The notes under the pieces were generated by a model that was not told the DNA's origin, searched no databases, and was given only the letters and a program-made list of their open reading frames with translations. Positions 1 to 64,000 of a stretch of DNA of 64,000 nt are shown here, one piece after another. A program made the translations under genes and the position numbers. Within the stretch, counting starts at the first letter, position 1; every line of letters starts with the position of its first letter. Source of the DNA: Candidatus Iainarchaeum sp. (GTDB lineage Archaea; Iainarchaeota; Iainarchaeia; Iainarchaeales; JAFCCJ01); contig JBDRHK010000015.1 of assembly GCA_043816965.1 (NCBI GenBank), positions 1-64,000 on the forward strand, read 5' to 3'.

Positions 1-141
1 ACAACTGAAGCGATGCATAAATATGTCACAGAAAGCCAGCAAAAACACTGGAAAGCGGAAAAGCCGAAACCCGCGCAGACGACGCTGCTGCAGTTCAATT
101 GATTACAAAGACGCCTGCCGCTTCAGCGGCAGGTAGTTCAC
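1..141 (+). mobile_element. tnpA: Right end of an IS200/IS605-family element (3' end of tnpA plus RE hairpin), continuing beyond the window
   Basis: Frame 1 reads TTEAMHKYVTESQQKHW...QFN* (stop 100-102), like the C-terminal catalytic-Tyr helix of Y1 transposases; followed by hairpin CCTGCCGC-TTCA-GCGGCAGG (114-133) and TAGTTCAC (134-141), typical of IS200/605 right ends. Confidence 0.8.
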
Positions 142-748
142 AAACGATAATCAATTCGAACATATTTCCCCGTTGTTTAATATTTATTGGCGTACTTATA
201 AAAATCTCTTGAAAGATATTCCCAACATAGTCTATGAATTGTTTTGAAAAATGTAGCAATTCTTTTTTGTAATGTCCATCATATATTCTTACTTGCTCCT
301 CATTAAGATAACCGTCACCATAAATTACCCCCGCCAAATATGCCAATTTTGGATCAAGCAAGTTATTTTTGTCCAATGGAAATCTGATTACTTGGCCCTT
401 ATAATTCACTACGCAATTTGTGAATAGTTCTTCTGTTACATTTGAATCTTTTAGGTAAAGAGTTAAAGCTCTAAGCAGAGTTATTGGGAAAGTTTGTGAC
501 TTTATATATTGTTTCAATTTTACTGATTTAAGTAAAAAATTTGCATTTAGGTAATTTTTGTAAAAATTCCTGAACTCAAGATAGTCGTTTTTATTGCATT
601 GCTCAGAGATTATTCTTGCAGCTAAGAGGGATACCATCTTGAAACTTGACCTTAAAGTTGGATTCTTGTTAGTGGTACATGCGGCAATATTCAATTGGTT
701 GCCAATGAACTTGCTATTGTAAAATTTGTCATTTTCGAGTTTTATCAT
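142..748 (-). pseudogene. Free-standing LAGLIDADG endonuclease-like gene interrupted by the IS200 element
   Basis: Motif LAYLAGVIYGDG; probable start ATG at 748; after MFELIIV the frame runs into the IS end and no second LAGLIDADG motif is reached. Confidence 0.75.
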
Positions 749-786
749 AGTTGTATTAATTTGTTCTTTAGGAAATATATCGTCGT

Positions 787-810
787 TTCGGGACCTCCTT
801 TCCGGTGCGG
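787..810 (-). promoter_or_regulatory. 24-bp motif upstream of a LAGLIDADG gene, copy 1
   Basis: CCGCACCGGAAAGGAGGTCCCGAA on minus strand; matches 44591-44614 and 58007-58030. Confidence 0.65.
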
Positions 811-905
811 GATTCATGCTAAAATCACCATTACTGCCATTTCTGAAAACGCGGAAACTGAACACATCAAGAAAAACGAAACCGGAAGTAAAATGAAGAG
901 ACTCA

Positions 906-1028
906 TTACAAATCACTTCCGGATTTTGACAAGAGCCATATTTCCCTGTCCGTCAGTTCTTCTAAATTAGACTCTTTTAAAATCTCTAAACTTTGAATTT
1001 CTTTATTTGTTAAAAATGGAATTTTCAT
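906..1028 (-). CDS. Conserved 40-aa small protein, copy 1
   Basis: MKIPFLTNKEIQSLEILKESNLEELTDREIWLLSKSGSDL; RBS GGAGGTGA upstream; similar to ORF 57867-57998. Confidence 0.7.
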   Translation of the reverse strand: MKIPFLTNKEIQSLEILKESNLEELTDREIWLLSKSGSDL

Positions 1029-1196
1029 CAACCAAATCACCTCCTGGAAAGATGAATTTTTTCCGGAGCCGTCTTGCGGGTTTTGGAGGCATTAAATCCT
1101 TTGCACAAGTATGCTAATTTAAACGTGCAAAGGTTTAAGCCGAGAAAATCCGAGTCGTAGGAAAAAATTCCTCGAAGGAGGTGATTAATGAAAATT
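1020..1196 (-). repeat. Long imperfect inverted repeat / fold-back hairpin, copy 1
   Basis: Nested complementary blocks AATCACCTCC/GGAGGTGATT, GAATTTTTTC/GAAAAAATTC, CCTTTGCAC/GTGCAAAGG; homologous to 57694-57882. Confidence 0.85.
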
Positions 1197-1321
1197 TGTA
1201 TCTTTTTGATGGAATTCATGTCAACTAGGTTAACCTAACATTAATCATAAAATGCTCTGCAACGGGGGAGGCCAAGGGCAAATAAACTGGATTCTGTGAA
1301 GGACCGCGAACAAAAAGAGAA

Positions 1322-1343
1322 GGGGGAGTACTATTACTCCCTC
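1322..1343 (-). terminator. Hairpin plus pyrimidine tract after the DUF4139 gene
   Basis: GAGGGAGTA-ATAG-TACTCCCCC then TTCTCTTTTT on minus strand, right after the stop. Confidence 0.5.
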
Positions 1344-1346
1344 TAA

Positions 1347-2855
1347 TTACCAGTAATTGCGGTTTTCAACAGTATATGTTACTGTTTTTTCGCCTTTTGC
1401 CGGCACTGTCACGGTAAATTCAATCTCTGTCGCACTCTTGGATTCATAAGGATCGGAGAATTTTGTAATTGAGGCACTCCTCCCAACATACTCGTGCACA
1501 ACCACTTCCACAGCCTCATCCTTCTGGTTTTCCAGTTTTATTTCGTAACTGTTCCTGTACCAGCCTTTTGCAATGTTGGTTGATTCAGTTCTTGTCCTTT
1601 CCCCTGTAACATCAAATGCATCCCCTATATAGAGCCTGACCTCATCCTCTGTTTTTGTGTGGTCAATCTCGTCCTCGCCCAAAAACTGCAATTGCCCGTC
1701 GGAATCTTCCTTGTAAACCCTTACAATTCCCTTCGGGAGCGGAACGCCCAATCCCTGGTCCTTGGCATTTTTGAAATTAAGCTTTACCTGGACCTTTTCG
1801 CCCTGCGAAGCCCCATCATAATAGAATTCCTTTTTTATTGGAACCTCATCGCTGCTCAAAAGGCTTATCTGCTTGGTTTCATTGTTCATGATGTTTGTTT
1901 CCCTTCCAAGTGTGTACATATGGTACTCGAACAAGCCCTCCTCGACAAACTGTTCCGGGGCATAGCCTCCGTCAGCTGCGACCCCATACGCATAATTCAT
2001 TTCCCTCTGCACTGCTTTTCTAACCCTATGAATATCCCCTGCAACAAGTTTCAGCTTTGTGTTTGGGTAACTGGTTCCTGAATTGTTAGTAGTAGTAACC
2101 CAGCCCTTGAAATCCATTTTGGTGTCATTAACATTGACCTTTGCAATGTAATCTGCCCTCCAGTTAATCCCGTCAGTAAGGTAAATGGTTTGTGTATCCC
2201 TTGTCCCGGTATTTTCGGTGTAAAGTTTCCAAACCAGGGTAGGTTTTGTAAGAAGTCCATCACTCAATTTAGGAAAGGAGATTTTGTCAACATCGCTTAT
2301 TGAGATAACCTCGGTTTCTGTCTGCAGCAGCACACCGTCGGAATAGCCCAAAAGCACCCCTGTGTAAATCTTTGTCCCGGTTTCGCTGTTAACCTCAACA
2401 GTTATCTCCCTGTCCAGATATTTCTCAAGCAATTTTGATTTTGAAACCAAATCATACTCATAATTCTGCTCAACAACAAAAGTTTCCGGAAAATCCAGGT
2501 CAACGAACATTACTGATGTGGCATCAATCCTTTGCGCAATATCCTTGTACCTAATTTCATTAAGGCCCTTCTGCAAAAACAGGCTCCTAACTTCCTTTAC
2601 CAGTGCCAGATTTTCATTGTAGATTGTAAGTTCGCTGGAAAGTTTCTCATCACTTCCCTCATCAGCGGCAAATTCGGCAATAACGGCCGCAGGCTTTTTT
2701 ACAGACGCCTTGTAGGAATAATCCTCAATATTTATATTTGAAACACCATTTGCTGCCTCTTCCCCATCAGAAAGCATGAGCAAAACAGTGCTCAGCATAA
2801 CTGCAATAACCAAAACAAAACCGACAATTCCAATAAGCGCAATTTTCCTGTCCAT
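1347..2855 (-). CDS. DUF4139-family membrane-anchored protein
   Basis: N-terminal TM; motifs LTIYNENLALVKE, EQNYEYDL, GINWRADY, LPKGIVRVY. Confidence 0.75.
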   Translation of the reverse strand: MDRKIALIGIVGFVLVIAVMLSTVLLMLSDGEEAANGVSNINIEDYSYKASVKKPAAVIAEFAADEGSDEKLSSELTIYNENLALVKEVRSLFLQKGLNEIRYKDIAQRIDATSVMFVDLDFPETFVVEQNYEYDLVSKSKLLEKYLDREITVEVNSETGTKIYTGVLLGYSDGVLLQTETEVISISDVDKISFPKLSDGLLTKPTLVWKLYTENTGTRDTQTIYLTDGINWRADYIAKVNVNDTKMDFKGWVTTTNNSGTSYPNTKLKLVAGDIHRVRKAVQREMNYAYGVAADGGYAPEQFVEEGLFEYHMYTLGRETNIMNNETKQISLLSSDEVPIKKEFYYDGASQGEKVQVKLNFKNAKDQGLGVPLPKGIVRVYKEDSDGQLQFLGEDEIDHTKTEDEVRLYIGDAFDVTGERTRTESTNIAKGWYRNSYEIKLENQKDEAVEVVVHEYVGRSASITKFSDPYESKSATEIEFTVTVPAKGEKTVTYTVENRNYW

Positions 2856-2927
2856 TAAAACACCTCTCTATCTTTTGTATTTCTCCTTCTTCTTAAACCT
2901 TTTTGTTTGCTTAGGATTTAGGCTAAT

Positions 2928-3539
2928 TTAGCAAGTGCAGCCTGCAATTGCGCCGTCCCTAATATCGCAGATTCCGCTGTAAATATCGCATATATCTACT
3001 CCGATGCATAAAGGGGTGGCATCCACATTGGGGTCAGTTACCATCTTCCCTGTACGCCCCATTTTGGAAACAGAAATCTTTTCAGAGCCAAGTATGGTTT
3101 CGCAGGTAATCCGGTAATTAAAATAATTAGTTGGTATGGGTGGAGAGTTTGCAGATAGTGTTCCTGTCGGAAGTTCTATTGGAAGTGCAGCCACATTATT
3201 CTCTAGCAGAAAATAATTACAAGTTACACCTGTCTCGTCAAAAATACGGGACATAACAATATCTAATTTACTCACTACTGCCCCCAGAAAATTTTCCACG
3301 GAAGGATCACAATCTGTGCTGCCGTTTGTGTAAAGATAATCGGCAATCCCGTCACTAACTGCCTGGTCTGCGAGATAAATCGCATTTTCGGCTATAAACT
3401 GCAATTCCAGAATTGTGTCGGTTTTGGATTCAATTTCAATATCCCTCACAGAGATAGACATAAGTATGATGCTGGAGAAAATCAGCACCAATGCAACCAT
3501 TGCAAAGGTTGCGGTGTAAACCCCCCTATAATTCATCAT
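2928..3539 (-). CDS. Pilin-like protein, Cys-rich C-terminus
   Basis: RG followed by hydrophobic helix; in pilin cluster. Confidence 0.55.
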   Translation of the reverse strand: MMNYRGVYTATFAMVALVLIFSSIILMSISVRDIEIESKTDTILELQFIAENAIYLADQAVSDGIADYLYTNGSTDCDPSVENFLGAVVSKLDIVMSRIFDETGVTCNYFLLENNVAALPIELPTGTLSANSPPIPTNYFNYRITCETILGSEKISVSKMGRTGKMVTDPNVDATPLCIGVDICDIYSGICDIRDGAIAGCTC

Positions 3540-3829
3540 CCCAACTCCACGCAGTGCACATCAACAGTAACCCCGGTCGCAAAATCATACCTGAATGCCC
3601 TTGCACAGTAACCATATGCTCCTGTTAATGGGGGAGGGATTCCTCCACCGGCAGGTCTCGTATAAAAAGAAACCATTGCAGCATCAATTGCCTGCTGCCT
3701 TGTGCTTTTGGCGGCCTCAACATCTGCCTTTTCAACAAGGTAAAGGTTTGCATAGGCGGCCGCAAGAATAACAACCACAGCTATTGCAAACATGGCGTCA
3801 ACACTGAAAGCAAAACCTTTATCAGACAT
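3536..3829 (-). CDS. Minor pilin-like protein (class III signal peptide)
   Basis: MSDKG|FAFSVD plus hydrophobic stretch. Confidence 0.65.
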   Translation of the reverse strand: MSDKGFAFSVDAMFAIAVVVILAAAYANLYLVEKADVEAAKSTRQQAIDAAMVSFYTRPAGGGIPPPLTGAYGYCARAFRYDFATGVTVDVHCVELG

Positions 3830-4463
3830 TCTTCCACACCTTTAGCGTTATTGTCCCCTGCTCCAAAGGGCAACCTAAACTGTCATTGTCCCTAATGCAA
3901 TTATGGTATAACTCTTTTTTGAATATCCACTCCTCAAACCCTGGGCCTTGTGTGCCATTAAGAAAAACAACATCCCTTGTCGATGAATACACATTGCTTG
4001 CGGACCCGTCAAAAATAGCTCCGCATTCATTTGCAGTCAGGTTTAATTCAGCAGTGATATTGCCAGAAACTGAACCATTTCCAGTAATATTGCAGGAATA
4101 GTCAGATGGAATCCCCAATTTTTCCTTTGTTATTTCTAATTCCGGGGGAGGAGCCGTGAAAAGAGGAATGCAGCCCATCACAGGCGCAAGAGAGGTAAGC
4201 GTACCTGCAAAATCGCGTCCTGCCATTCTGCAGGAAAAATATTCATTATCTGTCGCAAGAAAGGAAGGCTTGCTCATAAGGATAAGTGTGGCGGTCTCCC
4301 CAACTGAATAAAGTTCGTTATTGATTTCCGCCTCCCTTTGGTTGTATTCCTGCAACTCCATAAACTGAAGCATCAGCCCAATTGCAAGAATTATGATTGT
4401 GAGGGAAAGGATAAAATCCAATGAAAAAATCTGGCCTTTTTTATTCAACATATCACCCAACAT
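3822..4463 (-). CDS. Minor pilin-like protein (class III signal peptide)
   Basis: KKG|QIFSLD plus hydrophobic stretch. Confidence 0.7.
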   Translation of the reverse strand: MLGDMLNKKGQIFSLDFILSLTIIILAIGLMLQFMELQEYNQREAEINNELYSVGETATLILMSKPSFLATDNEYFSCRMAGRDFAGTLTSLAPVMGCIPLFTAPPPELEITKEKLGIPSDYSCNITGNGSVSGNITAELNLTANECGAIFDGSASNVYSSTRDVVFLNGTQGPGFEEWIFKKELYHNCIRDNDSLGCPLEQGTITLKVWKNV

Positions 4464-4911
4464 CCACCGTTTCTCCGCATTTTATTGGAAAGGTTCCATT
4501 AAGGGTCGTTGTCTCCCTTGTTACAGCAACAGCCAGTTCCTCCGGGGCATCACCATAAATATTTCCCGCATCATCAAAATCAAAATTCATTGTCAATTTG
4601 TTGCCGGCATAATTTATCTCACAATCCAATGCCCGTCTCTCGCCAATAAGAATTAGTTTTGGCACCGAATACGTAATATCAACAGTACTGGTGATTTCTG
4701 CCCCTGTTCCCGCAGTAAAAGACTGCGAAAGCTCCTCATTCAAGGTGTAAATCCTTGCAACCTCGTTTAAAATTGCCCTTCCCTGGGAACGTATTGAAAT
4801 CGCCTGCTGGCTTTCAGTGACATCATCCATTAAAATTGCCATTCCCTGCACAAAAAGCATTGCCACCAAAATGGTTAATGTCAAATCAATGCTTACCTGA
4901 CCCCTCTGCAT
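4453..4911 (-). CDS. Pilin-like protein (class III signal peptide)
   Basis: MQRG|QVSID plus hydrophobic stretch. Confidence 0.7.
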   Translation of the reverse strand: MQRGQVSIDLTLTILVAMLFVQGMAILMDDVTESQQAISIRSQGRAILNEVARIYTLNEELSQSFTAGTGAEITSTVDITYSVPKLILIGERRALDCEINYAGNKLTMNFDFDDAGNIYGDAPEELAVAVTRETTTLNGTFPIKCGETVDVG

Positions 4912-6129
4912 TCAATCACCATAAAGAATTGCTTTTCCCGCAATATTAATCAGCTCAGGAACAAGATCTCTTCCGTTAATCCTCTGCAATCCCCCTGATG
5001 CGCAGGCCCTCTCCCCAAATTCCTTTACAGCATCAACCCTGACCCCTGGGCCATTTATCAGGATAGGGAGAGGGTCGCCTGAATGTGCCTTAAGTGAGCA
5101 GGGAGTTGAATGGTCCCCTGTAACCGCAATCACCGTATTCTTAAGTCCCCTTAATTCACCAATCGCCAAATCATCCTTCTCAATAAACTTCATTTTGCCC
5201 CTGCAATTTCCATCCTCACCCAAAGAGTCAGTTCCCTTTACATGCAGGAAGATGAAATCGTATTTATTCAGGGCTTTTTTCGCCTCCCTGAACTTTGCCC
5301 CGGCATTTGTTGCAGGGGTACCTGTCGCCCCCTTAACATCTATCAAATCCATTCCCAAAAATCTGGCAACTCCCCTGTAAAGTCCCCCGCCTGCAATGCA
5401 CCCTGCCTTCAGCCCAAACTTTTTCTCAAAACTTTCCAGTTTCGGGACAAATGCCGCGCCCCTTATGAGGACATAGTTTGGAATAAGTTTTCCGGATTTT
5501 TTCCTTTTTGCATTTTCAGGATTTTTGGAAACCACATCCCTAGCCTTAGCCAGGAAGTTGTTCATAACCTTTGCGGTAAATTTCGCCTGCCTTGTATTTT
5601 TGGTGGGCCTTACGGCAAGAACATTCTCCCCCGCAATATGGGGGTCATTGTCGGCCACATCCCCCGATAATCCTTTTCCCCTTGCAATAATTCCCATGCG
5701 GTGCGCGGTGCCTGGCTGAACCATAAATTTAATCCCGTTAATTGCAATCCCATCCAGTTTCTTTGCATAGGGGGAAGTGTCACCAATCCTCCCTGCTCTC
5801 CGGTCTATTATTTTCCCGCCTTTATCCACGGTCGCAAGGTTTGCCCTGAAACAAACATCTCCCTTTTTTGGGTTCATCCCAATTCCCAAAACCTCAAACA
5901 GGCCCCTCCCTGCATAATACTTTTCAGGAGGAAAGCCAAGAATTGAAAGATGTGCTGTGTCACTCCCAGGCCTTACTCCCCTTCCGATTGTGTCCATTAA
6001 GCCAGTGATTCCATTTTTTGCAAGTTTGTTAAGGTTTGGGGTTTTCGCTTTCTCCAAAGGAGTAAGGCCCCCGAATTCCTTAACCGGCCTATCCCCGAGA
6101 CCATCCAGAATTACAAGTAAAATCTTCAT
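4912..6129 (-). CDS. apgM: 2,3-bisphosphoglycerate-independent phosphoglycerate mutase, archaeal type
   Basis: ILDGLGDRP, TPLE.A.TPNL, GSDTAHL, DRRAGRI, TGDHSTP motifs. Confidence 0.95.
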   Translation of the reverse strand: MKILLVILDGLGDRPVKEFGGLTPLEKAKTPNLNKLAKNGITGLMDTIGRGVRPGSDTAHLSILGFPPEKYYAGRGLFEVLGIGMNPKKGDVCFRANLATVDKGGKIIDRRAGRIGDTSPYAKKLDGIAINGIKFMVQPGTAHRMGIIARGKGLSGDVADNDPHIAGENVLAVRPTKNTRQAKFTAKVMNNFLAKARDVVSKNPENAKRKKSGKLIPNYVLIRGAAFVPKLESFEKKFGLKAGCIAGGGLYRGVARFLGMDLIDVKGATGTPATNAGAKFREAKKALNKYDFIFLHVKGTDSLGEDGNCRGKMKFIEKDDLAIGELRGLKNTVIAVTGDHSTPCSLKAHSGDPLPILINGPGVRVDAVKEFGERACASGGLQRINGRDLVPELINIAGKAILYGD

Positions 6130-6149
6130 CAGAACCGATATTAATTAAA

Positions 6150-6515
6150 TCAAACTACTATAAATTCTTGTTGCTTTCCCCCAGAATCAAATGCAGCGAT
6201 GGATTCCAGGTCATATGGATATGCTGCAATAAGATGGAAATCCCCGAATTTTGTAAAACTGCTTAAATCCGCCATTGAGGGATATGCATTGGGGGATGGG
6301 TGGGAATGGACACTCCCCATTACCCTGGAATCTATGGGGATAAGCCAGCTCTTTATTGCGGTGAAATTTCTTCCATAAGTTGCGGGAACCACGACCAATT
6401 CATCAATAATGCCATTTTTCTTATCCCCGCCAAGAAGGGAAAAGAACTCGTTAGGATAGGTATTGTGAGAAGCAATAATTATTGATTCTATTGTTTCCTT
6501 TTTAATTCGGTACAT
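6150..6515 (-). CDS. JAMM/MPN+ metalloprotease
   Basis: YPNEF and HSHPS...PS..D motif; probable start MYRIKK. Confidence 0.85.
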   Translation of the reverse strand: MYRIKKETIESIIIASHNTYPNEFFSLLGGDKKNGIIDELVVVPATYGRNFTAIKSWLIPIDSRVMGSVHSHPSPNAYPSMADLSSFTKFGDFHLIAAYPYDLESIAAFDSGGKQQEFIVV

Positions 6516-6562
6516 CGGAACCCCAAATAATAAGGGCAGAAAAATTAAAATACCGCAACAAA

Positions 6563-6883
6563 TCAGCAATTTTCCAATTGGGAAGGAATTCCGTTTGGGT
6601 ATTCCTTGGCAGAGCAGACTTGGTTTTTAACATACCAACAGCAACCCATAGCATAGCTGGCTCCAGCTGGGGCGAAATCACCTAAATCTGATGGATCAGC
6701 CTTACAGTTATTTTCATCGCCACCATATGTATTAATACATGATATTTTTGCGCCAGACAGCCGGCTAGGGGGATCGGGATTGATCGGAGGTAATATCGAA
6801 ATTAGCACCACCGAAACAACAACTACGACAACCAATGTCATCAGAACAGCCGCACCGACAATCAAAATCAACTTCTTATCCAT
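6563..6883 (-). CDS. Membrane-anchored paralog of pilin 11408-11740 lacking the class III cleavage site
   Basis: Shares AK.SC.NTYGG, LGDFAPA.A.YA.GCCW, VCSAKEY with 11408-11740. Confidence 0.75.
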   Translation of the reverse strand: MDKKLILIVGAAVLMTLVVVVVVSVVLISILPPINPDPPSRLSGAKISCINTYGGDENNCKADPSDLGDFAPAGASYAMGCCWYVKNQVCSAKEYPNGIPSQLENC

Positions 6884-6924
6884 GCAAACGAATAAGCCCA
6901 AACTACTATTTATTTATGCCTGAT

Positions 6925-8115
6925 TCAAATTCCCAGGTAAAAAACTATCACCGGCACCATCAGGAACGCCATGCAATTTGTCCTTTTTGTCCCTGTGCAA
7001 ATTGTGAGCAACCCAACAGCTGCTGAAACAACCAGCAAAAGAATTCCAACAACCCCGCTAAACCAATAGACCAAAAAGAAAAGTAAAATAATTATTATTT
7101 TGTTAATTAGGGAGTAATCGAATCTCGAAAGATTCTTTGCAACAATTATTGCCATCACCTCAGCGGCGATTGCCCCCACCCCAATCGCAATCAAGATAAC
7201 CGCAATGAAAATCAGCAGGGTATTCCAGTCCAGTTTAACCAATTCCTTGACCGCAACAGCTGCTCCTGTCCTTGTTTTCCCAAGCAGGAAAAGGATAAAG
7301 AAACTGAAAATTATATTGGTTGTATTAATCCCGCCCAGCATTACAAGATAGCCCTTGCTGCTCATTTTCCCCTTTAGTTTCCCTGCCATGAATGCTGCCT
7401 GGCTTGCCCCGACCCCGGGCAGTATGGAAACAAAACCCCCGGCCAGTGTGCTAAGAAGGGAATATTTTAAGACAGGATTTAATGGATATGAATCCTTTTT
7501 CACCAATTGTTTCCTCAATCTTGTTTTCACCCTTAAGGAGTTGAGCAGCGTGGATAGGCCAAAAAAACCAGTAACCAACGGAAATATTGGATTGCCTATT
7601 GCAAGGAAGTTCAGTGAAATTAATCCAATTACTGAGGAAAGCGCTACAATAGCAAAACTCCACAGGATTTTATTCTGTTTCTTCTGCCAGAAAACCATAA
7701 AGAGAAGAATCAGGATAAGGATGAACGGAACAAACTGGTAAATTATTTTTCCCCATTCCTCAATGAAGAGAAAGTAAACAGGGGAAATCAGCACCGCAAC
7801 AACACCCCCAAAAACCCCGCCAATGATTGTGAATTTTATCGCCGAAACCCCCTCCCCCTTAAGCAGTAATTTATGCCCGGGAAGAACCGAAAGAAAAGTG
7901 CTTTCTTCCCCTGCCCCCAAAAAAACACTTGGGATGAAATCAACAAATGACTGCACTGTGCTCATTGCGACAATCATCACCGCAACACCCAGGCCAAATT
8001 CCCCGAAAAGGCTGACCGCAACAAGGGCAACAGTGTTTGCATGGATTCCTGGAACCAGGCCTGTGGCAACTCCAAAAAAACAACCTACAAAAATAAAAAA
8101 CAGAATCTCAATCAA
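6925..8115 (-). CDS. TctA/DUF112-family multi-pass membrane protein
   Basis: TGLVPGIHAN, FIPSVFLG, SVLPGH, LPGVG motifs. Confidence 0.85.
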   Translation of the reverse strand: MIEILFFIFVGCFFGVATGLVPGIHANTVALVAVSLFGEFGLGVAVMIVAMSTVQSFVDFIPSVFLGAGEESTFLSVLPGHKLLLKGEGVSAIKFTIIGGVFGGVVAVLISPVYFLFIEEWGKIIYQFVPFILILILLFMVFWQKKQNKILWSFAIVALSSVIGLISLNFLAIGNPIFPLVTGFFGLSTLLNSLRVKTRLRKQLVKKDSYPLNPVLKYSLLSTLAGGFVSILPGVGASQAAFMAGKLKGKMSSKGYLVMLGGINTTNIIFSFFILFLLGKTRTGAAVAVKELVKLDWNTLLIFIAVILIAIGVGAIAAEVMAIIVAKNLSRFDYSLINKIIIILLFFLVYWFSGVVGILLLVVSAAVGLLTICTGTKRTNCMAFLMVPVIVFYLGI

Positions 8116-8470
8116 CGCTTTCCACTTCCTCGGCGATGATTTCCAGCTGCCCCTTATATTTCTTAACCACGCCCCTGATTCTCACAAATTCATTTTCCCT
8201 TACCCCCGCCAATTCCCTGACAGTTGGGGAGAAAACAACAACCCTCAAACCCCCTTCCCCCCCGAGTGAAAAGAACAATGTGTCATTTGCGAAAAACCTT
8301 TCCCCAACCTTTCCCTGGGAAATAACTCTTTTGTCTAGCCAGCTTTCATCAATTTCCCCGGGGGAGATTTCCAATGGCTCCTCCATAAACGCCAGAAACA
8401 GGAGCAGGATAATTCCTGCAAGGGAAACCAGGAGAGAAATCTTTTTCACCAGAAAATCATTGAATTCCAT
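8108..8470 (-). CDS. Membrane-anchored OB-fold protein
   Basis: N-terminal TM; V.I.G.V..YKGQLEII beta pattern. Confidence 0.7.
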   Translation of the reverse strand: MEFNDFLVKKISLLVSLAGIILLLFLAFMEEPLEISPGEIDESWLDKRVISQGKVGERFFANDTLFFSLGGEGGLRVVVFSPTVRELAGVRENEFVRIRGVVKKYKGQLEIIAEEVESVD

Positions 8471-8501
8471 AGCTTATTTGGAAAAGAAAAGAAGATAAAT
8501 A

Positions 8502-8519
8502 ATTCGTCAATTGACGAAT
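8502..8519. promoter_or_regulatory. Palindromic candidate operator, copy 1
   Basis: Perfect palindrome ATTCGTCAATTGACGAAT next to a TATA-like box for gene 8470(-). Confidence 0.7.
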
Positions 8520-8520
8520 A

Positions 8521-9114
8521 TTAGATTTTCTCTATTTCGACAGGCCTGGGCCCCAAAAGGCCCCTTTTAAGCCTAAGCTTAACCCTTTCCCCTTTTTTGA
8601 ATTTCAAGCCTGATTTTATATTGTGCTTTTTCGCAACAGTCCAGGACCTAAGATCAAATTCTGTTTCCACAAGGCAGTTCTCCCCGTCACTCATAATAAC
8701 CTTTCCAAAACCATAGTTTCTTCTGAAAACCACCCAGAAAATTGCCATGAAAATAAATAGCAGAATAATAAGCGCAAAAAAGAAAAAGCTCTGGCCTGAA
8801 AATTCAGGGGCAAAAACCGGCCCAAGCCAGCTCAGTTGGGCAATAATAATCAAACCGACAAAGAAGTAGAGGTATGCGAAAAAATCCTCCTTGAATTCCT
8901 CCCGCCCCTCTGTTGCAAGCTCATAAAGGAGAATAACAATCAGAATTAATTCCGCAATCAAAAATAATTCATAAGGAATCAAAAATTTGAGAAAAACCCC
9001 TGCAATAATAACAAGCAGCAGAATCTGCATCTTGTAAACAAGATATGTGCGGTGGCTGAAATTGCCGACATTTTTCTCCAGGAATTTTTCAATCAAGCCA
9101 ATCAGCTCGGGCAA
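8521..9114 (-). CDS. Membrane protein, DUF2101-like
   Basis: Four TM helices then RRNYGFGKV...FDLRS; pilus-locus context. Confidence 0.55.
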   Translation of the reverse strand: MPELIGLIEKFLEKNVGNFSHRTYLVYKMQILLLVIIAGVFLKFLIPYELFLIAELILIVILLYELATEGREEFKEDFFAYLYFFVGLIIIAQLSWLGPVFAPEFSGQSFFFFALIILLFIFMAIFWVVFRRNYGFGKVIMSDGENCLVETEFDLRSWTVAKKHNIKSGLKFKKGERVKLRLKRGLLGPRPVEIEKI

Positions 9115-9527
9115 TTAGTGCTAGAAGGAATATTGTCCCTATCTGTGCCGTTAATGCACACATGCACAGTCTCATATTTGCTCCTCAAAATAATCTCGTC
9201 CCGAAGATAATCTTTGAATGCGGTGGTGTCTAGGTTCATGCTGCCCCCGGAAAGAATTAAATCCAGCTTAATTGTGTCATCGCCTACAGTCTCAAAAAGT
9301 ATTTCCTCAATGTACTCCATAGAATCAATCTGGCTCAGTTTGTCGATTGTTTTTTCCTTTGCAATTATCAGCGCAATTGTTGAATCTTTTATGACCACGT
9401 AATTGGAAAGAATCATGGTAACCAAACCTATTACCGCCGCGAAAACGATAATCAGCTCATAGCTGACCTGGCCGGAATTACTAAGCCAATTTGACAGTGG
9501 TTGTAGAACCATCTTTTTCAACCTCAA
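9102..9527 (-). CDS. Pilin-like protein
   Basis: SG|QVSYE plus hydrophobic stretch; start uncertain. Confidence 0.65.
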   Translation of the reverse strand: MRLKKMVLQPLSNWLSNSGQVSYELIIVFAAVIGLVTMILSNYVVIKDSTIALIIAKEKTIDKLSQIDSMEYIEEILFETVGDDTIKLDLILSGGSMNLDTTAFKDYLRDEIILRSKYETVHVCINGTDRDNIPSSTNCPS

Positions 9528-10035
9528 GAGTTACCACTATTCCGGCATAATTATCCATATTGTCTATTTTTAATCCGCCTGAGCAGTTAACACTGCTACT
9601 ATCTAATAATAAGTCAAACACCTTGGCACATTTTTCATTATCCCCATCAATGTCATTAATGCAGGCAGACGGGGCCGAGTAAGCATTCAATAAAATCCCG
9701 TCCAGCGCAACCTGGAAGCAGATCCCATTCACGCAAGTTGCGCCAATATCGCTTAACTGGCAGGTTAGGATGGTGTTCCCAGGCACAAAAAGAGTAATGG
9801 TCCTTTTATTTTCCCCGGGAGCAACGCTCACAGCATCAATGGTATTTGCAAGCTTTTCCGCGGCAAATCTCGCCTGGCCAATCCTTGCGGTTTCCTTGCC
9901 GCTTGCGGCGGCAATTGTAAGCGAAGGGTTAACGACAGTCTGAATGAACAGGGCAATAATCATCACAAGCATAATTATTTCAATAGAGGCCTGACCCCGC
10001 CTGCCTAAATTTTGAAAAAAGGAAATAGAACCCAT
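9481..10035 (-). CDS. Pilin-like protein (class III signal peptide)
   Basis: RRG|QASIE plus hydrophobic stretch. Confidence 0.75.
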   Translation of the reverse strand: MGSISFFQNLGRRGQASIEIIMLVMIIALFIQTVVNPSLTIAAASGKETARIGQARFAAEKLANTIDAVSVAPGENKRTITLFVPGNTILTCQLSDIGATCVNGICFQVALDGILLNAYSAPSACINDIDGDNEKCAKVFDLLLDSSSVNCSGGLKIDNMDNYAGIVVTLEVEKDGSTTTVKLA

Positions 10036-11216
10036 AAAACATCCCCTATCAATTGAAGCAACAAATAACCAATCAATATTCCTGGCACAAATGCTGTTGT
10101 TCCCTTCACCTCTATCTTTTTCGGAATTAAGCCCTTATTCGCAAGTTCCTTAATCTCTTTTAATTGCTCCCCTGTAAGGCCGCCGGCGCTTGAGGAACTT
10201 GCAACAACCCTTGCCCCTGGCTTAATCGCCTGGTTAAGGGCATCCAAATTATTATCCATTAACTGCTTTATAAGTGTTCCTATAGAGGCCCCTTCCAGAA
10301 TCTCTATTTTTCCGCCCTTTTCAACAATGGTTTTTAGCGGAATCTCCCCCTCCTCCAGGTCCCTGACATCTTTCTCCATTCCCAAAAGCCTTGCCAATGC
10401 CTTTTTTGGCCTGTGGTGCACAACAATTTCAATTGTGAGAGTAATGGTGAGAATGATAACAAAAACTACGGCAAAACTAAATATTGCGCTTGGCACAGAA
10501 AGGTAGAGCGCGAAGGCCAACAGAATGGCCGCAAGGAATTTCTGCAGGAGATAGCTTATTTTTTTAAGCCCAAGCAAGCCAATCACTGTAACAATTGGCA
10601 GATGGAATATTTCAGGAACTCCCAGGAAAATAAGAAGGGTTGCTGTCCCAACAATCGCCGCAGTTGTTATAACAATGCCGTTAATTTTTCTTTTCACCAA
10701 TGCAACAACAACCCCCTTCAAATTCATTTTCTTTATCATTTCCCTTCTATCAATCATGCGCTTTAATGTTATTGCAGTCACCCATGGGACCATTGAAATA
10801 ATGCTGAAAACGAAAAGCGAAAAAGGGAAGATTGGCTCTGAAACAGACGCAAAATTAAAAGTAATGCCGAGAAGTGAAAGGCTTTCTAAACCAATTAAAT
10901 CCCTGAGGACACCATGGTTTACTGTGTTGATTGTGGCAAGCCCTGTCATCAGCTTAACATCGCCCCCCGCCCATCCCCCTGCCTTGTAAAGGAGCAATGA
11001 GCCAACGGCGGTGGCGAAGGTTACGGCGCCGGTTACAATGATTATTGAAGGGTCATTCGCAAGCAGGGACCTGATTCCCTGCAGAATCAGCCCGCCAAAA
11101 ATAAGTGAAAATGTGAGTTTATTGGAAACAATCCTTTCCCGTAAATCGGTAAATGTGGCGATAATAAGGGCGATTATTGAAATTATGAAGAAGAAAATAG
11201 GAAAGCTGATAGGCAT
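10005..11216 (-). CDS. Prepilin peptidase, A24 family, EppA-like long form
   Basis: TDLRERIV and WAGGDVKL aspartate motifs, many TMs, C-terminal FVPGI. Confidence 0.9.
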   Translation of the reverse strand: MPISFPIFFFIISIIALIIATFTDLRERIVSNKLTFSLIFGGLILQGIRSLLANDPSIIIVTGAVTFATAVGSLLLYKAGGWAGGDVKLMTGLATINTVNHGVLRDLIGLESLSLLGITFNFASVSEPIFPFSLFVFSIISMVPWVTAITLKRMIDRREMIKKMNLKGVVVALVKRKINGIVITTAAIVGTATLLIFLGVPEIFHLPIVTVIGLLGLKKISYLLQKFLAAILLAFALYLSVPSAIFSFAVVFVIILTITLTIEIVVHHRPKKALARLLGMEKDVRDLEEGEIPLKTIVEKGGKIEILEGASIGTLIKQLMDNNLDALNQAIKPGARVVASSSSAGGLTGEQLKEIKELANKGLIPKKIEVKGTTAFVPGILIGYLLLQLIGDVLWVLFPFFKI

Positions 11217-11220
11217 GTTA

Positions 11221-11391
11221 TCAGCCCATCAGAGATTCAATAGTTTCCGACCTGAATGAAAGAATTTTTGCCTGCGCAACATTCGCAATCGAAGCCAAGT
11301 TCATGGTTACAACCGAAGCTACCAAAACCAGCACCAGCACAAAGCCGATGCTGATAAGGTACTCCAATGAAACTTGTGCCCTATTGTTCAT
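11221..11391 (-). CDS. Small pilin, 56 aa (not in ORF track)
   Basis: MNNRA|QVSLEYLISIGFVLVLVLVASVV...LMG*. Confidence 0.8.
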   Translation of the reverse strand: MNNRAQVSLEYLISIGFVLVLVLVASVVTMNLASIANVAQAKILSFRSETIESLMG

Positions 11392-11407
11392 GCTTTACAC
11401 ATCATTC

Positions 11408-11740
11408 TTAGCAATCTGTAAGTGCGGGAAGTGGTGTAGCATATTCTTTTGCAGAACAAACCTTATCTATAGTGTCCCAACAGCAACCAGCAGCGTAGTC
11501 TGCATTAGCAGGTGCGAAATCACCCAAAGCTTTGTCTGTTGCGTCACCCAAACAGCCAGTGCCGCCTACAGCTCCCATAGTACCGCCATAAGTATTCAAA
11601 CAGCTTACTTTCGCAGCACTAATTCTTGCCGGTTTGTCGTCACTTATGGTTGTCAGCAATACTATAACCACCACAGCAACAAGCACAGCACCGCCAATCA
11701 GCAGCAGATACTCAAGTGCACCTTGTCCTTTTCTATCCAT
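11408..11740 (-). CDS. Pilin, candidate major pilin
   Basis: MDRKG|QGALEYLLLIGG; strong RBS GGAGG and its own TATA-like box. Confidence 0.85.
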   Translation of the reverse strand: MDRKGQGALEYLLLIGGAVLVAVVVIVLLTTISDDKPARISAAKVSCLNTYGGTMGAVGGTGCLGDATDKALGDFAPANADYAAGCCWDTIDKVCSAKEYATPLPALTDC

Positions 11741-11825
11741 ATGTTCATCCTCCTTTTGTTGGTTATAAATATGATATAATCTATCTAAACATATCCATTC
11801 TAGTATTTAAACCTTCTTCCGGCAT

Positions 11826-11990
11826 TTATCCAGTACTTTCCTCAAGCGCTTCGCCTGAAGTATCCTGGAGCTCCCGGCCAAGTGTTTTTAGATAAAAACC
11901 AACTGCCGCTGCAACTGCCAGAACCCCCCCTAAAATAAGGAGCATTTCAAGCGAACTTTGCGCCCTTTCCTCAAAAATCAATCCTTTCAT
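11826..11990 (-). CDS. Small pilin, 54 aa (not in ORF track)
   Basis: MKGLIFEERA|QSSLEMLLILGGVLAVAAAVG...STG*. Confidence 0.8.
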   Translation of the reverse strand: MKGLIFEERAQSSLEMLLILGGVLAVAAAVGFYLKTLGRELQDTSGEALEESTG

Positions 11991-12961
11991 GAAATACCAC
12001 CCATTATTGACCTTGAACCAAACAATACAACTGTAAAGCAGATGTATGCCACTAATAAGAGGAGTGGGAAGTATATAATACTTTTGCTCATCTTTCCATC
12101 TCTCATAAGTGAAATCATTATGCTTGCCGCAAGGGTTTCTATAAGAACATATATCTGGATAAGCAGGGTTATGTCCTCCCTTGCCTTATCAGCAGCTTTG
12201 ATTGCGGCATCATCTGCAACACCCTGGGCCGCAAGTATTAGGAAGCTTACAACAGTTGAAATAAAACCAAAGATTGCGGGAGCAACCAATGAGCCTGCAG
12301 TTACTAAGAAGATTACCTGCAGGCCTGTTTTTGACCTTCTTTCCTTGTTTATTCTATGTGTGGATCTGACATCTTCCGCAATCTGCTCAAGGATATCTGC
12401 CAATCCAGCACCTGCCTTGACAGAGTCAACAATTATTGTGACAGTTCTCTGTATAAGCCTTGAATCAATCTTGGAAAGAACTTTCAGCGAATTCTCGAAG
12501 TTTTCCCCCTCCTCAAGCTTCCTCAGGACATAGCCCATCTCCATTTTCAGTGCCCCATATTCGGATGCGGCAACTTCCCTCAGGGCATATTCATATGTTC
12601 CCCCGGCCCTCAATGTGTCGGCCATCTGCCTCAGCGCATCAGGCAGGGTTTCCTCAATTTCATCAATCCTTTTAAGTGCGTTCAGCAGGGGAAAGCCGAT
12701 TGTAAGGTCAATGGCAACTATAAAAACTACTAATGGCAGGCCAGCCAGAACGCTCGTAAGAGAATCCATTTCAAGATAGTTTATCAGGGCATCAGAACCT
12801 GCCCAGGAACCGACAACAAGAAAAATCGACAAAAAAATGGAAAACAAAATCCAAAGGAAAGGGTCAAACCTGAATCCGCTCCATGCAAGCATTTTTGAGT
12901 AATATTTCAAAAAGCCTATGCTGTTCAGGACAGGAATCCTTTCCATCAGTCTCAATGCCAT
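11987..12961 (-). CDS. Pilus platform membrane protein (T2SSF/TadC-like)
   Basis: IEETLPDALRQMADTLRAG, GAGLADIL. Confidence 0.9.
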   Translation of the reverse strand: MALRLMERIPVLNSIGFLKYYSKMLAWSGFRFDPFLWILFSIFLSIFLVVGSWAGSDALINYLEMDSLTSVLAGLPLVVFIVAIDLTIGFPLLNALKRIDEIEETLPDALRQMADTLRAGGTYEYALREVAASEYGALKMEMGYVLRKLEEGENFENSLKVLSKIDSRLIQRTVTIIVDSVKAGAGLADILEQIAEDVRSTHRINKERRSKTGLQVIFLVTAGSLVAPAIFGFISTVVSFLILAAQGVADDAAIKAADKAREDITLLIQIYVLIETLAASIMISLMRDGKMSKSIIYFPLLLLVAYICFTVVLFGSRSIMGGIS

Positions 12962-12965
12962 AACA

Positions 12966-14117
12966 TCACACCGTCGGTTGCGCTATTTTTAGGTAATAAA
13001 CAAGTAAAATCATTATCCCTGGCATAAGCACCAGGTAGAATATTCCCATCATTGTGGGGTTAAGCCCAAGGCCGCCAACATTCGGCAGTGGGGAGTTTGT
13101 TATTCCCCCAATAACGGCAACAAACACAGGAATAACAATTGCCATAAAGATAAATATCACCCCGAAGAAATTCATCTTCTCCCCGAAATCCCTCATCGCA
13201 ATCCTGAGCTCAAAAGAAACATCCTCGGCAATCTTGTTCATTATGTCCGAGAGGTTTCCCCCTGTCTTAAGCGCACGTATTATGTGGAGCAATGCGCTTC
13301 TTAAGGATTTGGATTCTGTCCTCAGTGCAAAGTGCCTTAGGGCAACTTTAGTGTCTGTTCCCTCCTCAACCTCGGAAATGGTCCTTGAAAATTCCTCTGA
13401 AAGGACGCCATAATCAGAAACAGCGATTGCCTGCAGTGTTTTGTAAAGCCCTATTCCTGCCTTTAATTCTGTTGACATATGCCTGAGGGCAAAGGGAAGC
13501 TCAACACTGATTTCCTTACCCCTCTTCATTGCCTTACTTTTTGGGTTGAGGAAGCAGATAATGGCTGCAAATAGGAACACAAAAATTGCAATAATCGGCG
13601 AAAGCAGCAAAATTAAGTTGTTGTCAAGGAACCAGCCAAGTCCTGCAAACAAAAGCAGCACAAAGAATGCAGCAATCACTGAAACAGAGGTTGAAATCGC
13701 AAGATATTGCTGGATGCTGTATTTCATGTTTGCGCTGTAAAGGTAATAGCCTAACTCCCCCGCCCCCGGCATTCTTCTCAGAATCTTTGAAATGAACTTT
13801 AAGGGAAGCTCAAACAAAAGATAAACCCTGCCCAAGCTCCTGATTGTGGGGGAACTGAATTCAGTTAAATCCTCAATTCCCTGCACCCTTATTTTTGACA
13901 GCTGGCTTTCGGCAATTATTCCCCGCAGTTCGCTTAATCTGCCGCCAACTTCCTCAAATTCAACTCCCTGATCCCGATATTTTTTTTTCATCCTGGTTAC
14001 AATCTTGTCCACCGCATCAAGGTCGATTGATTCCTCATCCTTTTCAATCGCGCCGAACTTTTTGGCCGTTTTCTTTTTTTCTTCAACCTGTTTTCTCAGA
14101 TCATCAAGTTCAGGCAT
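12966..14117 (-). CDS. Pilus platform membrane protein (T2SSF/TadB-C-like)
   Basis: [25 protein letters not shown]. Confidence 0.9.
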
Positions 14118-17100
14118 ATTCTCCCCTCTTCTTTAGCAGGTGGTCCTGGCAGGCTTTTGATACCTCTTCTATAGACCTTATCTTCTTGTCAACAAGGCTC
14201 TTAAGAAACCTTTCCCTGTCCTTAAGTTCGGCATCAATCTGCTTTTTTGACAGTCCGGTGTATTTTTCAAGTGTCCTGAGGTATGCGCTGGAGAAATTGG
14301 ACCGAATGAGTTGATCAGTTATTGCATCCCTTTCGAAAAGGGTTTGGGTTGTTGATTTGCCCTCCAAGACCCCGCCAACCTCCGCCATCTCGGTAATTCT
14401 TCTAATGGTGCCTTTTTTCCTGTCATGAAGCCTGTGTTCTATAAGCACGAAATCAAGCCCTGAAAGCATCATCTTAGGGACATTCATCGGAGGGCTTGTG
14501 ACCCTTACTAGTGCCTCTTGGGGAGAGTTTGCGTGGACAGTCCCCATGCAATTTGAAACAAACAAGCCATTGGCAATGTAATTGTGGTTATCTTTAACAG
14601 TCAGGTCGTAAACATATCCCTCGAATTCCCGGTCCTTCACTTCAACTATTTCCTCGAACCTGAAATCAGATTCAACTAATTTTAAAAGTTCCTTTCCAAT
14701 GGAATTTTCGGAAGTTATCATTGCAATTTTTTCCAGTTGCCCTCTCGACGGATTTCTTTGGTTAGTTTCGTATGCCTCAATCGTTGACCTTGTTTTTGCA
14801 TTCATAAAAGATGCCAATTCTGTTTGCGTTAAGTAACAATCGCTCCTCGCCCTTTTGATTAAACCGGAAATTTTCGGGAACAAATCCATCGAATTTTTTG
14901 AAACTTTCAATAGTCCTGCTAGTTTTTGCCTTTTTGCAGAATGCCTGAAGCCGATTTTCCCCTGGTATTTTTCAAGGTTATCCTTACCATAAATTGAAAT
15001 TCTGTAGTAAGGGCCAATATTTCCTTTGCCGTCTTTTTCCTGAATATTTGTTGAGGAGTGAATCCCGAATCTCTGGAGAATCATCGGAAGTTTTTTTGCC
15101 AGGTCGGGGTTTGATGTTGAGAATTGGATTGAGTTTGAATGCAGATTCACATGGGCCTCAGCATCGAAAAACCCGCATAATAATTCCCCGATATTTGACT
15201 CACTTGAACTTAAAGCCTTTTTCGTTATTTTGAATTTTTTTGTTTTATTCCCTAGAGGAATATCATACTCCTCTTCAAAAAGTTTAACCAATTTTTTGTC
15301 AAAAACATTTACTCTGGAATAGTTTCCATAGTTTTTGACCGATACCTTGTTTTTGGTGGTTTTTCCAATCCCGTCCGCAAAATTTTCAATGACTGATTTT
15401 TCGTTGTTCACAAACTGAATCCCTTCGCTGTGAATGTGCCCATCTCCATAAATCAATCCTGCCAAGTAGGGATGTTTTATTTTTTCCGTGGCACTAATCG
15501 TGATTGCCTTTGGAAATGCAATGAAATCCCCCCCCTTTGCCTCTTCAGAATTTATTTCCTGAATGCCATTATGTATCCTGTAAATCGGATGGTCTTTTGT
15601 CAAACAAATGCGTTTTCCTGAGCGGGTTTTTATTATTTTCATCATTTCTTTTGTTTTCTTCTTCCAGACCCGCGTAATTGGCCTGTTTTCAATTTTCAAT
15701 GTCTTTTTGTTAAAGCTTGGGACAAGCAGTTCTTCACTTAATTCAACAAATTTAAATTCTCCGTCGCTTATTGGACATGTTTCATTAAATTGCCTTTCAA
15801 CAAAATCCCCAATTGCCTCAATATTCCCGTCTGAAAACTGAATTAATGTTTCTCCATTTAATGCGCCTTCATGGCCGGTATTCATGGCGGTAAAAAGCGA
15901 GAATGCCTCATCATGCCTTATCTCACCAACTATAATTCTGTCAGGCCTCATCCTGAGGGAATTTTTAGTCAAAATATCCATTGTTATTTCCCCAGTTCCC
16001 TCCATTCCCGGGGGCCTTGATTCAAGCCTTATCCAGTGTTTTAAGGGAAGGTTCAGTTCTGCAGTGTCCTCAATTGAAACAATCCTTTCAGAAGCAGGAA
16101 TAAATGAGGCAAGAACATTCAAAGTTGTTGTTTTCCCTGAACCGGTTCCTCCCGCAATCAGAATGTTTGCGGGCTTTACCCTCAATCCCTCAACACAAAG
16201 CCAGAGGAATGCAGCGGTTTCAAGGTTTACTGTATTGAGGTTCAGCAAATCAACTATTGACAACGGGTCTTCCCTGAATTTCCTTATAGTGAGGGTTGCA
16301 CCACTTACAGATATGGGGGGGATGGTCGCATTAACCCTGCTCCCATCAGGGAGTCTTGCATCCAGCAAGGGGGCGGAAATATCAACCCTTCTTCCCACCT
16401 GCCTTCCTATCCTGTTTACGAGGTCCTCTATCTCGGACTCGGAAAAGAATTCAATATTGGTTTTCATCATTTCATATTCCCTGTGGAAAACATAAACCGG
16501 GCGTTTTGCGCCAATAACCATAATTTCCTCAAGCCTGTCATCCTTTATCAGGGAATCAATAAGCCCATATCCGACCATCTCCCTCACAACAGCATCTGCA
16601 TAAAACTCAAATCTTCTAGTTGGAATCCTTAACTCTTTCGAGGTCTGCAGGATTTCCATTATTTTCTGCTGGTAAACACTTCTCCTCTCTTCAGGGTCAC
16701 GGATTTTGTAGGGGATTATGCTGATTATTCTTGTTGCAGCTTCCTTTATTGTGTTGATTATTGTTTTATCCCCCTTCGTCGGCCTTGGCACAGGGGTATA
16801 GTAGTACATCAGGGGTTGGCCAGGAATTTCATATATTGTCGTATTTCCGTAAGATGCAACCTTAATTTTCTTTACATTTTCCATCTCCTTTTCGATTGTT
16901 GATTTATCCGGTTCTTCCTCTCCTTCTTTGGCGGGAATTCCCTCCACCGAGGCAGGCCCCTTAGGCACTTCAGGGGATTTTCTCCTCTCAAAAATGTTCA
17001 TAATCCCCTCCTTCCTGCTCTCAATTTCAGGAGTCTCCTCTTTTACCGGGGCAGCCACTGGCTCTTGGCGGGCCAAAAATTCATCTGCAGAAGGACCATT

Positions 17101-17208
17101 GGCTATAGGTTGCGAAGTTGCAGGGCCAGTTTCTATAGTAGACCCCTCTACCTTAATCCCCTTTTTTTCCTTTGCCTTTCTAATCAGATCATCCAAAGGG
17201 TTAGACAT
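14110..17208 (-). CDS. Pilus assembly ATPase (VirB11/TadA/KlbA family), intein-containing
   Basis: [43 protein letters not shown]; probable start MSNPLDD. Confidence 0.95.
14551..15864 (-). mobile_element. KlbA-type intein (Ala1, 438 aa) with LAGLIDADG and HTH domains
   Basis: [10 protein letters not shown]...LTKDHP...LAGLIYGDG...LCGFFDAE...VYDLTV...FVSN|CMG. Confidence 0.93.
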
Positions 17209-17250
17209 ATATATCCCATTAATCAACAACGTTTCTTTTATTTAATGGTT

Positions 17251-17355
17251 TTGGCACGGCTATTTCCCTCCGGGAACTTGCACCCTTCCGGGCACAAGCG
17301 AGCTCCGTGCACACGGCGGCTCCCTACGGGGAACCTTGTTCGCTGCGTTCGCCAA
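17251..17355 (-). ncRNA. Candidate structured RNA resembling the SRP RNA S-domain
   Basis: GC-rich intergenic island; CC-GTAG-GG (helix-6-like) and GCTTGTGCCC-GGAA-GGGTGCAAGT (helix-8-like); ends TTGGCG/TGCCAA can pair. Confidence 0.45.
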
Positions 17356-17374
17356 TTTGAATTATAAAATCAGC

Positions 17375-19279
17375 CTATTCCTTAGTTTCAATTTCCTTTT
17401 TCAATTTTTTTACAAATTCGCCAATCTTAAGCGCCTTCAATACCTTTTCATCCCTTGTGCGGGGAGTTACGGTTTTTCCTTTTTCTTCCCTTTCACCGAC
17501 AACAACCATGTAATTAATTTTTTTCATCTGCGCATCCCTTATTTTGTAGGAAACAGTTTCAGTCCTCAAATCCAGTTCGGTTCTGATTCCCCCGGCCAGC
17601 AGTTTTCCATTCACGTCCTCCGCATAATTATTAAATTTCTCACTGACAGGAATAACCTTAACCTGAACAGGGCTCAACCAAAGTGGGAACCGCCCGGCAT
17701 AATGCTCAACAAGAATCCCCATAAACCTTTCAATCGAGCCATAGCACGTCCTGTGGAGCATGGTTGGCCTGTGCTCTTTGTCATCCTTTCCGATATAGGA
17801 AAGTTCAAACTTCTCAGGCATAGTAAAATCAAGCTGGATTGTTCCGCACTGCCAACTCCTTCCCAAAGCATCATTGATATGGAAATCAATCTTTGGCCCG
17901 TAAAATGCGCCATCGCCCTCATTCAATTTGTAATCAATCTTCTTTGCATTCAATGCATTTTTCAATCCTGATTCTGCGGCCTCCCACATCTCAGCAGAAC
18001 CCATTGCCTTCTCTGGTTTTGTGCTTAATTCGATTCTGTAATCCTTGAAGCCAAATGTCCCGTAGATGAAATCAAAAAGATCAATCACGCCGATAACCTC
18101 GCCCTTAATCTGCTCGCTTGTGCAATAAATGTGGGCATCATCCTGGGTAAATTTCCTCACCCTGAACAAACCATTCAGAACCCCGGAAAGCTCATGCCTG
18201 TGAACAGTTCCCAGCTCGGCAATCCTTAATGGCAAATCCCTGTAGGAATGCCTCCTGGTTTTGTAAATTAAAATTCCTCCAGGACAGTTCATTGGCTTAA
18301 CAGCATAATCCTCCTCATCAATTTGCGTAAAATACATGTTCTCCTTGTAGTGGTCCCAATGCCCTGACTTTTCCCACAACTCCCTTTTCAGGATTATGGG
18401 TGTGTTGACCTCGCCATAGCCTCTCTTAGAATGCTCATCCCTCCAGAATTTCAGGAGCTCATTCCATATCACCATTCCATTCGGATGGAAGAAGGGAACC
18501 CCCGGAGATTCAGGGTGGAATGAGTAAAGCTCCAGATCAGTTCCAATTTTGATGTGATTTCTTTTCTCTGCCTCTTCAATCAAATGCAGCCACTCATCCA
18601 GCATTTTTTTCTCGGGAAAAGCAATTCCATAAATTCTTGTAAGCATTTTATTTTTTGAGTCTCCTCTCCAATAAGCCCCTGCAATTTTTGTCAATTTAAA
18701 GGCGTTAATATAATGCGTATTTGGAACATGTGGCCCTTTGCATAAGTTATCAAATTCGCCCTGGCGATAGATGCTGACTTTCCCGCCCTTAACTGCATTA
18801 ACCAGTTCAGTTTTATATGGGTCATTTTTGTAAAAGGCGAGTGCCTCTTTTTTGGGAACATCCCTTTGGCTTATCCCCCGTTTTTCCTTCACAATCTTCC
18901 GCATTTCTTCCTCAATTTTTTTTAGGTCCTCGGGATGCAGTTCTTTTATATCATAATCCTGGTAAAAACCGTCATCTATTGCCGTACCCACGCCCAAACC
19001 AATATTTTGGCCTTTAAAGACCCTTAATACTGCCTGGGTCATAATATGGGATGCGCTGTGCCAGAAAACGCTTTTTCCTTCATCATTTTTGAAAGTGATT
19101 ATCTCAATCTTCCCATTTTTTTCAATCGGCTTGTTCAAATCCAGCAATTCATCATTTACCTTAACCGCGAGCGCGGCCCTTGCAAGGCCGCTGCCTATTG
19201 ATTCCGCTATCTTCCCGCCGGTAATGCCCTTCTTGAACTTCTTTTTCGAATTATCCGGAAATGTAAGTTCAATATCCAT
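17375..19279 (-). CDS. thrS: Threonine--tRNA ligase, bacterial-type architecture
   Basis: TGS domain, HSASH and LCKGPH editing motifs, GAYWRGD, KPMNCPG, FYGPKID; probable start MDIELT. Confidence 0.97.
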   Translation of the reverse strand: MDIELTFPDNSKKKFKKGITGGKIAESIGSGLARAALAVKVNDELLDLNKPIEKNGKIEIITFKNDEGKSVFWHSASHIMTQAVLRVFKGQNIGLGVGTAIDDGFYQDYDIKELHPEDLKKIEEEMRKIVKEKRGISQRDVPKKEALAFYKNDPYKTELVNAVKGGKVSIYRQGEFDNLCKGPHVPNTHYINAFKLTKIAGAYWRGDSKNKMLTRIYGIAFPEKKMLDEWLHLIEEAEKRNHIKIGTDLELYSFHPESPGVPFFHPNGMVIWNELLKFWRDEHSKRGYGEVNTPIILKRELWEKSGHWDHYKENMYFTQIDEEDYAVKPMNCPGGILIYKTRRHSYRDLPLRIAELGTVHRHELSGVLNGLFRVRKFTQDDAHIYCTSEQIKGEVIGVIDLFDFIYGTFGFKDYRIELSTKPEKAMGSAEMWEAAESGLKNALNAKKIDYKLNEGDGAFYGPKIDFHINDALGRSWQCGTIQLDFTMPEKFELSYIGKDDKEHRPTMLHRTCYGSIERFMGILVEHYAGRFPLWLSPVQVKVIPVSEKFNNYAEDVNGKLLAGGIRTELDLRTETVSYKIRDAQMKKINYMVVVGEREEKGKTVTPRTRDEKVLKALKIGEFVKKLKKEIETKE

Positions 19280-19402
19280 ATTCACCACTATAATGCTTAC
19301 TATGAATTCATTAATAAATAATTTAATATAATAAGCCCATAAACTGAATTTTACCAATTTCGCGCAGAAGCAGATTAAAGCACTTCTTTCCCAAAATTTT
19401 AT

Positions 19403-20635
19403 ATGATTTCGCCCTCGTTCTGCGTAAGGTGCAAGGGAAGGGGCTGGTGTGGGGGAAACTGCAGAATTCTCGAAAAGCACACCAACCAGCTGAAGGCTCT
19501 TTCCCAATTCTCAGGCACAGAACTGCATGGAAACAGCCCTCCTGCGCTTTTTGTGGGAAGATACGGCTACCCAAAAGTGAATTTAGCCCCGCTTTCCCCG
19601 CCATCGATACTCAAGGATTCCTCCATTCTGGAATCCCCTGAAAGGTGGTTTGGCCTGTCGCAGGAAAAAATAATTTCCATGCGCGAGCAGTTGGTTAGGG
19701 GCAATATAAAGGTTGAAATCAATTCAGCAAGGGACCCCTCCTACCAAATCGGCGAAATTCAGGAAACCGCAATGGCAGCCTCCCCGGTAGAAGTTGAAAT
19801 TGATTTGAAAAACCGGCCCATCCCAAAACTTTCCTTCTCAGATTCCTCTGCACCAATGGGGCCTAGTGCGGAGATGAAAAAATTCACCCTCACTGAAAAT
19901 CCATCAATTCCCACTAAAGTGGATTACCTGGTTTCTGATACTGATGTGCTAAGCACAACCGCCCTCAACGAATTATACCGTTCAGGAATTCCTGTTTCTT
20001 CCCTGAGCAAATTATTAAGTGCCGGCCTTTTAGGTGTGAAAAAAAGAAGAAAGTTTGTTCCGACCAGGTGGGCGATAACAGCTGCAGACTCCAACATCGC
20101 AAAAGAGATGGTTGAGGAAAAGGTAAAGGGATTCCAGCAGATAGGTTCCCATTTCCTGTTCAATTCCAACTACCTTGACAACAACTTTTTTGTCCTCCTG
20201 ATTCCTGGCGAATGGCAGTTCGAGCAGCTTGAGGCATGGGCTCCTGGAGGAGTGTGGACAGAGGGGGCGAAAGAACCGAGTGTAATTTCTGATTTCGAAT
20301 TTTACGGAGGGAGGAAGAAATATGCGGACAATGTTGCAGGCGCCTACTATGCGGCAAAGCTTGCAGTTGCAGAATATCTGGTGAAAGAGAAGAGGCAGGC
20401 AGGGGCGTTAATTTTCAGGGAGATTGGAGCTGGCTACCAGACGCCAATGGGCGTTTGGGTAATTCGCGAGGTGGTAAGGAATGCCTTCTCCAAAAAACCA
20501 ATGGAATTTTTCGATTTGAATTTGGTGCTAAAATACATCGAATCCAGATTAAAAATCCCGATGAAATTCTACCGAAAGGAAAGCAAAATCCTCGAAAGAA
20601 TAAGAACACAGCGCAAATTGAGTGAATGGTATTAA
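19403..20635 (+). CDS. nreA: Nre-family DNA repair protein
   Basis: CxxC KG..WCG, PP..FVGR.GYPKV, VPTRWAITA.D, C-terminal PIP-like QRKLSEWY. Confidence 0.9.
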   Translation: MISPSFCVRCKGRGWCGGNCRILEKHTNQLKALSQFSGTELHGNSPPALFVGRYGYPKVNLAPLSPPSILKDSSILESPERWFGLSQEKIISMREQLVRGNIKVEINSARDPSYQIGEIQETAMAASPVEVEIDLKNRPIPKLSFSDSSAPMGPSAEMKKFTLTENPSIPTKVDYLVSDTDVLSTTALNELYRSGIPVSSLSKLLSAGLLGVKKRRKFVPTRWAITAADSNIAKEMVEEKVKGFQQIGSHFLFNSNYLDNNFFVLLIPGEWQFEQLEAWAPGGVWTEGAKEPSVISDFEFYGGRKKYADNVAGAYYAAKLAVAEYLVKEKRQAGALIFREIGAGYQTPMGVWVIREVVRNAFSKKPMEFFDLNLVLKYIESRLKIPMKFYRKESKILERIRTQRKLSEWY

Positions 20636-21252
20636 TCAGAACTTTCCAGTTCCTTAATCCCTTTCTCAATCTCCGCCTTTAATTCCTCATATGTGTCGGT
20701 AATTGGAATCCCGTGCTTTTCTTTTATGATATTTTTGGGCGGCCTGAAGAAAACCCCCCTATCCGCCTCCTTCAAAAACGTAATATCGTTGTAACTGTCC
20801 CCGACCCCAATTATTTTAAAACCCATTTCATGGAATTTTTGAACGGCCTTCTTTTTCCCGTCCTGCTGCCTTAGGGAGTAACCAATCAATTCCCCGTTTC
20901 CATTAACCTCGATGTTGTTGCACAACAGCGGCGGATAGCCAAGCTGCGCAACCAATGGCATTGCAAACTCGTAAAATGAATCAGAAAGAATGATTGGAAC
21001 ACTCCTTTCCCTTAACCACTGGATGAAATCTTTCGCTCCCTCAAGAACACCCATTGAGCCAATCACTTCCTGTATCTCTTTCAGCCCAATGCCGTTCTCT
21101 TTCAGGATTCCAAGCCGCCATTTCATTAATTTATCATAATCTGGCTCATCCCTGGTTGTTTTCCTCAGGACCTCAATACCTGTTTTTTCAGCCACTCCAA
21201 TCCAAATCTCAGGGGTAAAAACACCCTCAAAATCAAGGCATACAAGAATCAT
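20632..21252 (-). CDS. thrH: Phosphoserine phosphatase / homoserine phosphotransferase (HAD)
   Basis: CLDFEGV..PEIW, TTRDEPDYD.LM, GDSYND. Confidence 0.88.
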   Translation of the reverse strand: MILVCLDFEGVFTPEIWIGVAEKTGIEVLRKTTRDEPDYDKLMKWRLGILKENGIGLKEIQEVIGSMGVLEGAKDFIQWLRERSVPIILSDSFYEFAMPLVAQLGYPPLLCNNIEVNGNGELIGYSLRQQDGKKKAVQKFHEMGFKIIGVGDSYNDITFLKEADRGVFFRPPKNIIKEKHGIPITDTYEELKAEIEKGIKELESSD

Positions 21253-21329
21253 CGCTTATTCACTTTAGTGATTGACTATAATTAGTTTTTTAATTGTATT
21301 AGTTAACGCCGTTATTTTTCCACCATCCC

Positions 21330-22358
21330 CTAATCCTTCGGCAAGTGGCTTTCAAGTAAATCTCTATTTAGATTAACGCTCGGGTACTTATACCTTGCTT
21401 CTTCTTCCAGGAGCTTTAAAATGACTGACAAGCCATAATTTGCGCTTTCAGCAGTTACCGATTTCTTAACCATGCTGCCCAGTTCTTTGGAATATCTGCT
21501 GATTAGTTCATCCCCCTCAGGTTTCCTGCCAACAGTTCTGGCGTCGCCCCTCCGATGCGTGAACCATTCAAAAGTATGTGGCATTGAAATCTGATTTTTC
21601 CCGTAAAACAGCCTAGATACCTCTACTTTGGCACCAGTCAGTTCTTTCAATTTATTCGCGAGAATATGGGATGACGGCACAGTTTTCCAACGTCGTGAAT
21701 AATCGCCTATAAATATATCGACGACCGTTATTTCTTTTGGAAATTCCCCTTTATTTTTAGGCAAAACGCGGTATTTTTTCAGTGCTGTTTGAAACTTTTC
21801 ATTTTGTGTTTTATCATCCTTGTTTCTATCGGCACTAAATGGCAGAAGGATTAGCCGGTTTTTCGCTTTTCCATTCTTTGCGCCCCTTGCAACTGCATTA
21901 GCCATTTGGTAACCAATTCTTGCCCCTACATCCATGAAAATTATTTTATCCGCCTCACTTTGGAGAAGCCCCCTAAAATAATTAACAATGCTGGCTGCAT
22001 CATAATGCGAAAATTTTTCAAAGAATCTTTTTCAGTTCAAGCTCAGATTTTCGGCCTCTAAACGCGCCATTAGTTCTCCTTCGTGCGCCCGATTTCTTCG
22101 CACGTTTCTATTAAATGCTTCAGTTTCAAGCTCCTCGAGCCTTTTGTTGAACAATCGTTCTCTGGAATTTATTAATCTTTTTACTAGGGCATGAAATTGC
22201 TTTTTCGGCATTGAATTTTTTCCTTTGAGAAGCCTTTCATCGGCGCGCATCATGGACAGGACTTGCTCACGCAATCTCCCCCGTTTTAAAGAGTTTTTTC
22301 TGGCCAGCACTTTTTGCAAAGGCACACTTTTTCTGGCCAGCACTTTTTTCAAATCCAC
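21330..22358 (-). pseudogene. Hypothetical gene with one in-frame TGA (22032-22034)
   Basis: ORFs 22032-22358 and 21330-21935 share a frame and the 32 codons between them are open. Confidence 0.6.
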
Positions 22359-22360
22359 AC

Positions 22361-23323
22361 CTACTTCTCAGGCTTCATAAACTGCGCCAGCAGCGCCTCT
22401 AATTGAATCCTCTCGTTCGCCCCTTCAACCAACCTAAAATTATACTCCCCAATTGTATCAATCAGGTCAATTTTCCTCTTGTCATCAATAACCGATTTAT
22501 CAAGGTTTACAAGTTCGCGGTACATCTGAACAATTATGTCCTCCCCACTCAGCCCATACTCGTAGAGCAATTTATCCAGCTTGTCCCTTGCCTCCATGAA
22601 TTTCTTCCCGAGCGCAAGTTCGATTAATTCCTTAACCTCTTCAGGCCTTGCGCGTGAGGAAACACTGTAAACAATTTTCTCAGAAATATCCTTGTCAAGT
22701 GTTGAAGCTGCCTGCAGTATATTCACGGCCTTCCTCATGTCCCCCTCTGAAACATAATTGATGGCAACCAATGCATCATTTGCAATTTTAATTCCCTCAA
22801 TTTTCGCTATCTTTTCCAGTCTTGCATCAACATCTTTAGATGAAAGCGGCCTGAACCTGAAAATCACGCACCTGGACTGAATAGGGTCAATTATTTTGCT
22901 GGAGTAATTCACATTCAGTATAAACCTGCAGGTTTTTGTGTATTTTTCCATAGTCCTTCTCATGGCCTGCTGGGCCTCAGGAGTTAAAGCATCTGCCTCA
23001 TCAAGGAAAATAATCTTGAATTTAGTGTTAAATGCAAGGGTCCTTGCAAAATCCTTGATATTTTTCCTTACAATCCCTATTCCCCTGTCGTCAGAGGCAT
23101 TCAATTCAAGGAAATTCTGCCCAAAATGCTCGCCAAAAAGTTCATTAGCAAGCGCAACAGCTGCAGATGTCTTTCCCACCCCTGCAGGGCCTGAAAACAT
23201 CATGTTCGGGACATTGCTGTTGGAAACATATCTGCTAAGCCTTTTAGTAATTTCTTCCTGGCCGATTACCTCATCCAAATTCTTTGGCCTGTATTTTTCA
23301 ACCCAAGGCAGCTCTAAATCCAT
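22361..23323 (-). CDS. rfcS: Replication factor C small subunit
   Basis: [33 protein letters not shown]; no intein. Confidence 0.97.
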
Positions 23324-23394
23324 CTTCCCACCGAAAAAATCATTCCATCAAAACAGTTTTAAAGTAATAGATGTTATATTTTAGTGGTGTTGCA

Positions 23395-23751
23395 ATGGCC
23401 GAAATTAATACCGAAAAACCGGAAAAAGGGATTCAGATAGTTTCCCTTGAAAATGTGCCTGGCTACAGGACAGTGGAGATAAAGGGCCTGGTTTGGGCAA
23501 GCAGTGTAAGGGCCAAATTTATTCTCAGTGACATAATTGCGATGGTAAGGATTTTTCTTGGCGGGGAAATTCACGAGTACAGGGACCTCATGAATGAGAC
23601 AAGGCACGAAATCCTCCAGAGGCTGAACAAAAGCACAAAAGAACTGGGGGCAAATGCAGTCCTTAATGTGAGGATGGTTTCCTCACAGATAGTTCCCGGA
23701 ACAATTGAAATCCTCGCCTATGGAACCGCGGCAATAATTGAAAAAGAGTGA
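23395..23751 (+). CDS. YbjQ/UPF0145 family protein
   Basis: GGEI.EY..LM...R, LGANAV, EILAYGTA. Confidence 0.85.
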   Translation: MAEINTEKPEKGIQIVSLENVPGYRTVEIKGLVWASSVRAKFILSDIIAMVRIFLGGEIHEYRDLMNETRHEILQRLNKSTKELGANAVLNVRMVSSQIVPGTIEILAYGTAAIIEKE

Positions 23752-24284
23752 TTTTATTGGAATTTAACCGCCCACTTAAACTGTTAGCGCTTTTTGCAGT
23801 AAGTTACATACTGCTCTATTTCCTGCCGGCCTTGACCCAAATGATCGGAATTTTCCCCATGCATCCCTGGGGAGATTTAAGTGTCGGGCTTGGAAATCTG
23901 GATTACATGTTTTTCCTTATCCCAATTCCGGGGTTCTTCCTGATTTACCTCCTTATTGGCTGGATGGATGAATACTTCAATACTGAATTTGGCCATTCGC
24001 TATGGTTTCCGATAGTGTTTTTCCTGATGGCAGTACTTGCATTCTATGTTGCAATCTTCTGGCAGAACTGCAATTTGCTAACTCTTTCCCCGAGTGTAGG
24101 CGGGGAGGTGATACCCTTTACCGGTTGCAGTTCTGAAGCTGCCGGAAAGCTGCTCCCTGCACTGACTGCGCAATTTGCCGAAAACCTTAAGGAATCAGCA
24201 TTCCTCATATTTGTCCTTGCCGGAATTCTTGGCTGGGCGTCAAAAATGGTACTTGAGAAAATTGAGGAAGAGCCAGAGGATTAA
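23748..24284 (+). CDS. Hypothetical membrane protein
   Basis: About four hydrophobic helices; overlaps upstream stop. Confidence 0.6.
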   Translation: MILLEFNRPLKLLALFAVSYILLYFLPALTQMIGIFPMHPWGDLSVGLGNLDYMFFLIPIPGFFLIYLLIGWMDEYFNTEFGHSLWFPIVFFLMAVLAFYVAIFWQNCNLLTLSPSVGGEVIPFTGCSSEAAGKLLPALTAQFAENLKESAFLIFVLAGILGWASKMVLEKIEEEPED

Positions 24285-24322
24285 TTTATAACCCTCATGC
24301 AGCCAGATTTTTTGGGTAAAAT

Positions 24323-25567
24323 ATGAAATTCCATGTAGAGGGCTATGGCTGCTCACTTAACAGGTCTGATACCGAAAAGATACGCCATTTCCTGTCCAAG
24401 CACAACTGCACAATTTACCCACTTGATAAGGCTGAAACAATAATAATCAACACCTGTGCGGTGAAGGAACCTACCGAATTCAAGATGCTGAACCGCATAA
24501 GGGAACTGAAGAAAATAAGCGATTCAAATAATGCCGAACTTATTGTGTTTGGCTGCCTTGCAGGAATGAATGCCGCAAAGGTGATGGAAATATCGAAGGA
24601 TATTATCCTAATTCCCCCAAGCCTGGAAGAGCTCGCCAGGCATTTAGGCATTGAAGAAACTGAATTCTCGCCTGCAATTGAAAGCATAAGGGAGAATGAA
24701 TTTGTTGCAATAATCCCCATCTCAAGAGGCTGCAGAAACAACTGCAGCTACTGCGGCGTAAAACAGGTCAGGGGAGAACTAAAAAGTTACGGGATAAAAG
24801 AACTTAAGGAGAATTTCACAAAGGAAATTGCAAGGCCTTGCGAGGTCTGGCTTACCGCGCAGGACACCGCAGACTATGGCTTTGATTTGGGAAATTCCCT
24901 TCCTGAATTGCTGGGGCAATTGCTGGAGATTGAGGGAAACTATATGATAAGGATTGGGATGATGAATCCCAAAAATTTGATGCGGATTAAGGACGAGCTG
25001 ATTCCGCTGATGCAGGATGAAAGGGTTTACAAATTCCTCCATATTCCTGTGCAGTCAGGCTCTGACAGGATTCTGAAAGCAATGAAAAGGAATTACATTG
25101 CCGCAGAATTCCTTTCCCTGGCAAAAGAACTCAAGGAAAAAATCCCCGGGCTGAATATTTCGACAGATGTAATCGTTGGCTTTCCCGGGGAAAGCAAAGA
25201 TGATTTCAAAAAATCCGTCGAATTGCTGAAAGAGTTAAAGCCAGGGGTTGTCAACATTTCCCGATATGGGGACAGGCCAAATACTGCTGCGGAAAAGATG
25301 GATGGAAAGATACATGGAAGGGATAAGAAGGCAAGGAGCAGGGAACTTTCCTCCCTTTGCAGGGAGATTTTTCTTGGCGAAAATAAGGCGATGGAGGGAA
25401 AAACCCTTAAAATTTTTGTTTCAGAGAAGGGCCCAAAGGGCGGTTTTGTGGGCAGAAACCTTTCCTACAAGCCGGTTGTAATAGGGAAGGATTTGATGGG
25501 TAAAATGGCAAAAGTGAAGATTTTAAGGGCCCATCCATTTTATCTGGAAGCAATGGCTGAGCTATAA
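24323..25567 (+). CDS. tRNA methylthiotransferase (MiaB/MtaB-like radical SAM with TRAM domain)
   Basis: YGCSLN, INTCAV, CRNNCSYC, HIPVQSGSD, IVGFPGE. Confidence 0.92.
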   Translation: MKFHVEGYGCSLNRSDTEKIRHFLSKHNCTIYPLDKAETIIINTCAVKEPTEFKMLNRIRELKKISDSNNAELIVFGCLAGMNAAKVMEISKDIILIPPSLEELARHLGIEETEFSPAIESIRENEFVAIIPISRGCRNNCSYCGVKQVRGELKSYGIKELKENFTKEIARPCEVWLTAQDTADYGFDLGNSLPELLGQLLEIEGNYMIRIGMMNPKNLMRIKDELIPLMQDERVYKFLHIPVQSGSDRILKAMKRNYIAAEFLSLAKELKEKIPGLNISTDVIVGFPGESKDDFKKSVELLKELKPGVVNISRYGDRPNTAAEKMDGKIHGRDKKARSRELSSLCREIFLGENKAMEGKTLKIFVSEKGPKGGFVGRNLSYKPVVIGKDLMGKMAKVKILRAHPFYLEAMAEL

Positions 25568-25608
25568 ATATTTAATCACTTCCCAATTCAATAATTCAGT
25601 GGTTGGGA

Positions 25609-26376
25609 ATGGTTTTTAGGGAATCTTTGAAGCAATATGTGCAGAACTACAAGACTGCTTTGGGCTTTGCCCTCCTGCTTGTTTTTGTGCTTTTCTTTGT
25701 CCTATCCCAGAATTTCTTTGTTTCATCAGGGTCAATCTTCGCCGATTTCAACATTATCAAGAGCGGAGCAATCGATGCAGTGCTTGCCCTGCTTGCCATT
25801 GCGGTCTTTGAGTTTTTCTATGCGATACTTATTACCCTTGTTGTTTTTGCGGTCAGGAATAACATGAGCAAAGTGAGGGTACAGTATTATCTTTCTGAGA
25901 AAATACAGAAATTCTCCTTCAAACTGTTTATTTTCTTCTTTGCATTTACCCTTGCGGCCCTTGCCCTCCAGTCATTTCTCCCCCTAGTGGGAATACCCAT
26001 CGCGGCCGTTAATCTGCTTTTACTTATTGCATCACTTCTATTAATCTTCTTCCCTCAGGCAGTGGTCATTGACGAATCAGGAATAAGAAGCTCAATAATT
26101 GCAAGTGCGGAATTTCTCATGTCCCACCTTAAGGAATCTGCCCAAATAATTATTGCCGGGGCGCTAATGCTCATTGCATTGGGGATTTTTGAGTTTGCCC
26201 TTGACCAGTTTTTTTTTGCGGGAAATTTCATCACACCCCTGATTTCACTGGTGTTCATAATCCCCTTCCTGGAAATAGTAAAATCGGTTATTTACCTGCA
26301 CAAATTTGAGTTGGTTAAATCCGTTAACAGGGAAATAAAACCAAAAGCGGCACCGGCATCAGTCAATGCCAACTAG
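25609..26376 (+). CDS. Hypothetical membrane protein
   Basis: About six TM helices. Confidence 0.65.
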   Translation: MVFRESLKQYVQNYKTALGFALLLVFVLFFVLSQNFFVSSGSIFADFNIIKSGAIDAVLALLAIAVFEFFYAILITLVVFAVRNNMSKVRVQYYLSEKIQKFSFKLFIFFFAFTLAALALQSFLPLVGIPIAAVNLLLLIASLLLIFFPQAVVIDESGIRSSIIASAEFLMSHLKESAQIIIAGALMLIALGIFEFALDQFFFAGNFITPLISLVFIIPFLEIVKSVIYLHKFELVKSVNREIKPKAAPASVNAN

Positions 26377-27960
26377 GTCTGTTCCACTGTCGATAATTTT
26401 TCCGGCATCTTTCAAATTTCCGGCCCTGGCCAGGCTGAAACATCCCCCACAATCTCCACAGCCCCATCTCTCTGATTCCATCCCGGTTTTTTTAAGGGCT
26501 TCCCCGTTAACTTTCCCAAATCTTCTAATGCCCCCAACATCGCCGAACATGTTGGTATGCATGCCGTTTTTAGAATGCACTAAATCAACAAGCTTCTGGC
26601 GCAGTTCCCTGCAGGATGTTTTCTTTTCCGAAAACTTTTTCAGCGCAAATTCCATGCCATAAAACCCAACAAATGAAACAAGCTCCTTTGCTTCAATTCC
26701 TGCTGAAGGAAGGTAATCCCTCCTGGCGAGATTTTCCTCCTTAATCTTAACAAGCCCGCCAATTCCCTCAATCACTTTGGCGGCATTTTGCAGGAATTCC
26801 GGTTTATCCTGTGAATTTTCCGCAATCTTAATCAGATTGACCCCACAATTAAGCAGCACCCCTGAAGCATTCTCCAGAACAAAGCCATTGCAGTTTCTTG
26901 TCCGGTCCTTTTTCGCATTCAGAAGGCTTACTCCTGATAATTTGATGTCCCCATCAATCAGCTTGGTTTTGAATTTACTGTCGACAGAAAGGCATGCCTG
27001 GAGAAATGGATTTTTATTCGCACGCAAAAATTCATTTGCAAAGAAAAACGCATCCTCTCTTGAGGAATTAAAGTCCAGGAGATGGTCGGGAATAAATAGG
27101 CCAAGATTGATGGTTGCGGGGGAATTTCCCGAATAGGAGGAGTCCAGCAATTTGGAGAAAAGCCTGACAATCCTTTCCTTATTTTTCCTGCTTTTTCCGG
27201 AAAGGAATTTTGATAAATATATATTTGGGGATGCGATAGACGGCGCGAATGAAAGCACCGGTTCAAGCTTATTGATTTTCGCATTCAGCCCTATAAGCAT
27301 TTCCTCAAAGCCATCCTCATTTTCAGGCTCAATGCAATATGCCAAAGGCCTTGTTGAAAAATCAGCCACATTTGAGATATGGATTACTGACTCAAAGTGC
27401 AGGGCCCTCATATCTTCAGGAATCACCTCAAGAAAATTGTACTCCCTCAGTATTTCCCTCTCGTTTGTGAGCTTGCCAATCCTGTTTTTCACATCATGCA
27501 CTGGCAGGCCAAGGCGGGTATACTGCCTGTGCGCAATCTCATGCCCATACTCCAGAAGCTTAACATCAGCCATCTCCCTTATGAGTGAGGTGGTAATAAA
27601 GCCAATGCTTAGGTCCTTTATTTTGTCCTCAACCTCAGAACTTATTTTCTCAGCAACAGTTCTTGAAAGGCTTGTTTCCCGAAGAAGGGATTTGGTTATG
27701 TTTCCCCTGTCAAATGCCTCCTTACTCTCCCCTGAAGTGTAAACCTGGAGCCGTTCAAAAGAGCTATAGACCTTTGCAGCTTCAGGATTCAGTTCCCACA
27801 ATATCTCGAGAGCCAGTTTCCTGAGTTCTTTCTCCCCGCCCCCAATGCCTGAAATCTCCTTGATAACCTTCATTGCCTCGAATTTAGTTGCACCAGCCTC
27901 CCGGCATTCATTGGCAATCTTACCTATAGTTTCCTTTACTGGCTTTGATTTTACTTTCAT
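26359..27960 (-). CDS. ATP-cone protein related to a degenerate class III ribonucleotide reductase
   Basis: FDRGNITKSLLRET, LIREM..VKLLEYG, YTRLGLPVHDV, H...IHI motifs as in archaeal NrdD N-terminus; no glycyl-radical motif. Confidence 0.6.
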   Translation of the reverse strand: MKVKSKPVKETIGKIANECREAGATKFEAMKVIKEISGIGGGEKELRKLALEILWELNPEAAKVYSSFERLQVYTSGESKEAFDRGNITKSLLRETSLSRTVAEKISSEVEDKIKDLSIGFITTSLIREMADVKLLEYGHEIAHRQYTRLGLPVHDVKNRIGKLTNEREILREYNFLEVIPEDMRALHFESVIHISNVADFSTRPLAYCIEPENEDGFEEMLIGLNAKINKLEPVLSFAPSIASPNIYLSKFLSGKSRKNKERIVRLFSKLLDSSYSGNSPATINLGLFIPDHLLDFNSSREDAFFFANEFLRANKNPFLQACLSVDSKFKTKLIDGDIKLSGVSLLNAKKDRTRNCNGFVLENASGVLLNCGVNLIKIAENSQDKPEFLQNAAKVIEGIGGLVKIKEENLARRDYLPSAGIEAKELVSFVGFYGMEFALKKFSEKKTSCRELRQKLVDLVHSKNGMHTNMFGDVGGIRRFGKVNGEALKKTGMESERWGCGDCGGCFSLARAGNLKDAGKIIDSGTDLVGID

Positions 27961-28070
27961 TTATTTAACTGTATTTGCAACAATTCTTAACTATTGCCAG
28001 GCAAAAGTGGATTTTCTTTGAAAAGCAAACTTTTTATTTGTTTTCGCTTAGAATTACTAATGGTGCTAAT

Positions 28071-28544
28071 TTGGAAATAACCCTTGATAAGACCGACCAT
28101 AAGATTATTCAGTGCCTTCTTGAGGATGGGCGCATGAGTTTCAGCAGCATAGCAAAAGACGTCCAGCTTACCGATGTTGCAATAAAGAAAAGGGTTGAAA
28201 GGCTTAAGAGAAAGGGCGTGATAAATTCAATAACTGCCGATTTGAACCTCAAGGTTTTGGGCTATGAAAATCCGATTTTTGTGCAAATCCGCTCCGAAAT
28301 GGGCAAGACAAAAAATTTGGTTAAGAGGCTTTCTGATTTTGATTATGTGATAGAACTCTACCAAATTCTGGGCGAGTATAATCTCCTTGCGAAGTTAGTG
28401 CTTCCGGACATTGATTCTGCCGAGAAATTCATTAACCAGCTTGGGGTTTTGGATGGGATTCTTGACATAAAAACCCAGATGATTCTTAGCGAACTGAAGA
28501 AAAGCAATTCTCTCCCCATATTCTCCTTCCAGAAAAAACTTTGA
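28071..28544 (+). CDS. Lrp/AsnC family regulator
   Basis: LDKTD.KII..L.EDGRMSF..IA...V..RVERL..KGVI. Confidence 0.9.
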   Translation: MEITLDKTDHKIIQCLLEDGRMSFSSIAKDVQLTDVAIKKRVERLKRKGVINSITADLNLKVLGYENPIFVQIRSEMGKTKNLVKRLSDFDYVIELYQILGEYNLLAKLVLPDIDSAEKFINQLGVLDGILDIKTQMILSELKKSNSLPIFSFQKKL

Positions 28545-28639
28545 TTTCAATTACGCTTATGGCGCCCTGTATTTTTATGCTTTTTGATGTAAGAAAATCT
28601 AATGTTGATTTGTTGATGGGTTTTTGTTGGTGAGCTGAC

Positions 28640-30781
28640 TTGAGAATAATAATCGCAGAAAAGGCAATAGCAGGAAGGAGAATTGCGTCAATTCTGGCGG
28701 GAAAAGATGTCCCATCCACCATGCTGGGCAATGCACAGGTTTTCAGTTTTGGGTCTGGTGAGGGCAAAAATATGGTAATTCCCCTGCGCGGCCATATATC
28801 TGATGTTGAATTCCCAAAGCAGTACAGCTACTGGTTAGGCACTGATTTGAAAAAACTGGTTGATGCAGATATAGAGTACATTGGCAAGGAAGTGGCAATA
28901 ATTTCGGCGCTCAAAGCGGCGGCCAAGGATGCAGACAGTGTTGTAATCGCTACTGATGCCGATAGGGAAGGGGAAGCTATTGGTGTTGAGGCACTGAATT
29001 ATATGAAAGAGACAAATCCGAAAATCAAGGTTGAGAGGGCATATTTTTCTGCAATAACCCCTAAAGACATTGAAGTTGCGTTTTCCAAATTTTCAAAGGT
29101 TGATTATAATTATGCAGATTCCGCAGATTCAAGGAGGGAAATTGACCTCATCTGGGGTGCTGTTCTAACAAGGTTCCTTTCGCTCATTTCAGGGAGGTTA
29201 GGGAAAGAATTCCTTTCGGCAGGAAGGGTTCAGACACCGACACTTGCAATAATAGTTGACAGGGAGAATGAAAGAAGGGCATTCAAATCAAAAAAATACT
29301 GGGATCTGAATGCGGAGTTTGAAAAGGATTCCAAAAAATTCGAGGCCCAGCATAAGGAAGGGAAGTTTTGGGATAAGGAAAAGGCTGAAAAGGCATTTGA
29401 GAAAGGCGGGAAGAAAGGAAAGGTCATAAATGCCATAAAGAAGAAAAGGATACTGCAAAGGCCAATCCCCTTTAACACAACAGGCTTTCTTCGTGCGGCA
29501 ACGGCTATCGGCTACACCGCAGGAGAGGCAATGAGTATAGCGGAATCCCTGTACCAGTCAGGCTATACCTCATATCCAAGAACAGACAACAGCGTCTATT
29601 CCCCCACGCTAGACCTGAGAGAAATACTCAATGAACTTTCCAAAATTCCTGAATTTTCACTGATGACTGGGAAACTCCTCGCAATGCCAAAGTTTGACCC
29701 ATCAAAAGGAAAGGAATCCAAGGATCATCCACCCATACACCCGGTTACCGCCGCACCAAAAGCAAAGATCAGTGAAAAGCAGTGGAAAATCTATGAGCTC
29801 ATATGCAGGAGGTTTTTCGCTACCTTATGGGAGGAGGCTATAACAAACAATGTTACTGTTGAAATTGACCTGAATTCAGAGATTTACCTTGCCCATGGCC
29901 AGGTGCTGGAGAAAGCCGGCTGGAAAGAATTTTATCCCTACTCCACCTTGAAAGAGGTTCATCTCCCTGAGATGGAGAAGGGCGATGAAGTTGACCTTGT
30001 AAAACTTTCAATGGATGGGAAGGAAACCCAGCCGCCAAACCGCTACAGCCAGGCAACGCTCATAAAGTTGATGGAGGATAATGGCTTGGGGACTAAATCA
30101 ACGCGGCATACAATAATCCAGAAGCTTTTTGTGAGGCATTACATCTCCGGCCTTAAGGCAATTGAGCCAAATGAAATTGCCTTCTCAGTGATAGGGGCGC
30201 TGGAGAAGTATTCTGAGGATCTTGCAAAACCAGAGATGACAGCCAAACTCGAAAAGGAAATGGATGAAATTTCTGCCGGAAAGAAAACCAGAAAAGAAGT
30301 TGTTACAGATTCAAGGGAAATGCTGAAAAGGATGCTCCTTGAGCTCCTGGAAAATAAGGACAAAATAGGGGCTGATTTAAGGAAGGCCCTTCAGGCAGAT
30401 TCAATTCTGGCTAAGTGTGATGTGTGTGAAGGGGATTTGAGAAAGATAAAGAGCAGAAACAACAAGTGGTTTTTGGGCTGTACCAATTACCCAAAATGCA
30501 CAAACACATATCCCCTTCCCCAAAAAGGAAGAATCATTACTGCGACTGAACTCTGCAAGACCTGCGGCAAAGGGGCAATAAAGGTTTTTGGAAAACGCTA
30601 TCGCTATGAAATGTGCATTGACCCAAATTGCGCAAGCAAAAAGGACTGGGCAAAAAAGAAGGAAGAGAAGGAACAAAAAGAGAAAGAAAAGAAAGATGCA
30701 GAGGAAAGTGCCGCAAAGGAAACCAAGAAATCAGCTGCAAAAGAAAAGAAGCCCAAGAAAGCTGCAGCGAAGAAAGATTAA
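28640..30781 (+). CDS. topA: DNA topoisomerase IA
   Basis: IIAEK, ATDADREGE, SAGRVQTP, SYPRTD, GLGTKSTR, Zn ribbons, Lys-rich tail. Confidence 0.97.
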   Translation: MRIIIAEKAIAGRRIASILAGKDVPSTMLGNAQVFSFGSGEGKNMVIPLRGHISDVEFPKQYSYWLGTDLKKLVDADIEYIGKEVAIISALKAAAKDADSVVIATDADREGEAIGVEALNYMKETNPKIKVERAYFSAITPKDIEVAFSKFSKVDYNYADSADSRREIDLIWGAVLTRFLSLISGRLGKEFLSAGRVQTPTLAIIVDRENERRAFKSKKYWDLNAEFEKDSKKFEAQHKEGKFWDKEKAEKAFEKGGKKGKVINAIKKKRILQRPIPFNTTGFLRAATAIGYTAGEAMSIAESLYQSGYTSYPRTDNSVYSPTLDLREILNELSKIPEFSLMTGKLLAMPKFDPSKGKESKDHPPIHPVTAAPKAKISEKQWKIYELICRRFFATLWEEAITNNVTVEIDLNSEIYLAHGQVLEKAGWKEFYPYSTLKEVHLPEMEKGDEVDLVKLSMDGKETQPPNRYSQATLIKLMEDNGLGTKSTRHTIIQKLFVRHYISGLKAIEPNEIAFSVIGALEKYSEDLAKPEMTAKLEKEMDEISAGKKTRKEVVTDSREMLKRMLLELLENKDKIGADLRKALQADSILAKCDVCEGDLRKIKSRNNKWFLGCTNYPKCTNTYPLPQKGRIITATELCKTCGKGAIKVFGKRYRYEMCIDPNCASKKDWAKKKEEKEQKEKEKKDAEESAAKETKKSAAKEKKPKKAAAKKD

Positions 30782-30786
30782 AAGTT

Positions 30787-30870
30787 AGGGAACGGGGTTC
30801 AAAATAAACCAATTAGCTTGGTGAGCCTAACCCCGTCCCTTGGTTTTTATTTTTTTGATTTTTTTTACTT
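30787..30870 (+). terminator. Stem-loop and T tracts after topA
   Basis: AGGGAACGGGGTT...AACCCCGTCCCT followed by several T runs. Confidence 0.5.
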
Positions 30871-30947
30871 TTTAGGATTGGATCCCCCCAATTTCTTGTA
30901 CGATATAATTACTGCTTATCCACCTTAAAAGTATTTAGTAGTTTTAG

Positions 30948-31553
30948 TTGTACAAAAAAGTACATTTAATTGCCTTTCGTTATACAATATGTTATAATTT
31001 ACAGGTGGTAATTATAGCATCCAATAAACAAATAGATGACGAGATAAGGCTGAATATCCTTAATGCCCTGCTAGGGAAGGGGACAGTGCAGCCAAACATA
31101 AGGCGGCTGCAAAAAATCACCGGCTACCACAAAGCAACGATAAAGGCAAGCCTTGATTTTCTGGAAAAAGAAGGGGTTCTTGAAGGCTATGGCCCAAAGG
31201 TTGGCTTTAAAAAATTCGGCTACAACCTTGAGGCAAAGGTAATGCTGCAGATTGACAGTTCAGAAAAGGACATATTCAAAAAATTCCTGAAGCAGGCAGA
31301 GGGTGATCCCCACCTCTACAGGATGACGGCAATAATTGGGTCAGGCAACCTGAACATTATGACCAACCACATCTATCCTGATGTGGAATCCTACCACAAA
31401 AATGTTCAGGAAAGATATTATGAGTCCATTCCTGGAATTTACAAGCTGATAAAGGATCGGCAAATATTTTATGCCACCGAACCTTATTACAAAAACGTTT
31501 CAAGGACAAGTTCAGTGATAGAGCTTATAAGGAAGGAAAAGGGATTCACGTGA
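30948..31553 (+). CDS. Lrp/AsnC-like regulator (true start probably further downstream)
   Basis: HTH with LEKEGVLEGY.P.V...K.GY. Confidence 0.7.
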   Translation: MYKKVHLIAFRYTICYNLQVVIIASNKQIDDEIRLNILNALLGKGTVQPNIRRLQKITGYHKATIKASLDFLEKEGVLEGYGPKVGFKKFGYNLEAKVMLQIDSSEKDIFKKFLKQAEGDPHLYRMTAIIGSGNLNIMTNHIYPDVESYHKNVQERYYESIPGIYKLIKDRQIFYATEPYYKNVSRTSSVIELIRKEKGFT

Positions 31554-32356
31554 AGGTAATAATAAACCTGAAAAAATCCCTGCAGGAGAATGCCAGCCTC
31601 TATTTTGATGCCGGGAAGAAATCCAAAAGAAAGCTAATTGGTTTGGAAAAGGCCCTGCTTAGTTCTGAGAAAAGGAAAAGTGAGCTGGAAGAGAAGGCAG
31701 CAAGGCTTGGGGATGCAAAGGCAATAATGAAAAGGAAGAAGAATTGGTTTGAAAAATTCCACTGGTGCAATTCAAGCGATGGTTTCCTCATCATTGGGGG
31801 GAGGGATGCAAAGAGCAATGAGATTGTGGTAAAGAGGCATATGGAAAAAGATGACCTTTACTTCCATGCGGAAATCCAGGGAGCCCCTCATGTAATAGTT
31901 AAGGCAGATGGGAAAAAGGTAAGTGAGGCGACAAAAAAAGAGGCCGCAGAATTTGCCGCCGCCTTCTCAAAGGCATGGAGGGAAAAAATACCCGCAATTG
32001 ATGTTTATTCTGTTTCCCCGGAACAGGTCAGCAAAAACGCCCCAAGCGGCGAGGCATTGGGCACAGGGGCATTCATGATTTATGGGGAAAGGGAGTATTT
32101 CAAGAAAACAGCGCTTGCCTTTGCAACTGGCCTAATTGAGGAAGAAGGTTCATTTATCGTAATTTCCGGGCCTGAATCTGCGGTGAAAAAGCAGACAAAA
32201 CACTTTCTAAGGCTTAAACAAGGCCCTTTGGAGAAAGGGGCTGCGGCAAAGAAAATTAAGCAGATTCTTGAGAGGAAGATTGGAGGGAAAAATCCGGTTG
32301 ATTTGGATGAGATTAATTCCATGCTCCCGAATGGCGGAATTGAAATCAGGGAATAG
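31550..32356 (+). CDS. NFACT-R (DUF814) domain protein, RqcH/NEMF C-terminal-like
   Basis: [40 protein letters not shown]. Confidence 0.88.
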
Positions 32357-32399
32357 ATATATAAGTATATTTCGGCTAATTGGATTTAGAGGGAGTTCA

Positions 32400-34757
32400 T
32401 TGATAGATAAATTGAAGGAAATTGTTTTGAGGGTCCAGGACCCTGACCCAAGCCATGTGGGAAGAAATATTATTACCCTAGATAGGCAGTCCAAGGAAAA
32501 ATTAGGGGTTACATCAGGAGACATAGTCGAGCTGGAAGGCTCAAGAAAAACCGCGGCAGTCATCTGGCCTGCAAGGCAGGAGGATGAGGGAAAGGACATT
32601 ATTAGGATGGACAACCTCATAAGGCACAACTCGGGCATAGGTTTGGGGGAAAGAGTAAGGGTAAGGAGGGCGGCTTATACTGATGCAAAAAGGGTTGTTC
32701 TTGCGCCGACACAGGAGGTAAGGATTATTGCCTCAGGATATGACCGGATATTGAAGAAAAATTTTATCGGCAGGCCATTGACAAAAGGGGACAATGTCTG
32801 GATTTCAGTTTTCGGCTCTGGCTTTGTTTATTCTGTTATTGACACAAACCCGCGGGGAATAGTGAAGATTACTGATTTCACCCAATTTGTCCTGAAGCAG
32901 GAACCTGTCAAGGATGATTTGGCTGGAATTCCACGCATTGCTTATGAGGACATTGGCGGATTGGAGGCCCAGGTGCAAAAAGTCAGGGAAATGATAGAGC
33001 TTCCTATGCGCCATCCGGAAATTTTCAATAAGCTGGGCATTGCCCCCCCAAAAGGGGTTTTGCTGCATGGCCCCCCGGGAACCGGAAAAACCCTTTTGGC
33101 AAAAGCGGTTGCAAACGAAACCCAGGCACACTTTATTTCTGTTGCCTCGCCCTCAATAATGAGTAAATTTGTCGGGGAAGCGGAAGAGAGAATAAGGAAA
33201 CATTTTAAGGATGCCGAGAAAAATGCCCCATCAATAATTTTCTTTGATGAGATTGATGCAATTGCCCCAAAAAGGGATGAAGTGGTCGGCGAGGTTGAGA
33301 GAAGGGTTGTTGCCCAGATACTTTCCGCAATGGATGGCATGGAGGCAAGGGGAAATGTGATTGTAATTGCCGCCACAAACAGGCTTAATTCACTGGATGA
33401 GGCTTTGCGAAGGCCAGGAAGGTTTGACAGGGAGATTGAAATAGGGGTGCCTGATGTTACCGGAAGAAAAAAGATTATGCAGATTCACACAAGGGGAATG
33501 CCAATCGCTCCGCCATTGGAAAAGGAAAGCATTGACCATGCCCTTACTAAAATAAAGGAAAATTATGCGTCTGAAACCACTAAAGAATTGCTTAAAAAGC
33601 TTTCAGAAACAAAAACAATGGATGAAAAGAGAAAGTTAATGTCTTCCTTGGATGAAAAATCCAGAAGCGATTTATCAAACCTGCTGGTATCTGTTTTTTT
33701 GGATGATTTGGCAGCCATAACCTATGGTTTTGTCGGGGCTGATTTGGAGGCCCTTGCAAAAGAGGCTGCGATGAAAGCCCTGAGAAGGTATCTTCCGAAA
33801 ATACATCTGGAAGACGAAACAATCCCTCCCGAGGTATTGGAATCCCTTGAGGTAAACAGGAATGATTTCATGAATGCGCTTAAGGAGGTTCAGCCCTCGG
33901 CCCTGAGAGAGGTCGCAATAGAAATCCCCAATGTCAGGTGGAAGGATATAGGTGGGTTGAAAGAGGTTAAGCAGGAACTGCAACAGGCGGTTGAATGGCC
34001 GCTGAAGAAACCTGAAGCTTTCAAAAAATTAGGGATATCCCCGCCGAGGGGGGTTTTGCTTTACGGGCCGCCAGGATGCGGAAAAACAATTCTCGCGAAA
34101 GCGGTCGCAACAGAGAGTGAGGCAAATTTCATTTCAATCAAGGGCCCGCAGCTGATTTCAATGTGGGTCGGCGAGAGCGAAAAAGGAATCCGGAAGGTCT
34201 TCCATCGCGCAAGGCAGGTTTCCCCGTCAATAATTTTCTTTGATGAGATTGATTCCATAGCCTCAAGGAGGGGAGGCAATCATGACGCAGGAACAGGGGA
34301 AAGGGTTGTTAACCAGCTGCTTACTGAATTGGACGGAATTGAAAACCTCAAAGATGTTGTTTTCATAGCCGCCACAAACAGGCCTGATTTGCTTGACCCT
34401 GGCCTGATTAGGCCTGGGAGGATTGATAAAGTTATAAGGGTCACCGCACCCGACAAGGAGACTAGGCTTGCGATTCTTAAGGTGCATACAAAAGATGTCC
34501 CCTTGGCCAAGGACATATCCCTTGAGGAATTGGCAGATAAGACTGAAGGCTATAGCGGAGCCGATTTGGAAGGCGTGATAAAAGAGGCTGCGCTAATAGC
34601 GCTGCAGGAATCCAATTTCAAGGCAATTGTGGTCGATAAAAAGCATATTGATGCCGCCCTTCTTAAAATAGTTCCAAGCATCAGCCAGGAAACAGCAGAC
34701 GCATATGCTGCTTTCAGGACCCAGATGGCGGAATTCAAGCCAAGTTATGCCAGATAG
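32400..34757 (+). CDS. cdc48: CDC48/VAT AAA+ ATPase
   Basis: Two AAA modules ([16 protein letters not shown]), RRPGRFDRE; probable TTG start at 32400. Confidence 0.96.
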
Positions 34758-34763
34758 GCTGTT

Positions 34764-35384
34764 TCAGAATATTGGCTGCAGGATTAAAAAATAAATCCAC
34801 GGGGCAAACACACCTATTGCGGCAATCGCCATTGCCACCCCCCAAACAGGAATGCTCCATGTAAAAACCTTGGAGCCATCCAAAGGCCCAATAGGGAGAA
34901 GATTGAACAGGGCGAGGAAGAAATTTATCATTGCCGAATAAGAGAAAATGTCTGACACCAAATCCGTCGGCTTAAACACGGCAAGCAGGATAAGGAACAT
35001 GAATGCCACAACAATATTTGTGGCAGCACCGGCAACAGAAATTAGCCCATTTTGCTCCCTTGTTATATGGCTGCCAGATATGTAAACTGCGCCAGGTGCG
35101 GCAAACAAAAACCTTCCAAAAGTTATCAGCGGAAGGAGTATTGTGAAAAGCAATCCTGTTGTCCATGCCCTGTATTCTGCGTTAAGCCCATAATATTTGG
35201 CAACCTGCCTGTGCGCAAGCTCATGCAAAATAAAGCCAGTTCCAACCCCGACCAGTGCGATGGGAAGTTTTTCCCCAAAATCACCAAAATTCAGAAATTC
35301 CGACAGCACCCATGCAAACCCAAGGCTGATGGTTAACCATGAAATGATTAAATCGTTTCTTTCCCTGGATTCCAAAACAACCAC
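34764..35384 (-). CDS. Site-2 protease (M50)
   Basis: HELAH and FNLLP..PLDG. Confidence 0.9.
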   Translation of the reverse strand: MVVLESRERNDLIISWLTISLGFAWVLSEFLNFGDFGEKLPIALVGVGTGFILHELAHRQVAKYYGLNAEYRAWTTGLLFTILLPLITFGRFLFAAPGAVYISGSHITREQNGLISVAGAATNIVVAFMFLILLAVFKPTDLVSDIFSYSAMINFFLALFNLLPIGPLDGSKVFTWSIPVWGVAMAIAAIGVFAPWIYFLILQPIF

Positions 35385-35480
35385 CTAAAAGCAGTAATTA
35401 TTTGTTATCGGCATCACTTAAATAAGCTTTAGGTCTGTTTATCGCCCCTTTTTGCGTACTAATTTCTTTAAATATAAATA

Positions 35481-35503
35481 TCGTCAATCAACGTAATATT
35501 TAA
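35481..35503 (+). promoter_or_regulatory. Palindromic candidate operator plus TATA, copy 2
   Basis: TCGTCAATCAACGTAATATTTAA upstream of ATG 35529. Confidence 0.65.
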
Positions 35504-35528
35504 GTTATTTTCCCAGCACCATTATTGC

Positions 35529-36101
35529 ATGAATCCCCGAGGAATTTTCTCCTTCATATTGGTTTTGCTCTTCATCCAGCTAATTGTTGTTTCTGCAGGA
35601 ATCAATTCCTCAACCAGCAGGGAAATTGGGGAAGCCATAAACACCCTCATTGAACTTGAAAACTCCTCCCTGAAAAGGGCCGAGCTGGAGCAGAATCTGG
35701 ATTTCCTGATAAAAAAGGCTGTTGAGAGGGAGGTTTTCTTTGGAAATTCCGAGCCTGAGTTGATTGAGCAGAAACTAAACCATGAAATTGATTCCTTTGT
35801 TTCCCAAACTGAAAGCATTTACGGTGCAAGCCCGAAAATGGAATTCAATTTAGTTCAGGATTTCCAAAGATTGAAAATTCCCCAAAAAAAGGCCCGCAGG
35901 AAACTGGGAAAAGGGGAGCTGCACAACTACTTCAATGTAATGGTTCTGAACCTTGAGGAAAATATTTTCATCGTGGAATTTGATTATTCCGGGGGCCTGA
36001 TGAAAGACCATCGCTTCTTTGCGGTAATTTCCTCTCCAAAAACCGAGCAGTTGTTTGAGATTCCGGCAGGATACACGCAAATCATTACGGTGGTTAGATG
36101 A
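35529..36101 (+). CDS. Pilin-like protein
   Basis: MNPRG|IFSF plus hydrophobic stretch. Confidence 0.55.
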   Translation: MNPRGIFSFILVLLFIQLIVVSAGINSSTSREIGEAINTLIELENSSLKRAELEQNLDFLIKKAVEREVFFGNSEPELIEQKLNHEIDSFVSQTESIYGASPKMEFNLVQDFQRLKIPQKKARRKLGKGELHNYFNVMVLNLEENIFIVEFDYSGGLMKDHRFFAVISSPKTEQLFEIPAGYTQIITVVR

Positions 36102-36439
36102 TAAGTATTGAGGCGATGATTTGCTTCCTTGTGTTTGTAATACTTCTCGGAATTATTGCCGCAGGAATTGGGGAACAGATTCAATTGTTTGATTTTTCAT
36201 CAGGCGCATTCATTGCAAGAAATGAATCAGAAAAATGCGCGGTTCTTGTTGATGCCCTCTATTCGAATGGAGGGGGGACACTGAATGAAAACAAATTTGG
36301 CTGCTTTATTTCGGAAAACGGGATTTCCTCAAAGTTTGGGGATTGGGAAAAGGCATCCCTCACTGTAAGCAATTCTGCAGTGCAGGTTGAGGGGGATTTA
36401 AGCATGATTGAGGTTAATGGGGATGGCCATTATAGGTGA
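36098..36439 (+). CDS. Pilin-like protein
   Basis: MISIEA plus hydrophobic helix; coupled to neighbours. Confidence 0.5.
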   Translation: MISIEAMICFLVFVILLGIIAAGIGEQIQLFDFSSGAFIARNESEKCAVLVDALYSNGGGTLNENKFGCFISENGISSKFGDWEKASLTVSNSAVQVEGDLSMIEVNGDGHYR

Positions 36440-36908
36440 GAGGGGCCTTATATTCAGCCTGGATTTGGCTGTGGCGGTGATGGTTATGTTTGCGATTGCC
36501 TTTCTCATACTCCTGCATTCAGCCTCACTAATCGAAAATAACGCTTCCCTCCAAAACAGGCTCTCTTTGGAAAGAAAGGCAATCTATCTTGCGGATTCCC
36601 TTGTAAAAAACCGGAGTCCTGAAAATCCGCTTTTAGGGTCGGCCAGTTACAATCCTCTCCTGAAAAGGGTGGAAACAAACAAAATTGATTATTCACTACT
36701 CAAATCAATTTCAGATAAAAATTTTGGCCTTAATGGAATTTCAATTTCACTTTTGGAAATCGAATACAAAAACAGGGAAAAGGAAAAAATAATTGAAAAC
36801 CCCCTTTCTGGCGAATGCATCTCAGTTGAAAGATTTGTCCTGATGCAAAAAATCTTGCCTGAAAAGGCATTGTTAAGGCTGGTGGTGTGTGATGCATCTC
36901 TCAACTGA
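36408..36908 (+). CDS. Minor pilin-like protein
   Basis: ERG|LIFSLD plus hydrophobic stretch; similar start to 3822-4463. Confidence 0.65.
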   Translation: MRLMGMAIIGERGLIFSLDLAVAVMVMFAIAFLILLHSASLIENNASLQNRLSLERKAIYLADSLVKNRSPENPLLGSASYNPLLKRVETNKIDYSLLKSISDKNFGLNGISISLLEIEYKNREKEKIIENPLSGECISVERFVLMQKILPEKALLRLVVCDASLN

Positions 36909-37233
36909 GGCCCTATTTTCCCTCTTTCTGCTTTGCTCAGTCCTGCTGCTCCCAGCCTCCTTTTCCAGCCCATCCTATTCCGAGGTGCTGCTTGTGCAGA
37001 AGGGGAATGACCTATTGGCGGTATGGATGATGCAGCGCTCATTTTCGCAGAGGGAAATCCTTTCTGACATCCAATTGGTTTTTCCCATGCATGCTGTTCT
37101 TGTTGAAATTGACGGAAGTGAATACTGGCACAATAAAAGAAATTTTGCGGGAATGGACGCAACGTCCTCATCAATATTTTTTCTTGATGATTCCCTCCAG
37201 CTGAAAGAATTAAGGCTCACCATTTACCACTGA
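36889..37233 (+). CDS. Pilin-like/hypothetical membrane-anchored protein
   Basis: MHLSTEA plus hydrophobic helix. Confidence 0.45.
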   Translation: MMHLSTEALFSLFLLCSVLLLPASFSSPSYSEVLLVQKGNDLLAVWMMQRSFSQREILSDIQLVFPMHAVLVEIDGSEYWHNKRNFAGMDATSSSIFFLDDSLQLKELRLTIYH

Positions 37234-37623
37234 AACTTTCCCGGAATTTTTTTCCAGTTTCAGCCTGATTTCATTTTCGGCCCTGAAAGGTAAAAGGGAA
37301 AAATTTGCATTCACTTCCCTCTCGAGTTTCTTCCCTCTCCCAAGTTCTGAACTTTCAACTATCAGGATTAATTTCATGTTCTCGTTTTTGAGTTCCCATT
37401 GATTTATCACGTTAGAGGAAATTTGGAGGGAACTTCCATCACCAAGGACATTCATCCTCTCTATCCCCAATTTTAAATCATCAATAAAGTGCTCGGCATT
37501 CCTCACATCCAGGCCAAACTTGGCGGCCTGGACAGTATTGTTTATCGCAGGAACAAGGAAAAGCAGGCAGGAAAAGAATGCGGCCAGAAGTATGATATAT
37601 TCCAGGCTTAGTTGTCCGCGCAT
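37210..37623 (-). CDS. Pilin (class III signal peptide)
   Basis: MRG|QLSLEYII. Confidence 0.8.
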   Translation of the reverse strand: MRGQLSLEYIILLAAFFSCLLFLVPAINNTVQAAKFGLDVRNAEHFIDDLKLGIERMNVLGDGSSLQISSNVINQWELKNENMKLILIVESSELGRGKKLEREVNANFSLLPFRAENEIRLKLEKNSGKVSVVNGEP

Positions 37624-37794
37624 TCAGATATCCTCAATCTGCTCGAATATTTCGCTTGTTTTGTTGTCGATTACCTTTGCCCCCTCCTCGGTTGTTTTCT
37701 GGAGCTGGCTTACGAGAAGCAAAACTATCGCAACAACCGCGGCAAGGACAATAATCATTTCCACAGAAATCTGCGCTTTTTCCTCATAAAACAT
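37624..37794 (-). CDS. Small pilin, 56 aa (not in ORF track)
   Basis: MFYEEKA|QISVEMIIVLAAVVAIVLLLV...EDI*. Confidence 0.8.
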   Translation of the reverse strand: MFYEEKAQISVEMIIVLAAVVAIVLLLVSQLQKTTEEGAKVIDNKTSEIFEQIEDI

Positions 37795-37819
37795 AAGGAA
37801 ATGATGAAGGGAAGTTATT

Positions 37820-37845
37820 TTAAATATTACGTCAATTGACGAATA
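37820..37845 (-). promoter_or_regulatory. Palindromic candidate operator plus TATA, copy 3
   Basis: Minus strand TTCGTCAATTGACGTAATATTTAA upstream of ATG 37794. Confidence 0.7.
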
Positions 37846-37914
37846 TAATCAATTGCCCTTTTTTGCCTAGGGTTTCGGAAGGCATAAATACCAGTTTGGG
37901 CTTATTTGTGAGTT

Positions 37915-38226
37915 ATGGATATTACTTCAGTATGTATTTTTTTCTCAGCTATCGTGAGCATAATTTTTTTGATTAGCGGAATTCTTATTATTATTTTTAG
38001 TAAAAAATGTGCAGATTTTATTGTAAGATTTGAAATAGGATTGCCAGATTTCCTGCCACCTAAAATTATTTATAACACTGTTTTCAATAGTGATGAAAAA
38101 AGTTATGGGTCTTTTAGAAGGATTATTTTTATTTTGCTCGGTCTTTTTTTAATTATTGGTTCCCTTTTGAACTTTTTAGTTTGGAGTTTTTTGTTTTGTG
38201 GGCTATTTCCCCCACTCACTCTGTAA
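37915..38226 (+). CDS. AT-rich hypothetical membrane protein
   Basis: Two TM helices; TATA-like ATAAATA upstream. Confidence 0.55.
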   Translation: MDITSVCIFFSAIVSIIFLISGILIIIFSKKCADFIVRFEIGLPDFLPPKIIYNTVFNSDEKSYGSFRRIIFILLGLFLIIGSLLNFLVWSFLFCGLFPPLTL

Positions 38227-38358
38227 AGGTCTTTTTGCTCAACCCCCCACACCCCGAAAGGGTTGGTGGCTGCCTGAAGATGGATTTTGCACAAAAAGGG
38301 AGCTGGCGCTGCCCAGGGTTTCGGAAGTAATAAATACCGTCACGAACTTAAATTATGC

Positions 38359-39375
38359 ATGGTTAGTAAAAGGAAATTTCTATCTGTGCCATTAGATGCT
38401 TTAAAAAGGGCGAGAGCAAAAACAAGAACTGCTGAAAAATCATCCTCTCCAAATCAACCAAAAAAGAAATTTTCGAGAAGGAAAATGCTTGGTTTATTGG
38501 GAACTGGTGCCGCAGCAGGTACTGGATTTTACCTATCCCGAAAAAAAAGATATTTTGGGGTTTTAAAGTTTTTAGGCAGGGAATGGCCCTATTCAGTAAA
38601 GCTTTTTTTTAGTTCACATGGGGAAAGAAATAATGCACAAAAAATTTTAGAGGAGTTAGATAAATCCAAAAAGAAAGGAAGAAAATATGACCTCGTTTTT
38701 TTGGAGGGCCCCATTAGTGAAGAAATGAAAAAACAATTTATGAATGGTTTTTCAAGAATTCGAAGTAACTATTTAAGTGGAAAATATCGGGATGAAAAGG
38801 GGATTCAATCTGATCTTCAAAAAGAGTATGGTAAACTGGTTCCTTTTCCTGAATTTACCGTTGAATTGTTTGCCGGATGTATAAAAAGAGGAGTATCTAT
38901 TGAGCCTATCGAGGTTTATTCTCCTAACAGGTTTGTAAAATTGACTAGTCATGAATTGTATAAGGATGACTCTCTTCGAAATTATAGAAAAATTCCAAAA
39001 ACTGATATTGAATCAAAAAAGAAAGCTGCAATGGAATACTTAGTTGCCAGAACAAATTATTTAAGATTTAGAAATAAAATGATTGAAATAACTTTAGAAG
39101 ATAAAGTAAAAGAAAGATTTAAATCTTTAAAGGTTAAAGATGGAAGATTAACTGATATGCTTTTTGTTGGAGCAGATCATCAGTCACTTTCAGATACCTT
39201 TGCTAAAAAAAGAAGCTGGGATTTAGATTATGAATTTGAGAGTGTTTTGCCCTCTAGATTTGAGACAGTATTTAAGCAAACCTTGTTAAGAATGGTTGAA
39301 GATCCAAAGTATGTTCCCAGTGAAAGAGATTTGGAAAAAATAATGAACTATCTGGATATGGGACATGACTTGTAA
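38359..39375 (+). CDS. AT-rich hypothetical protein with twin-arginine-like motif
   Basis: FSRRKMLGLLGTGAAAG; probable start MVSKRK. Confidence 0.6.
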   Translation: MVSKRKFLSVPLDALKRARAKTRTAEKSSSPNQPKKKFSRRKMLGLLGTGAAAGTGFYLSRKKRYFGVLKFLGREWPYSVKLFFSSHGERNNAQKILEELDKSKKKGRKYDLVFLEGPISEEMKKQFMNGFSRIRSNYLSGKYRDEKGIQSDLQKEYGKLVPFPEFTVELFAGCIKRGVSIEPIEVYSPNRFVKLTSHELYKDDSLRNYRKIPKTDIESKKKAAMEYLVARTNYLRFRNKMIEITLEDKVKERFKSLKVKDGRLTDMLFVGADHQSLSDTFAKKRSWDLDYEFESVLPSRFETVFKQTLLRMVEDPKYVPSERDLEKIMNYLDMGHDL

Positions 39376-39444
39376 AAAGATATTCAGGTAATTCATCTAA
39401 GTAATCTAATCATATTGCCCCTGGTTCAAACCCCCCACAGCCAG

Positions 39445-40149
39445 TTACCCCTTCCTCTTCCTAATTAAAACCGCCGCGAAAAAGCCCACAATAAGTGCGG
39501 TTGCGACTATTGGGATAAGGAACAAAATTGCCTGCTCAAAAGTAATTATCGGGTCTGTGGGGATATCGGTCCACATTACCTGTTTATCTTCAGGAACCAG
39601 ATTTTCCCCGGCCTTCCCTATCTCATCTTCCCTTTCAGCAGCTGGTTTTGGCTCCTCCCCGCCTGCCACAGTGGTTCCTCCTCCGGAATCGACTAAATCC
39701 TTATCAGCCACAGGTGCCACAATATTGTCCACCCCGCCATCACCGAACATTTGAGGAGGGGCCATTGTTTCAGAGGATGCAAGTGTGCCTGTTGACATAT
39801 AATAAATTCCAAAACTGCTTGCAAACAAAAGCAAAAATCCAACCAATGCAATTGCCGAGATTGAAAGAACTATCAGTATTGTTGTATCGCTCTCATCCCC
39901 CTCAAGAAGGTTCTTCCCCTTCCTTGTGAGCGTATAATACTTCCATTTTCTCCCCTCATCAATCTGCTCAATAATCTCTGACTTAAGGAGAATGTCCAAA
40001 TGCTGCTTAATGCTGGGAGAAGCCATCTCCATTTTAGAGGCAATTTCAGTAAGTGTGTGGTTCCTCTCCTTTAGCAGCTTAATTATTTGCACCCTGGTAT
40101 CAGAACTCAGGGCCTTGAATTCTGTTGATGAAAGTGTCAGTTCAGCCAT
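39445..40149 (-). CDS. ArsR-family HTH regulator with two TM helices
   Basis: FKALSSDTRVQI.KLL, HL..L, RKWKYY.LT.KG. Confidence 0.85.
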   Translation of the reverse strand: MAELTLSSTEFKALSSDTRVQIIKLLKERNHTLTEIASKMEMASPSIKQHLDILLKSEIIEQIDEGRKWKYYTLTRKGKNLLEGDESDTTILIVLSISAIALVGFLLLFASSFGIYYMSTGTLASSETMAPPQMFGDGGVDNIVAPVADKDLVDSGGGTTVAGGEEPKPAAEREDEIGKAGENLVPEDKQVMWTDIPTDPIITFEQAILFLIPIVATALIVGFFAAVLIRKRKG

Positions 40150-40275
40150 GCAAATCACATAGTTAGCTAATTACATAACTATCCTTTTTAAGCTTTAAAT
40201 AGCTTTCATTTTAGTTAGCTAACCGGCTTTCTGAAAGGATTAAATACTCGAATGGAGTAATAAATTAGGGTCAAA

Positions 40276-41109
40276 ATGGTTGATTTGAACACTCTGAATG
40301 TGGAGCAAATAGCTACGGATAGCGTAAACTACATCCAGAACAACTTTATCCCCAGTGTTTTTGCCCTTGACCCGGGTGCGATTGCAATAGTGGGGATTGC
40401 GGCATTAATCCTGATTGCAATTATATTCAAAACAAGCCAGATTCTTTTCACCTTGGTAAAAAAATTATTCCTCCTTATAATTGTCGGCTTCTCCCTTTTC
40501 TTTTTCATTTCAACTTTTGGGGAAAAGCTTCTGGCCGAAGGCTTTAGTGGCCAACTAATAATAGTTGGTGTTGTGGGCATTTCCCTGGGGTTGGTTGCAC
40601 TTGTAATGGCTCTTCTCTCTGCGCACAGGCACACAAAAAGTGCAATTGCCGGAAGCAGGTCTGAGGTGTTTGAGGAAAAAGTGGCGAAAGAAAAGAAGGA
40701 ACCGCTGCAAGAGGGCAAAACAACATTTTCTGCCAGCGGCTTCCTGGACTCAATGCAGAACGACAGGAGCATTCTTGCGGTTTTGAGCTATGTGATTATC
40801 GCCCAGTTTGGCGTTTTCAGTTCAGTTACCCTTGCCGCCCCAAATTCAACAACAGGAATGGTGCTTGCTGCCGTTTTCTTTATCGGGGCATTTATTTTCA
40901 TAAAGAGCTCATACCACAACTATCTCACAGGGGTAAAGCATCTCCTGATTGCTGCGGCATTTGCCCTGGTCCTTTCTGTCGTGCTTGGGCTTTACTGGGC
41001 CGAGATTCCACAGGATATTTTGTTTTCAATAGAATATTTCGCATCGCCCTCGATGATTGCATTTGCAACAAGCATAGCGGTAAGCCTCTTGATGGGAAGC
41101 AAGGAGTGA
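40276..41109 (+). CDS. Hypothetical membrane protein
   Basis: About seven TM helices. Confidence 0.65.
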   Translation: MVDLNTLNVEQIATDSVNYIQNNFIPSVFALDPGAIAIVGIAALILIAIIFKTSQILFTLVKKLFLLIIVGFSLFFFISTFGEKLLAEGFSGQLIIVGVVGISLGLVALVMALLSAHRHTKSAIAGSRSEVFEEKVAKEKKEPLQEGKTTFSASGFLDSMQNDRSILAVLSYVIIAQFGVFSSVTLAAPNSTTGMVLAAVFFIGAFIFIKSSYHNYLTGVKHLLIAAAFALVLSVVLGLYWAEIPQDILFSIEYFASPSMIAFATSIAVSLLMGSKE

Positions 41110-41390
41110 TTCAAATGCCCCTTGATGTTGGATGGCCTGGTGGCAAGAAGAAGGCAAAGAAGCATGAAAACCAGGTTATGGCCGACTCTGGAAAGGAAAA
41201 GATTGAAGAGATTCTTATCAGCTCATTAAAGAAGGAAATTGGCGGGGATAATGTATTTTTCCTAATTAAAATGGAGCCGACAAATGTGGGGTGGCGTGCG
41301 GAAGTGAAAATAAACAACGCCCTGTATGAAATAAAACTCAACAAGTTTGGCGAACTCATGAGCTATAGTGAAATTTCAAAAGCTAAGTGA
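41106..41390 (+). CDS. Hypothetical protein
   Basis: Coupled ORF overlapping upstream stop. Confidence 0.5.
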   Translation: MIQMPLDVGWPGGKKKAKKHENQVMADSGKEKIEEILISSLKKEIGGDNVFFLIKMEPTNVGWRAEVKINNALYEIKLNKFGELMSYSEISKAK

Positions 41391-42210
41391 TCTTTCTCAA
41401 GTATTTCTGCATCTTCAGCGCATCTTCCTCTAAATTGGGGCTTTCACAAATGACCGTTCCTGAAACACCCGATTCCTTCAATGCTTCAATTGCAAGTTTG
41501 TAATTCAGGGTGTTTCCCGCATCATCAAAATTCAAATGCTTCCTCTCACCCTTCTCAGTGAATTTTATTCCCGAACAATGGAAGTGCGCGTCCTTCAGGA
41601 ACTTTTTATCCACAGTGCCCAATGCCTTAATGAAATCTTTCTTCTCTTTAAGGCAGCCAACACCTCTTGCATGGAGATGGGAAAAATCAATCACAGGATA
41701 GACAGAATCAATCTCATTGGAGAGGGTAGCGATTTCCTCCAGCGAACCAAACTGGCTTCCCTTGCCCGTAGTTTCCAGGCCAATTTTGATTTCAATCCCC
41801 TCGTGTTTCAACTGCTCATCAATTTTCATCAATGCCCCCTCCACACTTACATAAGCAATTTCAGATCCCATCCCCAAATAGAAACCAGGGTGTGCAACGA
41901 TGATTTTTGCCCCTGCCGCGGCACCGATCCTCGCGCTGTCAAGAATCCTCTTTTTGCTTGCCTCAAGTTTTGCCCTTTCCTTTGCATTAAGGTTGATGTA
42001 ATAAGGGGCATGTACACTCAGTGAAATATCCTGTTTTTCCGCAACTTTCCTGACCTCTGCAGCAAGTTCCAATCCCATATTTACTCCATAAACAAACTCC
42101 AGCTCCATTGCCCCCAAACCCAGTTCGGCAACCCTTTCAATACCAGAAACAGTATCCTGCTTTTTTGTGGAACATGGGATTCCTGCAGTCCCAAAAAGAA
42201 TTTTCGCCAT
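41383..42210 (-). CDS. nfo: Endonuclease IV-like TIM-barrel protein
   Basis: SVHAPYYINL, HPGFY, ETTGK..QFG, IDFSH, ICESP. Confidence 0.88.
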   Translation of the reverse strand: MAKILFGTAGIPCSTKKQDTVSGIERVAELGLGAMELEFVYGVNMGLELAAEVRKVAEKQDISLSVHAPYYINLNAKERAKLEASKKRILDSARIGAAAGAKIIVAHPGFYLGMGSEIAYVSVEGALMKIDEQLKHEGIEIKIGLETTGKGSQFGSLEEIATLSNEIDSVYPVIDFSHLHARGVGCLKEKKDFIKALGTVDKKFLKDAHFHCSGIKFTEKGERKHLNFDDAGNTLNYKLAIEALKESGVSGTVICESPNLEEDALKMQKYLRKIT

Positions 42211-42246
42211 ATTAGCAATTAAATTGTAAAATTAATAAAAAGGCAA

Positions 42247-43044
42247 TCATCCTTTCCTCTGTGTCTGCCGATATGCGTCCTGACTTACCTCTTTTATAAG
42301 ATTCCCCAGTATTTCAATATCCCTTTTTCCTCTAATTGGCAATTTATTAACAATTTTCTGCGCCTCTTCAAGTTTTCCTGATAATGCAAGACAGATAACA
42401 ACCATGCGAACATTGCCATCTCTTCTATAGTTCCTCGCAAGATTTTCAAGAGTGGTATGCGTCTTAATTTCTTCAGTAATTAAACTCCTTACAGTTCTTG
42501 CATCCTCCGATTTCATAAGAAGTAATTTTTCATAAATCTCAAGAGCTTTTATGAATTTTTTGGCTATGCAAAAATTTATGGCGGCAAGTCTATACTTCCC
42601 CCGCCTAAGAGAAATATTCCCCAATTTTTCTAATGCTTTCCTATCATTTAATGCTTCTGCTATGCTGGAAGCCACTGAAAAATTCCCCCGCCTTTCAGCA
42701 GATGCCATCAGATCCCCCATCAAACCGATCTGCCCCATCCTCCTAAGAATGAAAGGAATATGCTCAAAGTCCTTCATCCCTGAATTTAATAACCTCTTAA
42801 GTGTTCTTTCTGCCGCATTATTTTCGCCATTAATCATATGATTTAAAGCGGTTTTTAAAATAATTTCATCAGGGCTAAGATGAGACTTATTCAAATCTGC
42901 CAATATTTGAGAAAGGGCCTGTTTTTTAGGTTTAAAACTCCTGGCGGTTTTTCCTTTATGGCTTACAGCCCGCTTGTCAACGGATGAAGGTTTACTTTGA
43001 GTTGGTTTGAGAAGGATTAAGTTGGTAGTTTTCCTATTACCCAT
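42247..43044 (-). CDS. Hypothetical helical-repeat protein with basic N-terminus
   Basis: Long ORF with TPR-like Ala/Leu periodicity. Confidence 0.5.
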   Translation of the reverse strand: MGNRKTTNLILLKPTQSKPSSVDKRAVSHKGKTARSFKPKKQALSQILADLNKSHLSPDEIILKTALNHMINGENNAAERTLKRLLNSGMKDFEHIPFILRRMGQIGLMGDLMASAERRGNFSVASSIAEALNDRKALEKLGNISLRRGKYRLAAINFCIAKKFIKALEIYEKLLLMKSEDARTVRSLITEEIKTHTTLENLARNYRRDGNVRMVVICLALSGKLEEAQKIVNKLPIRGKRDIEILGNLIKEVSQDAYRQTQRKG

Positions 43045-43125
43045 AAAAGAAGAACACTTCCACGAAATATAATAATTTGCTTCTTTAAAAATTCCGAAAA
43101 AACCAATAAAAACAGAATTCAAAAT

Positions 43126-43326
43126 TCACATTTTCCTTATTCCGTCGCAGGAAGGATATGCCGCGCAGCCCCAGAAATTTCCATATTTTCCAACTCTAGG
43201 AGCCATCGCAATCCCGCATTCAGGGCATAGTGGCGCTTTCCCGATAGTTTGGGTGTGCTTGCCGCAGACAGGCTGTTTTGCCTTGTTATAGGCCACAGCA
43301 TTTCCATCGCATACAGTGCATTTCAT
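43126..43326 (-). CDS. Small topoisomerase-type C4 zinc-ribbon protein
   Basis: CPECG..M..R.GKYG.FWGC..YP.C. Confidence 0.8.
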   Translation of the reverse strand: MKCTVCDGNAVAYNKAKQPVCGKHTQTIGKAPLCPECGIAMAPRVGKYGNFWGCAAYPSCDGIRKM

Positions 43327-43438
43327 CAAAATCAACCTTGCCGGATTATATGTAAGACTCATATGTTTAAATTACTTTTCACGAAGGGGACTCAATTCTT
43401 TTTTAATATTGTTTTTACAACTATTAAATAGGTACAAT

Positions 43439-44566
43439 ATGAAAAGGAACATTTTTGACAATGCCAGGGGTGAAAAGCGCATTTTCAAGGACGAAAGATA
43501 TCTCTATCCGGAATTTGTCCCTGAGAGGCTTTCCCACAGGGATTCTGAAATCAACAGCCTTGTATACGCATTCAATCCTGTTGCCAAGGGCGGAAAACCC
43601 CATAATGTTTTTGTCACAGGGGCAACAGGGACAGGGAAAACAGTGAGCGTGAAATATGTCCTGAACGAACTGGAGGAATACAGCGACAGGGCTAAGAAAC
43701 TATACCTGAACTGTTTTGAATACAATTCCCGCCATGCAATCCTATCAAAAATCGCGAATTTTCTTGGGGCGCCGATTCCAAGAAGGGGCCTTGCAACAGA
43801 CGAGATTTACTCCAAGATGCTGGAGGCAATGAAAAAGGTGGATTTCTTCCCGATAATAATCCTTGATGAAATCGACCAGATAATGAACATAACAGAATCC
43901 TCCAATCTGCTTTATGATTTATTGAGGGTAATTGAGTATCAGAGAAACCGTTTCGGACTTGCGATAATTTCCAATGACCCGTCTTTCACCTCAAAACTTG
44001 ACTCAAGGGTCAAAAGTTCCCTTGCGGAGGAGAAAGTTGTTTTCAATCCCTATACCCCGATCCAGATTAAGGACATATTGAAAGAAAGGGCAAACTACGC
44101 TTTCCAGGGGGATGCGCTTAATGAAGAGGTAATCCCAGTTGCCGCAGCCCATGCCGCGAAAAGGGGAGGGGATGCGAGGGTTGCGATAGAGGCGCTCTGG
44201 AAAGCAGGAAGGGAAGCTGAAAGGGAAAATGCGGGGAAAGTTGAATTAAAGCATTTGAAAATGGCATTTGAGATTGTGGATTCGGTTTCTGCCCTGAAGC
44301 ACGTGAAGGAGCTTGATGACAACGAAAAGGCGGTTCTCAAAATCATCGCCGAGCTTAGCCCAATCGCTTCAGGGGATTTGTATGAGAAATACTGCGCTTC
44401 AGAAAAGGAGCCCCTTTCCCAGCGCAGGGTGAGTGAATTCGTAACCAACCTCGAAAAAAGGAATTTAGTTTCTGCAGCTCTTATAAGCATGGGCAACAAG
44501 GGAAAAACAAGGCAGATTTCCCTCACTGCGCCAAAAGATGCCGTGCTGAAAGAATTAACGGATTAA
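43439..44566 (+). CDS. cdc6: Orc1/Cdc6 replication initiator
   Basis: FVPERL.HR, GATGTGKT, ILDEID, GDAR.AI, winged helix. Confidence 0.93.
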   Translation: MKRNIFDNARGEKRIFKDERYLYPEFVPERLSHRDSEINSLVYAFNPVAKGGKPHNVFVTGATGTGKTVSVKYVLNELEEYSDRAKKLYLNCFEYNSRHAILSKIANFLGAPIPRRGLATDEIYSKMLEAMKKVDFFPIIILDEIDQIMNITESSNLLYDLLRVIEYQRNRFGLAIISNDPSFTSKLDSRVKSSLAEEKVVFNPYTPIQIKDILKERANYAFQGDALNEEVIPVAAAHAAKRGGDARVAIEALWKAGREAERENAGKVELKHLKMAFEIVDSVSALKHVKELDDNEKAVLKIIAELSPIASGDLYEKYCASEKEPLSQRRVSEFVTNLEKRNLVSAALISMGNKGKTRQISLTAPKDAVLKELTD

Positions 44567-44590
44567 TTCGATAACACCTTCTTTCGTACG

Positions 44591-44614
44591 CCGCACCGGA
44601 AACCCACTCCCGAA
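44591..44614 (+). promoter_or_regulatory. 24-bp motif upstream of a LAGLIDADG gene, copy 2
   Basis: CCGCACCGGAAACCCACTCCCGAA followed by TATTTAAA. Confidence 0.65.
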
Positions 44615-44647
44615 GGCGTATTTAAAGACCCAATACAAAATTTTATT

Positions 44648-47107
44648 ATGGGTATTAAAGGACTTGATTGTAAAACAGAATATCATTGGTTTGATGAGCC
44701 AGATACTGTAAGAGTTAGATTAGAAAAAGAGCTCTGGGAAATATTTATAAATAAGGCAATTGCGAAGGCAGGCTCAAGAACCAGATTAGCAAATGCAACT
44801 GGACTATGCAAGGTAACTGTTTTCAATTATTTCCACAATATAAGTTTGACCGTAGGAGGGGTAAAGAAAATTCTTAATTTTTTAAACATTGATTACATGT
44901 CGGTTGAAGATAAAGTTAGGGAAATTGCTTGGACTAAAAACATTAAATTGCCAATAAAACTTAATACGCCATCTATGGCTACTATTTTAGCAGCAGTAAT
45001 TGGAGATGGAACTATTAGTGAAGTGCACGTAGAATATAAAAACAAGGATAGTGAGCTACTGAATAAAGTCGAGAAAGAAATAAAAAAGACTTTTGGAAAT
45101 GTTAAAATAGATCATAGAATTTCTGAGAAGGGCATTCCTTATATAGTTGCTAACAAAATTGTTAAAAGAGTTTTAATAAACGTTGGAGTGCCCGTTGGCA
45201 AAAAATTAAATAAAAATTCTGGAGTTCCAAAGATTATTGTGAATGGTTCAAAAAGAATGCAAAAAGCATTTATTCAGCAATTATTTGATGATGAAGGTTG
45301 GGTTGAAAACACCAATTATAAAATTGGATTATCGCAAGCCAATGAGTGTACTAATGCAATTAACAAAAAATTTTTTTCTGGAATGAAAATAAACAAGCCC
45401 TACAGCATAAATAAAATCCCCGAAGAAAATCGAAATAATGTTTTGCCTCCTCAACTCTTAACAGGCATAAGAAAAATCCTACATGAAAAATTTTTAGTCG
45501 AGTCCAATCTAAGGCTAAAAAGAATAATAAGGCGGAGAAAAGGATATGTTACTGCATTCTGGGAACTTAATGTGGGCAAGAAAGAATCATTATTAAACTT
45601 CAAAAATAGAATTGGATTTTATTGCAAGAGAAAAAGAAAAGACTTTGATTTAATGGTTGGATTAAGAGAAAGCATGGTTCCAAAAGACATTCTAAGTCAA
45701 ATATTTTACGAAGGAGCGAATCTTTCGAAGGAAAATGGGAGGTTTAAAGTTAAGGAAATATCCAAAAAGGTAAATCTCCACCCGTCCCGTATCAGGAAGA
45801 GGCTACAGACTCTCGTAAAAAGAGGTGTTTTTTATAAGAAAAATGGCGACTATGGCCTAAATCATAGTTATTTAATTAAAACCTTTTTTAACTCAACTAA
45901 TAGGGGTTTAATGCAAATAGGTTGTGTGGGTAAACCATCGAGTGGTAAGAGCACGTTTTTCAGTGCTGCAACACTTACTGATGTTGAAATTGATATGCGG
46001 CCATTCACAACTATCAAAGCTAATATTGGAACAGGATATATAACGACAAAATGCGTGCATGGGGAATTTGGCAAACAGTGCCAACCCCAGAATAGTAAAT
46101 GCGTAAATGGCATTAGACTCATACCAATTCAACTTTTAGATGTTGCAGGGCTAATTGAAGGTAGCTGGCAAGGTAAAGGACTTGGAAATTCTTTCATGTC
46201 GGATTTAATGCAAGCAAGTGCTTTAATCCATGTTTTGGATGTTGCCGGAATAACAGATGCGCAGGGCAATGTCTGTGGTTCAGGAACGCATGATCCGGCA
46301 GTTGACATTAAGTTTCTCGAGAGGGAGATTTCATATTGGATAAAAAGCATTTTAACAAAAAACTGGGCTAAAATAAGTAAACAATCCGGATTGAATGAGA
46401 AGGGTCCTGGAGTAGCATTGGCAAAACAGTTGAGCGGATTGGGAATAAGTGAAGATTGTGTGAATGATGTTTTGAAAGAAGGCAATTTCAGTGATAAGCC
46501 ATATTCATGGAACGAAGAAGAAATTTTGAGATTTAGCGGGCTGGTTAGGGATAAAAGCAAACCTTTGTTGATTGCTGCCAATAAGATAGATCTTGCTGGG
46601 GCGCGAGAAAAATATGAAAAAATAAAGAAAGAATTTCCAAATTATAAGATTTTTCCAACTTCCGGAGCGGCAGAGCTTGCATTAAGAAAAGCAGAGAGAA
46701 ATGGGATAATAAAGTATGTTCCAGGTGAAGATAAGTTCGAGATTGTAAAAGGAGATATTGATGAAAAGCAAAGGAAAGGATTAGATTTTATTCAGAAAAA
46801 TATCCTTGATAAATATGGTTCGACCGGGATACAGAACGTGTTAAATAAAACAGCATTTGAACTTTTGGATTTGATAGTAGTTTATCCTGTTGAGGACCAG
46901 AATAAGTGGACAAGTGGGCAGGGAAATATTCTCCCAGATGCTTATTTGTTGAAGAGAGGAAGTACTCCAAAAGATTTATCTGGCAAAATTCACAGTGATT
47001 TTATTGATAAGTATATTGGGTCAATAAATTGCAAAACAGGCCAAAAGATTTCTGAAAATTATAAACTGCAAAACAACGATGTTATCAAAATTATGCTCTC
47101 TCACTAA
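44648..47107 (+). CDS. ychF: LAGLIDADG endonuclease-like/HTH region fused in frame to a YchF/Ola1-type GTPase (GTPase part from 45911)
   Basis: ILAAVIGDG and FIQQLFDDEG; then MQIGCVGKPSSGKST, PFTTI, DVAGL, ANKID, TGS domain. Confidence 0.85.
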   Translation: MGIKGLDCKTEYHWFDEPDTVRVRLEKELWEIFINKAIAKAGSRTRLANATGLCKVTVFNYFHNISLTVGGVKKILNFLNIDYMSVEDKVREIAWTKNIKLPIKLNTPSMATILAAVIGDGTISEVHVEYKNKDSELLNKVEKEIKKTFGNVKIDHRISEKGIPYIVANKIVKRVLINVGVPVGKKLNKNSGVPKIIVNGSKRMQKAFIQQLFDDEGWVENTNYKIGLSQANECTNAINKKFFSGMKINKPYSINKIPEENRNNVLPPQLLTGIRKILHEKFLVESNLRLKRIIRRRKGYVTAFWELNVGKKESLLNFKNRIGFYCKRKRKDFDLMVGLRESMVPKDILSQIFYEGANLSKENGRFKVKEISKKVNLHPSRIRKRLQTLVKRGVFYKKNGDYGLNHSYLIKTFFNSTNRGLMQIGCVGKPSSGKSTFFSAATLTDVEIDMRPFTTIKANIGTGYITTKCVHGEFGKQCQPQNSKCVNGIRLIPIQLLDVAGLIEGSWQGKGLGNSFMSDLMQASALIHVLDVAGITDAQGNVCGSGTHDPAVDIKFLEREISYWIKSILTKNWAKISKQSGLNEKGPGVALAKQLSGLGISEDCVNDVLKEGNFSDKPYSWNEEEILRFSGLVRDKSKPLLIAANKIDLAGAREKYEKIKKEFPNYKIFPTSGAAELALRKAERNGIIKYVPGEDKFEIVKGDIDEKQRKGLDFIQKNILDKYGSTGIQNVLNKTAFELLDLIVVYPVEDQNKWTSGQGNILPDAYLLKRGSTPKDLSGKIHSDFIDKYIGSINCKTGQKISENYKLQNNDVIKIMLSH

Positions 47108-47254
47108 CATTATATAAGATTTTATAAGATTTAAGAATTTACCAACAATTCCTATCTGCATTCAACCACAATTAATCAATTTATGGAAAAAGCCTTATTA
47201 GGATATACTAAAATTCAGTCAATATATTTATGGATTTCCCTCAGAATATATATT

Positions 47255-48628
47255 ATGGCTGATTTATGGACAGACAAATATTCCCCGAAAACTCCTGAGG
47301 AATTTGTCGGAAACAGCGAAATTCTCGCAAAAGCCCTTGATTGGGCCAATGGATGGGGCCAGGGGAAAAAACAATCCCCGCTGCTTTTATGGGGCCAGAC
47401 AGGCTCAGGGAAAACATTGCTGGCATATTTGATTGCAAAGCTGCAGGATTGGGAGATGTTTGAGTTAAATGCATCTGATTTCAGGTCCAAAGATATAATT
47501 GAAAGAATTGCAGGTGCGGCGGCGGCAAATGCGAGCTTCTCCGGAAAGAAAAGGCTTGTGCTGATTGATGAGTTGGACGGGCTGCACGGCACCAAGGACA
47601 GGGGCGGAGCCGGAGCGATTGCTTCTGTAATCCGGCAGGCGCAGAACCCGATGATTTTAACCGCGAATGACATTTACTCCAACAGGAATATTTCCTCCCT
47701 GAGGTTTGCCTGCACAACACTGGAATTCAAGAAAATAAATTACCTTTCCATTGCAAAACGCCTGAGGGAAATTCTGGATGGGGAGAATGCAAAGTATGAT
47801 CCTGAAGCAGTAAAGGAACTCGCAAAAAACTCCGGGGGGGATTTTCGTTCTGCGCTTCTGGATTTACAGACCCTTGCAATGGAGGATGAAATAGGGATGA
47901 AGGAAGTCCAGTCCATGGGGGGGAGGGAAAGAAGCGAAAAGATATTTACAGTTATGAAATACGTCTTTAAAGGAAAGGATTTAGGGGAGATAAGGAAGGC
48001 AAGGATGGCATCTGACCTAAGCAATGATTTATTGCAAAGATGGGTTGAGGAAAACATCCCTAGGCAGTATTCCGGCGCAGATATGGCAAAGGCATTTGAC
48101 AGGTTCAGCAGGTCTGATATTTTTAACGGGAGGATAAGAAGGATGCAGTACTGGGGCTTTCTCCGTTATTCATCAGAACTTATGACCTCAGGAATTGCAT
48201 TTTCTAGGGAGAATGATTACAGTTCATTTGTCCCCTACCAGTTCCCAACACTCCTCTCTAAACTTTCAAAATCCCGCCCAATAAGGGAGCTGAAAAAAGG
48301 GCTTGGGAGAAAAGTGGGGAAACAAATACACTCCTCAGCAAGGGATGTTATGGCCCATGACCTCCCTTTTATGCAGATGCTTTTCGAGCAGAAAGAACTT
48401 GCCCCAAGAATCGCCGCCCAGTTTGACCTGAATGAGAAAGAAGTTGCGTTCCTAATGAACACAAAACCAGAAACAAAGAAAGTGCAAAAAGTAATTGAGG
48501 AGGCTGCTGAATTGAGAACCCAAAACATTACTGAAAAAAGGTCAATCTTCCGCGAAAACTTCAGCTCCAAGGAAAAAATCGAAGAGAAACCGGAAGAAGA
48601 AAGCGGCAACCAAACCAAATTATTCTAA
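47255..48628 (+). CDS. rfcL: Replication factor C large subunit
   Basis: WTDKYSP, GQTGSGKT, ELNASD, C-terminal PIP QTKLF. Confidence 0.93.
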   Translation: MADLWTDKYSPKTPEEFVGNSEILAKALDWANGWGQGKKQSPLLLWGQTGSGKTLLAYLIAKLQDWEMFELNASDFRSKDIIERIAGAAAANASFSGKKRLVLIDELDGLHGTKDRGGAGAIASVIRQAQNPMILTANDIYSNRNISSLRFACTTLEFKKINYLSIAKRLREILDGENAKYDPEAVKELAKNSGGDFRSALLDLQTLAMEDEIGMKEVQSMGGRERSEKIFTVMKYVFKGKDLGEIRKARMASDLSNDLLQRWVEENIPRQYSGADMAKAFDRFSRSDIFNGRIRRMQYWGFLRYSSELMTSGIAFSRENDYSSFVPYQFPTLLSKLSKSRPIRELKKGLGRKVGKQIHSSARDVMAHDLPFMQMLFEQKELAPRIAAQFDLNEKEVAFLMNTKPETKKVQKVIEEAAELRTQNITEKRSIFRENFSSKEKIEEKPEEESGNQTKLF

Positions 48629-48690
48629 TCATGAATTAACCTACCCAAAAGAATAAATATAATAATCTGCCTAATTATGTCGGTGTTTTT

Positions 48691-49116
48691 ATGAGAAAAC
48701 CAAGAAAGCCATCTACCCCGACTCCTGATGGGAAAATGGTAAAAGGAGAACAAATGGAAAAAAGGCTTGGCGACAGGCGTCAAATAGAAACCTGGACTAA
48801 AGAGCACCCGCTGCCTAAAGAAATTTACGGTAGACGAAACCCCCCCCTTAGTTATGCAATTGTTAATGGTGCCGGAAAAAACAGAAAAGTTATTGATTTA
48901 CGTGAGTCTGAACATGGGGAGCCGTATCCTTATAAGGAAGGGCTGAAAGTAGTAAAAGGAAGAAGAGATGGTCTGGTTAAACGTGTTATTAAACGTGTTA
49001 TGAAAACAAATTCCAAATACCCTTTTCTCAATGGAAAGGTCATAACTTCGGAAGATGCAGGGCCGCGATTAGCAACCACGAGAAGAGAAAGAGGGGAAAG
49101 GCGCATAAAAAAATAA
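48691..49116 (+). CDS. Basic hypothetical protein
   Basis: ORF with GGTG RBS and upstream TATA; no recognised motif. Confidence 0.5.
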   Translation: MRKPRKPSTPTPDGKMVKGEQMEKRLGDRRQIETWTKEHPLPKEIYGRRNPPLSYAIVNGAGKNRKVIDLRESEHGEPYPYKEGLKVVKGRRDGLVKRVIKRVMKTNSKYPFLNGKVITSEDAGPRLATTRRERGERRIKK

Positions 49117-49133
49117 AACCAAGGGCCAGCTTT

Positions 49134-50771
49134 CTAAATTTCAATTTCCATAACACTAACAGGCATTTCCAAACCAAACGCATCAAGGGTTTTCCTGTTT
49201 ATTTCCCCGAGAACACCCCTCTTCTTTCCCATTGAAATTTCCCCGCTTTTCCCCTTCTCAAATGCAGGGTCGCTGGAATCTGAAATGGAATAATTAATTC
49301 CCAAATTGCTGCAGACCGCATCGAGGACAGATTTCATCTGGGTAAACCCAAATCTCCTGTCGCTTACCACAATACATAGCTTTTCCATTTCCTTAACGCC
49401 AGTTTCGTTTTTAGGGCCCAGTTCAAGTGCCCTCCCTATTTCAAAAATCCTCTGAGGATAATCTGCGTTCTTGTTCCTGAATAAAAATCCCAAATGCTCG
49501 GGGTAAAGCCTTTTTCGCATAATTACCCAGTTAAGTGAAACAGGATTGGCAAGCTCAACAAATTTCTCGCCCTTAAGGCCAATCTTTCTCTCCTGCCTCT
49601 CCCTGGAGCTAAGGACAAAAGTGAGAATTTCCTGCAGGCCCAAACCAACACAGACATCCCTCACCTTATCAAGGTAAATGCTTTCCACCCTTTCATGCCC
49701 GACAACATCCATCTCCACCTTTTCCGGTTTTATGGAATTAAATCCCTCACTAATAAGCACATCCTCAATAACATCCACTGCATGTATTATATCTCTTCTA
49801 TAATCCGCATAAGTAACCTCAACTTTCTTACCCTTCAATTTCCCGACCATTCCTGATTTCTGAATTAGGGAAAGGAAATGTCTAGATGTAAAATCAATTC
49901 CCGACATCTTCCTTGCAAAATCCAAATCAACAGAAATTTTCTTCGTTCCAAATTCAGGAGTTGTTAATTTCTTTCCATTATACTTAATCTCGACAGATTC
50001 AATCTTCCCGCCCCTGTCTGCCAAAGCCATGCAGATTATTTTCAGCGCGGTGTTAATCTTCTCCTGATCAAAACCAGTGACATCAACAAACAAATTCCTT
50101 GTTTTTTCAGTTATCTTCCCGCTTCCAGCAGAATTGATGATTGGCGGCATTGAAAGAACCTCGCCCTTGCTGTCCACCAGCAGTGGAAACTTGTCAAACT
50201 TCGCAATTAAATGTCCGTACTCCTTTCCCTTCGGATGCTCCTGCAGAATTTCATCCAGCCTCATTTTCACACCATAATCAAGCGGAATAAATTCCTCACT
50301 CTTCTTGGCGGCATAGTACTTAACATTTCCATGAACCTGATCCAAATCAAATAAACCTATTGCAACTTCATCCCGTTTCCTGCCAAAAGTCATGCAGATT
50401 TTCTCCTGCAACTGAACTATCTGGCGAATAAATTCATCAGTAACTTTAACCCCCCTCGCAATCGCATATGCTGCCTTTGGCCTTATATTTTTGAGAGCAG
50501 GGTCAACCTCAGCTGAAATCCCTGATTTCTTAACCTTGTATTCAGGCATTCCTTTCCTTATACCCAATCTCCCCTTAAGTTCCCTTGCAATTCCTTCAGT
50601 GCTCCACAAATCTGGCCGGTTGGTATCTTTCATATCAACCTTTAGCAAATCCCCTTCCCAGGCATCAACCTCGCCCTTGACATACATGAGCGCGTCCTCA
50701 AGTTCCTGCTTGGAGAATTTCTTCCCGATTAATTTTTCCAGATCTTTCTTCTCAACTTCCACAGTAGGCAT
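49134..50771 (-). CDS. pheT: Phenylalanine--tRNA ligase beta subunit
   Basis: NRPDLWS.EG.AR, SMPPIINS, R.DI.H..DV.ED. Confidence 0.96.
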   Translation of the reverse strand: MPTVEVEKKDLEKLIGKKFSKQELEDALMYVKGEVDAWEGDLLKVDMKDTNRPDLWSTEGIARELKGRLGIRKGMPEYKVKKSGISAEVDPALKNIRPKAAYAIARGVKVTDEFIRQIVQLQEKICMTFGRKRDEVAIGLFDLDQVHGNVKYYAAKKSEEFIPLDYGVKMRLDEILQEHPKGKEYGHLIAKFDKFPLLVDSKGEVLSMPPIINSAGSGKITEKTRNLFVDVTGFDQEKINTALKIICMALADRGGKIESVEIKYNGKKLTTPEFGTKKISVDLDFARKMSGIDFTSRHFLSLIQKSGMVGKLKGKKVEVTYADYRRDIIHAVDVIEDVLISEGFNSIKPEKVEMDVVGHERVESIYLDKVRDVCVGLGLQEILTFVLSSRERQERKIGLKGEKFVELANPVSLNWVIMRKRLYPEHLGFLFRNKNADYPQRIFEIGRALELGPKNETGVKEMEKLCIVVSDRRFGFTQMKSVLDAVCSNLGINYSISDSSDPAFEKGKSGEISMGKKRGVLGEINRKTLDAFGLEMPVSVMEIEI

Positions 50772-50772
50772 T

Positions 50773-52212
50773 TTATTTCACCATTTTGCTGTTTCTTAAC
50801 CAGTTCAAATCTTCGCTGAACAAATATCTAATATCTTTAATCCCAAGCTTAAACATCGCCAACCTGTCAATTCCAATCCCCCAAGCAATTGCCTGGCCCT
50901 TAATCCCCAAATTCTCCAGCATCTCAGGCCTGAACATTCCACTTCCCCCCAATTCAATCCACCCTAAATCAGGGTGCTTGGCGGAAAGTTGCACAGATGG
51001 TTCTGTAAATGGATAATAATCGGGATAAAATTTCACTTCTTCAGCCCCCGCAAATTCAATCGCAAACTGTTTCAACATCCCTAGCAGATGCCTGAAATTC
51101 AAATCTTCGCCGACAATAAATCCCTCACACTGGTTGAACTCAATCAAATGCGTGGCATCCAAAACATCAGGCCTAAAGCATCGCGCAATCGCAAAATATT
51201 TCCCAGGAACCTGCAGATTGTGAATCAGCTGCCTTGCCGAATGTGCGGTCCCATGCGCGGCAGGCATCAATTTTGCCGCAATTTCCTCAACCCAGCTATA
51301 ACCCCAGCCAGAAGAGGCAGAAACACCTCCTGTTTCGTGCGCATCCTTCACTGCCTTGACAATTTTCTTGTCAGGCAACTTTCCCAATTTAGGATTCTTC
51401 AATTGATAGGTATCGGACCAGCTCCTTGCAGGATGGTTCTGCGGCTGGAAGAGAACATCAAAATTGTAAAACTCCTGAACAACTAGAGGGGCATACATTT
51501 CCTTAAAGCCCAGTTCAGTTAACTTCCTCCTAACACTATTAAGGAACTGAACATAAGGCTGCTTCTTTCCAATAAATATTTTCGGAACCTCGCCATGGAT
51601 GTTATACTTTCTTTCCTTAACTCCCTTAAGCTGGGAAAGAACCTTCTCCCCTGGAGAATTAATCTTCACCTTCCTTTCAACAGCCTCTCTCTTCTCAACC
51701 AGCCCCCGCTTAATCAAATTCGCAACTTCAGATTCGGCCGTATTTTCAATTTCCGAGAGAATGCTTTTCCCGGATTTCCTTGAAAGAAAATCCTTCCCAA
51801 CCTCTGTAATTTCAATCTCCTGTTTTCCGGGAACAATCGCAATATACGCATTCCTCTTGTTCAAACCAAGAGCAATATTGAATTCCTGCTGGTCCAATTC
51901 AGCACTCTTTTTCAAATCATCAAAGCCCTGCCTTTCCCTCCCGCTCAAAGAATTCAGCATCCTTTCCTCAGGAAGCCCTTTCTCCAAAGCAGTCTTCCCC
52001 TTGGCAGTAAGCCCAAGCATAATTTCTCCGCTTTCGCTTAGGTCAACAATCTTTTTCTCAGCCATCCATGCCATTGCCCTCCGCGCAGAATCAATTCCAA
52101 TTCCTGCCCTTTCGCCCAATTCCTTGGCATTCATTTCCCCCCCTTCAGAGAGGGCCTTAAGCGAATCCTGCTCTATTTTTGACAAACTCTCGGCAATTGC
52201 TTTCAGATCCAT
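50773..52212 (-). CDS. pheS: Phenylalanine--tRNA ligase alpha subunit
   Basis: NFD.LFQPQ.HPAR, DATHL.EF.Q, YPFTEPS, GMFRPE. Confidence 0.97.
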   Translation of the reverse strand: MDLKAIAESLSKIEQDSLKALSEGGEMNAKELGERAGIGIDSARRAMAWMAEKKIVDLSESGEIMLGLTAKGKTALEKGLPEERMLNSLSGRERQGFDDLKKSAELDQQEFNIALGLNKRNAYIAIVPGKQEIEITEVGKDFLSRKSGKSILSEIENTAESEVANLIKRGLVEKREAVERKVKINSPGEKVLSQLKGVKERKYNIHGEVPKIFIGKKQPYVQFLNSVRRKLTELGFKEMYAPLVVQEFYNFDVLFQPQNHPARSWSDTYQLKNPKLGKLPDKKIVKAVKDAHETGGVSASSGWGYSWVEEIAAKLMPAAHGTAHSARQLIHNLQVPGKYFAIARCFRPDVLDATHLIEFNQCEGFIVGEDLNFRHLLGMLKQFAIEFAGAEEVKFYPDYYPFTEPSVQLSAKHPDLGWIELGGSGMFRPEMLENLGIKGQAIAWGIGIDRLAMFKLGIKDIRYLFSEDLNWLRNSKMVK

Positions 52213-52277
52213 AATAACCCTACTATTTGAACAATGAATTAATTAAATATTAAATAGGTGTATATATAAGTTGTCTT

Positions 52278-52670
52278 ATGAAAGATAAGAAAAAAGAGTT
52301 AATTCTGCTGGATTCCAGCGCGGTCCTAAATGACTTCAATTTCGAGTTTGATTCTGAAAAGGGCTATTACACAACCTCGAAAGTATTTGGCGAATTCAGG
52401 GATTTAAGGTCAAGGGCATTGGTTGATAATGCCCTGAAAATGGAAACCCTGAAAATTGTCGACGCCTGCCCATTGAGCGTCCAGAATACAATGAAAGAGA
52501 TTGGAAGAACCAGGCTTAGCGATGCCGATATTTCAATAGCGGCACTTGCAAGGGATTTCAAAAAAAAGAACGAAATTTTCTTAGTAATAACCGATGATTT
52601 CAGCCTGCAGGCCGCGCTGAAAAAAATCGGAATAAAATTCAAAGGGGTTTTCCGCGGAAGCATAAAATAG
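52278..52670 (+). CDS. PIN-domain nuclease, Nob1-like, no Zn ribbon
   Basis: LLDSSA, LSDAD.SI.ALA, ITDDF.LQ. Confidence 0.8.
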   Translation: MKDKKKELILLDSSAVLNDFNFEFDSEKGYYTTSKVFGEFRDLRSRALVDNALKMETLKIVDACPLSVQNTMKEIGRTRLSDADISIAALARDFKKKNEIFLVITDDFSLQAALKKIGIKFKGVFRGSIK

Positions 52671-53483
52671 CTATGCTTCAATTTCAACTTCAATTTCCTC
52701 TTCACCAATTCCTGTTTCGAGTTCCGAGTGATTAACGATATATTCCTGAACCCTGCCGCTTATTTCTTTTCTTTTGAGATAGGCGCCCCCAAAGACTATC
52801 AGCAAAAACAAACCGGAAAGGACTAGCAAGTTATAATCCGAAATAATTTCGAGGACAATTCCGCTGATTAGGCTAAACAGGTCAAGCCCTTCGGGAACAA
52901 TCGGCTTAGGTACCCTGTATTCGATATTGATGATTGTCCTGTTTGTGCCGTGCAGCTCAACATTGTTAGGCCCAAAAAGCGTTGCCTCCGGCGGGAGAAG
53001 GTCAGCGGAAATCTCTGCCTCAAAAGGCAAGATAAATTGTATTTTGGTTTCATCCGGTATAGAAATCAGCCCGCCGCTTATGAAATTCTGAAACACATCC
53101 TCCCTGAATTTCCAGTCTGTTTCCCTTAAAGTATCTGATTCAATAACCGCAATCCCGTCCAGCCCATACTCAAAAGTAACTGAGTTTTCACCATAACTTA
53201 TGCTCACATCATGGATTCTATTTTCCCCCTGTATTTCGCCAAAGTGCGGGCCAAACCAGGAGAAATCAGCCCTCCACGCATCAATGCTTGATGTGTTTTC
53301 ACTCGCGGTTTGGGCAAAGATATCCCTTTCCCCGGCGAAAAAACTGAGCTCATATTTTTCAGTTATTTTCGCATTGCCCTCATCGTCAACCTCAACCGTA
53401 ATAATATTCTCCCTTACACTGAGAGAATTTACCACGGGAACAATAAGGCAGAATAACAGGGCCAGTGCAATAAATTTCTTCAT
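52671..53483 (-). CDS. Hypothetical secreted protein with C-terminal membrane anchor
   Basis: Signal peptide and C-terminal TM. Confidence 0.6.
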   Translation of the reverse strand: MKKFIALALLFCLIVPVVNSLSVRENIITVEVDDEGNAKITEKYELSFFAGERDIFAQTASENTSSIDAWRADFSWFGPHFGEIQGENRIHDVSISYGENSVTFEYGLDGIAVIESDTLRETDWKFREDVFQNFISGGLISIPDETKIQFILPFEAEISADLLPPEATLFGPNNVELHGTNRTIINIEYRVPKPIVPEGLDLFSLISGIVLEIISDYNLLVLSGLFLLIVFGGAYLKRKEISGRVQEYIVNHSELETGIGEEEIEVEIEA

Positions 53484-53669
53484 AGTATTATAAGTGCTTT
53501 AATTGATTATAAATTTATTCATTTTATGAGTGCCGAAAAATATCCTGAAAAAATAAAAATTGCGGAAAGTATCCCAATTAATTTTATTTAGTTAATGAAT
53601 TTCATTTTTTTCCCTTAAAACATTGATTTAAATTCCCCCCAGATTTATCTATTATAGTTCTATGGTGTT

Positions 53670-54359
53670 TTGATGAAGATTCAGTACCTTGCCCACTCGT
53701 TTTTCAAGTTTTCATTCAAAGGGCTGAATGTTTTGGTTGACCCTTTCATCAATCACAACTCGAAAGATGCGAAGTACAAATCACTCATCGAATGCCCTGT
53801 TTGTGAGGATGATCTTAATGACATAAGCCTTATTCTAGTCACCCATGAGCATTTCGACCACTGCGACAGGCAGGCAATTGAGTGCATTGCGAAAAGGGAC
53901 TCAGCCTGTGTTGTTGCCCATGAAAGTGTCATGAGGAATCTGGATATTCCCGATACGCTGAAAAAGCCGGTTTCAATAGGCGAGAATATAAATTTTAAGG
54001 GCGCGGCTGTAAAGGCATTTCCTGCCCATCATCCAAGTTCATTTTATCCAATGTCATTTCTCCTAACCTGTGATAATCTTTCACTTTTCCATGCAGGGGA
54101 CACTGACATACTTGATGCCTTCAATAGCATCACTCCTGATATTGCCCTCCTCCCAATAGGCGGGAATATGACAATGGACCTGATTGATGCCGTAAAGGTA
54201 ACCAAAACAATGAAGCCAAGAGCAGCGATACCAATGCACTACAACACATTTGATTTCATAATGGCCGATCCAAGTGAATTCAGCTACAGGATTAATAAGA
54301 GCATATTGAAAACAAAGCCCATTATCCTTGAACCAGGCAAATCATTTTCCCTTGAATAA
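53670..54359 (+). CDS. Metallo-beta-lactamase-fold hydrolase (UPF0173-like)
   Basis: VDPFI, THEHFDH, HAGDT, LPIGG..TM, IPMHYNTF. Confidence 0.9.
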   Translation: MMKIQYLAHSFFKFSFKGLNVLVDPFINHNSKDAKYKSLIECPVCEDDLNDISLILVTHEHFDHCDRQAIECIAKRDSACVVAHESVMRNLDIPDTLKKPVSIGENINFKGAAVKAFPAHHPSSFYPMSFLLTCDNLSLFHAGDTDILDAFNSITPDIALLPIGGNMTMDLIDAVKVTKTMKPRAAIPMHYNTFDFIMADPSEFSYRINKSILKTKPIILEPGKSFSLE

Positions 54360-55061
54360 TTCTTCCGCACTTTTCAGGTCTTCCTTATCGCCAATATCTG
54401 CACAGAGCCCATCATAAATTTTAACCATTACTTTCCCTTCTTTGGCGAGGGCATTAATGGCGTCAACAATTTCATACTCCCTGCGCTTGCTCATCTTGAC
54501 TTTTTCTATCTTCTTGAAAATCTTTTCATTGAAGCGGTAAATGCCTGCATTAATTATTTTGGAACTGATACTCCCGAATTCCGGCTTCTCCACAATTTTT
54601 TCCAGCCTCTCTCCCGATAATTCCATAACCCCATATCTCCAGGGGTCATCAACCTCCCTTCCCACAACAACCGCATCAGATGTATCGAATTCATCCTTGT
54701 GGGCAAGGCCCGTTATCAGTTCCTTTTCAACAACAACATCTCCATTCATTACAAGAAAATCGCCCTCACCTATAAACTCCTTTGCAAGCCCGATTGCATG
54801 GGCAGTCCCCAGCTGTTTTTCCTGCCAGAGATAGTTGATGGGAACTCCCCTATAACTTCCCTTGAAATAGTTCTCAACATTTTCCTTCAAATAACCGACA
54901 ACAATCTCAATCTCCCCAATCCCTGCATCCACCAATGAATCAAGAATCCTCTCAAGAATCGGCCTGCCGCCCAACTTAACCATGACTTTTGGGATTCCAT
55001 TTGTAAGGGGCCTTAACCGCACTCCCTTTCCTGCCCCAAGAACAACAGATTTCATCATCAC
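54342..55061 (-). CDS. Sugar-phosphate nucleotidyltransferase
   Basis: AGKG.RLRPLT...PK, QLGTAHA, NGD, EKP, NAGIY. Confidence 0.9.
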   Translation of the reverse strand: MMMKSVVLGAGKGVRLRPLTNGIPKVMVKLGGRPILERILDSLVDAGIGEIEIVVGYLKENVENYFKGSYRGVPINYLWQEKQLGTAHAIGLAKEFIGEGDFLVMNGDVVVEKELITGLAHKDEFDTSDAVVVGREVDDPWRYGVMELSGERLEKIVEKPEFGSISSKIINAGIYRFNEKIFKKIEKVKMSKRREYEIVDAINALAKEGKVMVKIYDGLCADIGDKEDLKSAEELFKGK

Positions 55062-55063
55062 AC

Positions 55064-55975
55064 CTATAATTCAATCTCCATAAGGTCCTTGGCAGCATAG
55101 CTTTGGGCAAAAACCATCCTTGCCTCATTTTCCATTTTTTCGGTTTCCTTATGCCTTGGGGAAATATGGGTCAGGTATAATTTTCCGGCCCCTGCCCTTT
55201 CAGCGAGCCTTGCAACATCCTTAACCATGGAGTGTTTTGTTTCAACAGCACGGGATTTCATCTTTTCGGTGAATGATGATTCATGAATTAAAATATCTGC
55301 CCCGCTAATTTCCTCAAGGTAACTCTCACTCACAACAGTGTCCATCACAACCGCAATCATTTTACCCTTTCTCCCTTTCGAGTAATCCATCACCTGCTCA
55401 GGCTTGAATCTTTTATTGCCGACTTTAACACTCTCTCCCTTTTGCAGTTTGCTCCAAAGAGGCCCCTCAGGAATTTCCAGTTTAAGTGCCGTTTCCCTTG
55501 AAAACTTTCCGGCCTTTCCCTCCTCCCTGAAAACATATCCCCTTGTCGGCACCTCATGCTTCAGTGGAAAGCTGCTTACCTCAAAACCATTGCCATTCAG
55601 GATTACGCCGTTTTTTGCCTCAACACATTTAATCTCGAAATTCGGTTTCAGCCCGATAAGATTAATGCTCTTTTCCACGAATTCCTTTACTCCCTTTGGG
55701 CCATATACCTTGACCGGATAATCCCTCCCATGCAAAGCCATTGTGGCAAACAATCCTGGAAGGCCCAAAACATGGTCTGCATGGAAATGGGAAAGGAAAA
55801 TATTCTGGATTTTCATATAGCTGACCTTTGCCCTAATCATCTGCCTTTGCGTTCCCTCAGCACAGTCAAAAAGGAACCACTCACCATTGAACCTGAGGGC
55901 TATAGAACTCAGGTTTCTGTCCTTCGTGGGGTTGCTGCACCCTGTCCCTAAAAAAATGATTTTCATTTTCTCCAT
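55064..55975 (-). CDS. rnz: Ribonuclease Z
   Basis: DCAEGTQRQ, SHFHADH.LG, exosite GP.W..LQ, LTHISPR. Confidence 0.95.
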   Translation of the reverse strand: MEKMKIIFLGTGCSNPTKDRNLSSIALRFNGEWFLFDCAEGTQRQMIRAKVSYMKIQNIFLSHFHADHVLGLPGLFATMALHGRDYPVKVYGPKGVKEFVEKSINLIGLKPNFEIKCVEAKNGVILNGNGFEVSSFPLKHEVPTRGYVFREEGKAGKFSRETALKLEIPEGPLWSKLQKGESVKVGNKRFKPEQVMDYSKGRKGKMIAVVMDTVVSESYLEEISGADILIHESSFTEKMKSRAVETKHSMVKDVARLAERAGAGKLYLTHISPRHKETEKMENEARMVFAQSYAAKDLMEIEL

Positions 55976-56078
55976 TAGGAATTACTTGCCTGAAAAGATT
56001 TAATAAAGAAATCATGCCTTACTGGAACGATTAACCGCAACATTAGGTTAATTAATTTGTTTATTTACTATTCTAACT

Positions 56079-57101
56079 ATGGCTGAGAAATCCAAATACC
56101 CGGATACCAATAAGATAGAGGTTCCCCGCAAGCTTATTGACCAGGTTATCGGGCAGGAATCTTCAGTGGAGCTTATCCGGAAAGCCGCCGCGCAAAAAAG
56201 AAATGTATTGCTTGTAGGCCTCCCAGGAACTGGAAAATCAATGCTTGCCCAGGCAATGTCTGAAATTCTGCCGATTCAGCGTTTGGTGGATGTCCTAATT
56301 TACCCCAATTCCGAGGATGCCAATACCCCGAAAGTGAGGGTTATGAGGGCAGGAGAGGGGCAGAAAGTTCTCCAACGGGCAAGGCTGGATGCAAAGGGCC
56401 AGGAAGACAATATTAGGCTGATGGGCCTGCTTCTCCCTTTGGGCTGGTTTATAATAACCTGGCTGATGTATGCTGTTTTTGGCTTAATGCATGTGAATGT
56501 TTATGCCGCAAGCCTTATTTTGGGCGGATTCCTTATAGTCGCACTTGCATTAGGGAGCCAGATGAAAATAAGGCAGGGAACAACAATCCCAAAACTCCTA
56601 ATTAACAATGCCGGAAAAAAGATTGCCCCTTTTATTGAGGCAACTGGTGCAAGGGCAGGTGCATTGCTAGGGGATGTAAGGCATGACCCGCTGCAATGTT
56701 TTTACGGCTTTAACGTGCTTTATTTACAAAAAGAAGATCAAAATGGATCTGAATTTGTAGAAAAACCATTTTTAGAGCTTTGGGAAGAAATGTACGAAAA
56801 GTATGGCAAAGAAGTTATACGAAACAGTAAAGGATACGAAGCAATAATGATTCCGCCTGAGGAAAAGATTTATACTTTGGGGCATAAAGATGGCAAGGTC
56901 ATTTTATCAAGAATACTTTCCCTTAACAGACAGCCTTTTGAGGGAGAGCTTGTTGAATTAAAAGTTGGAGATAAGACAGTTTCATTGACGCCAGAGCATA
57001 AAGTAGATACTGCAAAAGGCGACAAAGAGGCAGGTCAGATTTCTGAAAGAGACGGTTTGATTAAACTGGTTAAGGTTGAACTTGCCAAGATTCTCAGTTA
57101 G
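56079..57101 (+). CDS. lonB: LonB N-terminal part fused to split-intein N fragment
   Basis: LIDQVIGQ, GLPGTGKS, two TMs, GALLGDVRHDPLQ|CFYG...; stop after 134 intein residues. Confidence 0.93.
   Translation: MAEKSKYPDTNKIEVPRKLIDQVIGQESSVELIRKAAAQKRNVLLVGLPGTGKSMLAQAMSEILPIQRLVDVLIYPNSEDANTPKVRVMRAGEGQKVLQRARLDAKGQEDNIRLMGLLLPLGWFIITWLMYAVFGLMHVNVYAASLILGGFLIVALALGSQMKIRQGTTIPKLLINNAGKKIAPFIEATGARAGALLGDVRHDPLQCFYGFNVLYLQKEDQNGSEFVEKPFLELWEEMYEKYGKEVIRNSKGYEAIMIPPEEKIYTLGHKDGKVILSRILSLNRQPFEGELVELKVGDKTVSLTPEHKVDTAKGDKEAGQISERDGLIKLVKVELAKILS
56697..57098 (+). mobile_element. Split intein N fragment (134 aa)
   Basis: Cys1 directly after DPLQ; block B LTPEH (TxxH). Confidence 0.9.
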
Positions 57102-57154
57102 AGATATGCCCTATCTTGTTGATAAGGGGCAGCCTCCAGAAAATTAACGTTCAA

Positions 57155-57640
57155 TTAGGCTTCAACAAATTGCCCTGTTTCTAGATTTCTTTTGCATTTG
57201 TCCCAAGTATAAACTCTGCCATTCATTGCAATGTAAACGCCGTTCTCAAGGACATTTATAAGGCCAATTGCCACCCCGATATTAAATGAGGCATCTGAAT
57301 TAGAGAATTTTTCTGGCCTCATAGCGCCTGTCAAAATTATAACTTTATTAATATCGCTTAGATTTTTGGCAGTTTCAATCATTGTATCTGTTCCATGGGT
57401 AATTATAATTTTATCAGCATCTGCCTTTTGGCAAGCAGCATATATTTTCTACCTGTCTTTTTCTGTAATGTCTAGGCTATCTTTTTTGAGAACTGAGATC
57501 ACTTCAAAATCAAAGCAGGGATTTACTTTTTGCAGTATTCTTGTTACGGCAGGTTCAGCGATTTCAAAGGCATACCCATTTGTCGTTCTTGGATAGTCTT
57601 TATCAATTGTTCCCCCAGTTTGAATGAAAAATATCTTCAT
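57155..57640 (-). pseudogene. Short asparaginase-domain gene with one in-frame TAG (57449-57451)
   Basis: TGGTIDK, HGTDTM, LTGAMRP, SDASFN all in one frame; DR*KIY. Confidence 0.85.
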
Positions 57641-57693
57641 AGTATAACCAAGCAATAAAATAGTTTAAATAACATAGGATTCAAAGTAGGCCG

Positions 57694-57882
57694 TATTTTT
57701 AAAAAATTCACCACCTCCAATAGAGAATTTTTTCTAAGGACTCTGATTTTCTCGGCTTAAACCTTTGCACGCCTGATTTCTACTTTTGGTGCAAAGGATT
57801 TAATGCCTCCAAAATCAGCAGAGACGTCCACGAAAAAATTCATTATTCTTGGAGGTGGTTTGATTGATGAATTTTCAAAATA
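57694..57882 (+). repeat. Long imperfect inverted repeat / fold-back hairpin, copy 2
   Basis: CCACCTCCAA/TTGGAGGTGG, GAATTTTTTC/GAAAAAATTC, CTGATTTT/AAAATCAG, CCTTTGCAC/GTGCAAAGG. Confidence 0.85.
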
Positions 57883-57998
57883 TTCAACTTCCCACAAGGG
57901 GAGAGATAAGGATGGCTGAAGAACTAGCCAGGTCAAATCCGGAGAACCTGACAGACAGGGAACTCTGGATTCTGAAAGAGACAGTGGGTGATTTCTAA
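57867..57998 (+). CDS. Conserved 43-aa small protein, copy 2
   Basis: MNFQNIQLPTRGEIRMAEELARSNPENLTDRELWILKETVGDF; RBS GGAGGTG at 57851. Confidence 0.7.
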   Translation: MNFQNIQLPTRGEIRMAEELARSNPENLTDRELWILKETVGDF

Positions 57999-58006
57999 TG
58001 CTTTTC

Positions 58007-58030
58007 CCGCATCGGAAGCCTACTCCCAAA
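58007..58030 (+). promoter_or_regulatory. 24-bp motif upstream of a LAGLIDADG gene, copy 3
   Basis: CCGCATCGGAAGCCTACTCCCAAA followed by TTTATAAG. Confidence 0.65.
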
Positions 58031-58075
58031 ATAGTTTATAAGAGTGAAAAACAGAATTTTAACAGAAGGGCTATA

Positions 58076-59074
58076 ATGTTGATCACTGAACAAGACATAA
58101 TTAATACTTATTCACAAGAGGAACAATGCTCTTGTAGAAAATATGTTGAATACAAGGAACTAATGCGAGAGAATCCTTCTTTTGGTTATAAGCGTTGTGC
58201 AAAACTATTAGGCGTTTCTCAGGGCAGAGTAAGGTGGTGGCATACCAAAGGGGCAAAGAGAGCAGTTCCATTAGCCCTGAAGGCGGTTGAGAAACTTAAG
58301 AACGTTGGCATAATTCCATTTACTGAAGAGCACAAACACGCCAACGTAATTCTCAATATTTTAGGGACCCTTTTTGGAGATGGCGGAATTGACAGAAGGC
58401 TCAATACAGCGGCGTTCATCTCCTCAGACAAAAAGGATGTTGATTTATGGAAGAAAGATTTGCTCGAGGCATTTCCCTTTGCAAAAAACAAAATGAATCT
58501 TGTAGAAGGGGGAGAGTGGGGGCATTCATATAACATTAGGACTTTTGATAGGAGTATTATAAGATTCTTTGTTGCATTAGGAGCGCCAGTTGGGGATAAG
58601 GTTGCTATAAAATACAGTTTGCCAAACTACATTTTCAACGTATCCTACGAACATAGGATTGCATTTTTGGATGGTATGTTAGCATCAGAGGTCTCAGTTC
58701 CGAGATTTAGGGACGATTCTTACCAGAACAAGAGATTCACAGATTTCAGTTTAAGTTTATCAAAAATTGATACATTACAAGACGAGCATAGGCTTTTTAT
58801 GAGGAGTTTTGAAGATTTATTAAATTCTGTTGAAGTGGCCACAACAGGTAATCTGAGAAAAGATTTTCATCTAAAAAGAAAAAGAAAGGACGGTCATTTA
58901 AGTTCGCCTTACAGGATTTTCATTAGAACAATTTTTTGGAGAGTTTTATATTTCAACAATTTATTTCCTTTAAGGTACTGTCATGGCAAGAAAAAACGTC
59001 TGCAAAAAGAAATTGAATTTGCAGTAAACTACAAGCAGAAATCTGTTAAACGGGGATTGGAGAAATGCCTATGA
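58076..59074 (+). CDS. Free-standing LAGLIDADG homing endonuclease with N-terminal HTH
   Basis: GYKRCAKLLGVS HTH; ILGTLFGDG and FLDGMLASE; probable start MLITEQD. Confidence 0.88.
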   Translation: MLITEQDIINTYSQEEQCSCRKYVEYKELMRENPSFGYKRCAKLLGVSQGRVRWWHTKGAKRAVPLALKAVEKLKNVGIIPFTEEHKHANVILNILGTLFGDGGIDRRLNTAAFISSDKKDVDLWKKDLLEAFPFAKNKMNLVEGGEWGHSYNIRTFDRSIIRFFVALGAPVGDKVAIKYSLPNYIFNVSYEHRIAFLDGMLASEVSVPRFRDDSYQNKRFTDFSLSLSKIDTLQDEHRLFMRSFEDLLNSVEVATTGNLRKDFHLKRKRKDGHLSSPYRIFIRTIFWRVLYFNNLFPLRYCHGKKKRLQKEIEFAVNYKQKSVKRGLEKCL

Positions 59075-59184
59075 AATCTGTTTTAAAAATACTATTGGTG
59101 TTGGCTATACTTGCTGGTTTTATTTTTTTAGCATCCTATGTATTTGGTTTTATTAATATGCTTGTTTTTTCTACAATTTTCTAA
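59071..59184 (+). CDS. Small hydrophobic protein, 37 aa
   Basis: MKSVLKILLVLAILAGFIFLASYVFGFINMLVFSTIF; ATGA overlap with endonuclease stop; GGAG upstream. Confidence 0.45.
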   Translation: MKSVLKILLVLAILAGFIFLASYVFGFINMLVFSTIF

Positions 59185-59273
59185 CTGCGGCAAATCGAGT
59201 TGTAGAAATGTAATTTTATTGTGATATCCTTGCAATGCAAGATATTTAATAATATTGTAATTATTATCTATTT

Positions 59274-59396
59274 ATGGAACATAAATCAAAAACAGAGAGG
59301 GTTTCTTCAGTATCTAAGCGGCCTTTTAGGGGTCATGTCTATAATGTTACAACTGAAACAGGCAACCTCTTTGTTGAGGATGTTCTGGTTCACAAT
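59274..59396 (+). mobile_element. Split intein C fragment (41 aa)
   Basis: Block F VYNVTT..GN and block G VLVHN|S. Confidence 0.92.
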
Positions 59397-60695
59397 TCGG
59401 GCGGGTTGGGAACACCCCCTCACTTGCGTGTTGAGCCAGGAATGGTCCACAGGGTTAATGGAGGGGTTCTCTTTTTGGATGAGATTTCCACTCTCTCCCC
59501 AAAATCCCAGCAGGAATTGCTTACAGCAATGCAGGAAAAGAAATTCTCAATTACGGGCCAAAGCGAGATGAGTTCAGGTGCAATGACAAGGACAGAGCCG
59601 GTTCCATGCGATTTTGTCCTTATTGCCGCAGGGAATTACAATGATTTGAGAAAAGTTCATCCTGCACTTAGGAGCAGGATAAGGGGCTATGGTTATGAGG
59701 TCTATATGAACCTTGAAATGGAAGACAATGAGGAGAACAGGAAAAAGATTGTGCAGTTTATTGCGCAGGAAGTAACAAAGGATGCCAAAATCCCGCATTT
59801 CTCGGCAGATGCAATTGAGTCAATTATTTTCGAGGCAAGGAGAAGGGCAGGAAGGAAAAATAAACTCACCCTTAAGTTAAGGGATTTAGGCGGGCTGGTC
59901 AGGGCCGCAGGAGACATTGCAAAGGAAAAAGGCCATGGCCTGGTTGACGCACAGGATGTTCTCGAGGCAAAGATGTCGGCAAGAACCCTGGAACAGCAGA
60001 TGGTTAACAAAATTATTGATGAAAAGAAGGATTATGATGTTTACCTTTTTGAGGGAAGTGCCATTGGGAGGGTTAACGGCCTTGCGGTTTCAGCAGACGG
60101 GGATGCGGGGCTCATCCTGCCCATAGAGGCAGAAGTTGCCCCTGCCCAGAGCAGTGCTGAAGGCAAGCTAATTGCAACCGGAAAGCTTGGGGAGATAGCA
60201 AAGGAAGCTGTGCAGAATGTCTCCGCAATAATAAAGAAATTGAGCGGAAAAGACATTGCCAGCCATGACCTCCATATTCAGTTCCTCCAAACCTACTCAG
60301 GTGTTGAGGGCGACAGCGCGTCAGTTAGTGTTGCAACAGCGGTGATTTCCGCGCTTGAGGGAATTCCTGTAAAGCAGAGCCTTGCAATGACCGGTTCTTT
60401 AAGTGTCAGGGGAGAGGTTCTGCCAGTGGGAGGTGTTACGGCGAAAGTTTCAGCTGCAATCTTTGCTGGATTTAAGGAAGTAATTGTCCCATATGCAAAT
60501 AAGGACGATATTATTCTTCACAAAGAACGCCTGGATAAAATAAAAGTAATTCCCGCAAAAAACCTTTCCGATGTCCTGGAAAATGCATTTGAAAAATCCC
60601 CTAAAAAGAAAAAGTTCATGACCTCCTTGAAAAAACTGCTTCACATCGAACTTTCAAATGTAGTGGAAAAAGTGATTCCCAAAACAGTGGCATGA
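59274..60695 (+). CDS. lonB: Split-intein C fragment fused to LonB C-terminal part
   Basis: [44 protein letters not shown]. Confidence 0.95.
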
Positions 60696-61958
60696 TTAAA
60701 CAATCTGAATTCTTCCGTCGCGGAAAATGAACTCTTTTTTATTAAGTTGGAAATCCTTTTTTGAGCCAAAGCCCTTTACGGCAATTGAATTTTTTGCCTT
60801 TTCAATTTCCCCCACCTTTCCAACCCATTTTCCATCTTTATTGTAAACAGGAAGGCCAATCATCAGTTTTGTGATTTTATCCCTGACCTCAAATACGCCG
60901 GATGCCCAGGTGACTATTAGCGCAACAACAAAGCTTGCAAAGGCGCTCAGGATAAACACATACAAATCTATGTTTTGTATAATAACATGCTTGCCTGCTT
61001 CAAGGACAAAAAGAATCAGAAGCACATAAATCCCGCTGAGGAAATATGTTCTTAAGTAGAACGCCTTCTTGAGGTGAATGGCGTCTATTGCCCTGCCAAT
61101 AAGAAAAACAATTATTGCAAGTGCGCCGAACTCCATAAGCCCGCCCAAACCATTGGCCGCATTATTAACCACATTATCCGTAACCCCTGCAGAATAGTAC
61201 TCGAATAACGCCGTTATAAATTTCGGGTATGCGGTAATGCCCCCGAAGACAAAAAGCAGAAGCACAACAACATATGCAAATACTGAGGTCCTTTGGAGGG
61301 AAAAACTCCTTGCGAAAGAGACCACAAATTTCTCAATTTTTTCCTCAAGCCCAAGCCCCCTCAGAATTGCGTAAAGGCCGACAATGGCTGCAATTATCAT
61401 GATAAAAAGTTCCTGCCTCCCTATCGCATAGAGGATTGCCCCAAAAAGAATTATTATCCCCGGGATGAGAAAGAAAATCCTCGCAAGTGCAGGGTCCTTT
61501 AAGGCGGCCTTTATTGTGTAATATGTGGATTCCACCTGCTTTGCCTGCTTTATTATCAGGATCTCTTTGGAAATTATCGGGAGCCTGCTTTGCAAAATCG
61601 GAATAACCTGGTCATCTTCCGCGCCATCAGTAACCAGGACAAAGCCATCGGCGGGAAAATTCTCCAACACCTTGTCAATCTGCTGATTAATCTTCTTGTC
61701 TGACTCATAATCTGTTTTACCATGCCCTGTAAGGGTCACAATTTCCGCAGCGGCAGAATGCTTCTTTACCTCGTCAAATTTCTTAACCGCGGCAAAAATG
61801 CTGTTTACATCACTATCGGAAGGGTCCTTTATCGCGAGTTTTGCGGCGGCATTAATGTTTGCCTTTCTCCCCAATATCGGGCCGGTAATTCCTGCCTTTA
61901 TCCCGAGGTCGTTGTCCCTATCAACACATACTACGAGAATATTGTTCAGTTCAGCCAT
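60696..61958 (-). CDS. DUF373-family membrane protein with PRC-barrel-like tail
   Basis: LVVCVDRDND.G.K, DSD.N, VTDGAED, IKQ...VESTYY. Confidence 0.8.
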   Translation of the reverse strand: MAELNNILVVCVDRDNDLGIKAGITGPILGRKANINAAAKLAIKDPSDSDVNSIFAAVKKFDEVKKHSAAAEIVTLTGHGKTDYESDKKINQQIDKVLENFPADGFVLVTDGAEDDQVIPILQSRLPIISKEILIIKQAKQVESTYYTIKAALKDPALARIFFLIPGIIILFGAILYAIGRQELFIMIIAAIVGLYAILRGLGLEEKIEKFVVSFARSFSLQRTSVFAYVVVLLLFVFGGITAYPKFITALFEYYSAGVTDNVVNNAANGLGGLMEFGALAIIVFLIGRAIDAIHLKKAFYLRTYFLSGIYVLLILFVLEAGKHVIIQNIDLYVFILSAFASFVVALIVTWASGVFEVRDKITKLMIGLPVYNKDGKWVGKVGEIEKAKNSIAVKGFGSKKDFQLNKKEFIFRDGRIQIV

Positions 61959-62060
61959 TGCAAACAACCCTTAGTAAGTTATTTATATTATTGTTAGCAT
62001 CTAATATAAGTATATTACGGCTATACAAACAATAAAAAAATGCCTTTTTGGGGCCTGAAA

Positions 62061-63014
62061 ATGGATACTGAAAAAATGAAACAGGTTGTATTTTTGGTGG
62101 TGGTTGCCATAATTGCGGCTGCCCTGCTGATTGGCTTATTTGCAATGGATTTCATCATTGCGAATGCGCCAATAATTCTGGGAATTATCTTCATTATAGT
62201 GCTCCTCATAATTCTGCTTAATTTCGGGCTTATTATTTTCCTCAAGGATTATGAAAGGGCAGTAATTTTTCGTTTTGGAAAGGTGAACAGGGTAGGCGGG
62301 CCTGGATGGGCCATAATGATTCCTGTTCTTGAGAGCTTTACAAAAGTTGATACAAGAGTTCACACAATTGATGTAACCAAACAGGACGTGATAACAAAAG
62401 ACGGAATTGAGGTAAGGGCAGATGCGGTAATCTACATCAGGGTTAAGAGGGACAAGCAATCCGTGATAAATTCTGTTATTGAGGTTGAGAATTATGAAAA
62501 GGCGTCATTGCTTTATGTTGTTGCATTAATCCGTGATATTGCGGGTTCACTGGAATTGAATGAACTCATCTCAAATATTGACGCATTGAATAAGCGCCTT
62601 ACCGATGGCCTGGATAAAATTTCCGTAAACTGGGGAGTTGACTGTGAGACCGTTGAAATAAAGGACATCCAAATTCCAAGGCTGGTTCTTGATGCGATGC
62701 ACGAGGAAAAGGCGGCGGTCCAGCAGAAGCTGGCGAGAATGGAATCTGCAAAGGCCCACCAGGCAGAAATTGATGCAGTTAAGGAGGCAGCGGAAAACTT
62801 AAGTGACAGGGCACTTGCATACTATTATGTGAAGGCACTTGAAAAATTGGGGGAAGGGCAGAGCACAAAATTCATTTTCCCAATGGAGCTGACCAAGCTA
62901 GCCTCAGCTGTTAGTGGCGGAGGCTCCAAGAGCGAGGATTTGGAGGAGCTGTTCAGGAAATATGCCCCTGCAATAAAGAAAATCGTCGGTGCAGCGGCAA
63001 AGAAAAAGAAATAA
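62061..63014 (+). CDS. SPFH/stomatin family protein
   Basis: YERAVIFRFG, VD.R, QDVITKD, WGV....VEIKDI. Confidence 0.9.
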   Translation: MDTEKMKQVVFLVVVAIIAAALLIGLFAMDFIIANAPIILGIIFIIVLLIILLNFGLIIFLKDYERAVIFRFGKVNRVGGPGWAIMIPVLESFTKVDTRVHTIDVTKQDVITKDGIEVRADAVIYIRVKRDKQSVINSVIEVENYEKASLLYVVALIRDIAGSLELNELISNIDALNKRLTDGLDKISVNWGVDCETVEIKDIQIPRLVLDAMHEEKAAVQQKLARMESAKAHQAEIDAVKEAAENLSDRALAYYYVKALEKLGEGQSTKFIFPMELTKLASAVSGGGSKSEDLEELFRKYAPAIKKIVGAAAKKKK

Positions 63015-63032
63015 CCATTTTTTTTCATAAAT

Positions 63033-63998
63033 CTACTTTTTCAGAATCACAAATGCCGCAACCAAGCCCATGATTAACCATGAGCCGAGTGTGACAAGCA
63101 GAATAAGCATTGAATCCCCTGAAACAATTGCCACTGCCTCAATAATCCCCCCAATGAGAAGGAAGAAGAGGGCGAAGAAAAGCAAAATCAAAACATCCTT
63201 TGCAATAATCTCAAATTCATGGGTCATGTATTTCTTTTTTGTAATCGCGACCGAAATAATTCCCCCCGCAATCGCGCCTATGAAATAACCCACCAATTCA
63301 GGAATTCCATGCGGCACAAATGAAACCGCCCTTAGAATTCCCATCCCGATATCAGTTGTCAAAATTTCCTTCCCTATAAACAAGCCCATTACAGATGCAT
63401 TCCAGCTTAGGAGCCAGAGGGCACCTGCCCCTAGAAGAAATGAAAGCAGCACTGCAAGCAGCAAAACCATCGTGTTGTTCATGAAGACCAATTCAAAGCA
63501 TGCCGGAATTGATTTTGTTGAATCGTTCTTGCATTCACTGTAACCCTTGCCAACCTCAACGGCTTTTGCGGTTGTGATTTCGGTGAAATTGCCCCCTGTT
63601 ATCGCCCTCCAGCTGTTCTCCTGCTCCATGAAAACTTTGTCTTTGGTGGGCATAATGCACTCAAATCCACCTCCCTCAGCGCAGTTTTGGGGCTTTTCCA
63701 AAGGGAGTACTACAAACCAGAAACTGTAGCTTATAACCAGGCCTATGAAGAACCAGCCATAGATTTTTACTAAACTAAAATGCCTTGCCATAAACCCCAA
63801 AGTCGGACCTGGATGCCTTGCCTCGGCGGTTTCCTCAGCCACGAAAATGCTGTGTATTATTGGCATAAGGCCCAATGCCACAATCAGCAATGCGGAAACA
63901 CTTGCCGCATTCGGGAACAAATGATAGCTGATAAAAATCGCAAAACTTGAGAGCAGAATGGACATTACAAGTATCTTTACAGGATGGGTCCTAACCCC
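63033..63998 (-). CDS. SpoIIM/DUF95-like membrane protein (5' end outside window)
   Basis: F.NN, WNAS..G, PHGIPE, GG.IE. Confidence 0.75.
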   Translation of the reverse strand, partial: GVRTHPVKILVMSILLSSFAIFISYHLFPNAASVSALLIVALGLMPIIHSIFVAEETAEARHPGPTLGFMARHFSLVKIYGWFFIGLVISYSFWFVVLPLEKPQNCAEGGGFECIMPTKDKVFMEQENSWRAITGGNFTEITTAKAVEVGKGYSECKNDSTKSIPACFELVFMNNTMVLLLAVLLSFLLGAGALWLLSWNASVMGLFIGKEILTTDIGMGILRAVSFVPHGIPELVGYFIGAIAGGIISVAITKKKYMTHEFEIIAKDVLILLFFALFFLLIGGIIEAVAIVSGDSMLILLVTLGSWLIMGLVAAFVILKK

Positions 63999-64000
63999 AG

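Follow-up and report, generated by a model that had tools for sequence, protein, structure and literature searches.

Three homing endonuclease genes whose products align barely or not at all with one another are preceded, in this stretch of DNA, by what looks like the same 24-nt sequence, and the question is what could keep so short a sequence alike in front of such unlike genes. The window (the whole stretch analysed, 64 kb) is archaeal by its gene content, which includes Cdc6, RFC, LonB, Cdc48 and archaeal pilus genes, and the best relatives of its proteins come from DPANN genomes labelled Diapherotrites, Iainarchaeum or Micrarchaeota. A tblastn search with eight LAGLIDADG queries returned four loci in the window, namely the genes called here L1, L2 and L3 and an intein in a secretion ATPase gene, in agreement with the original prediction that the motif precedes all three non-intein LAGLIDADG genes. 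The 24-mers themselves were found exactly as that prediction had quoted them: CCGCACCGGAAACCCACTCCCGAA at 44591..44614 on the plus strand (L2), starting 24 nt past the cdc6 stop codon and ending 33 nt before the ATG; CCGCATCGGAAGCCTACTCCCAAA at 58007..58030 on the plus strand (L3), starting 9 nt past the stop codon of a small ORF and ending 45 nt before the ATG; and CCGCACCGGAAAGGAGGTCCCGAA at 787..810 on the minus strand (810 to 787; L1), ending 38 nt before the ATG, so that the measured distances agree with the predicted 33–45 nt. Each copy lies 5' of a TATA-like box by a few bases (about 6–10 nt), the box itself standing 27–40 nt before the ATG. These boxes are TTTAAA at 44621..44626 (plus) for L2, 27 nt before the ATG at 44648 and with orthologue-like spacing, TTTATAA at 58035..58041 (plus) for L3, as read from the sequence, and ATATAT at 775..780 on the minus strand (780-775) for L1, 32 nt before the ATG at 748; the adjoining TATA-like box, likewise predicted, is kept in orthologues.

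The genes behind the motif differ in build. L1 (95..748, minus strand, 217 aa) is taken to be the remnant of a LAGLIDADG gene because its match covers only residues 1–214 of relatives of about 510–530 aa, which carry LAGLIDADG_3 and HTH_3; a word-based homologue search with L1 returned its own protein only, and a full HMMER search found the relatives. The L2 endonuclease part (44648..45910, plus strand), made up of an HTH, LAGLIDADG_3 and a winged HTH, runs without a stop codon in frame into an Obg-like GTPase (45911..47107, plus strand), which starts with MQIGCVGKPSSGKST, a normal N-terminus, and is preceded at about 36 nt by a separate TATA-like TTAATTAAAA, which lies within the end of the endonuclease frame. 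Five L2-type relatives were found, beginning at a conserved Met, and three of them are free-standing proteins of 403–406 aa, the other two being shorter. L3 (58076..59074, plus strand, 332 aa) is a free-standing LAGLIDADG-type endonuclease gene between the halves of lonB; it has 114 homologues, named as intein or homing endonuclease in some sources, and enzymes of its type have a highly conserved N-terminal HTH, GYKRCAKLLGV.QG.TRWWH. No DNA-binding domain is common to all three enzymes.

The occurrence of the 24-mer at these sites is real and non-random, as the scans confirmed. With the consensus of the original prediction and up to three mismatches allowed, the 64 kb hold the three exact matches and one match with three mismatches (at 17844, within the ThrRS gene), while 100 dinucleotide shuffles scanned with the same consensus gave a mean of 0.13 matches and none of the 100 reached four. 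As this consensus came from the same three sites, an independent matrix test was done, using a 24-nt matrix derived from the promoters of 11 orthologues in other genomes, without any window sequence. Over the window, this matrix ranked L1 first (23.1 bits) and L2 second (21.2 bits); third was position 7791, inside the TctA gene and without a TATA box, and L3, the copy orthologous to the training set, came fourth at 15.0 bits, a score within the spread of the highest scores from each of 100 mononucleotide shuffles (mean 13.9, sd 2.1, top value 21.6). A 19-nt matrix made from 20 non-window promoters and run over positions -150 to +30 of 68 candidate window genes gave L2 (24.3 bits), L1 (17.6) and L3 (16.2) as the top three, with the next gene at 7.7 bits. 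Over 1.06 Mb (the loci of the relatives plus the window), scores of at least 20 appeared only at L3-type promoters and at L1 and L2 of the window, and about 0.4 Mb of flanks of close relatives contained no second high-scoring site before an identifiable gene, the sole candidate (L020:13221) running off the end of its locus. A relaxed pattern for the left half matched 12 times in the window against 2.7 in shuffles, with the full element at the three known sites only; 6-mer enrichment among 211 TATA-(25..31)-ATG candidates was noisy, and the core was not generally enriched there.

Direct comparison of the copies shows where the likeness lies. Outside the N5 spacer, all 19 positions of L1 and L2 agree, and within the spacer none of the five does; L2 and L3 share 20 of 24 letters of the motif, compared with 6 of 13 and 13 of 22 in the neighbouring promoter stretches. 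L3 is closer to L2 than to any of its orthologues (best 16/24), and this greater likeness of the three copies within one genome agrees with sites that follow the binding preference of a single resident factor.

Scanning contigs with the L3 family gave 72 loci, 28 of which, the close ones, were used for conservation counts, and the same block was found upstream of the orthologous L3-type gene in these 28. The core [CG]CGG[ACT]A lies 23–27 nt 5' of a TATA-like box in 23 of the 28 close DPANN loci, and the ATG follows exactly 28 nt after the TATA start in 11 of them. When these 23 promoters are aligned, CCGG.A never varies at its C, G, G and A; the strong core is CACCGG(A/C)A, whose CCGG starts 23–27 nt 5' of the TATA box and, in the commonest layout, about 51 nt before the ATG. 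The elements follow in the order core, free spacer, pyrimidine run ACTCCC, purine-rich RAAGCG, TATA box and, about 28 nt on, the ATG. The right half (ACTCCC, then RAAGCG adjoining the TATA box) is less conserved than the core, so the imperfect dyad CGGAA-N6-TCCCG of the original prediction is weak: its left part stands as the invariant CCGG.A, and its right half does not hold to the same degree. In archaeal promoters the BRE is a purine-rich stretch directly 5' of the TATA box, and here RAAGCG or CGAAGG, only moderately conserved, lies at that place as a candidate BRE. By what is known of archaeal promoters, the core would sit at about -55 to -47 from the predicted transcription start, and since the ATG comes about 28 nt after the TATA box, the mRNA is predicted to be leaderless or to have a very short leader. 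The upstream site is confined to a subset of promoters, namely those of 3 of the 68 window genes and of 23 of the 28 orthologous loci. A structured RNA element was also considered and rejected, as RNAalifold on the 23 promoters gave 0 conserved pairs in the stretch from motif to ATG, and neither Rfam (gathering and E-value thresholds) nor a tRNA scan gave a relevant match at the motif.

The 24-mer is probably the upstream part of a dedicated archaeal promoter, that is, a predicted site for a trans-acting factor beside BRE and TATA box, and not coding sequence, an RNA element or a transposon end. On such a promoter, TBP and TFB would bind the TATA box and BRE, a sequence-specific factor would contact the core at about -55 to -38, perhaps with the pyrimidine half as well, and once bound would recruit or block TFB, so that the three free-standing endonuclease genes would be switched together. 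Candidates for this factor encoded in the window are Cdc6/Orc1 (43439-44566), an AsnC/Lrp-type protein (27975-28544), an ArsR-type protein (39445-40158), the HTH parts of the L2 and L3 enzymes and the 43-aa small ORF product. The shared regulator site put forward in the original prediction is favoured by the divergence of the proteins, the kept half-sites, the restriction of similarity to the motif and the distance fixed across species; the regulon of the three endonuclease genes, which we infer from the shared site, is plausible. The archaeal activator TFB-RF1 binds just 5' of the BRE (PMC5937170), and the sites of TFB-RF1 and of EarA (PMC5512572) likewise adjoin BRE/TATA on its upstream side, at roughly -38 to -60, and serve few promoters, while their sequences are unrelated to the present one, a candidate site in a DPANN lineage. 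Sharply defined and with a fixed geometry of core, TATA box and ATG, the element could serve as a concrete probe for a first DPANN regulator. To our knowledge, no regulator has been characterised in DPANN, no cis-regulatory element or regulon has been established there, and little is known of DPANN gene regulation in general.

In distant DPANN loci, the endonuclease is either a domain of a contiguous Lon intein or free-standing behind a TATA box, and in the free-standing form between one and three copies of CACTGGACA stand before this box, with CACGACA taking that place in other lineages. CACTGGACA shares the geometry of CACCGGAAA, starting 22–26 nt before the TATA box and 52–54 nt before the ATG, and this position together with 7 of 9 identical letters suggests that the two may be equated. 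A strict CACTGGACA pattern with a TATA box gave 18 matches in the 1.06 Mb against 3.7 in shuffles; among the 12 strict matches with a called downstream ORF, eight have the ATG 52–54 nt from the motif start, and when one mismatch at most was allowed and both TATA box and ATG were demanded, 13 matches were found against about 2.5 in shuffles. Exact matches with TATA box and ATG precede a PD-(D/E)XK/Cas4-like nuclease gene (L047:794-1636) and an RNase_H_2-fold exonuclease gene (L066:6218-7021), and motif plus TATA box precede a RadC gene (L066:783-1406), all three genes being assigned by Pfam. In L049, an exact match lies before an ORF starting inside the intein N-part, and L027 has a one-mismatch copy before priL, with about 2.4 one-mismatch matches expected by chance. 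The promoters of orthologous PD-(D/E)XK genes are divided, L068 having a TTCGGAAAC-like element at the right distance and L050 none that is recognisable. As the look-alike is also found before non-endonuclease genes, the set is probably wider than LAGLIDADG genes, and because CACTGGACA also precedes PD-(D/E)XK, RNase-H-fold and RadC genes, the endonuclease genes have probably been drawn into a regulon of the host for DNA repair or recombination. Such a repair regulon is a lead and not a result, since the non-endonuclease strict matches, counted without the ATG constraint, number five, near the shuffle expectation for all matches (3.7), and this gene set comprises few genes from three genomes. 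Should the link to repair nucleases hold, it would point to a damage- or cell-cycle-coupled regulon outside Sulfolobales.

Two of the window genes have a further element upstream. A conserved long hairpin lies 5' of L3 (57691..57879, plus strand), its basal helix pairing ACCACCTCC with the Shine-Dalgarno-like GGAGGTGGT of a small ORF (57867..57998, plus strand, 43 aa) whose stop codon overlaps an ATG (TAATG, 57996-58000); a second copy, recognised by sequence similarity, lies 5' of L1 (1016..1204, minus strand), where a paralogous small ORF of 40 aa is found (906..1028, minus strand). A profile search with nhmmer matched the hairpin (about 190 nt) in 18 related loci, and it is absent at L2. 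When 19 copies were aligned, of which related loci supplied 17, 39 pairs were seen with 92.6% of cells paired and compensatory changes at 18 pairs, and 0 of 500 shuffles were equally high. The motif is outside the hairpin, 3' of it by 128 nt at L3 and by about 206 nt at L1, and the predicted hairpin, found only at these two genes, masks the GGAGGTGGT of the small ORF and not the endonuclease start. The small ORF is conserved at 40–56 aa across loci, and the structure predicted for its product is a hairpin of helices (pLDDT 83) that matched nothing in PDB at E <= 0.001; Pfam and NCBIfam gave no match either, and these fold and family searches lend no support to the small ORF as a DNA-binding regulator.

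Could the conserved block instead be coding and specify some of an N-terminal extension of the endonuclease, made by translational coupling to the small ORF upstream? An in-frame PHRKPTP reading of both L2 and L3 first raised this suspicion: L3 reads M-L-F-P-H-R-K-P-T-P-K-I-V-Y-K from the ATG at 57998, and L2, in the same frame, reads ..T-P-H-R-K-P-T-P-E-G-V-F-K. Three of the four L2/L3 differences fall at third codon positions of the shared frame, the TAATG overlap of stop and start is what coupling would use, and many orthologues have a Shine-Dalgarno-like GGAGGTGAT and an ATG upstream, with the frame open through the motif into the gene. On the other hand, L2 has no ATG, GTG or TTG in that frame between the cdc6 stop and 44648; the orthologues use CCG as the codon and the window copies of L2 and L3 use CGG, which are different frames; and the orthologous frame, when followed in the window, meets a TAA inside the TATA box. 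Three third-position differences out of four would also turn up by chance with a probability of about 0.09. Five loci (L003, L004, L005, L024 and L025) have an in-frame stop at the TATA box and others lack the upstream ATG, the encoded residues vary (S/F/L/P, R/Q, Y/F/L) at kept bases, and the information per codon position over 12 loci is 1.15/0.88/1.06 upstream against 1.38/1.65/0.81 in endonuclease coding sequence, so that we consider a coding role quite unlikely. Since the frame does stay open from GGAGGTGAT and ATG through the motif in many orthologues, translation through the motif may occur there, which would give those orthologues a possible second, translationally coupled route of expression. 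It is equally doubtful, in our estimation, that the similarity is merely historical, with a promoter-plus-gene module copied recently by duplication or gene conversion and no dedicated regulator. Recent copying would suit the closeness of L2 to L3 (20/24, against at most 16/24 between L3 and an orthologue), as well as the hairpin and small ORF that L1 and L3 have in common at about 80% identity though their endonucleases do not align; but L2 has only the 24-mer in common with L1 and L3, identity beside the motif falls to background, and the spacer of L1 is wholly replaced while both half-sites are intact. Moreover, conservation of the core in 23 of 28 species requires selection, and kept half-sites, a free spacer and similarity in the motif alone fit selection on a binding site better than a recent copy. 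The original prediction had also offered an element end or insertion target, which we now hold to be extremely improbable. The motif does indeed always border the endonuclease unit on its 5' side, a short way past the preceding stop codon, as the terminal repeat of a mobile element might be, but no second or inverted copy lies near any of the three genes, an endonuclease-free orthologous GTPase locus in L007 (n = 1) is without the motif, and the motif has no likeness to the Lon extein junction. A homing-site mimic was rejected on the same comparison, with 11 of 24 positions identical, below the shuffle mean of 12.5.

If the 24-mer is a binding site, the protein reading it could be the endonuclease itself, the motif being an operator for autoregulation by the HTH of the Lon-associated enzyme; the phage enzyme I-TevI autoregulates through its own DNA-binding domain, and LAGLIDADG recognition sites span a range of lengths that includes 24 nt. 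The very conserved N-terminal HTH of the L3-type enzyme, the constant company of enzyme and motif in the close group and a motif length within that range would all suit autoregulation, which is nevertheless very unlikely: the three window enzymes are without a common DNA-binding domain, the motif is unlike the Lon homing site, and L066, L047 and L049 have CACTGGACA before other genes yet carry the group's HTH variant without His, so that the HTH variant does not track the motif. Somewhat less remote, though still unlikely, is that the element is an ORB-like site through which a protein of the Orc1/Cdc6 family regulates transcription, in the way known for Orc1-2 of Sulfolobales. The euryarchaeal ORB consensus is given in PMC1868953 as GTTCCAGTGGAAAC-AAA----GGGGG, and CCACTGGA of distant relatives matches its palindromic core; the L029 promoter unit CCACTGGACAAAAGGGGTG resembles ORB-like repeats that flank an AT-rich stretch by cdc6 in the same locus; the L2 copy lies 24 nt after the cdc6 gene, and 10 distant loci have cdc6 in linkage with the Lon/endonuclease region. 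The genes behind the element are repair or replication genes, and damage-response promoters are regulated by Orc1-2 (PMC6061795). However, the window copies match the 14-mer consensus at 10, 8 and 7 of 14 positions, no G-string follows the window motifs (L2 is followed by a C-rich stretch), the copies are single, neither clustered nor paired in inverted orientation about an AT-rich unwinding region, and the Sulfolobales element differs in sequence. The canonical ORB was rejected: its consensus occurs in the window no more often than expected (9 against 9.5) and misses all three sites at up to three mismatches. Compared with ORB and mini-ORB elements (PMC1868953, PMC1904270), the window motif is like them in its GGAAAC half, in the distant variant and in its nearness to cdc6, and unlike them in standing singly, without a G-string and with a constant spacing to a TATA box. 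In L029, L035, L039 and L060, the origins next to cdc6 have related boxes plus G-strings, and origins of that build occur in distant loci only.

Were an Orc1/Cdc6-family protein involved after all, one could imagine, as a long shot, that DPANN homing endonuclease genes captured an ORB-like replication/repair operator read by such a regulator beside BRE/TATA, the endonucleases then firing together with repair nucleases when a break is repairable by copying the element, and each fracturing of the Lon intein recruiting the same operator. The Orc1-2 regulon of Sulfolobales (PMC6061795) offers a comparison, with a short promoter element that DNA-repair and exchange genes have in common, some -23 to -55 from the ATG, and a non-canonical regulator family that is a candidate here too; it differs in that its element is ANTTTC and was proven by experiment, while ours is inferred from sequence. 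The gene set here is, moreover, small and includes selfish endonuclease genes.

For the dedicated promoter that we favour, a close parallel is in phage. Fractured phage genes are described as having free-standing homing endonuclease genes with common 5' control elements (Dassa et al. 2009, PMC2677866), and there the endonuclease gene likewise lies between host-gene halves bearing split-intein parts, conserved 5' nucleotide motifs and a promoter element recur across different host genes, and an RNA hairpin sequesters a ribosome-binding site, as the hairpin predicted here would do by pairing with GGAGGTGGT. The phage promoter is a late promoter and lies inside the hairpin, and the enzymes are Vsr-like or HNH/GIY-YIG, whereas the promoter here is of the archaeal BRE/TATA type, the motif is outside the hairpin, which masks the small-ORF site, the enzymes are LAGLIDADG, and two of the three window genes are not within a fractured gene. 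If the reading as a dedicated promoter is true, it would reveal control of free-standing homing endonuclease genes in very small genomes, parallel to that of phage endonuclease genes but with archaeal promoter logic. Our literature search found neither this motif nor a fractured Lon gene in DPANN described. The fractured LonB context, which is conserved in many relatives, is of interest to intein biology as well. The N-terminal half of LonB with the intein N-part (56079..57101, plus strand; ..DPLQ and then CFYGFN..) ends in a stop codon, and the intein C-part with the C-terminal half (59274..60695, plus strand) comes with a separate TATA-like box at about 31 nt upstream but lacks the motif, so that the motif is not needed for its expression. 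The lonB gene is thus split in two with split-intein parts, the endonuclease gene, hairpin and small ORF lie between the halves, and this layout is kept in many relatives.

The lonB gene of the window is split into two genes (56079-57101 and 59274-60695), and the gap between them (57102-59273) holds a free-standing endonuclease gene, L3. Parts of an intein lie at the break, with about 134 aa of N-part ending the first gene and about 41 aa of C-part beginning the second. The close related loci that we inspected share this arrangement. Distant relatives carry the endonuclease as a domain within a contiguous Lon intein. The gap also contains two neighbouring ORF fragments of an asparaginase-like gene (57155-57655, minus strand), one of which matches Pfam Asparaginase (E = 1.8e-7); together they are probably a pseudogene. 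At its 3' end, the L3 gene overlaps with a 39-aa hydrophobic ORF (59065-59184, plus strand), after which come a T-run and then the promoter of the Lon C-half.

Between the asparaginase-like fragments and L3 lies a long hairpin that spans about 190 nt (57691-57879, plus strand) and is conserved; a second window copy lies near the endonuclease gene L1 (1016-1204, minus strand), and further copies occur in 18 related loci. The hairpin shows compensatory changes plus the invariant blocks GAATTTTTTC, CTTAAAC, TTTAATGCCTCC and GAAAAAATTC, and it has no Rfam match. Its sequence also matches its own reverse strand, and is thus compatible with either strand and with RNA or DNA. The basal helix of the hairpin is predicted to mask a Shine-Dalgarno-like GGAGGTGGT. 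Both window copies of the hairpin are accompanied by a small acidic ORF (57867-57998, plus strand, and 906-1028, minus strand), placed between the hairpin and the 24-mer motif that precedes the free-standing LAGLIDADG genes. Members of this ORF family are 40-56 aa long and share the pattern ..PT.EEI....L..RELWIL.., and our alignment of them takes in 11 related loci. The product is predicted to be a helical hairpin (pLDDT 83), with no match found in Pfam or NCBIfam and no fold match to the model in the PDB. At some loci the small ORF is deleted, with its first codons joined in frame to the endonuclease frame.

At the endonuclease gene L2, one reading frame holds cdc6, the endonuclease and a GTPase (43439-47107). 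A single TAA (44564-44566) divides cdc6 from the endonuclease frame, and the latter has no stop codon ahead of the GTPase start. Elsewhere in the window, a full intein, containing LAGLIDADG_3 and HTH_3 domains, interrupts a type II/IV secretion-type ATPase gene (14110-17229, minus strand) that lacks the motif upstream.

In L049, a locus of a distant relative, an ORF within the region 9651-11029 is preceded by a double CACTGGACA, a look-alike of the motif, and a TATA box, a putative promoter driving that ORF. The ORF begins inside the intein N-part (MKKNHEAVFVP..), so the lonB break point differs there. A second double copy of CACTGGACA, in opposite orientation (7759-7768, minus strand), lies ahead of a small ORF. 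Origin-like regions adjoin cdc6 in four other related loci (L029:5799-6100, L035:3069-3470, L039:8160-8520 and L060:7696-8200), each with a long AT-rich stretch between TTCC...GGAAA boxes with G-strings, and 2-5 kb away from the Lon/endonuclease region.

In a further locus (L020:13221-13304), a PCNA-like gene and then a stretch that is GC-rich and looks structured precede a second motif-like site, where TTACCGGAAACCTGCTC leads to a T/A-rich box and, about 29 nt later, an ATG; the downstream gene is cut off at the locus end. The window also contains the palindrome TCGTCAATTGACGA at 8504-8517 and 37829-37842, one copy being exact and the other having a single mismatch, against 0.10 expected, and related arms occur at 28592-28625 and 35481-35523. 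The palindrome and related inverted repeats are intergenic and may represent a different operator family.

Follow-up and report, generated by a model that had tools for sequence, protein, structure and literature searches.

A naturally split intein is reportedly carried by PolB of Nanoarchaeum equitans, its halves lying far apart with no endonuclease. For LonB, the accessible part of one survey lists ten inteins in Euryarchaeota (PMC4760082). Where the halves of a split intein are separated by a free-standing homing-endonuclease gene, the arrangement has been described as a 'fractured gene' (Dassa et al. 2009, PMC2677866); as far as the available text of that study goes, its examples were recovered from ocean metagenomes in which viral sequence is abundant and brought with them a new Vsr-like endonuclease family, and the words 'LAGLIDADG' and 'protease' are absent from it. 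In the literature searched, we found no description of the split LonB system reported here. Its host is Candidatus Iainarchaeum sp., a DPANN (Iainarchaeota-type) archaeon, and we consider it highly probable that the only lonB found in its genome (G000) is interrupted by a true natural split intein, laid out as a 'fractured gene', and that LonB is made by trans-splicing.

The window, the whole stretch of DNA analysed, covers 64,000 nt of G000, a metagenome-assembled genome (MAG) of 109 contigs that is 86% complete. Within it, lonB is divided between two ORFs on the plus strand, ORF1 (56079-57101; 340 aa) and ORF2 (59274-60695; 473 aa), which leaves a gap of 2172 nt (57102-59273). ORF1 ends in ...DVRHDPLQ|C and the 134-aa segment containing TPEH, followed by a TAG stop, and ORF2 opens with its own ATG and 41 aa ending in ...VLVHN before SGGLGTPPH. 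Against the NCBIfam LonB model TIGR00764, ORF1 matches positions 3-196 (189 bits) and ORF2 positions 189-607 (642 bits, alone above the cut-off of 516.6), so that both pieces jointly span positions 3-607, a full-length archaeal LonB match. Walker A (GLPGTGKS) and two hydrophobic helices can be read directly in the ORF1 translation; ORF2 supplies Walker B (VLFLDE) as well as the LonB LID and Lon_C domains, the latter with the GDSAS serine, and Pfam reports Lon_C (E 7.7e-33) and LonB_AAA-LID for it. A TTAATTAA box was read by eye ~31 nt 5' of the ORF1 ATG.

Joined, the exteins comprise 618 + 1299 nt, identical in part lengths to the uninterrupted lonB of a genome of the same genus (G001). Amino-acid identity to this intein-free gene is 91% for the N-extein and 93% for the C-extein, neither of which contains a frameshift or stop, and removal of the intein restores a host protein colinear with that of G001. 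All of this agrees with an earlier note on this DNA, which had given the ORF ends, the terminal residues, TPEH, the stop, the separate Met and a spacing of ~2.17 kb, had joined HDPLQ-SGGLGTP into a continuous LonB motif, and had placed Walker A with the membrane anchor in one half and Walker B with the Ser-Lys protease in the other; the sequence, the translations and Pfam bear these readings out, and the G001 gene is colinear across the site. As G001 lacks the intein, LonB does not depend on the split for its function. An intact lonB elsewhere, a possibility the same note had raised, was not found in G000, an absence that is not strict because the MAG is 86% complete; a LonB match is present in all 41 genomes of the order.

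Table 1. Features of the split lonB locus (positions counted from the first nucleotide of the window)
Feature	Position	Strand	Description	Evidence
LonB N-extein	56079..56696	+	206 aa; Walker A, two-helix membrane anchor, ends ...RHDPLQ	TIGR00764 3-196; colinear with first 618 nt of G001 lonB
N-intein (IntN)	56697..57101	+	134 aa + TAG; Cys1, block B TPEH; stop soon after last N-domain strand	alignment A1; profile matches to solved inteins
Asparaginase-like ORF	57155..57655	-	~166 codons; interrupted by a single in-frame TAG (57449-57451)	Pfam Asparaginase_N, E 1.8e-7 on 3' piece
Extended hairpin	57711..57858	+	148 nt; GGAGGTG in 3' arm just 5' of next start codon	folding, covariation
43-aa ORF	57867..57998	+	...ENLTDRELWILKETVGDF	TAA stop overlaps endonuclease ATG (TAATG)
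LAGLIDADG homing-endonuclease gene	57998..59074	+	free-standing, two-motif; 358 aa from first ATG	NCBIfam, alignment A3, model, Foldseek
37-aa ORF	59071..59184	+	hydrophobic	ATG overlaps endonuclease stop (ATGA)
TATA-like box	59243..59253	+	TATTTAATAAT	starts 30 nt before ORF2 ATG
C-intein (IntC)	59274..59396	+	41 aa; own Met, blocks F/G, ends VLVHN	alignment A2; 69 family members
LonB C-extein	59397..60695	+	432 aa + stop; Ser+1, Walker B, LID, Lon_C Ser-Lys protease domain	TIGR00764 189-607; Pfam; G001 colinearity

The segments that flank the gap have the residues of an intein. In alignment A1, which holds IntN of eight split and two contiguous relatives, T98, P99 and H101 of the TPEH motif are invariant, and residue 1 is a nucleophile in all 31 IntN family members (Cys in 18, Ser in 13), 30 of which keep TPEH. 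A Hint search, proposed in the earlier note, returned solved inteins when the A1 profile was compared with the PDB, namely the KlbA intein (2jmz, E 4.9e-11), VMA inteins (5e-7 to 6e-6), Pho RadA (4.7e-4) and PI-PkoII (4.9e-4), with 7qst (5.3e-7), 4e2u and 2cw7 among the entries matched, though Pfam gave no Hint match to either half at E <= 0.01; a contiguous mini-intein relative likewise fell below the Pfam cut-off. IntC is 63-78% identical in nine relatives (A2), and its family members, mostly 39-44 aa long, have a terminal Asn in 69 of 69 and a penultimate His in 43, replaced by Lys, Ser or Cys in the other 26. Ser occupies +1 in 77 of 77 family members. The VYN motif, at what we take to be intein block F, carries Asn at a position that is Asp in many inteins. 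Together with a relation to known inteins and a colinear host, the Cys1 nucleophile, the Thr-x-x-His block B and the (His-)Asn|Ser end are the marks of a class 1 intein. The break falls between blocks B and F: IntN stops ~33 aa past TPEH and IntC begins 41 aa before the junction, and the interval missing between them is exactly where the endonuclease domain sits in contiguous relatives.

IntN and IntC are predicted to associate. Their docking scored 0.76, the best of three controls 0.00, with contact agreement of at least 91% and partner pLDDT of at least 75; the same mark is reached in 116 of 157 solved complexes, compared with 2 of 215 mismatched pairs, and a pass here may reflect likeness to solved split inteins, since such structures exist. 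Whole-domain charge complementarity of the DnaE type was not seen, IntN being net negative in 10 of 31 members (mean +1.5). Tight docking would also suit a two-chain enzyme in which the intein halves only hold the LonB fragments non-covalently, with no peptide bond formed. Such an arrangement has a precedent in a fragmented phage ribonucleotide reductase that, according to the available text of PMC3045599, is assembled through interaction domains that stem from a mobile element, and the loss of the penultimate His in 26 of the 69 IntC sequences would fit it too. We nevertheless think it improbable, as residues with a role only in the chemistry are kept at the frequencies given above (residue 1, TPEH, the terminal Asn and Ser+1), and as the split, which separates Walker A from Walker B within the AAA+ module, falls in a strictly conserved loop that would have to keep a 175-aa Hint domain. 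From sequence and model, LonB is very probably joined after translation.

The C-half also appears equipped for expression on its own, having both an ATG and a TATA-like box. Between this box and the ORF2 ATG there is no Shine-Dalgarno sequence, which suggests that the C-half is probably translated from a leaderless mRNA with its own promoter. Across the family, an NTTTAA box occurs at -38..-24 in 43 of 69 IntC-ORF upstream regions compared with 6 of 69 in a control region (-80..-45), and CCTATTTAATAATTTT is conserved when the upstream regions are aligned.

The gap holds more than the earlier note had described: besides a minus-strand asparaginase-like ORF there are a structured element, an ORF of 43 aa and a gene for a LAGLIDADG endonuclease. 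The endonuclease, with a conserved core from 58076 and the motifs LGTLFGDGG and AFLDGMLASE, matches the endonuclease part of an RtcB intein in NCBIfam (E 6e-17); a Pfam search gave no match. GDGG (D102) and E205 are invariant among the 18 sequences of A3, in which the protein can be aligned from end to end with the endonuclease domain of the contiguous intein of genome G032. Its AlphaFold model (pLDDT 94.2) has a predicted alpha-beta-beta-alpha-beta-beta-alpha fold whose two LAGLIDADG helices each end in an acidic residue, as in monomeric two-motif enzymes. The top Foldseek matches were I-Tsp061I, I-DmoI, PI-SceI and the TliVMA intein, with a probability of 1.00 for I-Tsp061I, I-DmoI, PI-SceI and PI-PfuI. 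Homologous endonuclease domains lie within contiguous LonB inteins at this site, among them the inteins of Pyrococcus and Thermococcus. Of 76 split loci, 36 have an endonuclease 5' of the C-half.

Upstream of the endonuclease gene, the hairpin folds with an MFE of -60 kcal/mol, compared with -30.9 +/- 3.9 for shuffled sequences (z -7.5), and shows compensatory changes at 16 of 42 consensus pairs (11 sequences); an Rfam search gave no match at E <= 0.1. A covariance model (R1) detects eight copies of it in G000, all followed by the same small ORF, so that hairpin and 43-aa ORF form a recurrent leader. Differences between this ORF and L036 are synonymous; Pfam has no match to it, and a search of a large database found eight small proteins, the query included. 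The 37-aa ORF, also without a Pfam match, may encode a small membrane peptide. In the asparaginase-like ORF, the motifs TGGTI and HGTDT are recognisable and the only internal stop is TAG, which is an ordinary stop here since it terminates 13 of 43 long ORFs in the window. This ORF is the sole copy in G000 and was found neither in G001 nor in any other lonB spacer examined; it is either cargo or a pseudogene in the spacer.

The same break was found in 10 of the 41 genomes of the order, of which 28 are intein-free at lonB, 2 have a contiguous intein, 6 are in two pieces, 4 in three and 1 is a fragment. The comparison with related genomes that the earlier note had in mind thus yields intein-free, contiguous and split alleles side by side. 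The 80 best of 224 confirmed public stretches comprise 76 split loci, 2 with a contiguous intein and 2 with the N-half only; the split loci come from Iainarchaeota, Micrarchaeota and Woesearchaeota MAGs. An IntN query matched 49 proteins including itself, mostly of N-half size and mostly with names no more specific than 'ATP-binding protein', 'Lon-like protease' or 'hypothetical protein'. What had been put forward as a candidate new split-intein pair is no single curiosity but a member of a DPANN-wide family. Distances from N-half to C-half range from 0.47 to > 5.5 kb in relatives.

This recurrence bears on whether the locus is an assembly chimera, with foreign DNA fused into a lonB that carried a contiguous intein. 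G000 is a fragmented MAG, and no public contig was recovered across the whole gap; the read check foreseen in the earlier note gave only short public contigs, 100% identical to several parts of the window and none spanning the gap. However, these contigs, from public runs possibly including the source sample, cover the extein/IntN boundary (56668-56832) and part of the spacer (59094-59251), the N-half lies upstream on the same strand in 35 of 45 loci with at least 5.5 kb of upstream sequence, and the order N-half, hairpin, small ORF, endonuclease, C-half is repeated in independently assembled genomes of other studies. The misassembly that the earlier note had cautioned about is thus extremely unlikely.

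A contiguous intein at HDP(L/F)Q| is present in G032 (L022), Pyrococcus kukulkanii (P0068) and Thermococcus zilligii (P0077), the latter two with junctions HDPFQ|S or C ... KN|SGGLG, exactly where the earlier note had placed cis inteins in other euryarchaeal LonB. Their IntN, endonuclease and IntC domains are homologous to the three G000 ORFs. Synonymous differences are saturated (pS 0.69-0.88), and pN is 0.16-0.28 for IntN, 0.125-0.14 for IntC and 0.24-0.26 for the endonuclease, none above the N-extein; together with the 76 split loci among the best 80, this pattern indicates that the split state has been kept by selection and is not a recent lesion. If a contiguous intein were instead decaying, stops and an insertion would have killed lonB and left the ORFs as pseudogene remnants. 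An obvious pseudogene, the asparaginase-like ORF with its in-frame TAG, does sit in the spacer, DPANN genomes are reduced, and the intein is dispensable, as G001 shows. We judge this explanation very unlikely, given full-length exteins close to the intact G001 gene, break points shared across families and phyla with low non-synonymous change, a conserved promoter box for the C-half, and no other lonB found in G000 when every relative in the order has a LonB match. Overall, recurrence, conserved catalytic residues, low pN, the separate TATA-like box and the predicted docking argue that the break is neither misassembly nor decay.

We infer that both halves are expressed, that they splice in trans and that the endonuclease is active. 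ORF1 would yield a membrane-anchored polypeptide, with Walker A and two transmembrane helices, ending in the 134-aa N-intein, and ORF2, from its own promoter, a polypeptide in which the 41-aa C-intein precedes Walker B, the LID and the protease domain. On the cytoplasmic side of the membrane, the halves would combine into a single Hint fold and follow the standard class 1 steps: an acyl shift at Cys1 would lead to transesterification to Ser+1, after which the terminal Asn would cyclise and an O-N shift complete the reaction. In this way ...HDPLQ would be ligated to SGGLGTP... and full-length LonB released. The 2.2-kb spacer would be a selfish cassette of structured leader, 43-aa ORF and LAGLIDADG homing endonuclease, which also carries the asparaginase-like sequence as a putative passenger pseudogene; the endonuclease probably cuts intein-free lonB alleles, upon which the whole cassette would be copied in.

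The contiguous LonB inteins of Thermococcales share with G000 the host protein, the site (HDPxQ | SGGLGTP) and homologous N-splicing, LAGLIDADG (EEDI..TY, GYKK.AK.L, RWW, GDG) and C-splicing (YN.TTE.GN) domains, but are single cis-splicing polypeptides, whereas G000 has three ORFs, extra DNA between them and a separate putative promoter for the C-half. N. equitans PolB is likewise a natural split intein in a DPANN archaeon that makes an essential enzyme from two genes; it differs in host protein and in its unrelated insertion site, and in G000 the halves lie 2.2 kb from each other and the endonuclease is still present. As far as the available text of PMC4031507 describes them, the cyanobacterial DnaE inteins (Ssp, Npu) also break at the endonuclease-insertion point, persist as split across a large clade and have an IntN of > 100 aa and an IntC of ~36-41 aa; in LonB, by contrast, Ser takes the place of Cys at +1, the two halves showed no clear opposition in net charge, and intein-free, contiguous and split alleles coexist in one order. 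Fractured genes, within the accessible text of PMC2677866, resemble G000 in having N-half, endonuclease and C-half genes on one strand, and their sizes (IntN 88-105 aa, IntC 33-54 aa) place the G000 halves in or near range. Their Vsr-like endonuclease family was not found at the G000 locus, where the fold is LAGLIDADG. Unlike them, the LonB system has a cellular host among the DPANN archaea, a membrane protease as its target, an endonuclease with homologues inside the contiguous inteins that occupy this site, and a conserved leader of hairpin and small ORF. The G000 split intein belongs to a DPANN-wide family and has the 'fractured gene' layout, with a homing-endonuclease cassette between its halves.

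The lonB gene of the window is divided between two ORFs on the same strand that are separated by 2172 nt. The earlier note had described ORF1 as the N-terminal part of LonB (N-extein) followed by an N-intein (IntN), and ORF2 as a C-intein (IntC) followed by the LonB C-extein; translations and coordinates bore this architecture out. ORF1 corresponds to positions 3-196 of the NCBIfam LonB model TIGR00764 and ORF2 to positions 189-607, the latter scoring 642 bits against a cut-off of 516.6. Pfam assigned the Mg-chelatase/AAA P-loop to ORF1 and the AAA Walker-B part, the LonB LID and Lon_C to ORF2. After ...RHDPLQ, ORF1 continues with a Cys and 133 residues including TPEH up to a TAG stop, and ORF2 begins with Met and 40 residues with a VLVHN end, followed by SGGLGTPPH. 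The lonB gene of a genome from the same genus (G001) is uninterrupted across this HDPLQ|SGGLG junction between Walker A and Walker B (site 1). The window exteins, 618 and 1299 nt, have the exact lengths of the two parts of the G001 gene, with 91% and 93% amino-acid identity, and lonB has the same minus-strand neighbours in both genomes: upstream a gene for a metallo-beta-lactamase-fold protein, downstream one for a membrane protein.

Features of the split lonB locus and of related elements (window positions unless contigs are named)
Feature	Position	Strand	Description
ORF1	56079-57101	+	340 aa
Asparaginase-like ORF	57155-57655	-	single in-frame TAG; inside intein spacer
Hairpin	57711-57858	+	148 nt; 3' arm with GGAGGTG just ahead of ATG 57867
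Small ORF (...LTDRELWILK...)	ends 57998	+	43 aa; stop overlaps endonuclease start (TAATG)
LAGLIDADG endonuclease ORF	57998-59074	+	invariant GDGG and Glu motifs
Hydrophobic small ORF	59071-59184	+	37 aa, very hydrophobic; ATG overlaps endonuclease stop (ATGA)
ORF2	59274-60695	+	473 aa
Leader copy (hairpin and small ORF)	57711-57998	+	
Leader copy	906-1184	-	
Leader copies, same genome	contigs C5, C7, C25, C26, C66, C86		loci L119-L124
Second cassette	95-1213	-	complete
Second-cassette hairpin	1037-1184	-	
Second-cassette small ORF	906-1040	-	44 aa
Second-cassette larger ORF	95-916	-	273 aa, LAGLIDADG-like
Obg-fused LAGLIDADG ORF	44648-45950	+	fused to Obg-like GTPase

An IntN profile from the window and ten relatives matched solved inteins, namely the MJ0781 KlbA intein (2jmz, E 4.9e-11), three VMA inteins (5e-7 to 6e-6), and Pho RadA and PI-PkoII (E about 5e-4). 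Pfam gave no Hint or LAGLIDADG match for the intein halves or the endonuclease at E <= 0.01; as even a contiguous mini-intein relative matched Intein_splicing only at E 0.01, the split LonB intein family is divergent from the Pfam model. Among family members, intein residue 1 is Cys in 18 of 31 and Ser in 13, TPEH is present in 30 of 31, and the terminal Asn (69/69) and Ser at +1 (77/77) are invariant. The penultimate residue is His in 43 of 69 IntC and Lys, Ser or Cys in the remainder. Structure modelling supports docking of IntN with IntC: the predicted complex had a docking score of 0.76 versus 0.00 for the best of three controls, with at least 91% contact agreement between runs and partner pLDDT of at least 75. 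Of 157 solved complexes, 116 attain the mark applied, as do 2 of 215 mismatched pairs; because split-intein complexes have already been solved, a pass may mean likeness to these rather than binding of the window copy. Charge complementarity of the DnaE type was not seen at the whole-domain level among family members; a consistently basic character is confined to the first 20 residues of IntC. In a MAFFT alignment (A7) of IntN and IntC rows with a contiguous mini-intein, the second half of IntN (SRILSLNRQPFEGELVELK) fell onto IntC; this overlap shows, at sequence level, the pseudo-two-fold repeat inside the Hint fold.

Across the 41 genomes of the order, including that of the window (G000), LonB is intein-free in 28, carries a contiguous intein in two and is a fragment in one. 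It is in two pieces at site 1 in six (G000, G012, G013, G018, G025 and G040) and in three pieces in four, where site 1 is split and LonB is interrupted by another split intein at PVP|CDF (loci L034 in G002, L031 in G010, L032 in G027 and L033 in G036). The middle ORF of these three-piece genes encodes the first IntC, 80 aa of LonB and a second IntN fused to an endonuclease, and the third ORF, which overlaps the middle-ORF stop, starts with the second IntC. In some relatives (L034 1503-3968; proteins P0050-P0053), the N-piece is about 800-820 aa long and holds an extra contiguous intein with a LAGLIDADG domain near Walker A, giving three inteins per lonB.

Scanning one genome per species with an alignment of IntC plus junction confirmed 224 stretches. 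The best 80 of these comprised 76 short IntC-initiated ORFs, two contiguous forms and two N-halves, with record titles naming Candidatus Iainarchaeum/Diapherotrites, Micrarchaeota and Woesearchaeota/Nanoarchaeia MAGs as well as two bacterial-bin contigs. Two split-lonB contigs (L045, L048) have typical DPANN sequence, and their record titles assign them to Chloroflexi and Falkowbacteria bins, which is probably mis-binning. When N-half and endonuclease were searched by tblastn in 45 split loci with at least 5.5 kb of upstream sequence, the N-half lay upstream on the same strand in 35, with an endonuclease in between in 24 and without one in 11; no N-half was found within the locus in the other ten. 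The distance from N-extein end to IntC start ranged from 466 to 5709 nt across loci, and in G018 the halves are on different contigs. When IntN was searched against 5.8 billion proteins within a length range of 187-595 aa, 49 matched (query included), mostly of 330-365 aa; those with names are called 'ATP-binding protein', 'Lon-like ATP-dependent protease' or 'hypothetical protein'. As public records give the halves only such generic names, LonB may be scored as missing or truncated in surveys of DPANN genomes. The split gene might alternatively reflect misassembly, pseudogene decay or LonB halves that assemble non-covalently, and none of these fits the intact exteins, the conserved chemistry residues and a layout that recurs in independent assemblies.

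To compare constraint between the window and its nearest relatives, we give pN and pS and not true dN/dS, which is mostly incalculable because synonymous sites are saturated (pS 0.69-0.88). pN was 0.16-0.28 for IntN, 0.125-0.14 for IntC and 0.24-0.26 for both the endonuclease and the N-extein, and the intein halves are thus under no less constraint than the host protein. IntN identity reached 73-75% (to L064), compared with 63-67% between the N-extein and its best relatives. In most of 69 loci, IntC starts 39-44 aa ahead of the junction. An NTTTAA box lies at -38..-24 of this start in 43 of the 69, versus six in the longer -80..-45 zone, and an SD-like word precedes it in only 11. The window box, TATTTAATAAT, starts at -30 relative to the ORF2 start. 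A TATA-like box at such a distance, without SD, is the pattern of an archaeal promoter with a leaderless mRNA, and the region upstream of ORF2 has, by its sequence, the pattern of a promoter that would drive such an mRNA. A scan for bacterial-type promoters and terminators, whose models do not apply to archaeal promoters, gave counts at shuffle level. No public sequencing run contained more than 12% of the sampled window words, and only short contigs were recovered from public reads, none of them across the ORF1-ORF2 gap. In a groundwater metatranscriptome run (X4), one contig of 215 nt coincides exactly with 58220-58433, which lies within the endonuclease gene; this is a weak hint of its transcription, with DNA carry-over possible.

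Rfam gave no match in 56000-60800 at the E <= 0.1 level, and the gap is thus not explained by any known intron or ribozyme. The asparaginase-like ORF in the spacer is the only copy in its genome and was found neither in G001 nor in any other lonB spacer compared. As TAG terminates 13 of the 43 long window ORFs, it is an ordinary stop here. The structure model of the endonuclease (pLDDT 94) has I-Tsp061I, I-DmoI, PI-SceI, TliVMA and PI-PfuI as best structural matches, and the hydrophobic ORF that overlaps the endonuclease gene may encode a small, co-translated membrane peptide. In the Obg-fused ORF elsewhere in the window, the LAGLIDADG part has only a distant relationship to this enzyme (25% identity over 114 aa, E 2e-4). 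A 36-nt direct repeat (57021-57056 and 57950-57985) was considered as a duplicated IntN tail and rejected: as the second copy belongs to the conserved small ORF and is read in another frame there, the match was taken as chance.

Between the asparaginase-like ORF and the endonuclease gene, the hairpin forms one long fold of -60 kcal/mol (z -7.5), with none of 200 shuffles as stable. Its DNA is 84% conserved (to L057) versus about 68-72% in adjacent coding DNA, and compensatory changes occur at 16 of 42 consensus pairs in 11 sequences. Neither the hairpin nor the 43-aa ORF behind it matched Rfam or Pfam, and a protein search with the small ORF found only eight small proteins, query included, all without names. 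A covariance model of the hairpin detected eight copies in the 1.34-Mb genome, with 123-143 bits on the better strand versus 44-54. All eight precede the same small ORF, behind which comes a larger ORF that differs from copy to copy. Several of these larger ORFs have LAGLIDADG motifs; for that of the second cassette, Pfam LAGLIDADG_3 reached only E 0.066. At E <= 1e-5, nine of the order's 41 genomes carry the element, and in G036 it sits in the lonB spacer. From this arrangement, we read hairpin and 43-aa ORF as a putative leader that free-standing homing-endonuclease cassettes have in common. The 3' arm of the hairpin holds the ribosome-binding site GGAGGTG, and burial of this site would resemble the way in which phages control their homing-endonuclease genes at translation. 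As the element is a palindrome, a role at the DNA level is also conceivable.

Contiguous relatives of the split intein occur at the same site. The 496-aa intein at site 1 of G032 (L022) aligns through its N-domain with IntN (27% identity) and through its middle with the full length of the free endonuclease ORF (30% identity), and ends with a YN.TTE.GN block. The earlier note's claim of cis inteins at this site in euryarchaeal LonB was confirmed by Pyrococcus kukulkanii (P0068) and Thermococcus zilligii (P0077), whose LonB has the same three-part intein (HDPFQ| ... KN|SGGLG). A second, distant contiguous lineage at site 1 is 428-429 aa long (L013, L100). P0065 and P0071 represent a one-break state, in which N-extein, IntN and endonuclease form a single ORF of 676-703 aa with a stop before IntC. 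On the unrooted IntN tree, the contiguous forms require three changes, two of them forced by supported branches.

We propose that the N-half would sit in the membrane with IntN facing the cytoplasm and that the C-half would be produced separately. IntN and IntC would then form one Hint domain and undergo class-1 splicing to yield LonB whose loop between Walker A and Walker B has the native HDPLQ-SGGLG sequence. It appears that an essential membrane-anchored quality-control protease is joined across its ATPase site after translation. The endonuclease presumably cleaves intein-free alleles and spreads the whole cassette, which fits both the presence/absence difference within one genus and the better conservation of IntN than of the N-extein. 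A tentative reading, to which we give somewhat less than even weight, is that the DPANN LonB site keeps nearly every stage of the route from mobile to fixed split intein. The stages would be contiguous inteins that contain the endonuclease (Thermococcales, G032), forms broken once, behind the endonuclease (P0065, P0071), a twice-broken form whose endonuclease lies in a free cassette (window), loss of the endonuclease (L056), dispersal of the halves (G018 and the ten loci without N-half) and a mini-intein form at the LonB site (L075). The second break may, in the same tentative reading, have arisen by insertion of an undescribed mobile leader that drives, and perhaps throttles, many free-standing LAGLIDADG genes. 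In L056, only 282 nt (5707-5989) separate the halves, without an endonuclease, and the 5' half of the hairpin element is kept, as if left over from a cassette since lost.

We found no description of a split LonB intein in a search of open-access papers and bioRxiv; for LonB together with inteins, only PMC4760082 was relevant. The known natural split inteins are few in number and valued as protein-ligation tools. The split LonB family provides pairs by the hundreds that co-evolved naturally in mesophilic archaea, with Cys or Ser as residue 1 and Ser at +1, and some relatives carry a second pair within the same protein; a large part of DPANN tolerates a split LonB. With intein-free, contiguous, once- and twice-broken and dispersed alleles at one site, the long-discussed route from mobile to fixed becomes directly comparable. 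The kind as such is known: natural split inteins arranged as fractured genes have been described (Dassa et al. 2009, PMC2677866).

Follow-up and report, generated by a model that had tools for sequence, protein, structure and literature searches.

A conserved long hairpin heads predicted homing-endonuclease cassettes in a DPANN order

We describe a large structured leader, homologous and strongly covarying across copies from one DPANN order and without an Rfam family, that recurs in front of predicted homing-endonuclease genes of the LAGLIDADG (intein) type. It was followed up from two loci of the window, by which we mean the whole stretch of 64,000 nucleotides analysed, from Candidatus Iainarchaeum sp. 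(contig JBDRHK010000015.1). We lean towards reading the module as the front end of free-standing LAGLIDADG homing-endonuclease cassettes, acting in cis as an expression insulator much as the hairpins of T4 I-TevI and mobE do, and we hold this to be somewhat probable. What is new looks like an archaeal version of a phage T4 control device and not a novel kind of system; it suggests that archaea reached the same logic as phage T4, a hairpin with an internal promoter, for silencing homing endonucleases.

The hairpin and its copies

The preliminary description had reported a fold-back module at two loci, here called copy A (forward strand) and copy B (reverse strand), and both are present (Table 1). 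Of its two quoted cores, one lies at 57745-57771 (+) and 1124-1150 (-), the other at 57789-57814 (+) and 1081-1106 (-); in the window each is present at these two sites only, without a mismatch, and by 100 shuffles none would be expected. The genome as a whole, however, holds eight copies, not two.

Table 1 Features of the two window copies and of the lonB locus around copy A.
Copy	Feature	Positions	Strand	Details
A	lonB N-part and intein N-half	56079..57101	+	upstream of copy A; intein N-half after ...HDPLQ
A	5' arm	57709..57771	+	anti-SD CACCACCTCC (57709-57718); T6 run (57728-57733)
A	apical loop	57772..57788	+	unconserved between copies
A	3' arm	57789..57859	+	promoter-like box GCAAAGG (57791-57797) plus ATTTAAT (57798-57804); putative start site ~57830-57834; A6 run (57833-57838); SD GGAGGTGG (57851-57858)
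A	class-1 small protein gene	57867..57998	+	43 aa; alternative TTG start at 57864
A	P2	58010..58042	+	upstream box CATCGGAA..., BRE-like AAAA, TATA-like TTTATAAG (58035-58042)
A	LAGLIDADG-type endonuclease gene	58076..59074	+	332 aa from the conserved Met
A	intein C-half and lonB C-part	59274..60695	+	downstream of copy A; intein C-half ends ...VLVHN
B	fold-back	1025..1185	-	covariance-model match, 148.6 bits
B	class-1 small protein gene	906..1031	-	41 aa plus stop
B	hydrophobic ORF	814..906	-	30 aa; shortened relative of the 50-aa two-helix membrane peptide of copies G and H
B	P2	770..807	-	CACCGGAA box through TATA-like part
B	endonuclease-like ORF	95..748	-	217 aa; Met at +59 of the motif

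The shared fold-back spans about 160 nt, and in it an anti-Shine-Dalgarno pairs with the Shine-Dalgarno (SD) of the 43-aa ORF. Copy A folds into one long hairpin of -61.9 kcal/mol (z = -7.2) and copy B into one of -61.4 kcal/mol (z = -6.4); in either case 0 of 200 shuffles fold as well. At the base of stem A, CACCACCTCC pairs with GGAGGTGG, 8 nt before the TTG/ATG at 57864/57867, and in copy B TCACCTCC likewise pairs with GGAGGTGA. The apical loops of the two copies are unrelated, as had been stated.

That the fold buries the ribosome-binding site and is maintained through compensatory changes, also proposed at the outset, is borne out by 49 structure-aligned copies from 30 genomes. Double changes affect 34 of the 53 pairs, against 17.4 ± 1.8 in shuffles, none of 500 of which reach the observed value; as related copies were compared in an alignment fitted to the model, these shuffle counts overstate independence. 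Pairing cells amount to 91.2% against 84.3% in shuffles, and double-change cells to 171 against 14-52 when the partners are slid. We used this model-based alignment instead of a MAFFT one, on which alifold recovers apical helices only, owing to indels. In every copy the stem stops at the SD, and changes in the SD find their counterpart in the 5' arm (e.g. at loci L034 and L024); a 3x3 internal loop (CUC/UCC) and bulges are conserved.

Of 150 other genomes sampled from the same order, 55 gave matches in a covariance-model search, over 100 matches in all and up to 12 copies per genome. All eight copies of the genome under study carry a small ORF and the promoter element P2 described below. Homology among them starts abruptly, exactly at the anti-SD, their upstream flanks being unrelated; we found neither conserved sequence upstream of the hairpin nor a conserved 3' end of the cassette, where only tRNA-derived similarity joins copy F with G and C with D. 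Five of the eight are 92-94% identical and stand ahead of nucleases with almost nothing in common. Some cassettes with this leader lie next to tRNA genes and metG and involve no intein, and truncated hairpin remnants persist at loci L022 and L023.

In the window, Rfam gives no match at gathering score and, below it, only a weak one to the model of a plant miRNA precursor (16.5 bits where 117 would be required); literature searches found no published description of this structured leader. None of the outcomes that the preliminary description had named as counting against it turned up: there is no Rfam family, solo MITE-like copies are absent from this genome, and covariation is present. Separately, a bidirectional promoter role was dismissed, since the mirrored SD has a leftward gene to serve at two of the 49 loci at most: a long leftward ORF comes directly after it only at L041 and L058, and any leftward ORF of at least 80 codons starts within 60 nt of it at 6 loci.

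Genes and promoter elements behind the hairpin

Both copies had been described as leading a LAGLIDADG ORF. The two ORFs are LAGLIDADG-like, but below family thresholds by library: ORF A has no Pfam match, and none to a LAGLIDADG family (PF14528 or PF00961) even at E ≤ 10, while ORF B reaches PF14528 at E 0.066 with a score of 13.9 bits, where the cutoff is 22.5. A local match (6.2e-17) links ORF A to the endonuclease portion of an RtcB model that contains an intein, and ORF A falls in the BLASTP group of Pfam-positive ORFs. Across the hairpin loci, 26 of 49 have an ORF with a LAGLIDADG Pfam family match (E ≤ 0.001), and 45 of 51 downstream ORFs belong to one BLASTP-linked group with the Pfam-positive ones; the proposal that the unit travels with homing-endonuclease genes holds on both counts, as does the remark that the two window nucleases share little (by BLASTP they are unrelated beyond chance). 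ORF B has a single LAGLIDADG motif and is probably truncated or decayed. Judged by conservation, ATG 58076 (A) and ATG 748 (B), both downstream of the shared motif, are the likeliest start codons of the endonucleases. The frame of copy A is open back to ATG 57998 (358 aa), and an N-extended form is possible.

The peptide ORFs at 57864-57998 (+) and 1040-906 (-) are homologous, as proposed, and the 43-aa ORF is a real, selected gene: this class-1 peptide is under purifying selection, with a median dN/dS of 0.37 over 178 pairs and a codon-position entropy of 1.04/0.83/1.32. It is nevertheless an optional part of the module, since other cassettes carry a second class or none. Among the 49 hairpins, about 30 are followed by class 1, 12 by the second class and at least 4 by no peptide; in most cassettes the class-1 peptide is not accompanied by the membrane peptide. 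Small ORF and next ORF overlap as TAATG or TGATG, which points to translational coupling; in copy A the TAA stop and the following ATG overlap (TAATG). Between peptide and motif, copy B contains a second, degenerate small ORF, which the earlier inspection had missed.

The class-1 peptide is acidic and helical, and the model of the 43-aa protein has two helices (residues 11-23 and 30-39; pLDDT 83.5). No match was found in Pfam (25 members), in PADLOC and PHROGs, or in a PDB sequence profile search; Foldseek against the PDB returned nothing at E ≤ 0.001, and no helix-turn-helix (HTH) is detectable. A ribbon-helix-helix identity was rejected: only a beta-alpha-alpha-like length pattern speaks for it, with no family or fold match. 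A word-indexed search gave 8 close relatives only, with no longer or fused forms, and a full profile scan gave 85 cluster representatives; 83 of these are at most 92 aa long, so the protein is a stand-alone micro-protein. Nothing examined speaks for the toxin-antitoxin-like unit or the nuclease inhibitor suggested earlier. The cassettes thus yield two conserved micro-protein families and a small membrane peptide. A predicted complex of the 43-aa protein with endonuclease A scored 0.00, without controls, and counts neither way.

The core GCAAAGGATTTAAT of the 3' arm resembles in form the tRNA promoters of this genome. With a matrix built from the latter, a candidate promoter, P1, is the best site in the hairpin and lies in the top 0.086% of genome positions; its box, at just 7.9 bits, ranks below most of the tRNA promoters used for training, and by an estimate from genome frequency roughly a quarter of equally long stretches would hold a site as good by chance. 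Two single-base bulges that lengthen the P1 box are retained in the alignment, and the TATA-to-SD distance goes down to 26 nt in the shortest variant (L020), no shorter. Since the peptide is selected, its SD is locked in the stem and nothing is conserved upstream, an internal start appears to be needed. Four sequencing runs each contain 6-11% of the sampled words; the one RNA run gave a single 215-nt contig, at 58220-58433 inside endonuclease gene A, in which no transcript ends or strand were seen.

The 24-bp motif noted in the preliminary description is indeed shared, at 58010 (+) and 807 (-), but it is not peculiar to the module, being part of a genome-wide promoter element, P2. We count 36 matches in the genome against 1-7 in 10 block shuffles. 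Eight of the 36 stand behind hairpins; others precede radA, mcm, nurA, a radical-SAM/HhH gene and two PIN genes, as well as five further, hairpin-less LAGLIDADG ORFs. By pattern search, the P2 box also lies upstream of radA in 12 of 28 relatives. At 30 of the 49 hairpin loci an ATG opening the long ORF follows at +53 to +79 of the motif, and for 19 of these the distance is +53 to +56; this fixed spacing implies a leaderless endonuclease mRNA. The nuclease genes have their promoter box in common with host genes for recombination and replication, and a connection of selfish DNA cutting with the repair programme can be put to the test. We discarded the idea that the motif is an RNA hairpin or codes for protein, for it is read in all three frames across copies and recurs before unrelated genes.

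A candidate expression insulator and its alternatives

Under the insulator model, RNA entering from outside would contain both arms and fold into a hairpin of about -56 kcal/mol, which would hide the only SD site upstream of the endonuclease; ribosomes would then load neither on the small ORF nor, through coupling, on the endonuclease frame. The T6 run of the 5' arm may also terminate incoming transcripts. The BRE/TATA-like box P1 in the 3' arm would launch the cassette's own transcription some 20 nt ahead of the SD; lacking the 5' arm, the resulting transcript would leave the SD free, and the small protein or proteins would be made. P2, the 24-bp motif with its TATA box, would be a second promoter, giving the endonuclease a leaderless mRNA, and, its box being common to radA, mcm and nurA, nuclease expression would track the host recombination and replication programme.

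Some observations sit uneasily with an insulator. Upstream neighbours show no bias of orientation (co-oriented in 23 of 49 loci, antisense in 23, none in 3, by a crude ORF call), so that read-through would not always be the threat; and a leaderless P2 mRNA for the endonuclease would need no hairpin control. A wider proposal, which we find unlikely though worth stating, takes a block of about 330 nt (hairpin, small gene and promoter box) as a unit moving between endonuclease loci, with the small proteins as new controller micro-proteins that tie the nuclease to a CACCGGAA-box recombination/replication regulon. If so, selfish genes would cut only once the cell is ready to repair.

The inverted repeat might instead act as DNA, a palindromic operator or cruciform at the cassette promoter through which a dimeric regulator, possibly the small protein, controls transcription. 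Strand tests do not favour RNA of the plus strand: G-U cells are not clearly in excess of A-C/C-A cells (70 against 44), and the opposite strand folds as well or better, the reverse complement being slightly ahead in 38 of 49 copies, by 2.9 kcal/mol on average, which would also suit a palindrome at the DNA level or an antisense RNA. Conservation is highest in two promoter-like boxes that mirror each other, and the small protein, a two-helix unit by its model, could dimerise. Yet the repeat always ends at the SD, whose variants are compensated in the far arm, which would be pointless for a DNA site; its arms of 60-70 bp go far beyond any operator; at no more than 2 of 49 loci is there a leftward gene for the mirrored SD and promoter to serve; and some hairpin-bearing cassettes lack the peptide, which itself matches no DNA-binding family. 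On this evidence we judge a DNA site quite improbable. Nor do we put much faith in a true RNA switch, in which the whole hairpin is transcribed, the stem contains no promoter and a trans factor, be it a protein, a small RNA, a helicase, an RNase or temperature, opens the hairpin for translation. The conserved internal loop and bulges could serve as its recognition sites, and the internal promoter of the insulator model is itself a conjecture; but the promoter that a switch requires has no conserved upstream sequence to carry it, a stem of about -56 kcal/mol would be hard to open, the arms are equally conserved, and neither an alternative fold nor an Rfam riboswitch match was found.

The small proteins could also be the core of the module, as an addiction or immunity unit (a nuclease inhibitor or escort, or a membrane toxin with a class-1 antidote) on which the hairpin is a translational brake. 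Ribosome-binding sites buried in 5' folds are typical of type I toxin mRNAs; here the peptide is selected, acidic, helical and coupled to the next ORF, and in some copies a conserved 50-aa two-helix membrane peptide comes next. Against this, near-identical peptides precede endonucleases that are at most 22-34% identical or unrelated, orthologous lonB cassettes elsewhere do without the peptide, class 1 mostly occurs without the membrane peptide, and PADLOC, PHROGs, Pfam and PDB sequences offer no match; such a unit seems to us a poor prospect. Hardly credible is a MITE-like mobile inverted repeat that landed beside endonuclease genes by chance. A repeat of 150-170 bp with many copies per genome and truncated remnants would fit, whereas the small ORF and P2 behind 8 of 8 genomic copies, the position of nearly all 49 examined copies ahead of an endonuclease-type ORF in one orientation, and a functional-looking SD set before a start codon in the arms do not; we saw no target-site duplications or solo copies. 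Membership of the MITE class, which would call for numerous solo non-coding copies with terminal inverted repeats irrespective of adjacent genes, was likewise set aside.

Precedents and the split-intein lonB locus

The preliminary description had not recognised the module as a described family; the arrangement nevertheless has a precedent in the hairpins of T4-type and "fractured gene" endonucleases, as presented in the pertinent parts of PMC2988022 and PMC2677866. In the former, I-TevI, I-TevII, I-TevIII, segB and mobE (the last from phage Aeh1) have a hairpin that sequesters the ribosome-binding site and a late promoter placed such that late transcripts cannot form it (PMC2988022). These genes form a functional class and not a sequence family. 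Going by that account, our leader shares with them a very stable hairpin that hides the SD just upstream of the start codon of the endonuclease cassette and pairs it in a stable structure, and the company of selfish endonuclease genes among essential genes. The promoter-like BRE/TATA box in the leader's 3' arm would, if active, likewise keep the 5' arm out of the cassette's own transcripts and leave read-through silent. The leader differs in its archaeal host; in a putative BRE/TATA-like instead of a sigma-dependent late promoter; in a far longer stem (about 53 model pairs over about 160 nt); in being one homologous sequence family kept across an order; in an SD that usually serves a small protein gene, not the nuclease; and in LAGLIDADG (intein-type) nucleases instead of GIY-YIG or HNH ones.

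Two further parallels may be drawn. In IS10 and IS50, transposase mRNAs from outside promoters are inhibited by fold-back; there, too, the stretch that pairs with the ribosome-binding site is present only in transcripts begun outside the element, though these pairings are short, the elements bacterial and transposase-encoding, and no homology exists. Restriction-modification systems have controller (C) proteins, HTH regulators about 80 aa long that act on defined operators and whose gene lies just upstream of the nuclease gene and overlaps it. The small ORF likewise directly precedes and overlaps an endonuclease gene, as part of a mobile unit in which nuclease expression has to be timed; unlike C proteins, the 43-aa peptide has no detectable HTH and is optional.

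Copy A itself lies in a split lonB, broken at HDPLQ/C... and ...VLVHN/SGG, whose halves are separate ORFs on one strand. Judged by its reading frames, it has the layout of a fractured gene, that is, intein halves split apart with a free-standing endonuclease gene between them, as the relevant portion of Dassa et al. 2009 (PMC2677866) defines it; there, hairpins occur in 15 of 16 endonuclease 5' UTRs, with a late-promoter element in 10 of these. As far as that account goes, the likeness extends to the hairpin in the endonuclease 5' region between the intein N-half with lonB-N and the C-half with lonB-C, all on one strand, and to a hairpin remnant that persists after nuclease loss (at L022, as at gp41-7; PMC2677866). 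In contrast to the fractured genes presented there, the host is an archaeal lonB with a predicted LAGLIDADG nuclease, and the same leader also stands on intein-free cassettes by tRNA genes and metG. The same lonB arrangement recurs in at least five other genomes (G036, G053, G051, G056 and G042), and orthologous lonB cassettes in other genomes lack the peptide. A natural split-intein lonB, predicted in several genomes, may be of interest to protein engineers.

The hairpin and its distribution

Counting two copies, as the preliminary description had done, proved too low: the source genome (1.34 Mb in 109 contigs, 86% complete) contains eight copies of the hairpin module, A to H, each with a fold-back hairpin, a promoter element (P2) and an endonuclease ORF. 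The two core sequences it quoted are each found at the places given and nowhere else in the 64-kb window, two occurrences apiece, with none expected by chance. Folding confirmed a long fold-back at both loci, copies A and B, with the Shine-Dalgarno sequence (SD) buried in the stem base and unrelated loops. Each region forms a single long imperfect hairpin (-61.9 and -61.4 kcal/mol; z-scores -7.2 and -6.4; none of 200 shuffles folds as well). At its base, GGAGGTG(G/A), which lies a few bases 5' of TTG/ATG, is paired with an anti-SD stretch; alignment found no relation between the apical loops.

By BLASTN, the module is present in 17 of 60 related genomes. A covariance model of 26 copies, with the fold of copy A as its structure, was run on a sample of 150 other genomes of the source genome's order; 55 gave matches, and single genomes had as many as 12 forward copies. 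The spread by family is very uneven (16/16, 12/16 and 9/16 in three families, 0/16 in another). In a phylum-wide sample, all genomes with a match, among those listed, are members of the same order, and the 11 genomes of families f33-f37 gave no match. As the sampled genomes are incomplete, absence means not found in those searched. Rfam has no family for the hairpin.

We counted pairs in 49 forward matches aligned to the model, an alignment fitted to the structure tested and made of kindred copies: 91.2% of cells pair (84.3% in shuffles), both partners have changed in 34 of 53 pairs (17.4 ± 1.8 in shuffles, the observed value being reached in 0 of 500), and double-change cells number 171, versus 14-52 with slid partners. 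By eye, SD pairing is compensated too: locus L034 is altered on both sides, and L024 has an extended stem.

Sequence tests do not single out action as an RNA of the forward strand. The excess of G-U cells (70) over A-C/C-A cells (44) is modest, and in 38 of 49 copies the fold of the reverse complement is the slightly more stable one. The argument that the hairpin would act as RNA is anatomical, because the repeat stops in every copy at the SD immediately before the start codon, and the mirrored SD on the other strand seldom serves an ORF (a long one follows at once in just 2 of 49 loci).

Endonucleases, small proteins and the P2 promoter element

The module accompanies homing-endonuclease genes, as had been proposed: ORFs at 26 of 49 loci match a LAGLIDADG Pfam family at E <= 0.001, and 45 of 51 long ORFs join the Pfam-positive ones in one single-linkage BLASTP group, which may run partly through HTH domains. 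For copies A and B, the described order of motif then LAGLIDADG ORF stands, as do the LAGLIDADG-like motifs, but library support is weak. Nuclease ORF A has no match in Pfam but aligns with the endonuclease portion of an RtcB model that includes an intein (6.2e-17); ORF B reaches PF14528 at no better than E 0.066. The two ORFs are indeed not alike.

The ORFs starting at both hairpins encode homologous peptides, also in line with the earlier reading. This 43-aa class-1 type, with consensus ...P..EEI...A..NPE.L..RE.W.L..., lies behind 28 of 49 hairpins by pattern and 2 more by eye. It is a real gene, with variation greatest at the third codon position (entropies 1.04/0.83/1.32) and a median dN/dS of 0.37 from 178 usable pairs. 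A structure model gives two helices (pLDDT 83.5), and a search against known families returned no match. The family consists of small stand-alone micro-proteins (83 of 85 cluster representatives are <=92 aa), and fused forms were looked for and not found. An unrelated class-2 peptide, mostly from one family, follows 10 of 49 hairpins by pattern and 2 by eye. Four loci (L016, L017, L021, L032) have no peptide, the hairpin start codon opening a frame in phase into the nuclease; three others (L034, L035, L052) have a degenerate or other short ORF. The small proteins may control P2, act as partners of the nuclease or belong to addiction pairs.

The "24-bp motif" is common to both loci as described, but it is not specific to the module. 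Behind hairpins it stretches to ~50 nt (P2): a CACCGG(A/C)A box, a C/T-rich stretch, AAA, a TATA-like TTTAWAA and often GAAAAAC, the CACCGGAA box lying ~25 nt 5' of the TATA-like box. The frame in which it is read differs between copies, all three being represented, and it is thus a nucleotide signal. The source genome has 36 matches, versus 1-7 in ten block shuffles (strict form: 29 versus 0-3), and just 8 of the 36 are behind hairpins. Twenty ORFs downstream of non-hairpin sites were searched in Pfam; they include mcm (with an intein), radA, nurA, a radical-SAM/HhH protein, two PIN proteins, five further LAGLIDADG ORFs (one at 44648 of the window) and seven without any family. Upstream of radA, the box is found by pattern in 12 of 28 relatives (a 13th match is spurious), with 7 near-variants by eye.

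Start codons of non-hairpin P2 genes are mostly 51-59 nt past the box. At hairpin loci, the ATG opening the long ORF is at +53 to +79 in 30 of 49, and at +53 to +56 in 19, which puts it 26-28 nt past the TATA-like box, as in leaderless archaeal mRNAs. The conserved protein of copy A starts at ATG 58076, as do its orthologues. Since the box is common to host recombination and replication genes, the nucleases thus appear to carry a host-type promoter, and the P2 box is a candidate recombination/replication regulon signal for a putative binding factor.

Cassettes within the source genome

In a multiple alignment of the eight copies, the 5' edge of homology is abrupt and coincides with the first anti-SD base, flanks further upstream being unrelated. 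Homology spans the hairpin and small ORF and stops inside the shared motif; within the block, copies G and H have a 50-aa hydrophobic ORF, shortened in B and part-deleted in F. Across ~260-300 nt, identity among copies A, C, D, E and F is 92-94%, and the nuclease ORFs behind them give local matches of at most 22-34% identity, or none. Near-identical front blocks before dissimilar nucleases therefore suggest that the front block has been exchanged or homogenised among cassettes of this genome. A common 3' end among the copies was looked for and not found.

The right-hand neighbours are conserved genes (see table). Stretches like tRNA 3' ends (T-arm and acceptor), on the opposite strand, abut the hairpin 5' ends of copy G (contig C26) and of loci L060, L068 and L013, and intact tRNA genes abut 3' ends of nuclease ORFs. 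The cassettes appear to be placed within tRNA genes or next to them. Downstream of endonuclease E (locus L004), metG has an apparent one-base insertion at its HIGH-type motif, leaving the first ~20 codons out of frame with the remainder; it may reflect an error in the assembly or a true frameshift next to a nuclease gene. Divergent from cassette E is mcm (L070), whose intein has a LAGLIDADG domain and HTH; its promoter also contains the CACCGGAA box. In all, the 1.34 Mb hold at least 13 free-standing LAGLIDADG-type ORFs, of which 8 come with the hairpin and 5 with P2 alone; with the intein-borne ones added, the homing-endonuclease gene load is unusually high.

Locations of features in the window (no contig named) and elsewhere in the source genome and its relatives
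Feature	Location	Strand	Remark
Peptide ORF, copy A	57864-57998	+	
Peptide ORF, copy B	1040-906	-	
P2 site	58010		
P2 site	44594		
P2 site	807	-	
P2 sites elsewhere	contigs C5, C21, C22, C28, C31, C35, C50, C81 and others		source genome (G000)
Right neighbour, copy A			lonB
Right neighbour, copy C		opposite	tRNA-Val
Right neighbour, copy D		opposite	tRNA-Ile
Right neighbour, copy E			metG
Right neighbour, copy F			tRNA-like sequence
Right neighbour, copy G			tRNA-Leu
metG insertion	contig C5, ~9790-9900		source genome
mcm	contig C5, 5461-7911		source genome
Split lonB, first ORF	56079-57101		AAA N-part running into intein N-half
Split lonB, second ORF	59274-60695		intein C-half, then rest of lonB
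Split lonB, other loci	L017, L018, L032, L034, L035, L022, L052		
Asparaginase-family gene	57155-57640	-	TAG at 57449-57451
39-aa hydrophobic ORF	59065-59184	+	

A proposed internal start and the split lonB

The peptide SD is enclosed in a stem of ~-56 kcal/mol, and no conserved sequence lies 5' of the hairpin. As the peptide is selected yet its SD locked, a start site inside the stem would be the simplest way out. The 3'-arm core GCAAAGG ATTTAAT resembles the genome's tRNA promoters, e.g. GAAAAGG TTTAAAAC before tRNA-Ile; it is the hairpin's best site by a tRNA-promoter matrix, with a modest score (7.9 bits, top 0.086% of positions). From the usual TATA-to-start distance, transcription would begin near 57830-57834. 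Such RNA would lack the 5' arm, leaving the SD free; outside transcripts would have both arms and remain untranslated. Oligo-T termination operates in archaea, and the T6 run of the 5' arm may terminate transcripts from outside. On balance we lean slightly towards a hairpin that silences outside transcripts and leaves its own RNA, from a start site that we infer, translatable. This reading is weakened by the strand tests, which do not single out the forward-strand RNA, and by P2, from which the nuclease could be expressed with no need of the hairpin.

The same logic has been described for I-TevI, I-TevII, I-TevIII, segB and mobE (PMC2988022). The cassettes described here would be an archaeal, homologous and order-wide form of the hairpin-regulated homing-endonuclease cassette, with added micro-protein genes and a regulon-type promoter. 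The titles and abstracts searched in the open literature contained no account of the leader, the peptides, the CACCGGAA box or a split intein in LonB.

At copy A, lonB is broken exactly at its intein, the halves being on separate ORFs with the endonuclease cassette between. At least five other genomes, from several families, have LonB-N, hairpin and orthologous nuclease (with LonB-C where the locus reaches) in the same order: G036, G053, G051, G056 and G042. Decayed remnants are present in G052 and G114. The G036 and G051 loci lack the small peptide, and their nuclease frame begins at the hairpin SD. Split LonB is a candidate natural split intein. The locus is arranged like the "fractured genes" of Dassa et al. 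2009, who report hairpins in 15 of 16 endonuclease 5' UTRs, 10 of these with a late-promoter element (PMC2677866).

An asparaginase-family gene of 161 codons is inserted antisense between lonB-N and the hairpin. Its single in-frame TAG, ahead of the THGTDT motif, could mean a pseudogene, a sequencing error or read-through. Finally, a hydrophobic ORF of 39 aa overlaps the endonuclease A stop and lies directly 5' of both a promoter-like box and the lonB C-half, whose start looks leaderless.
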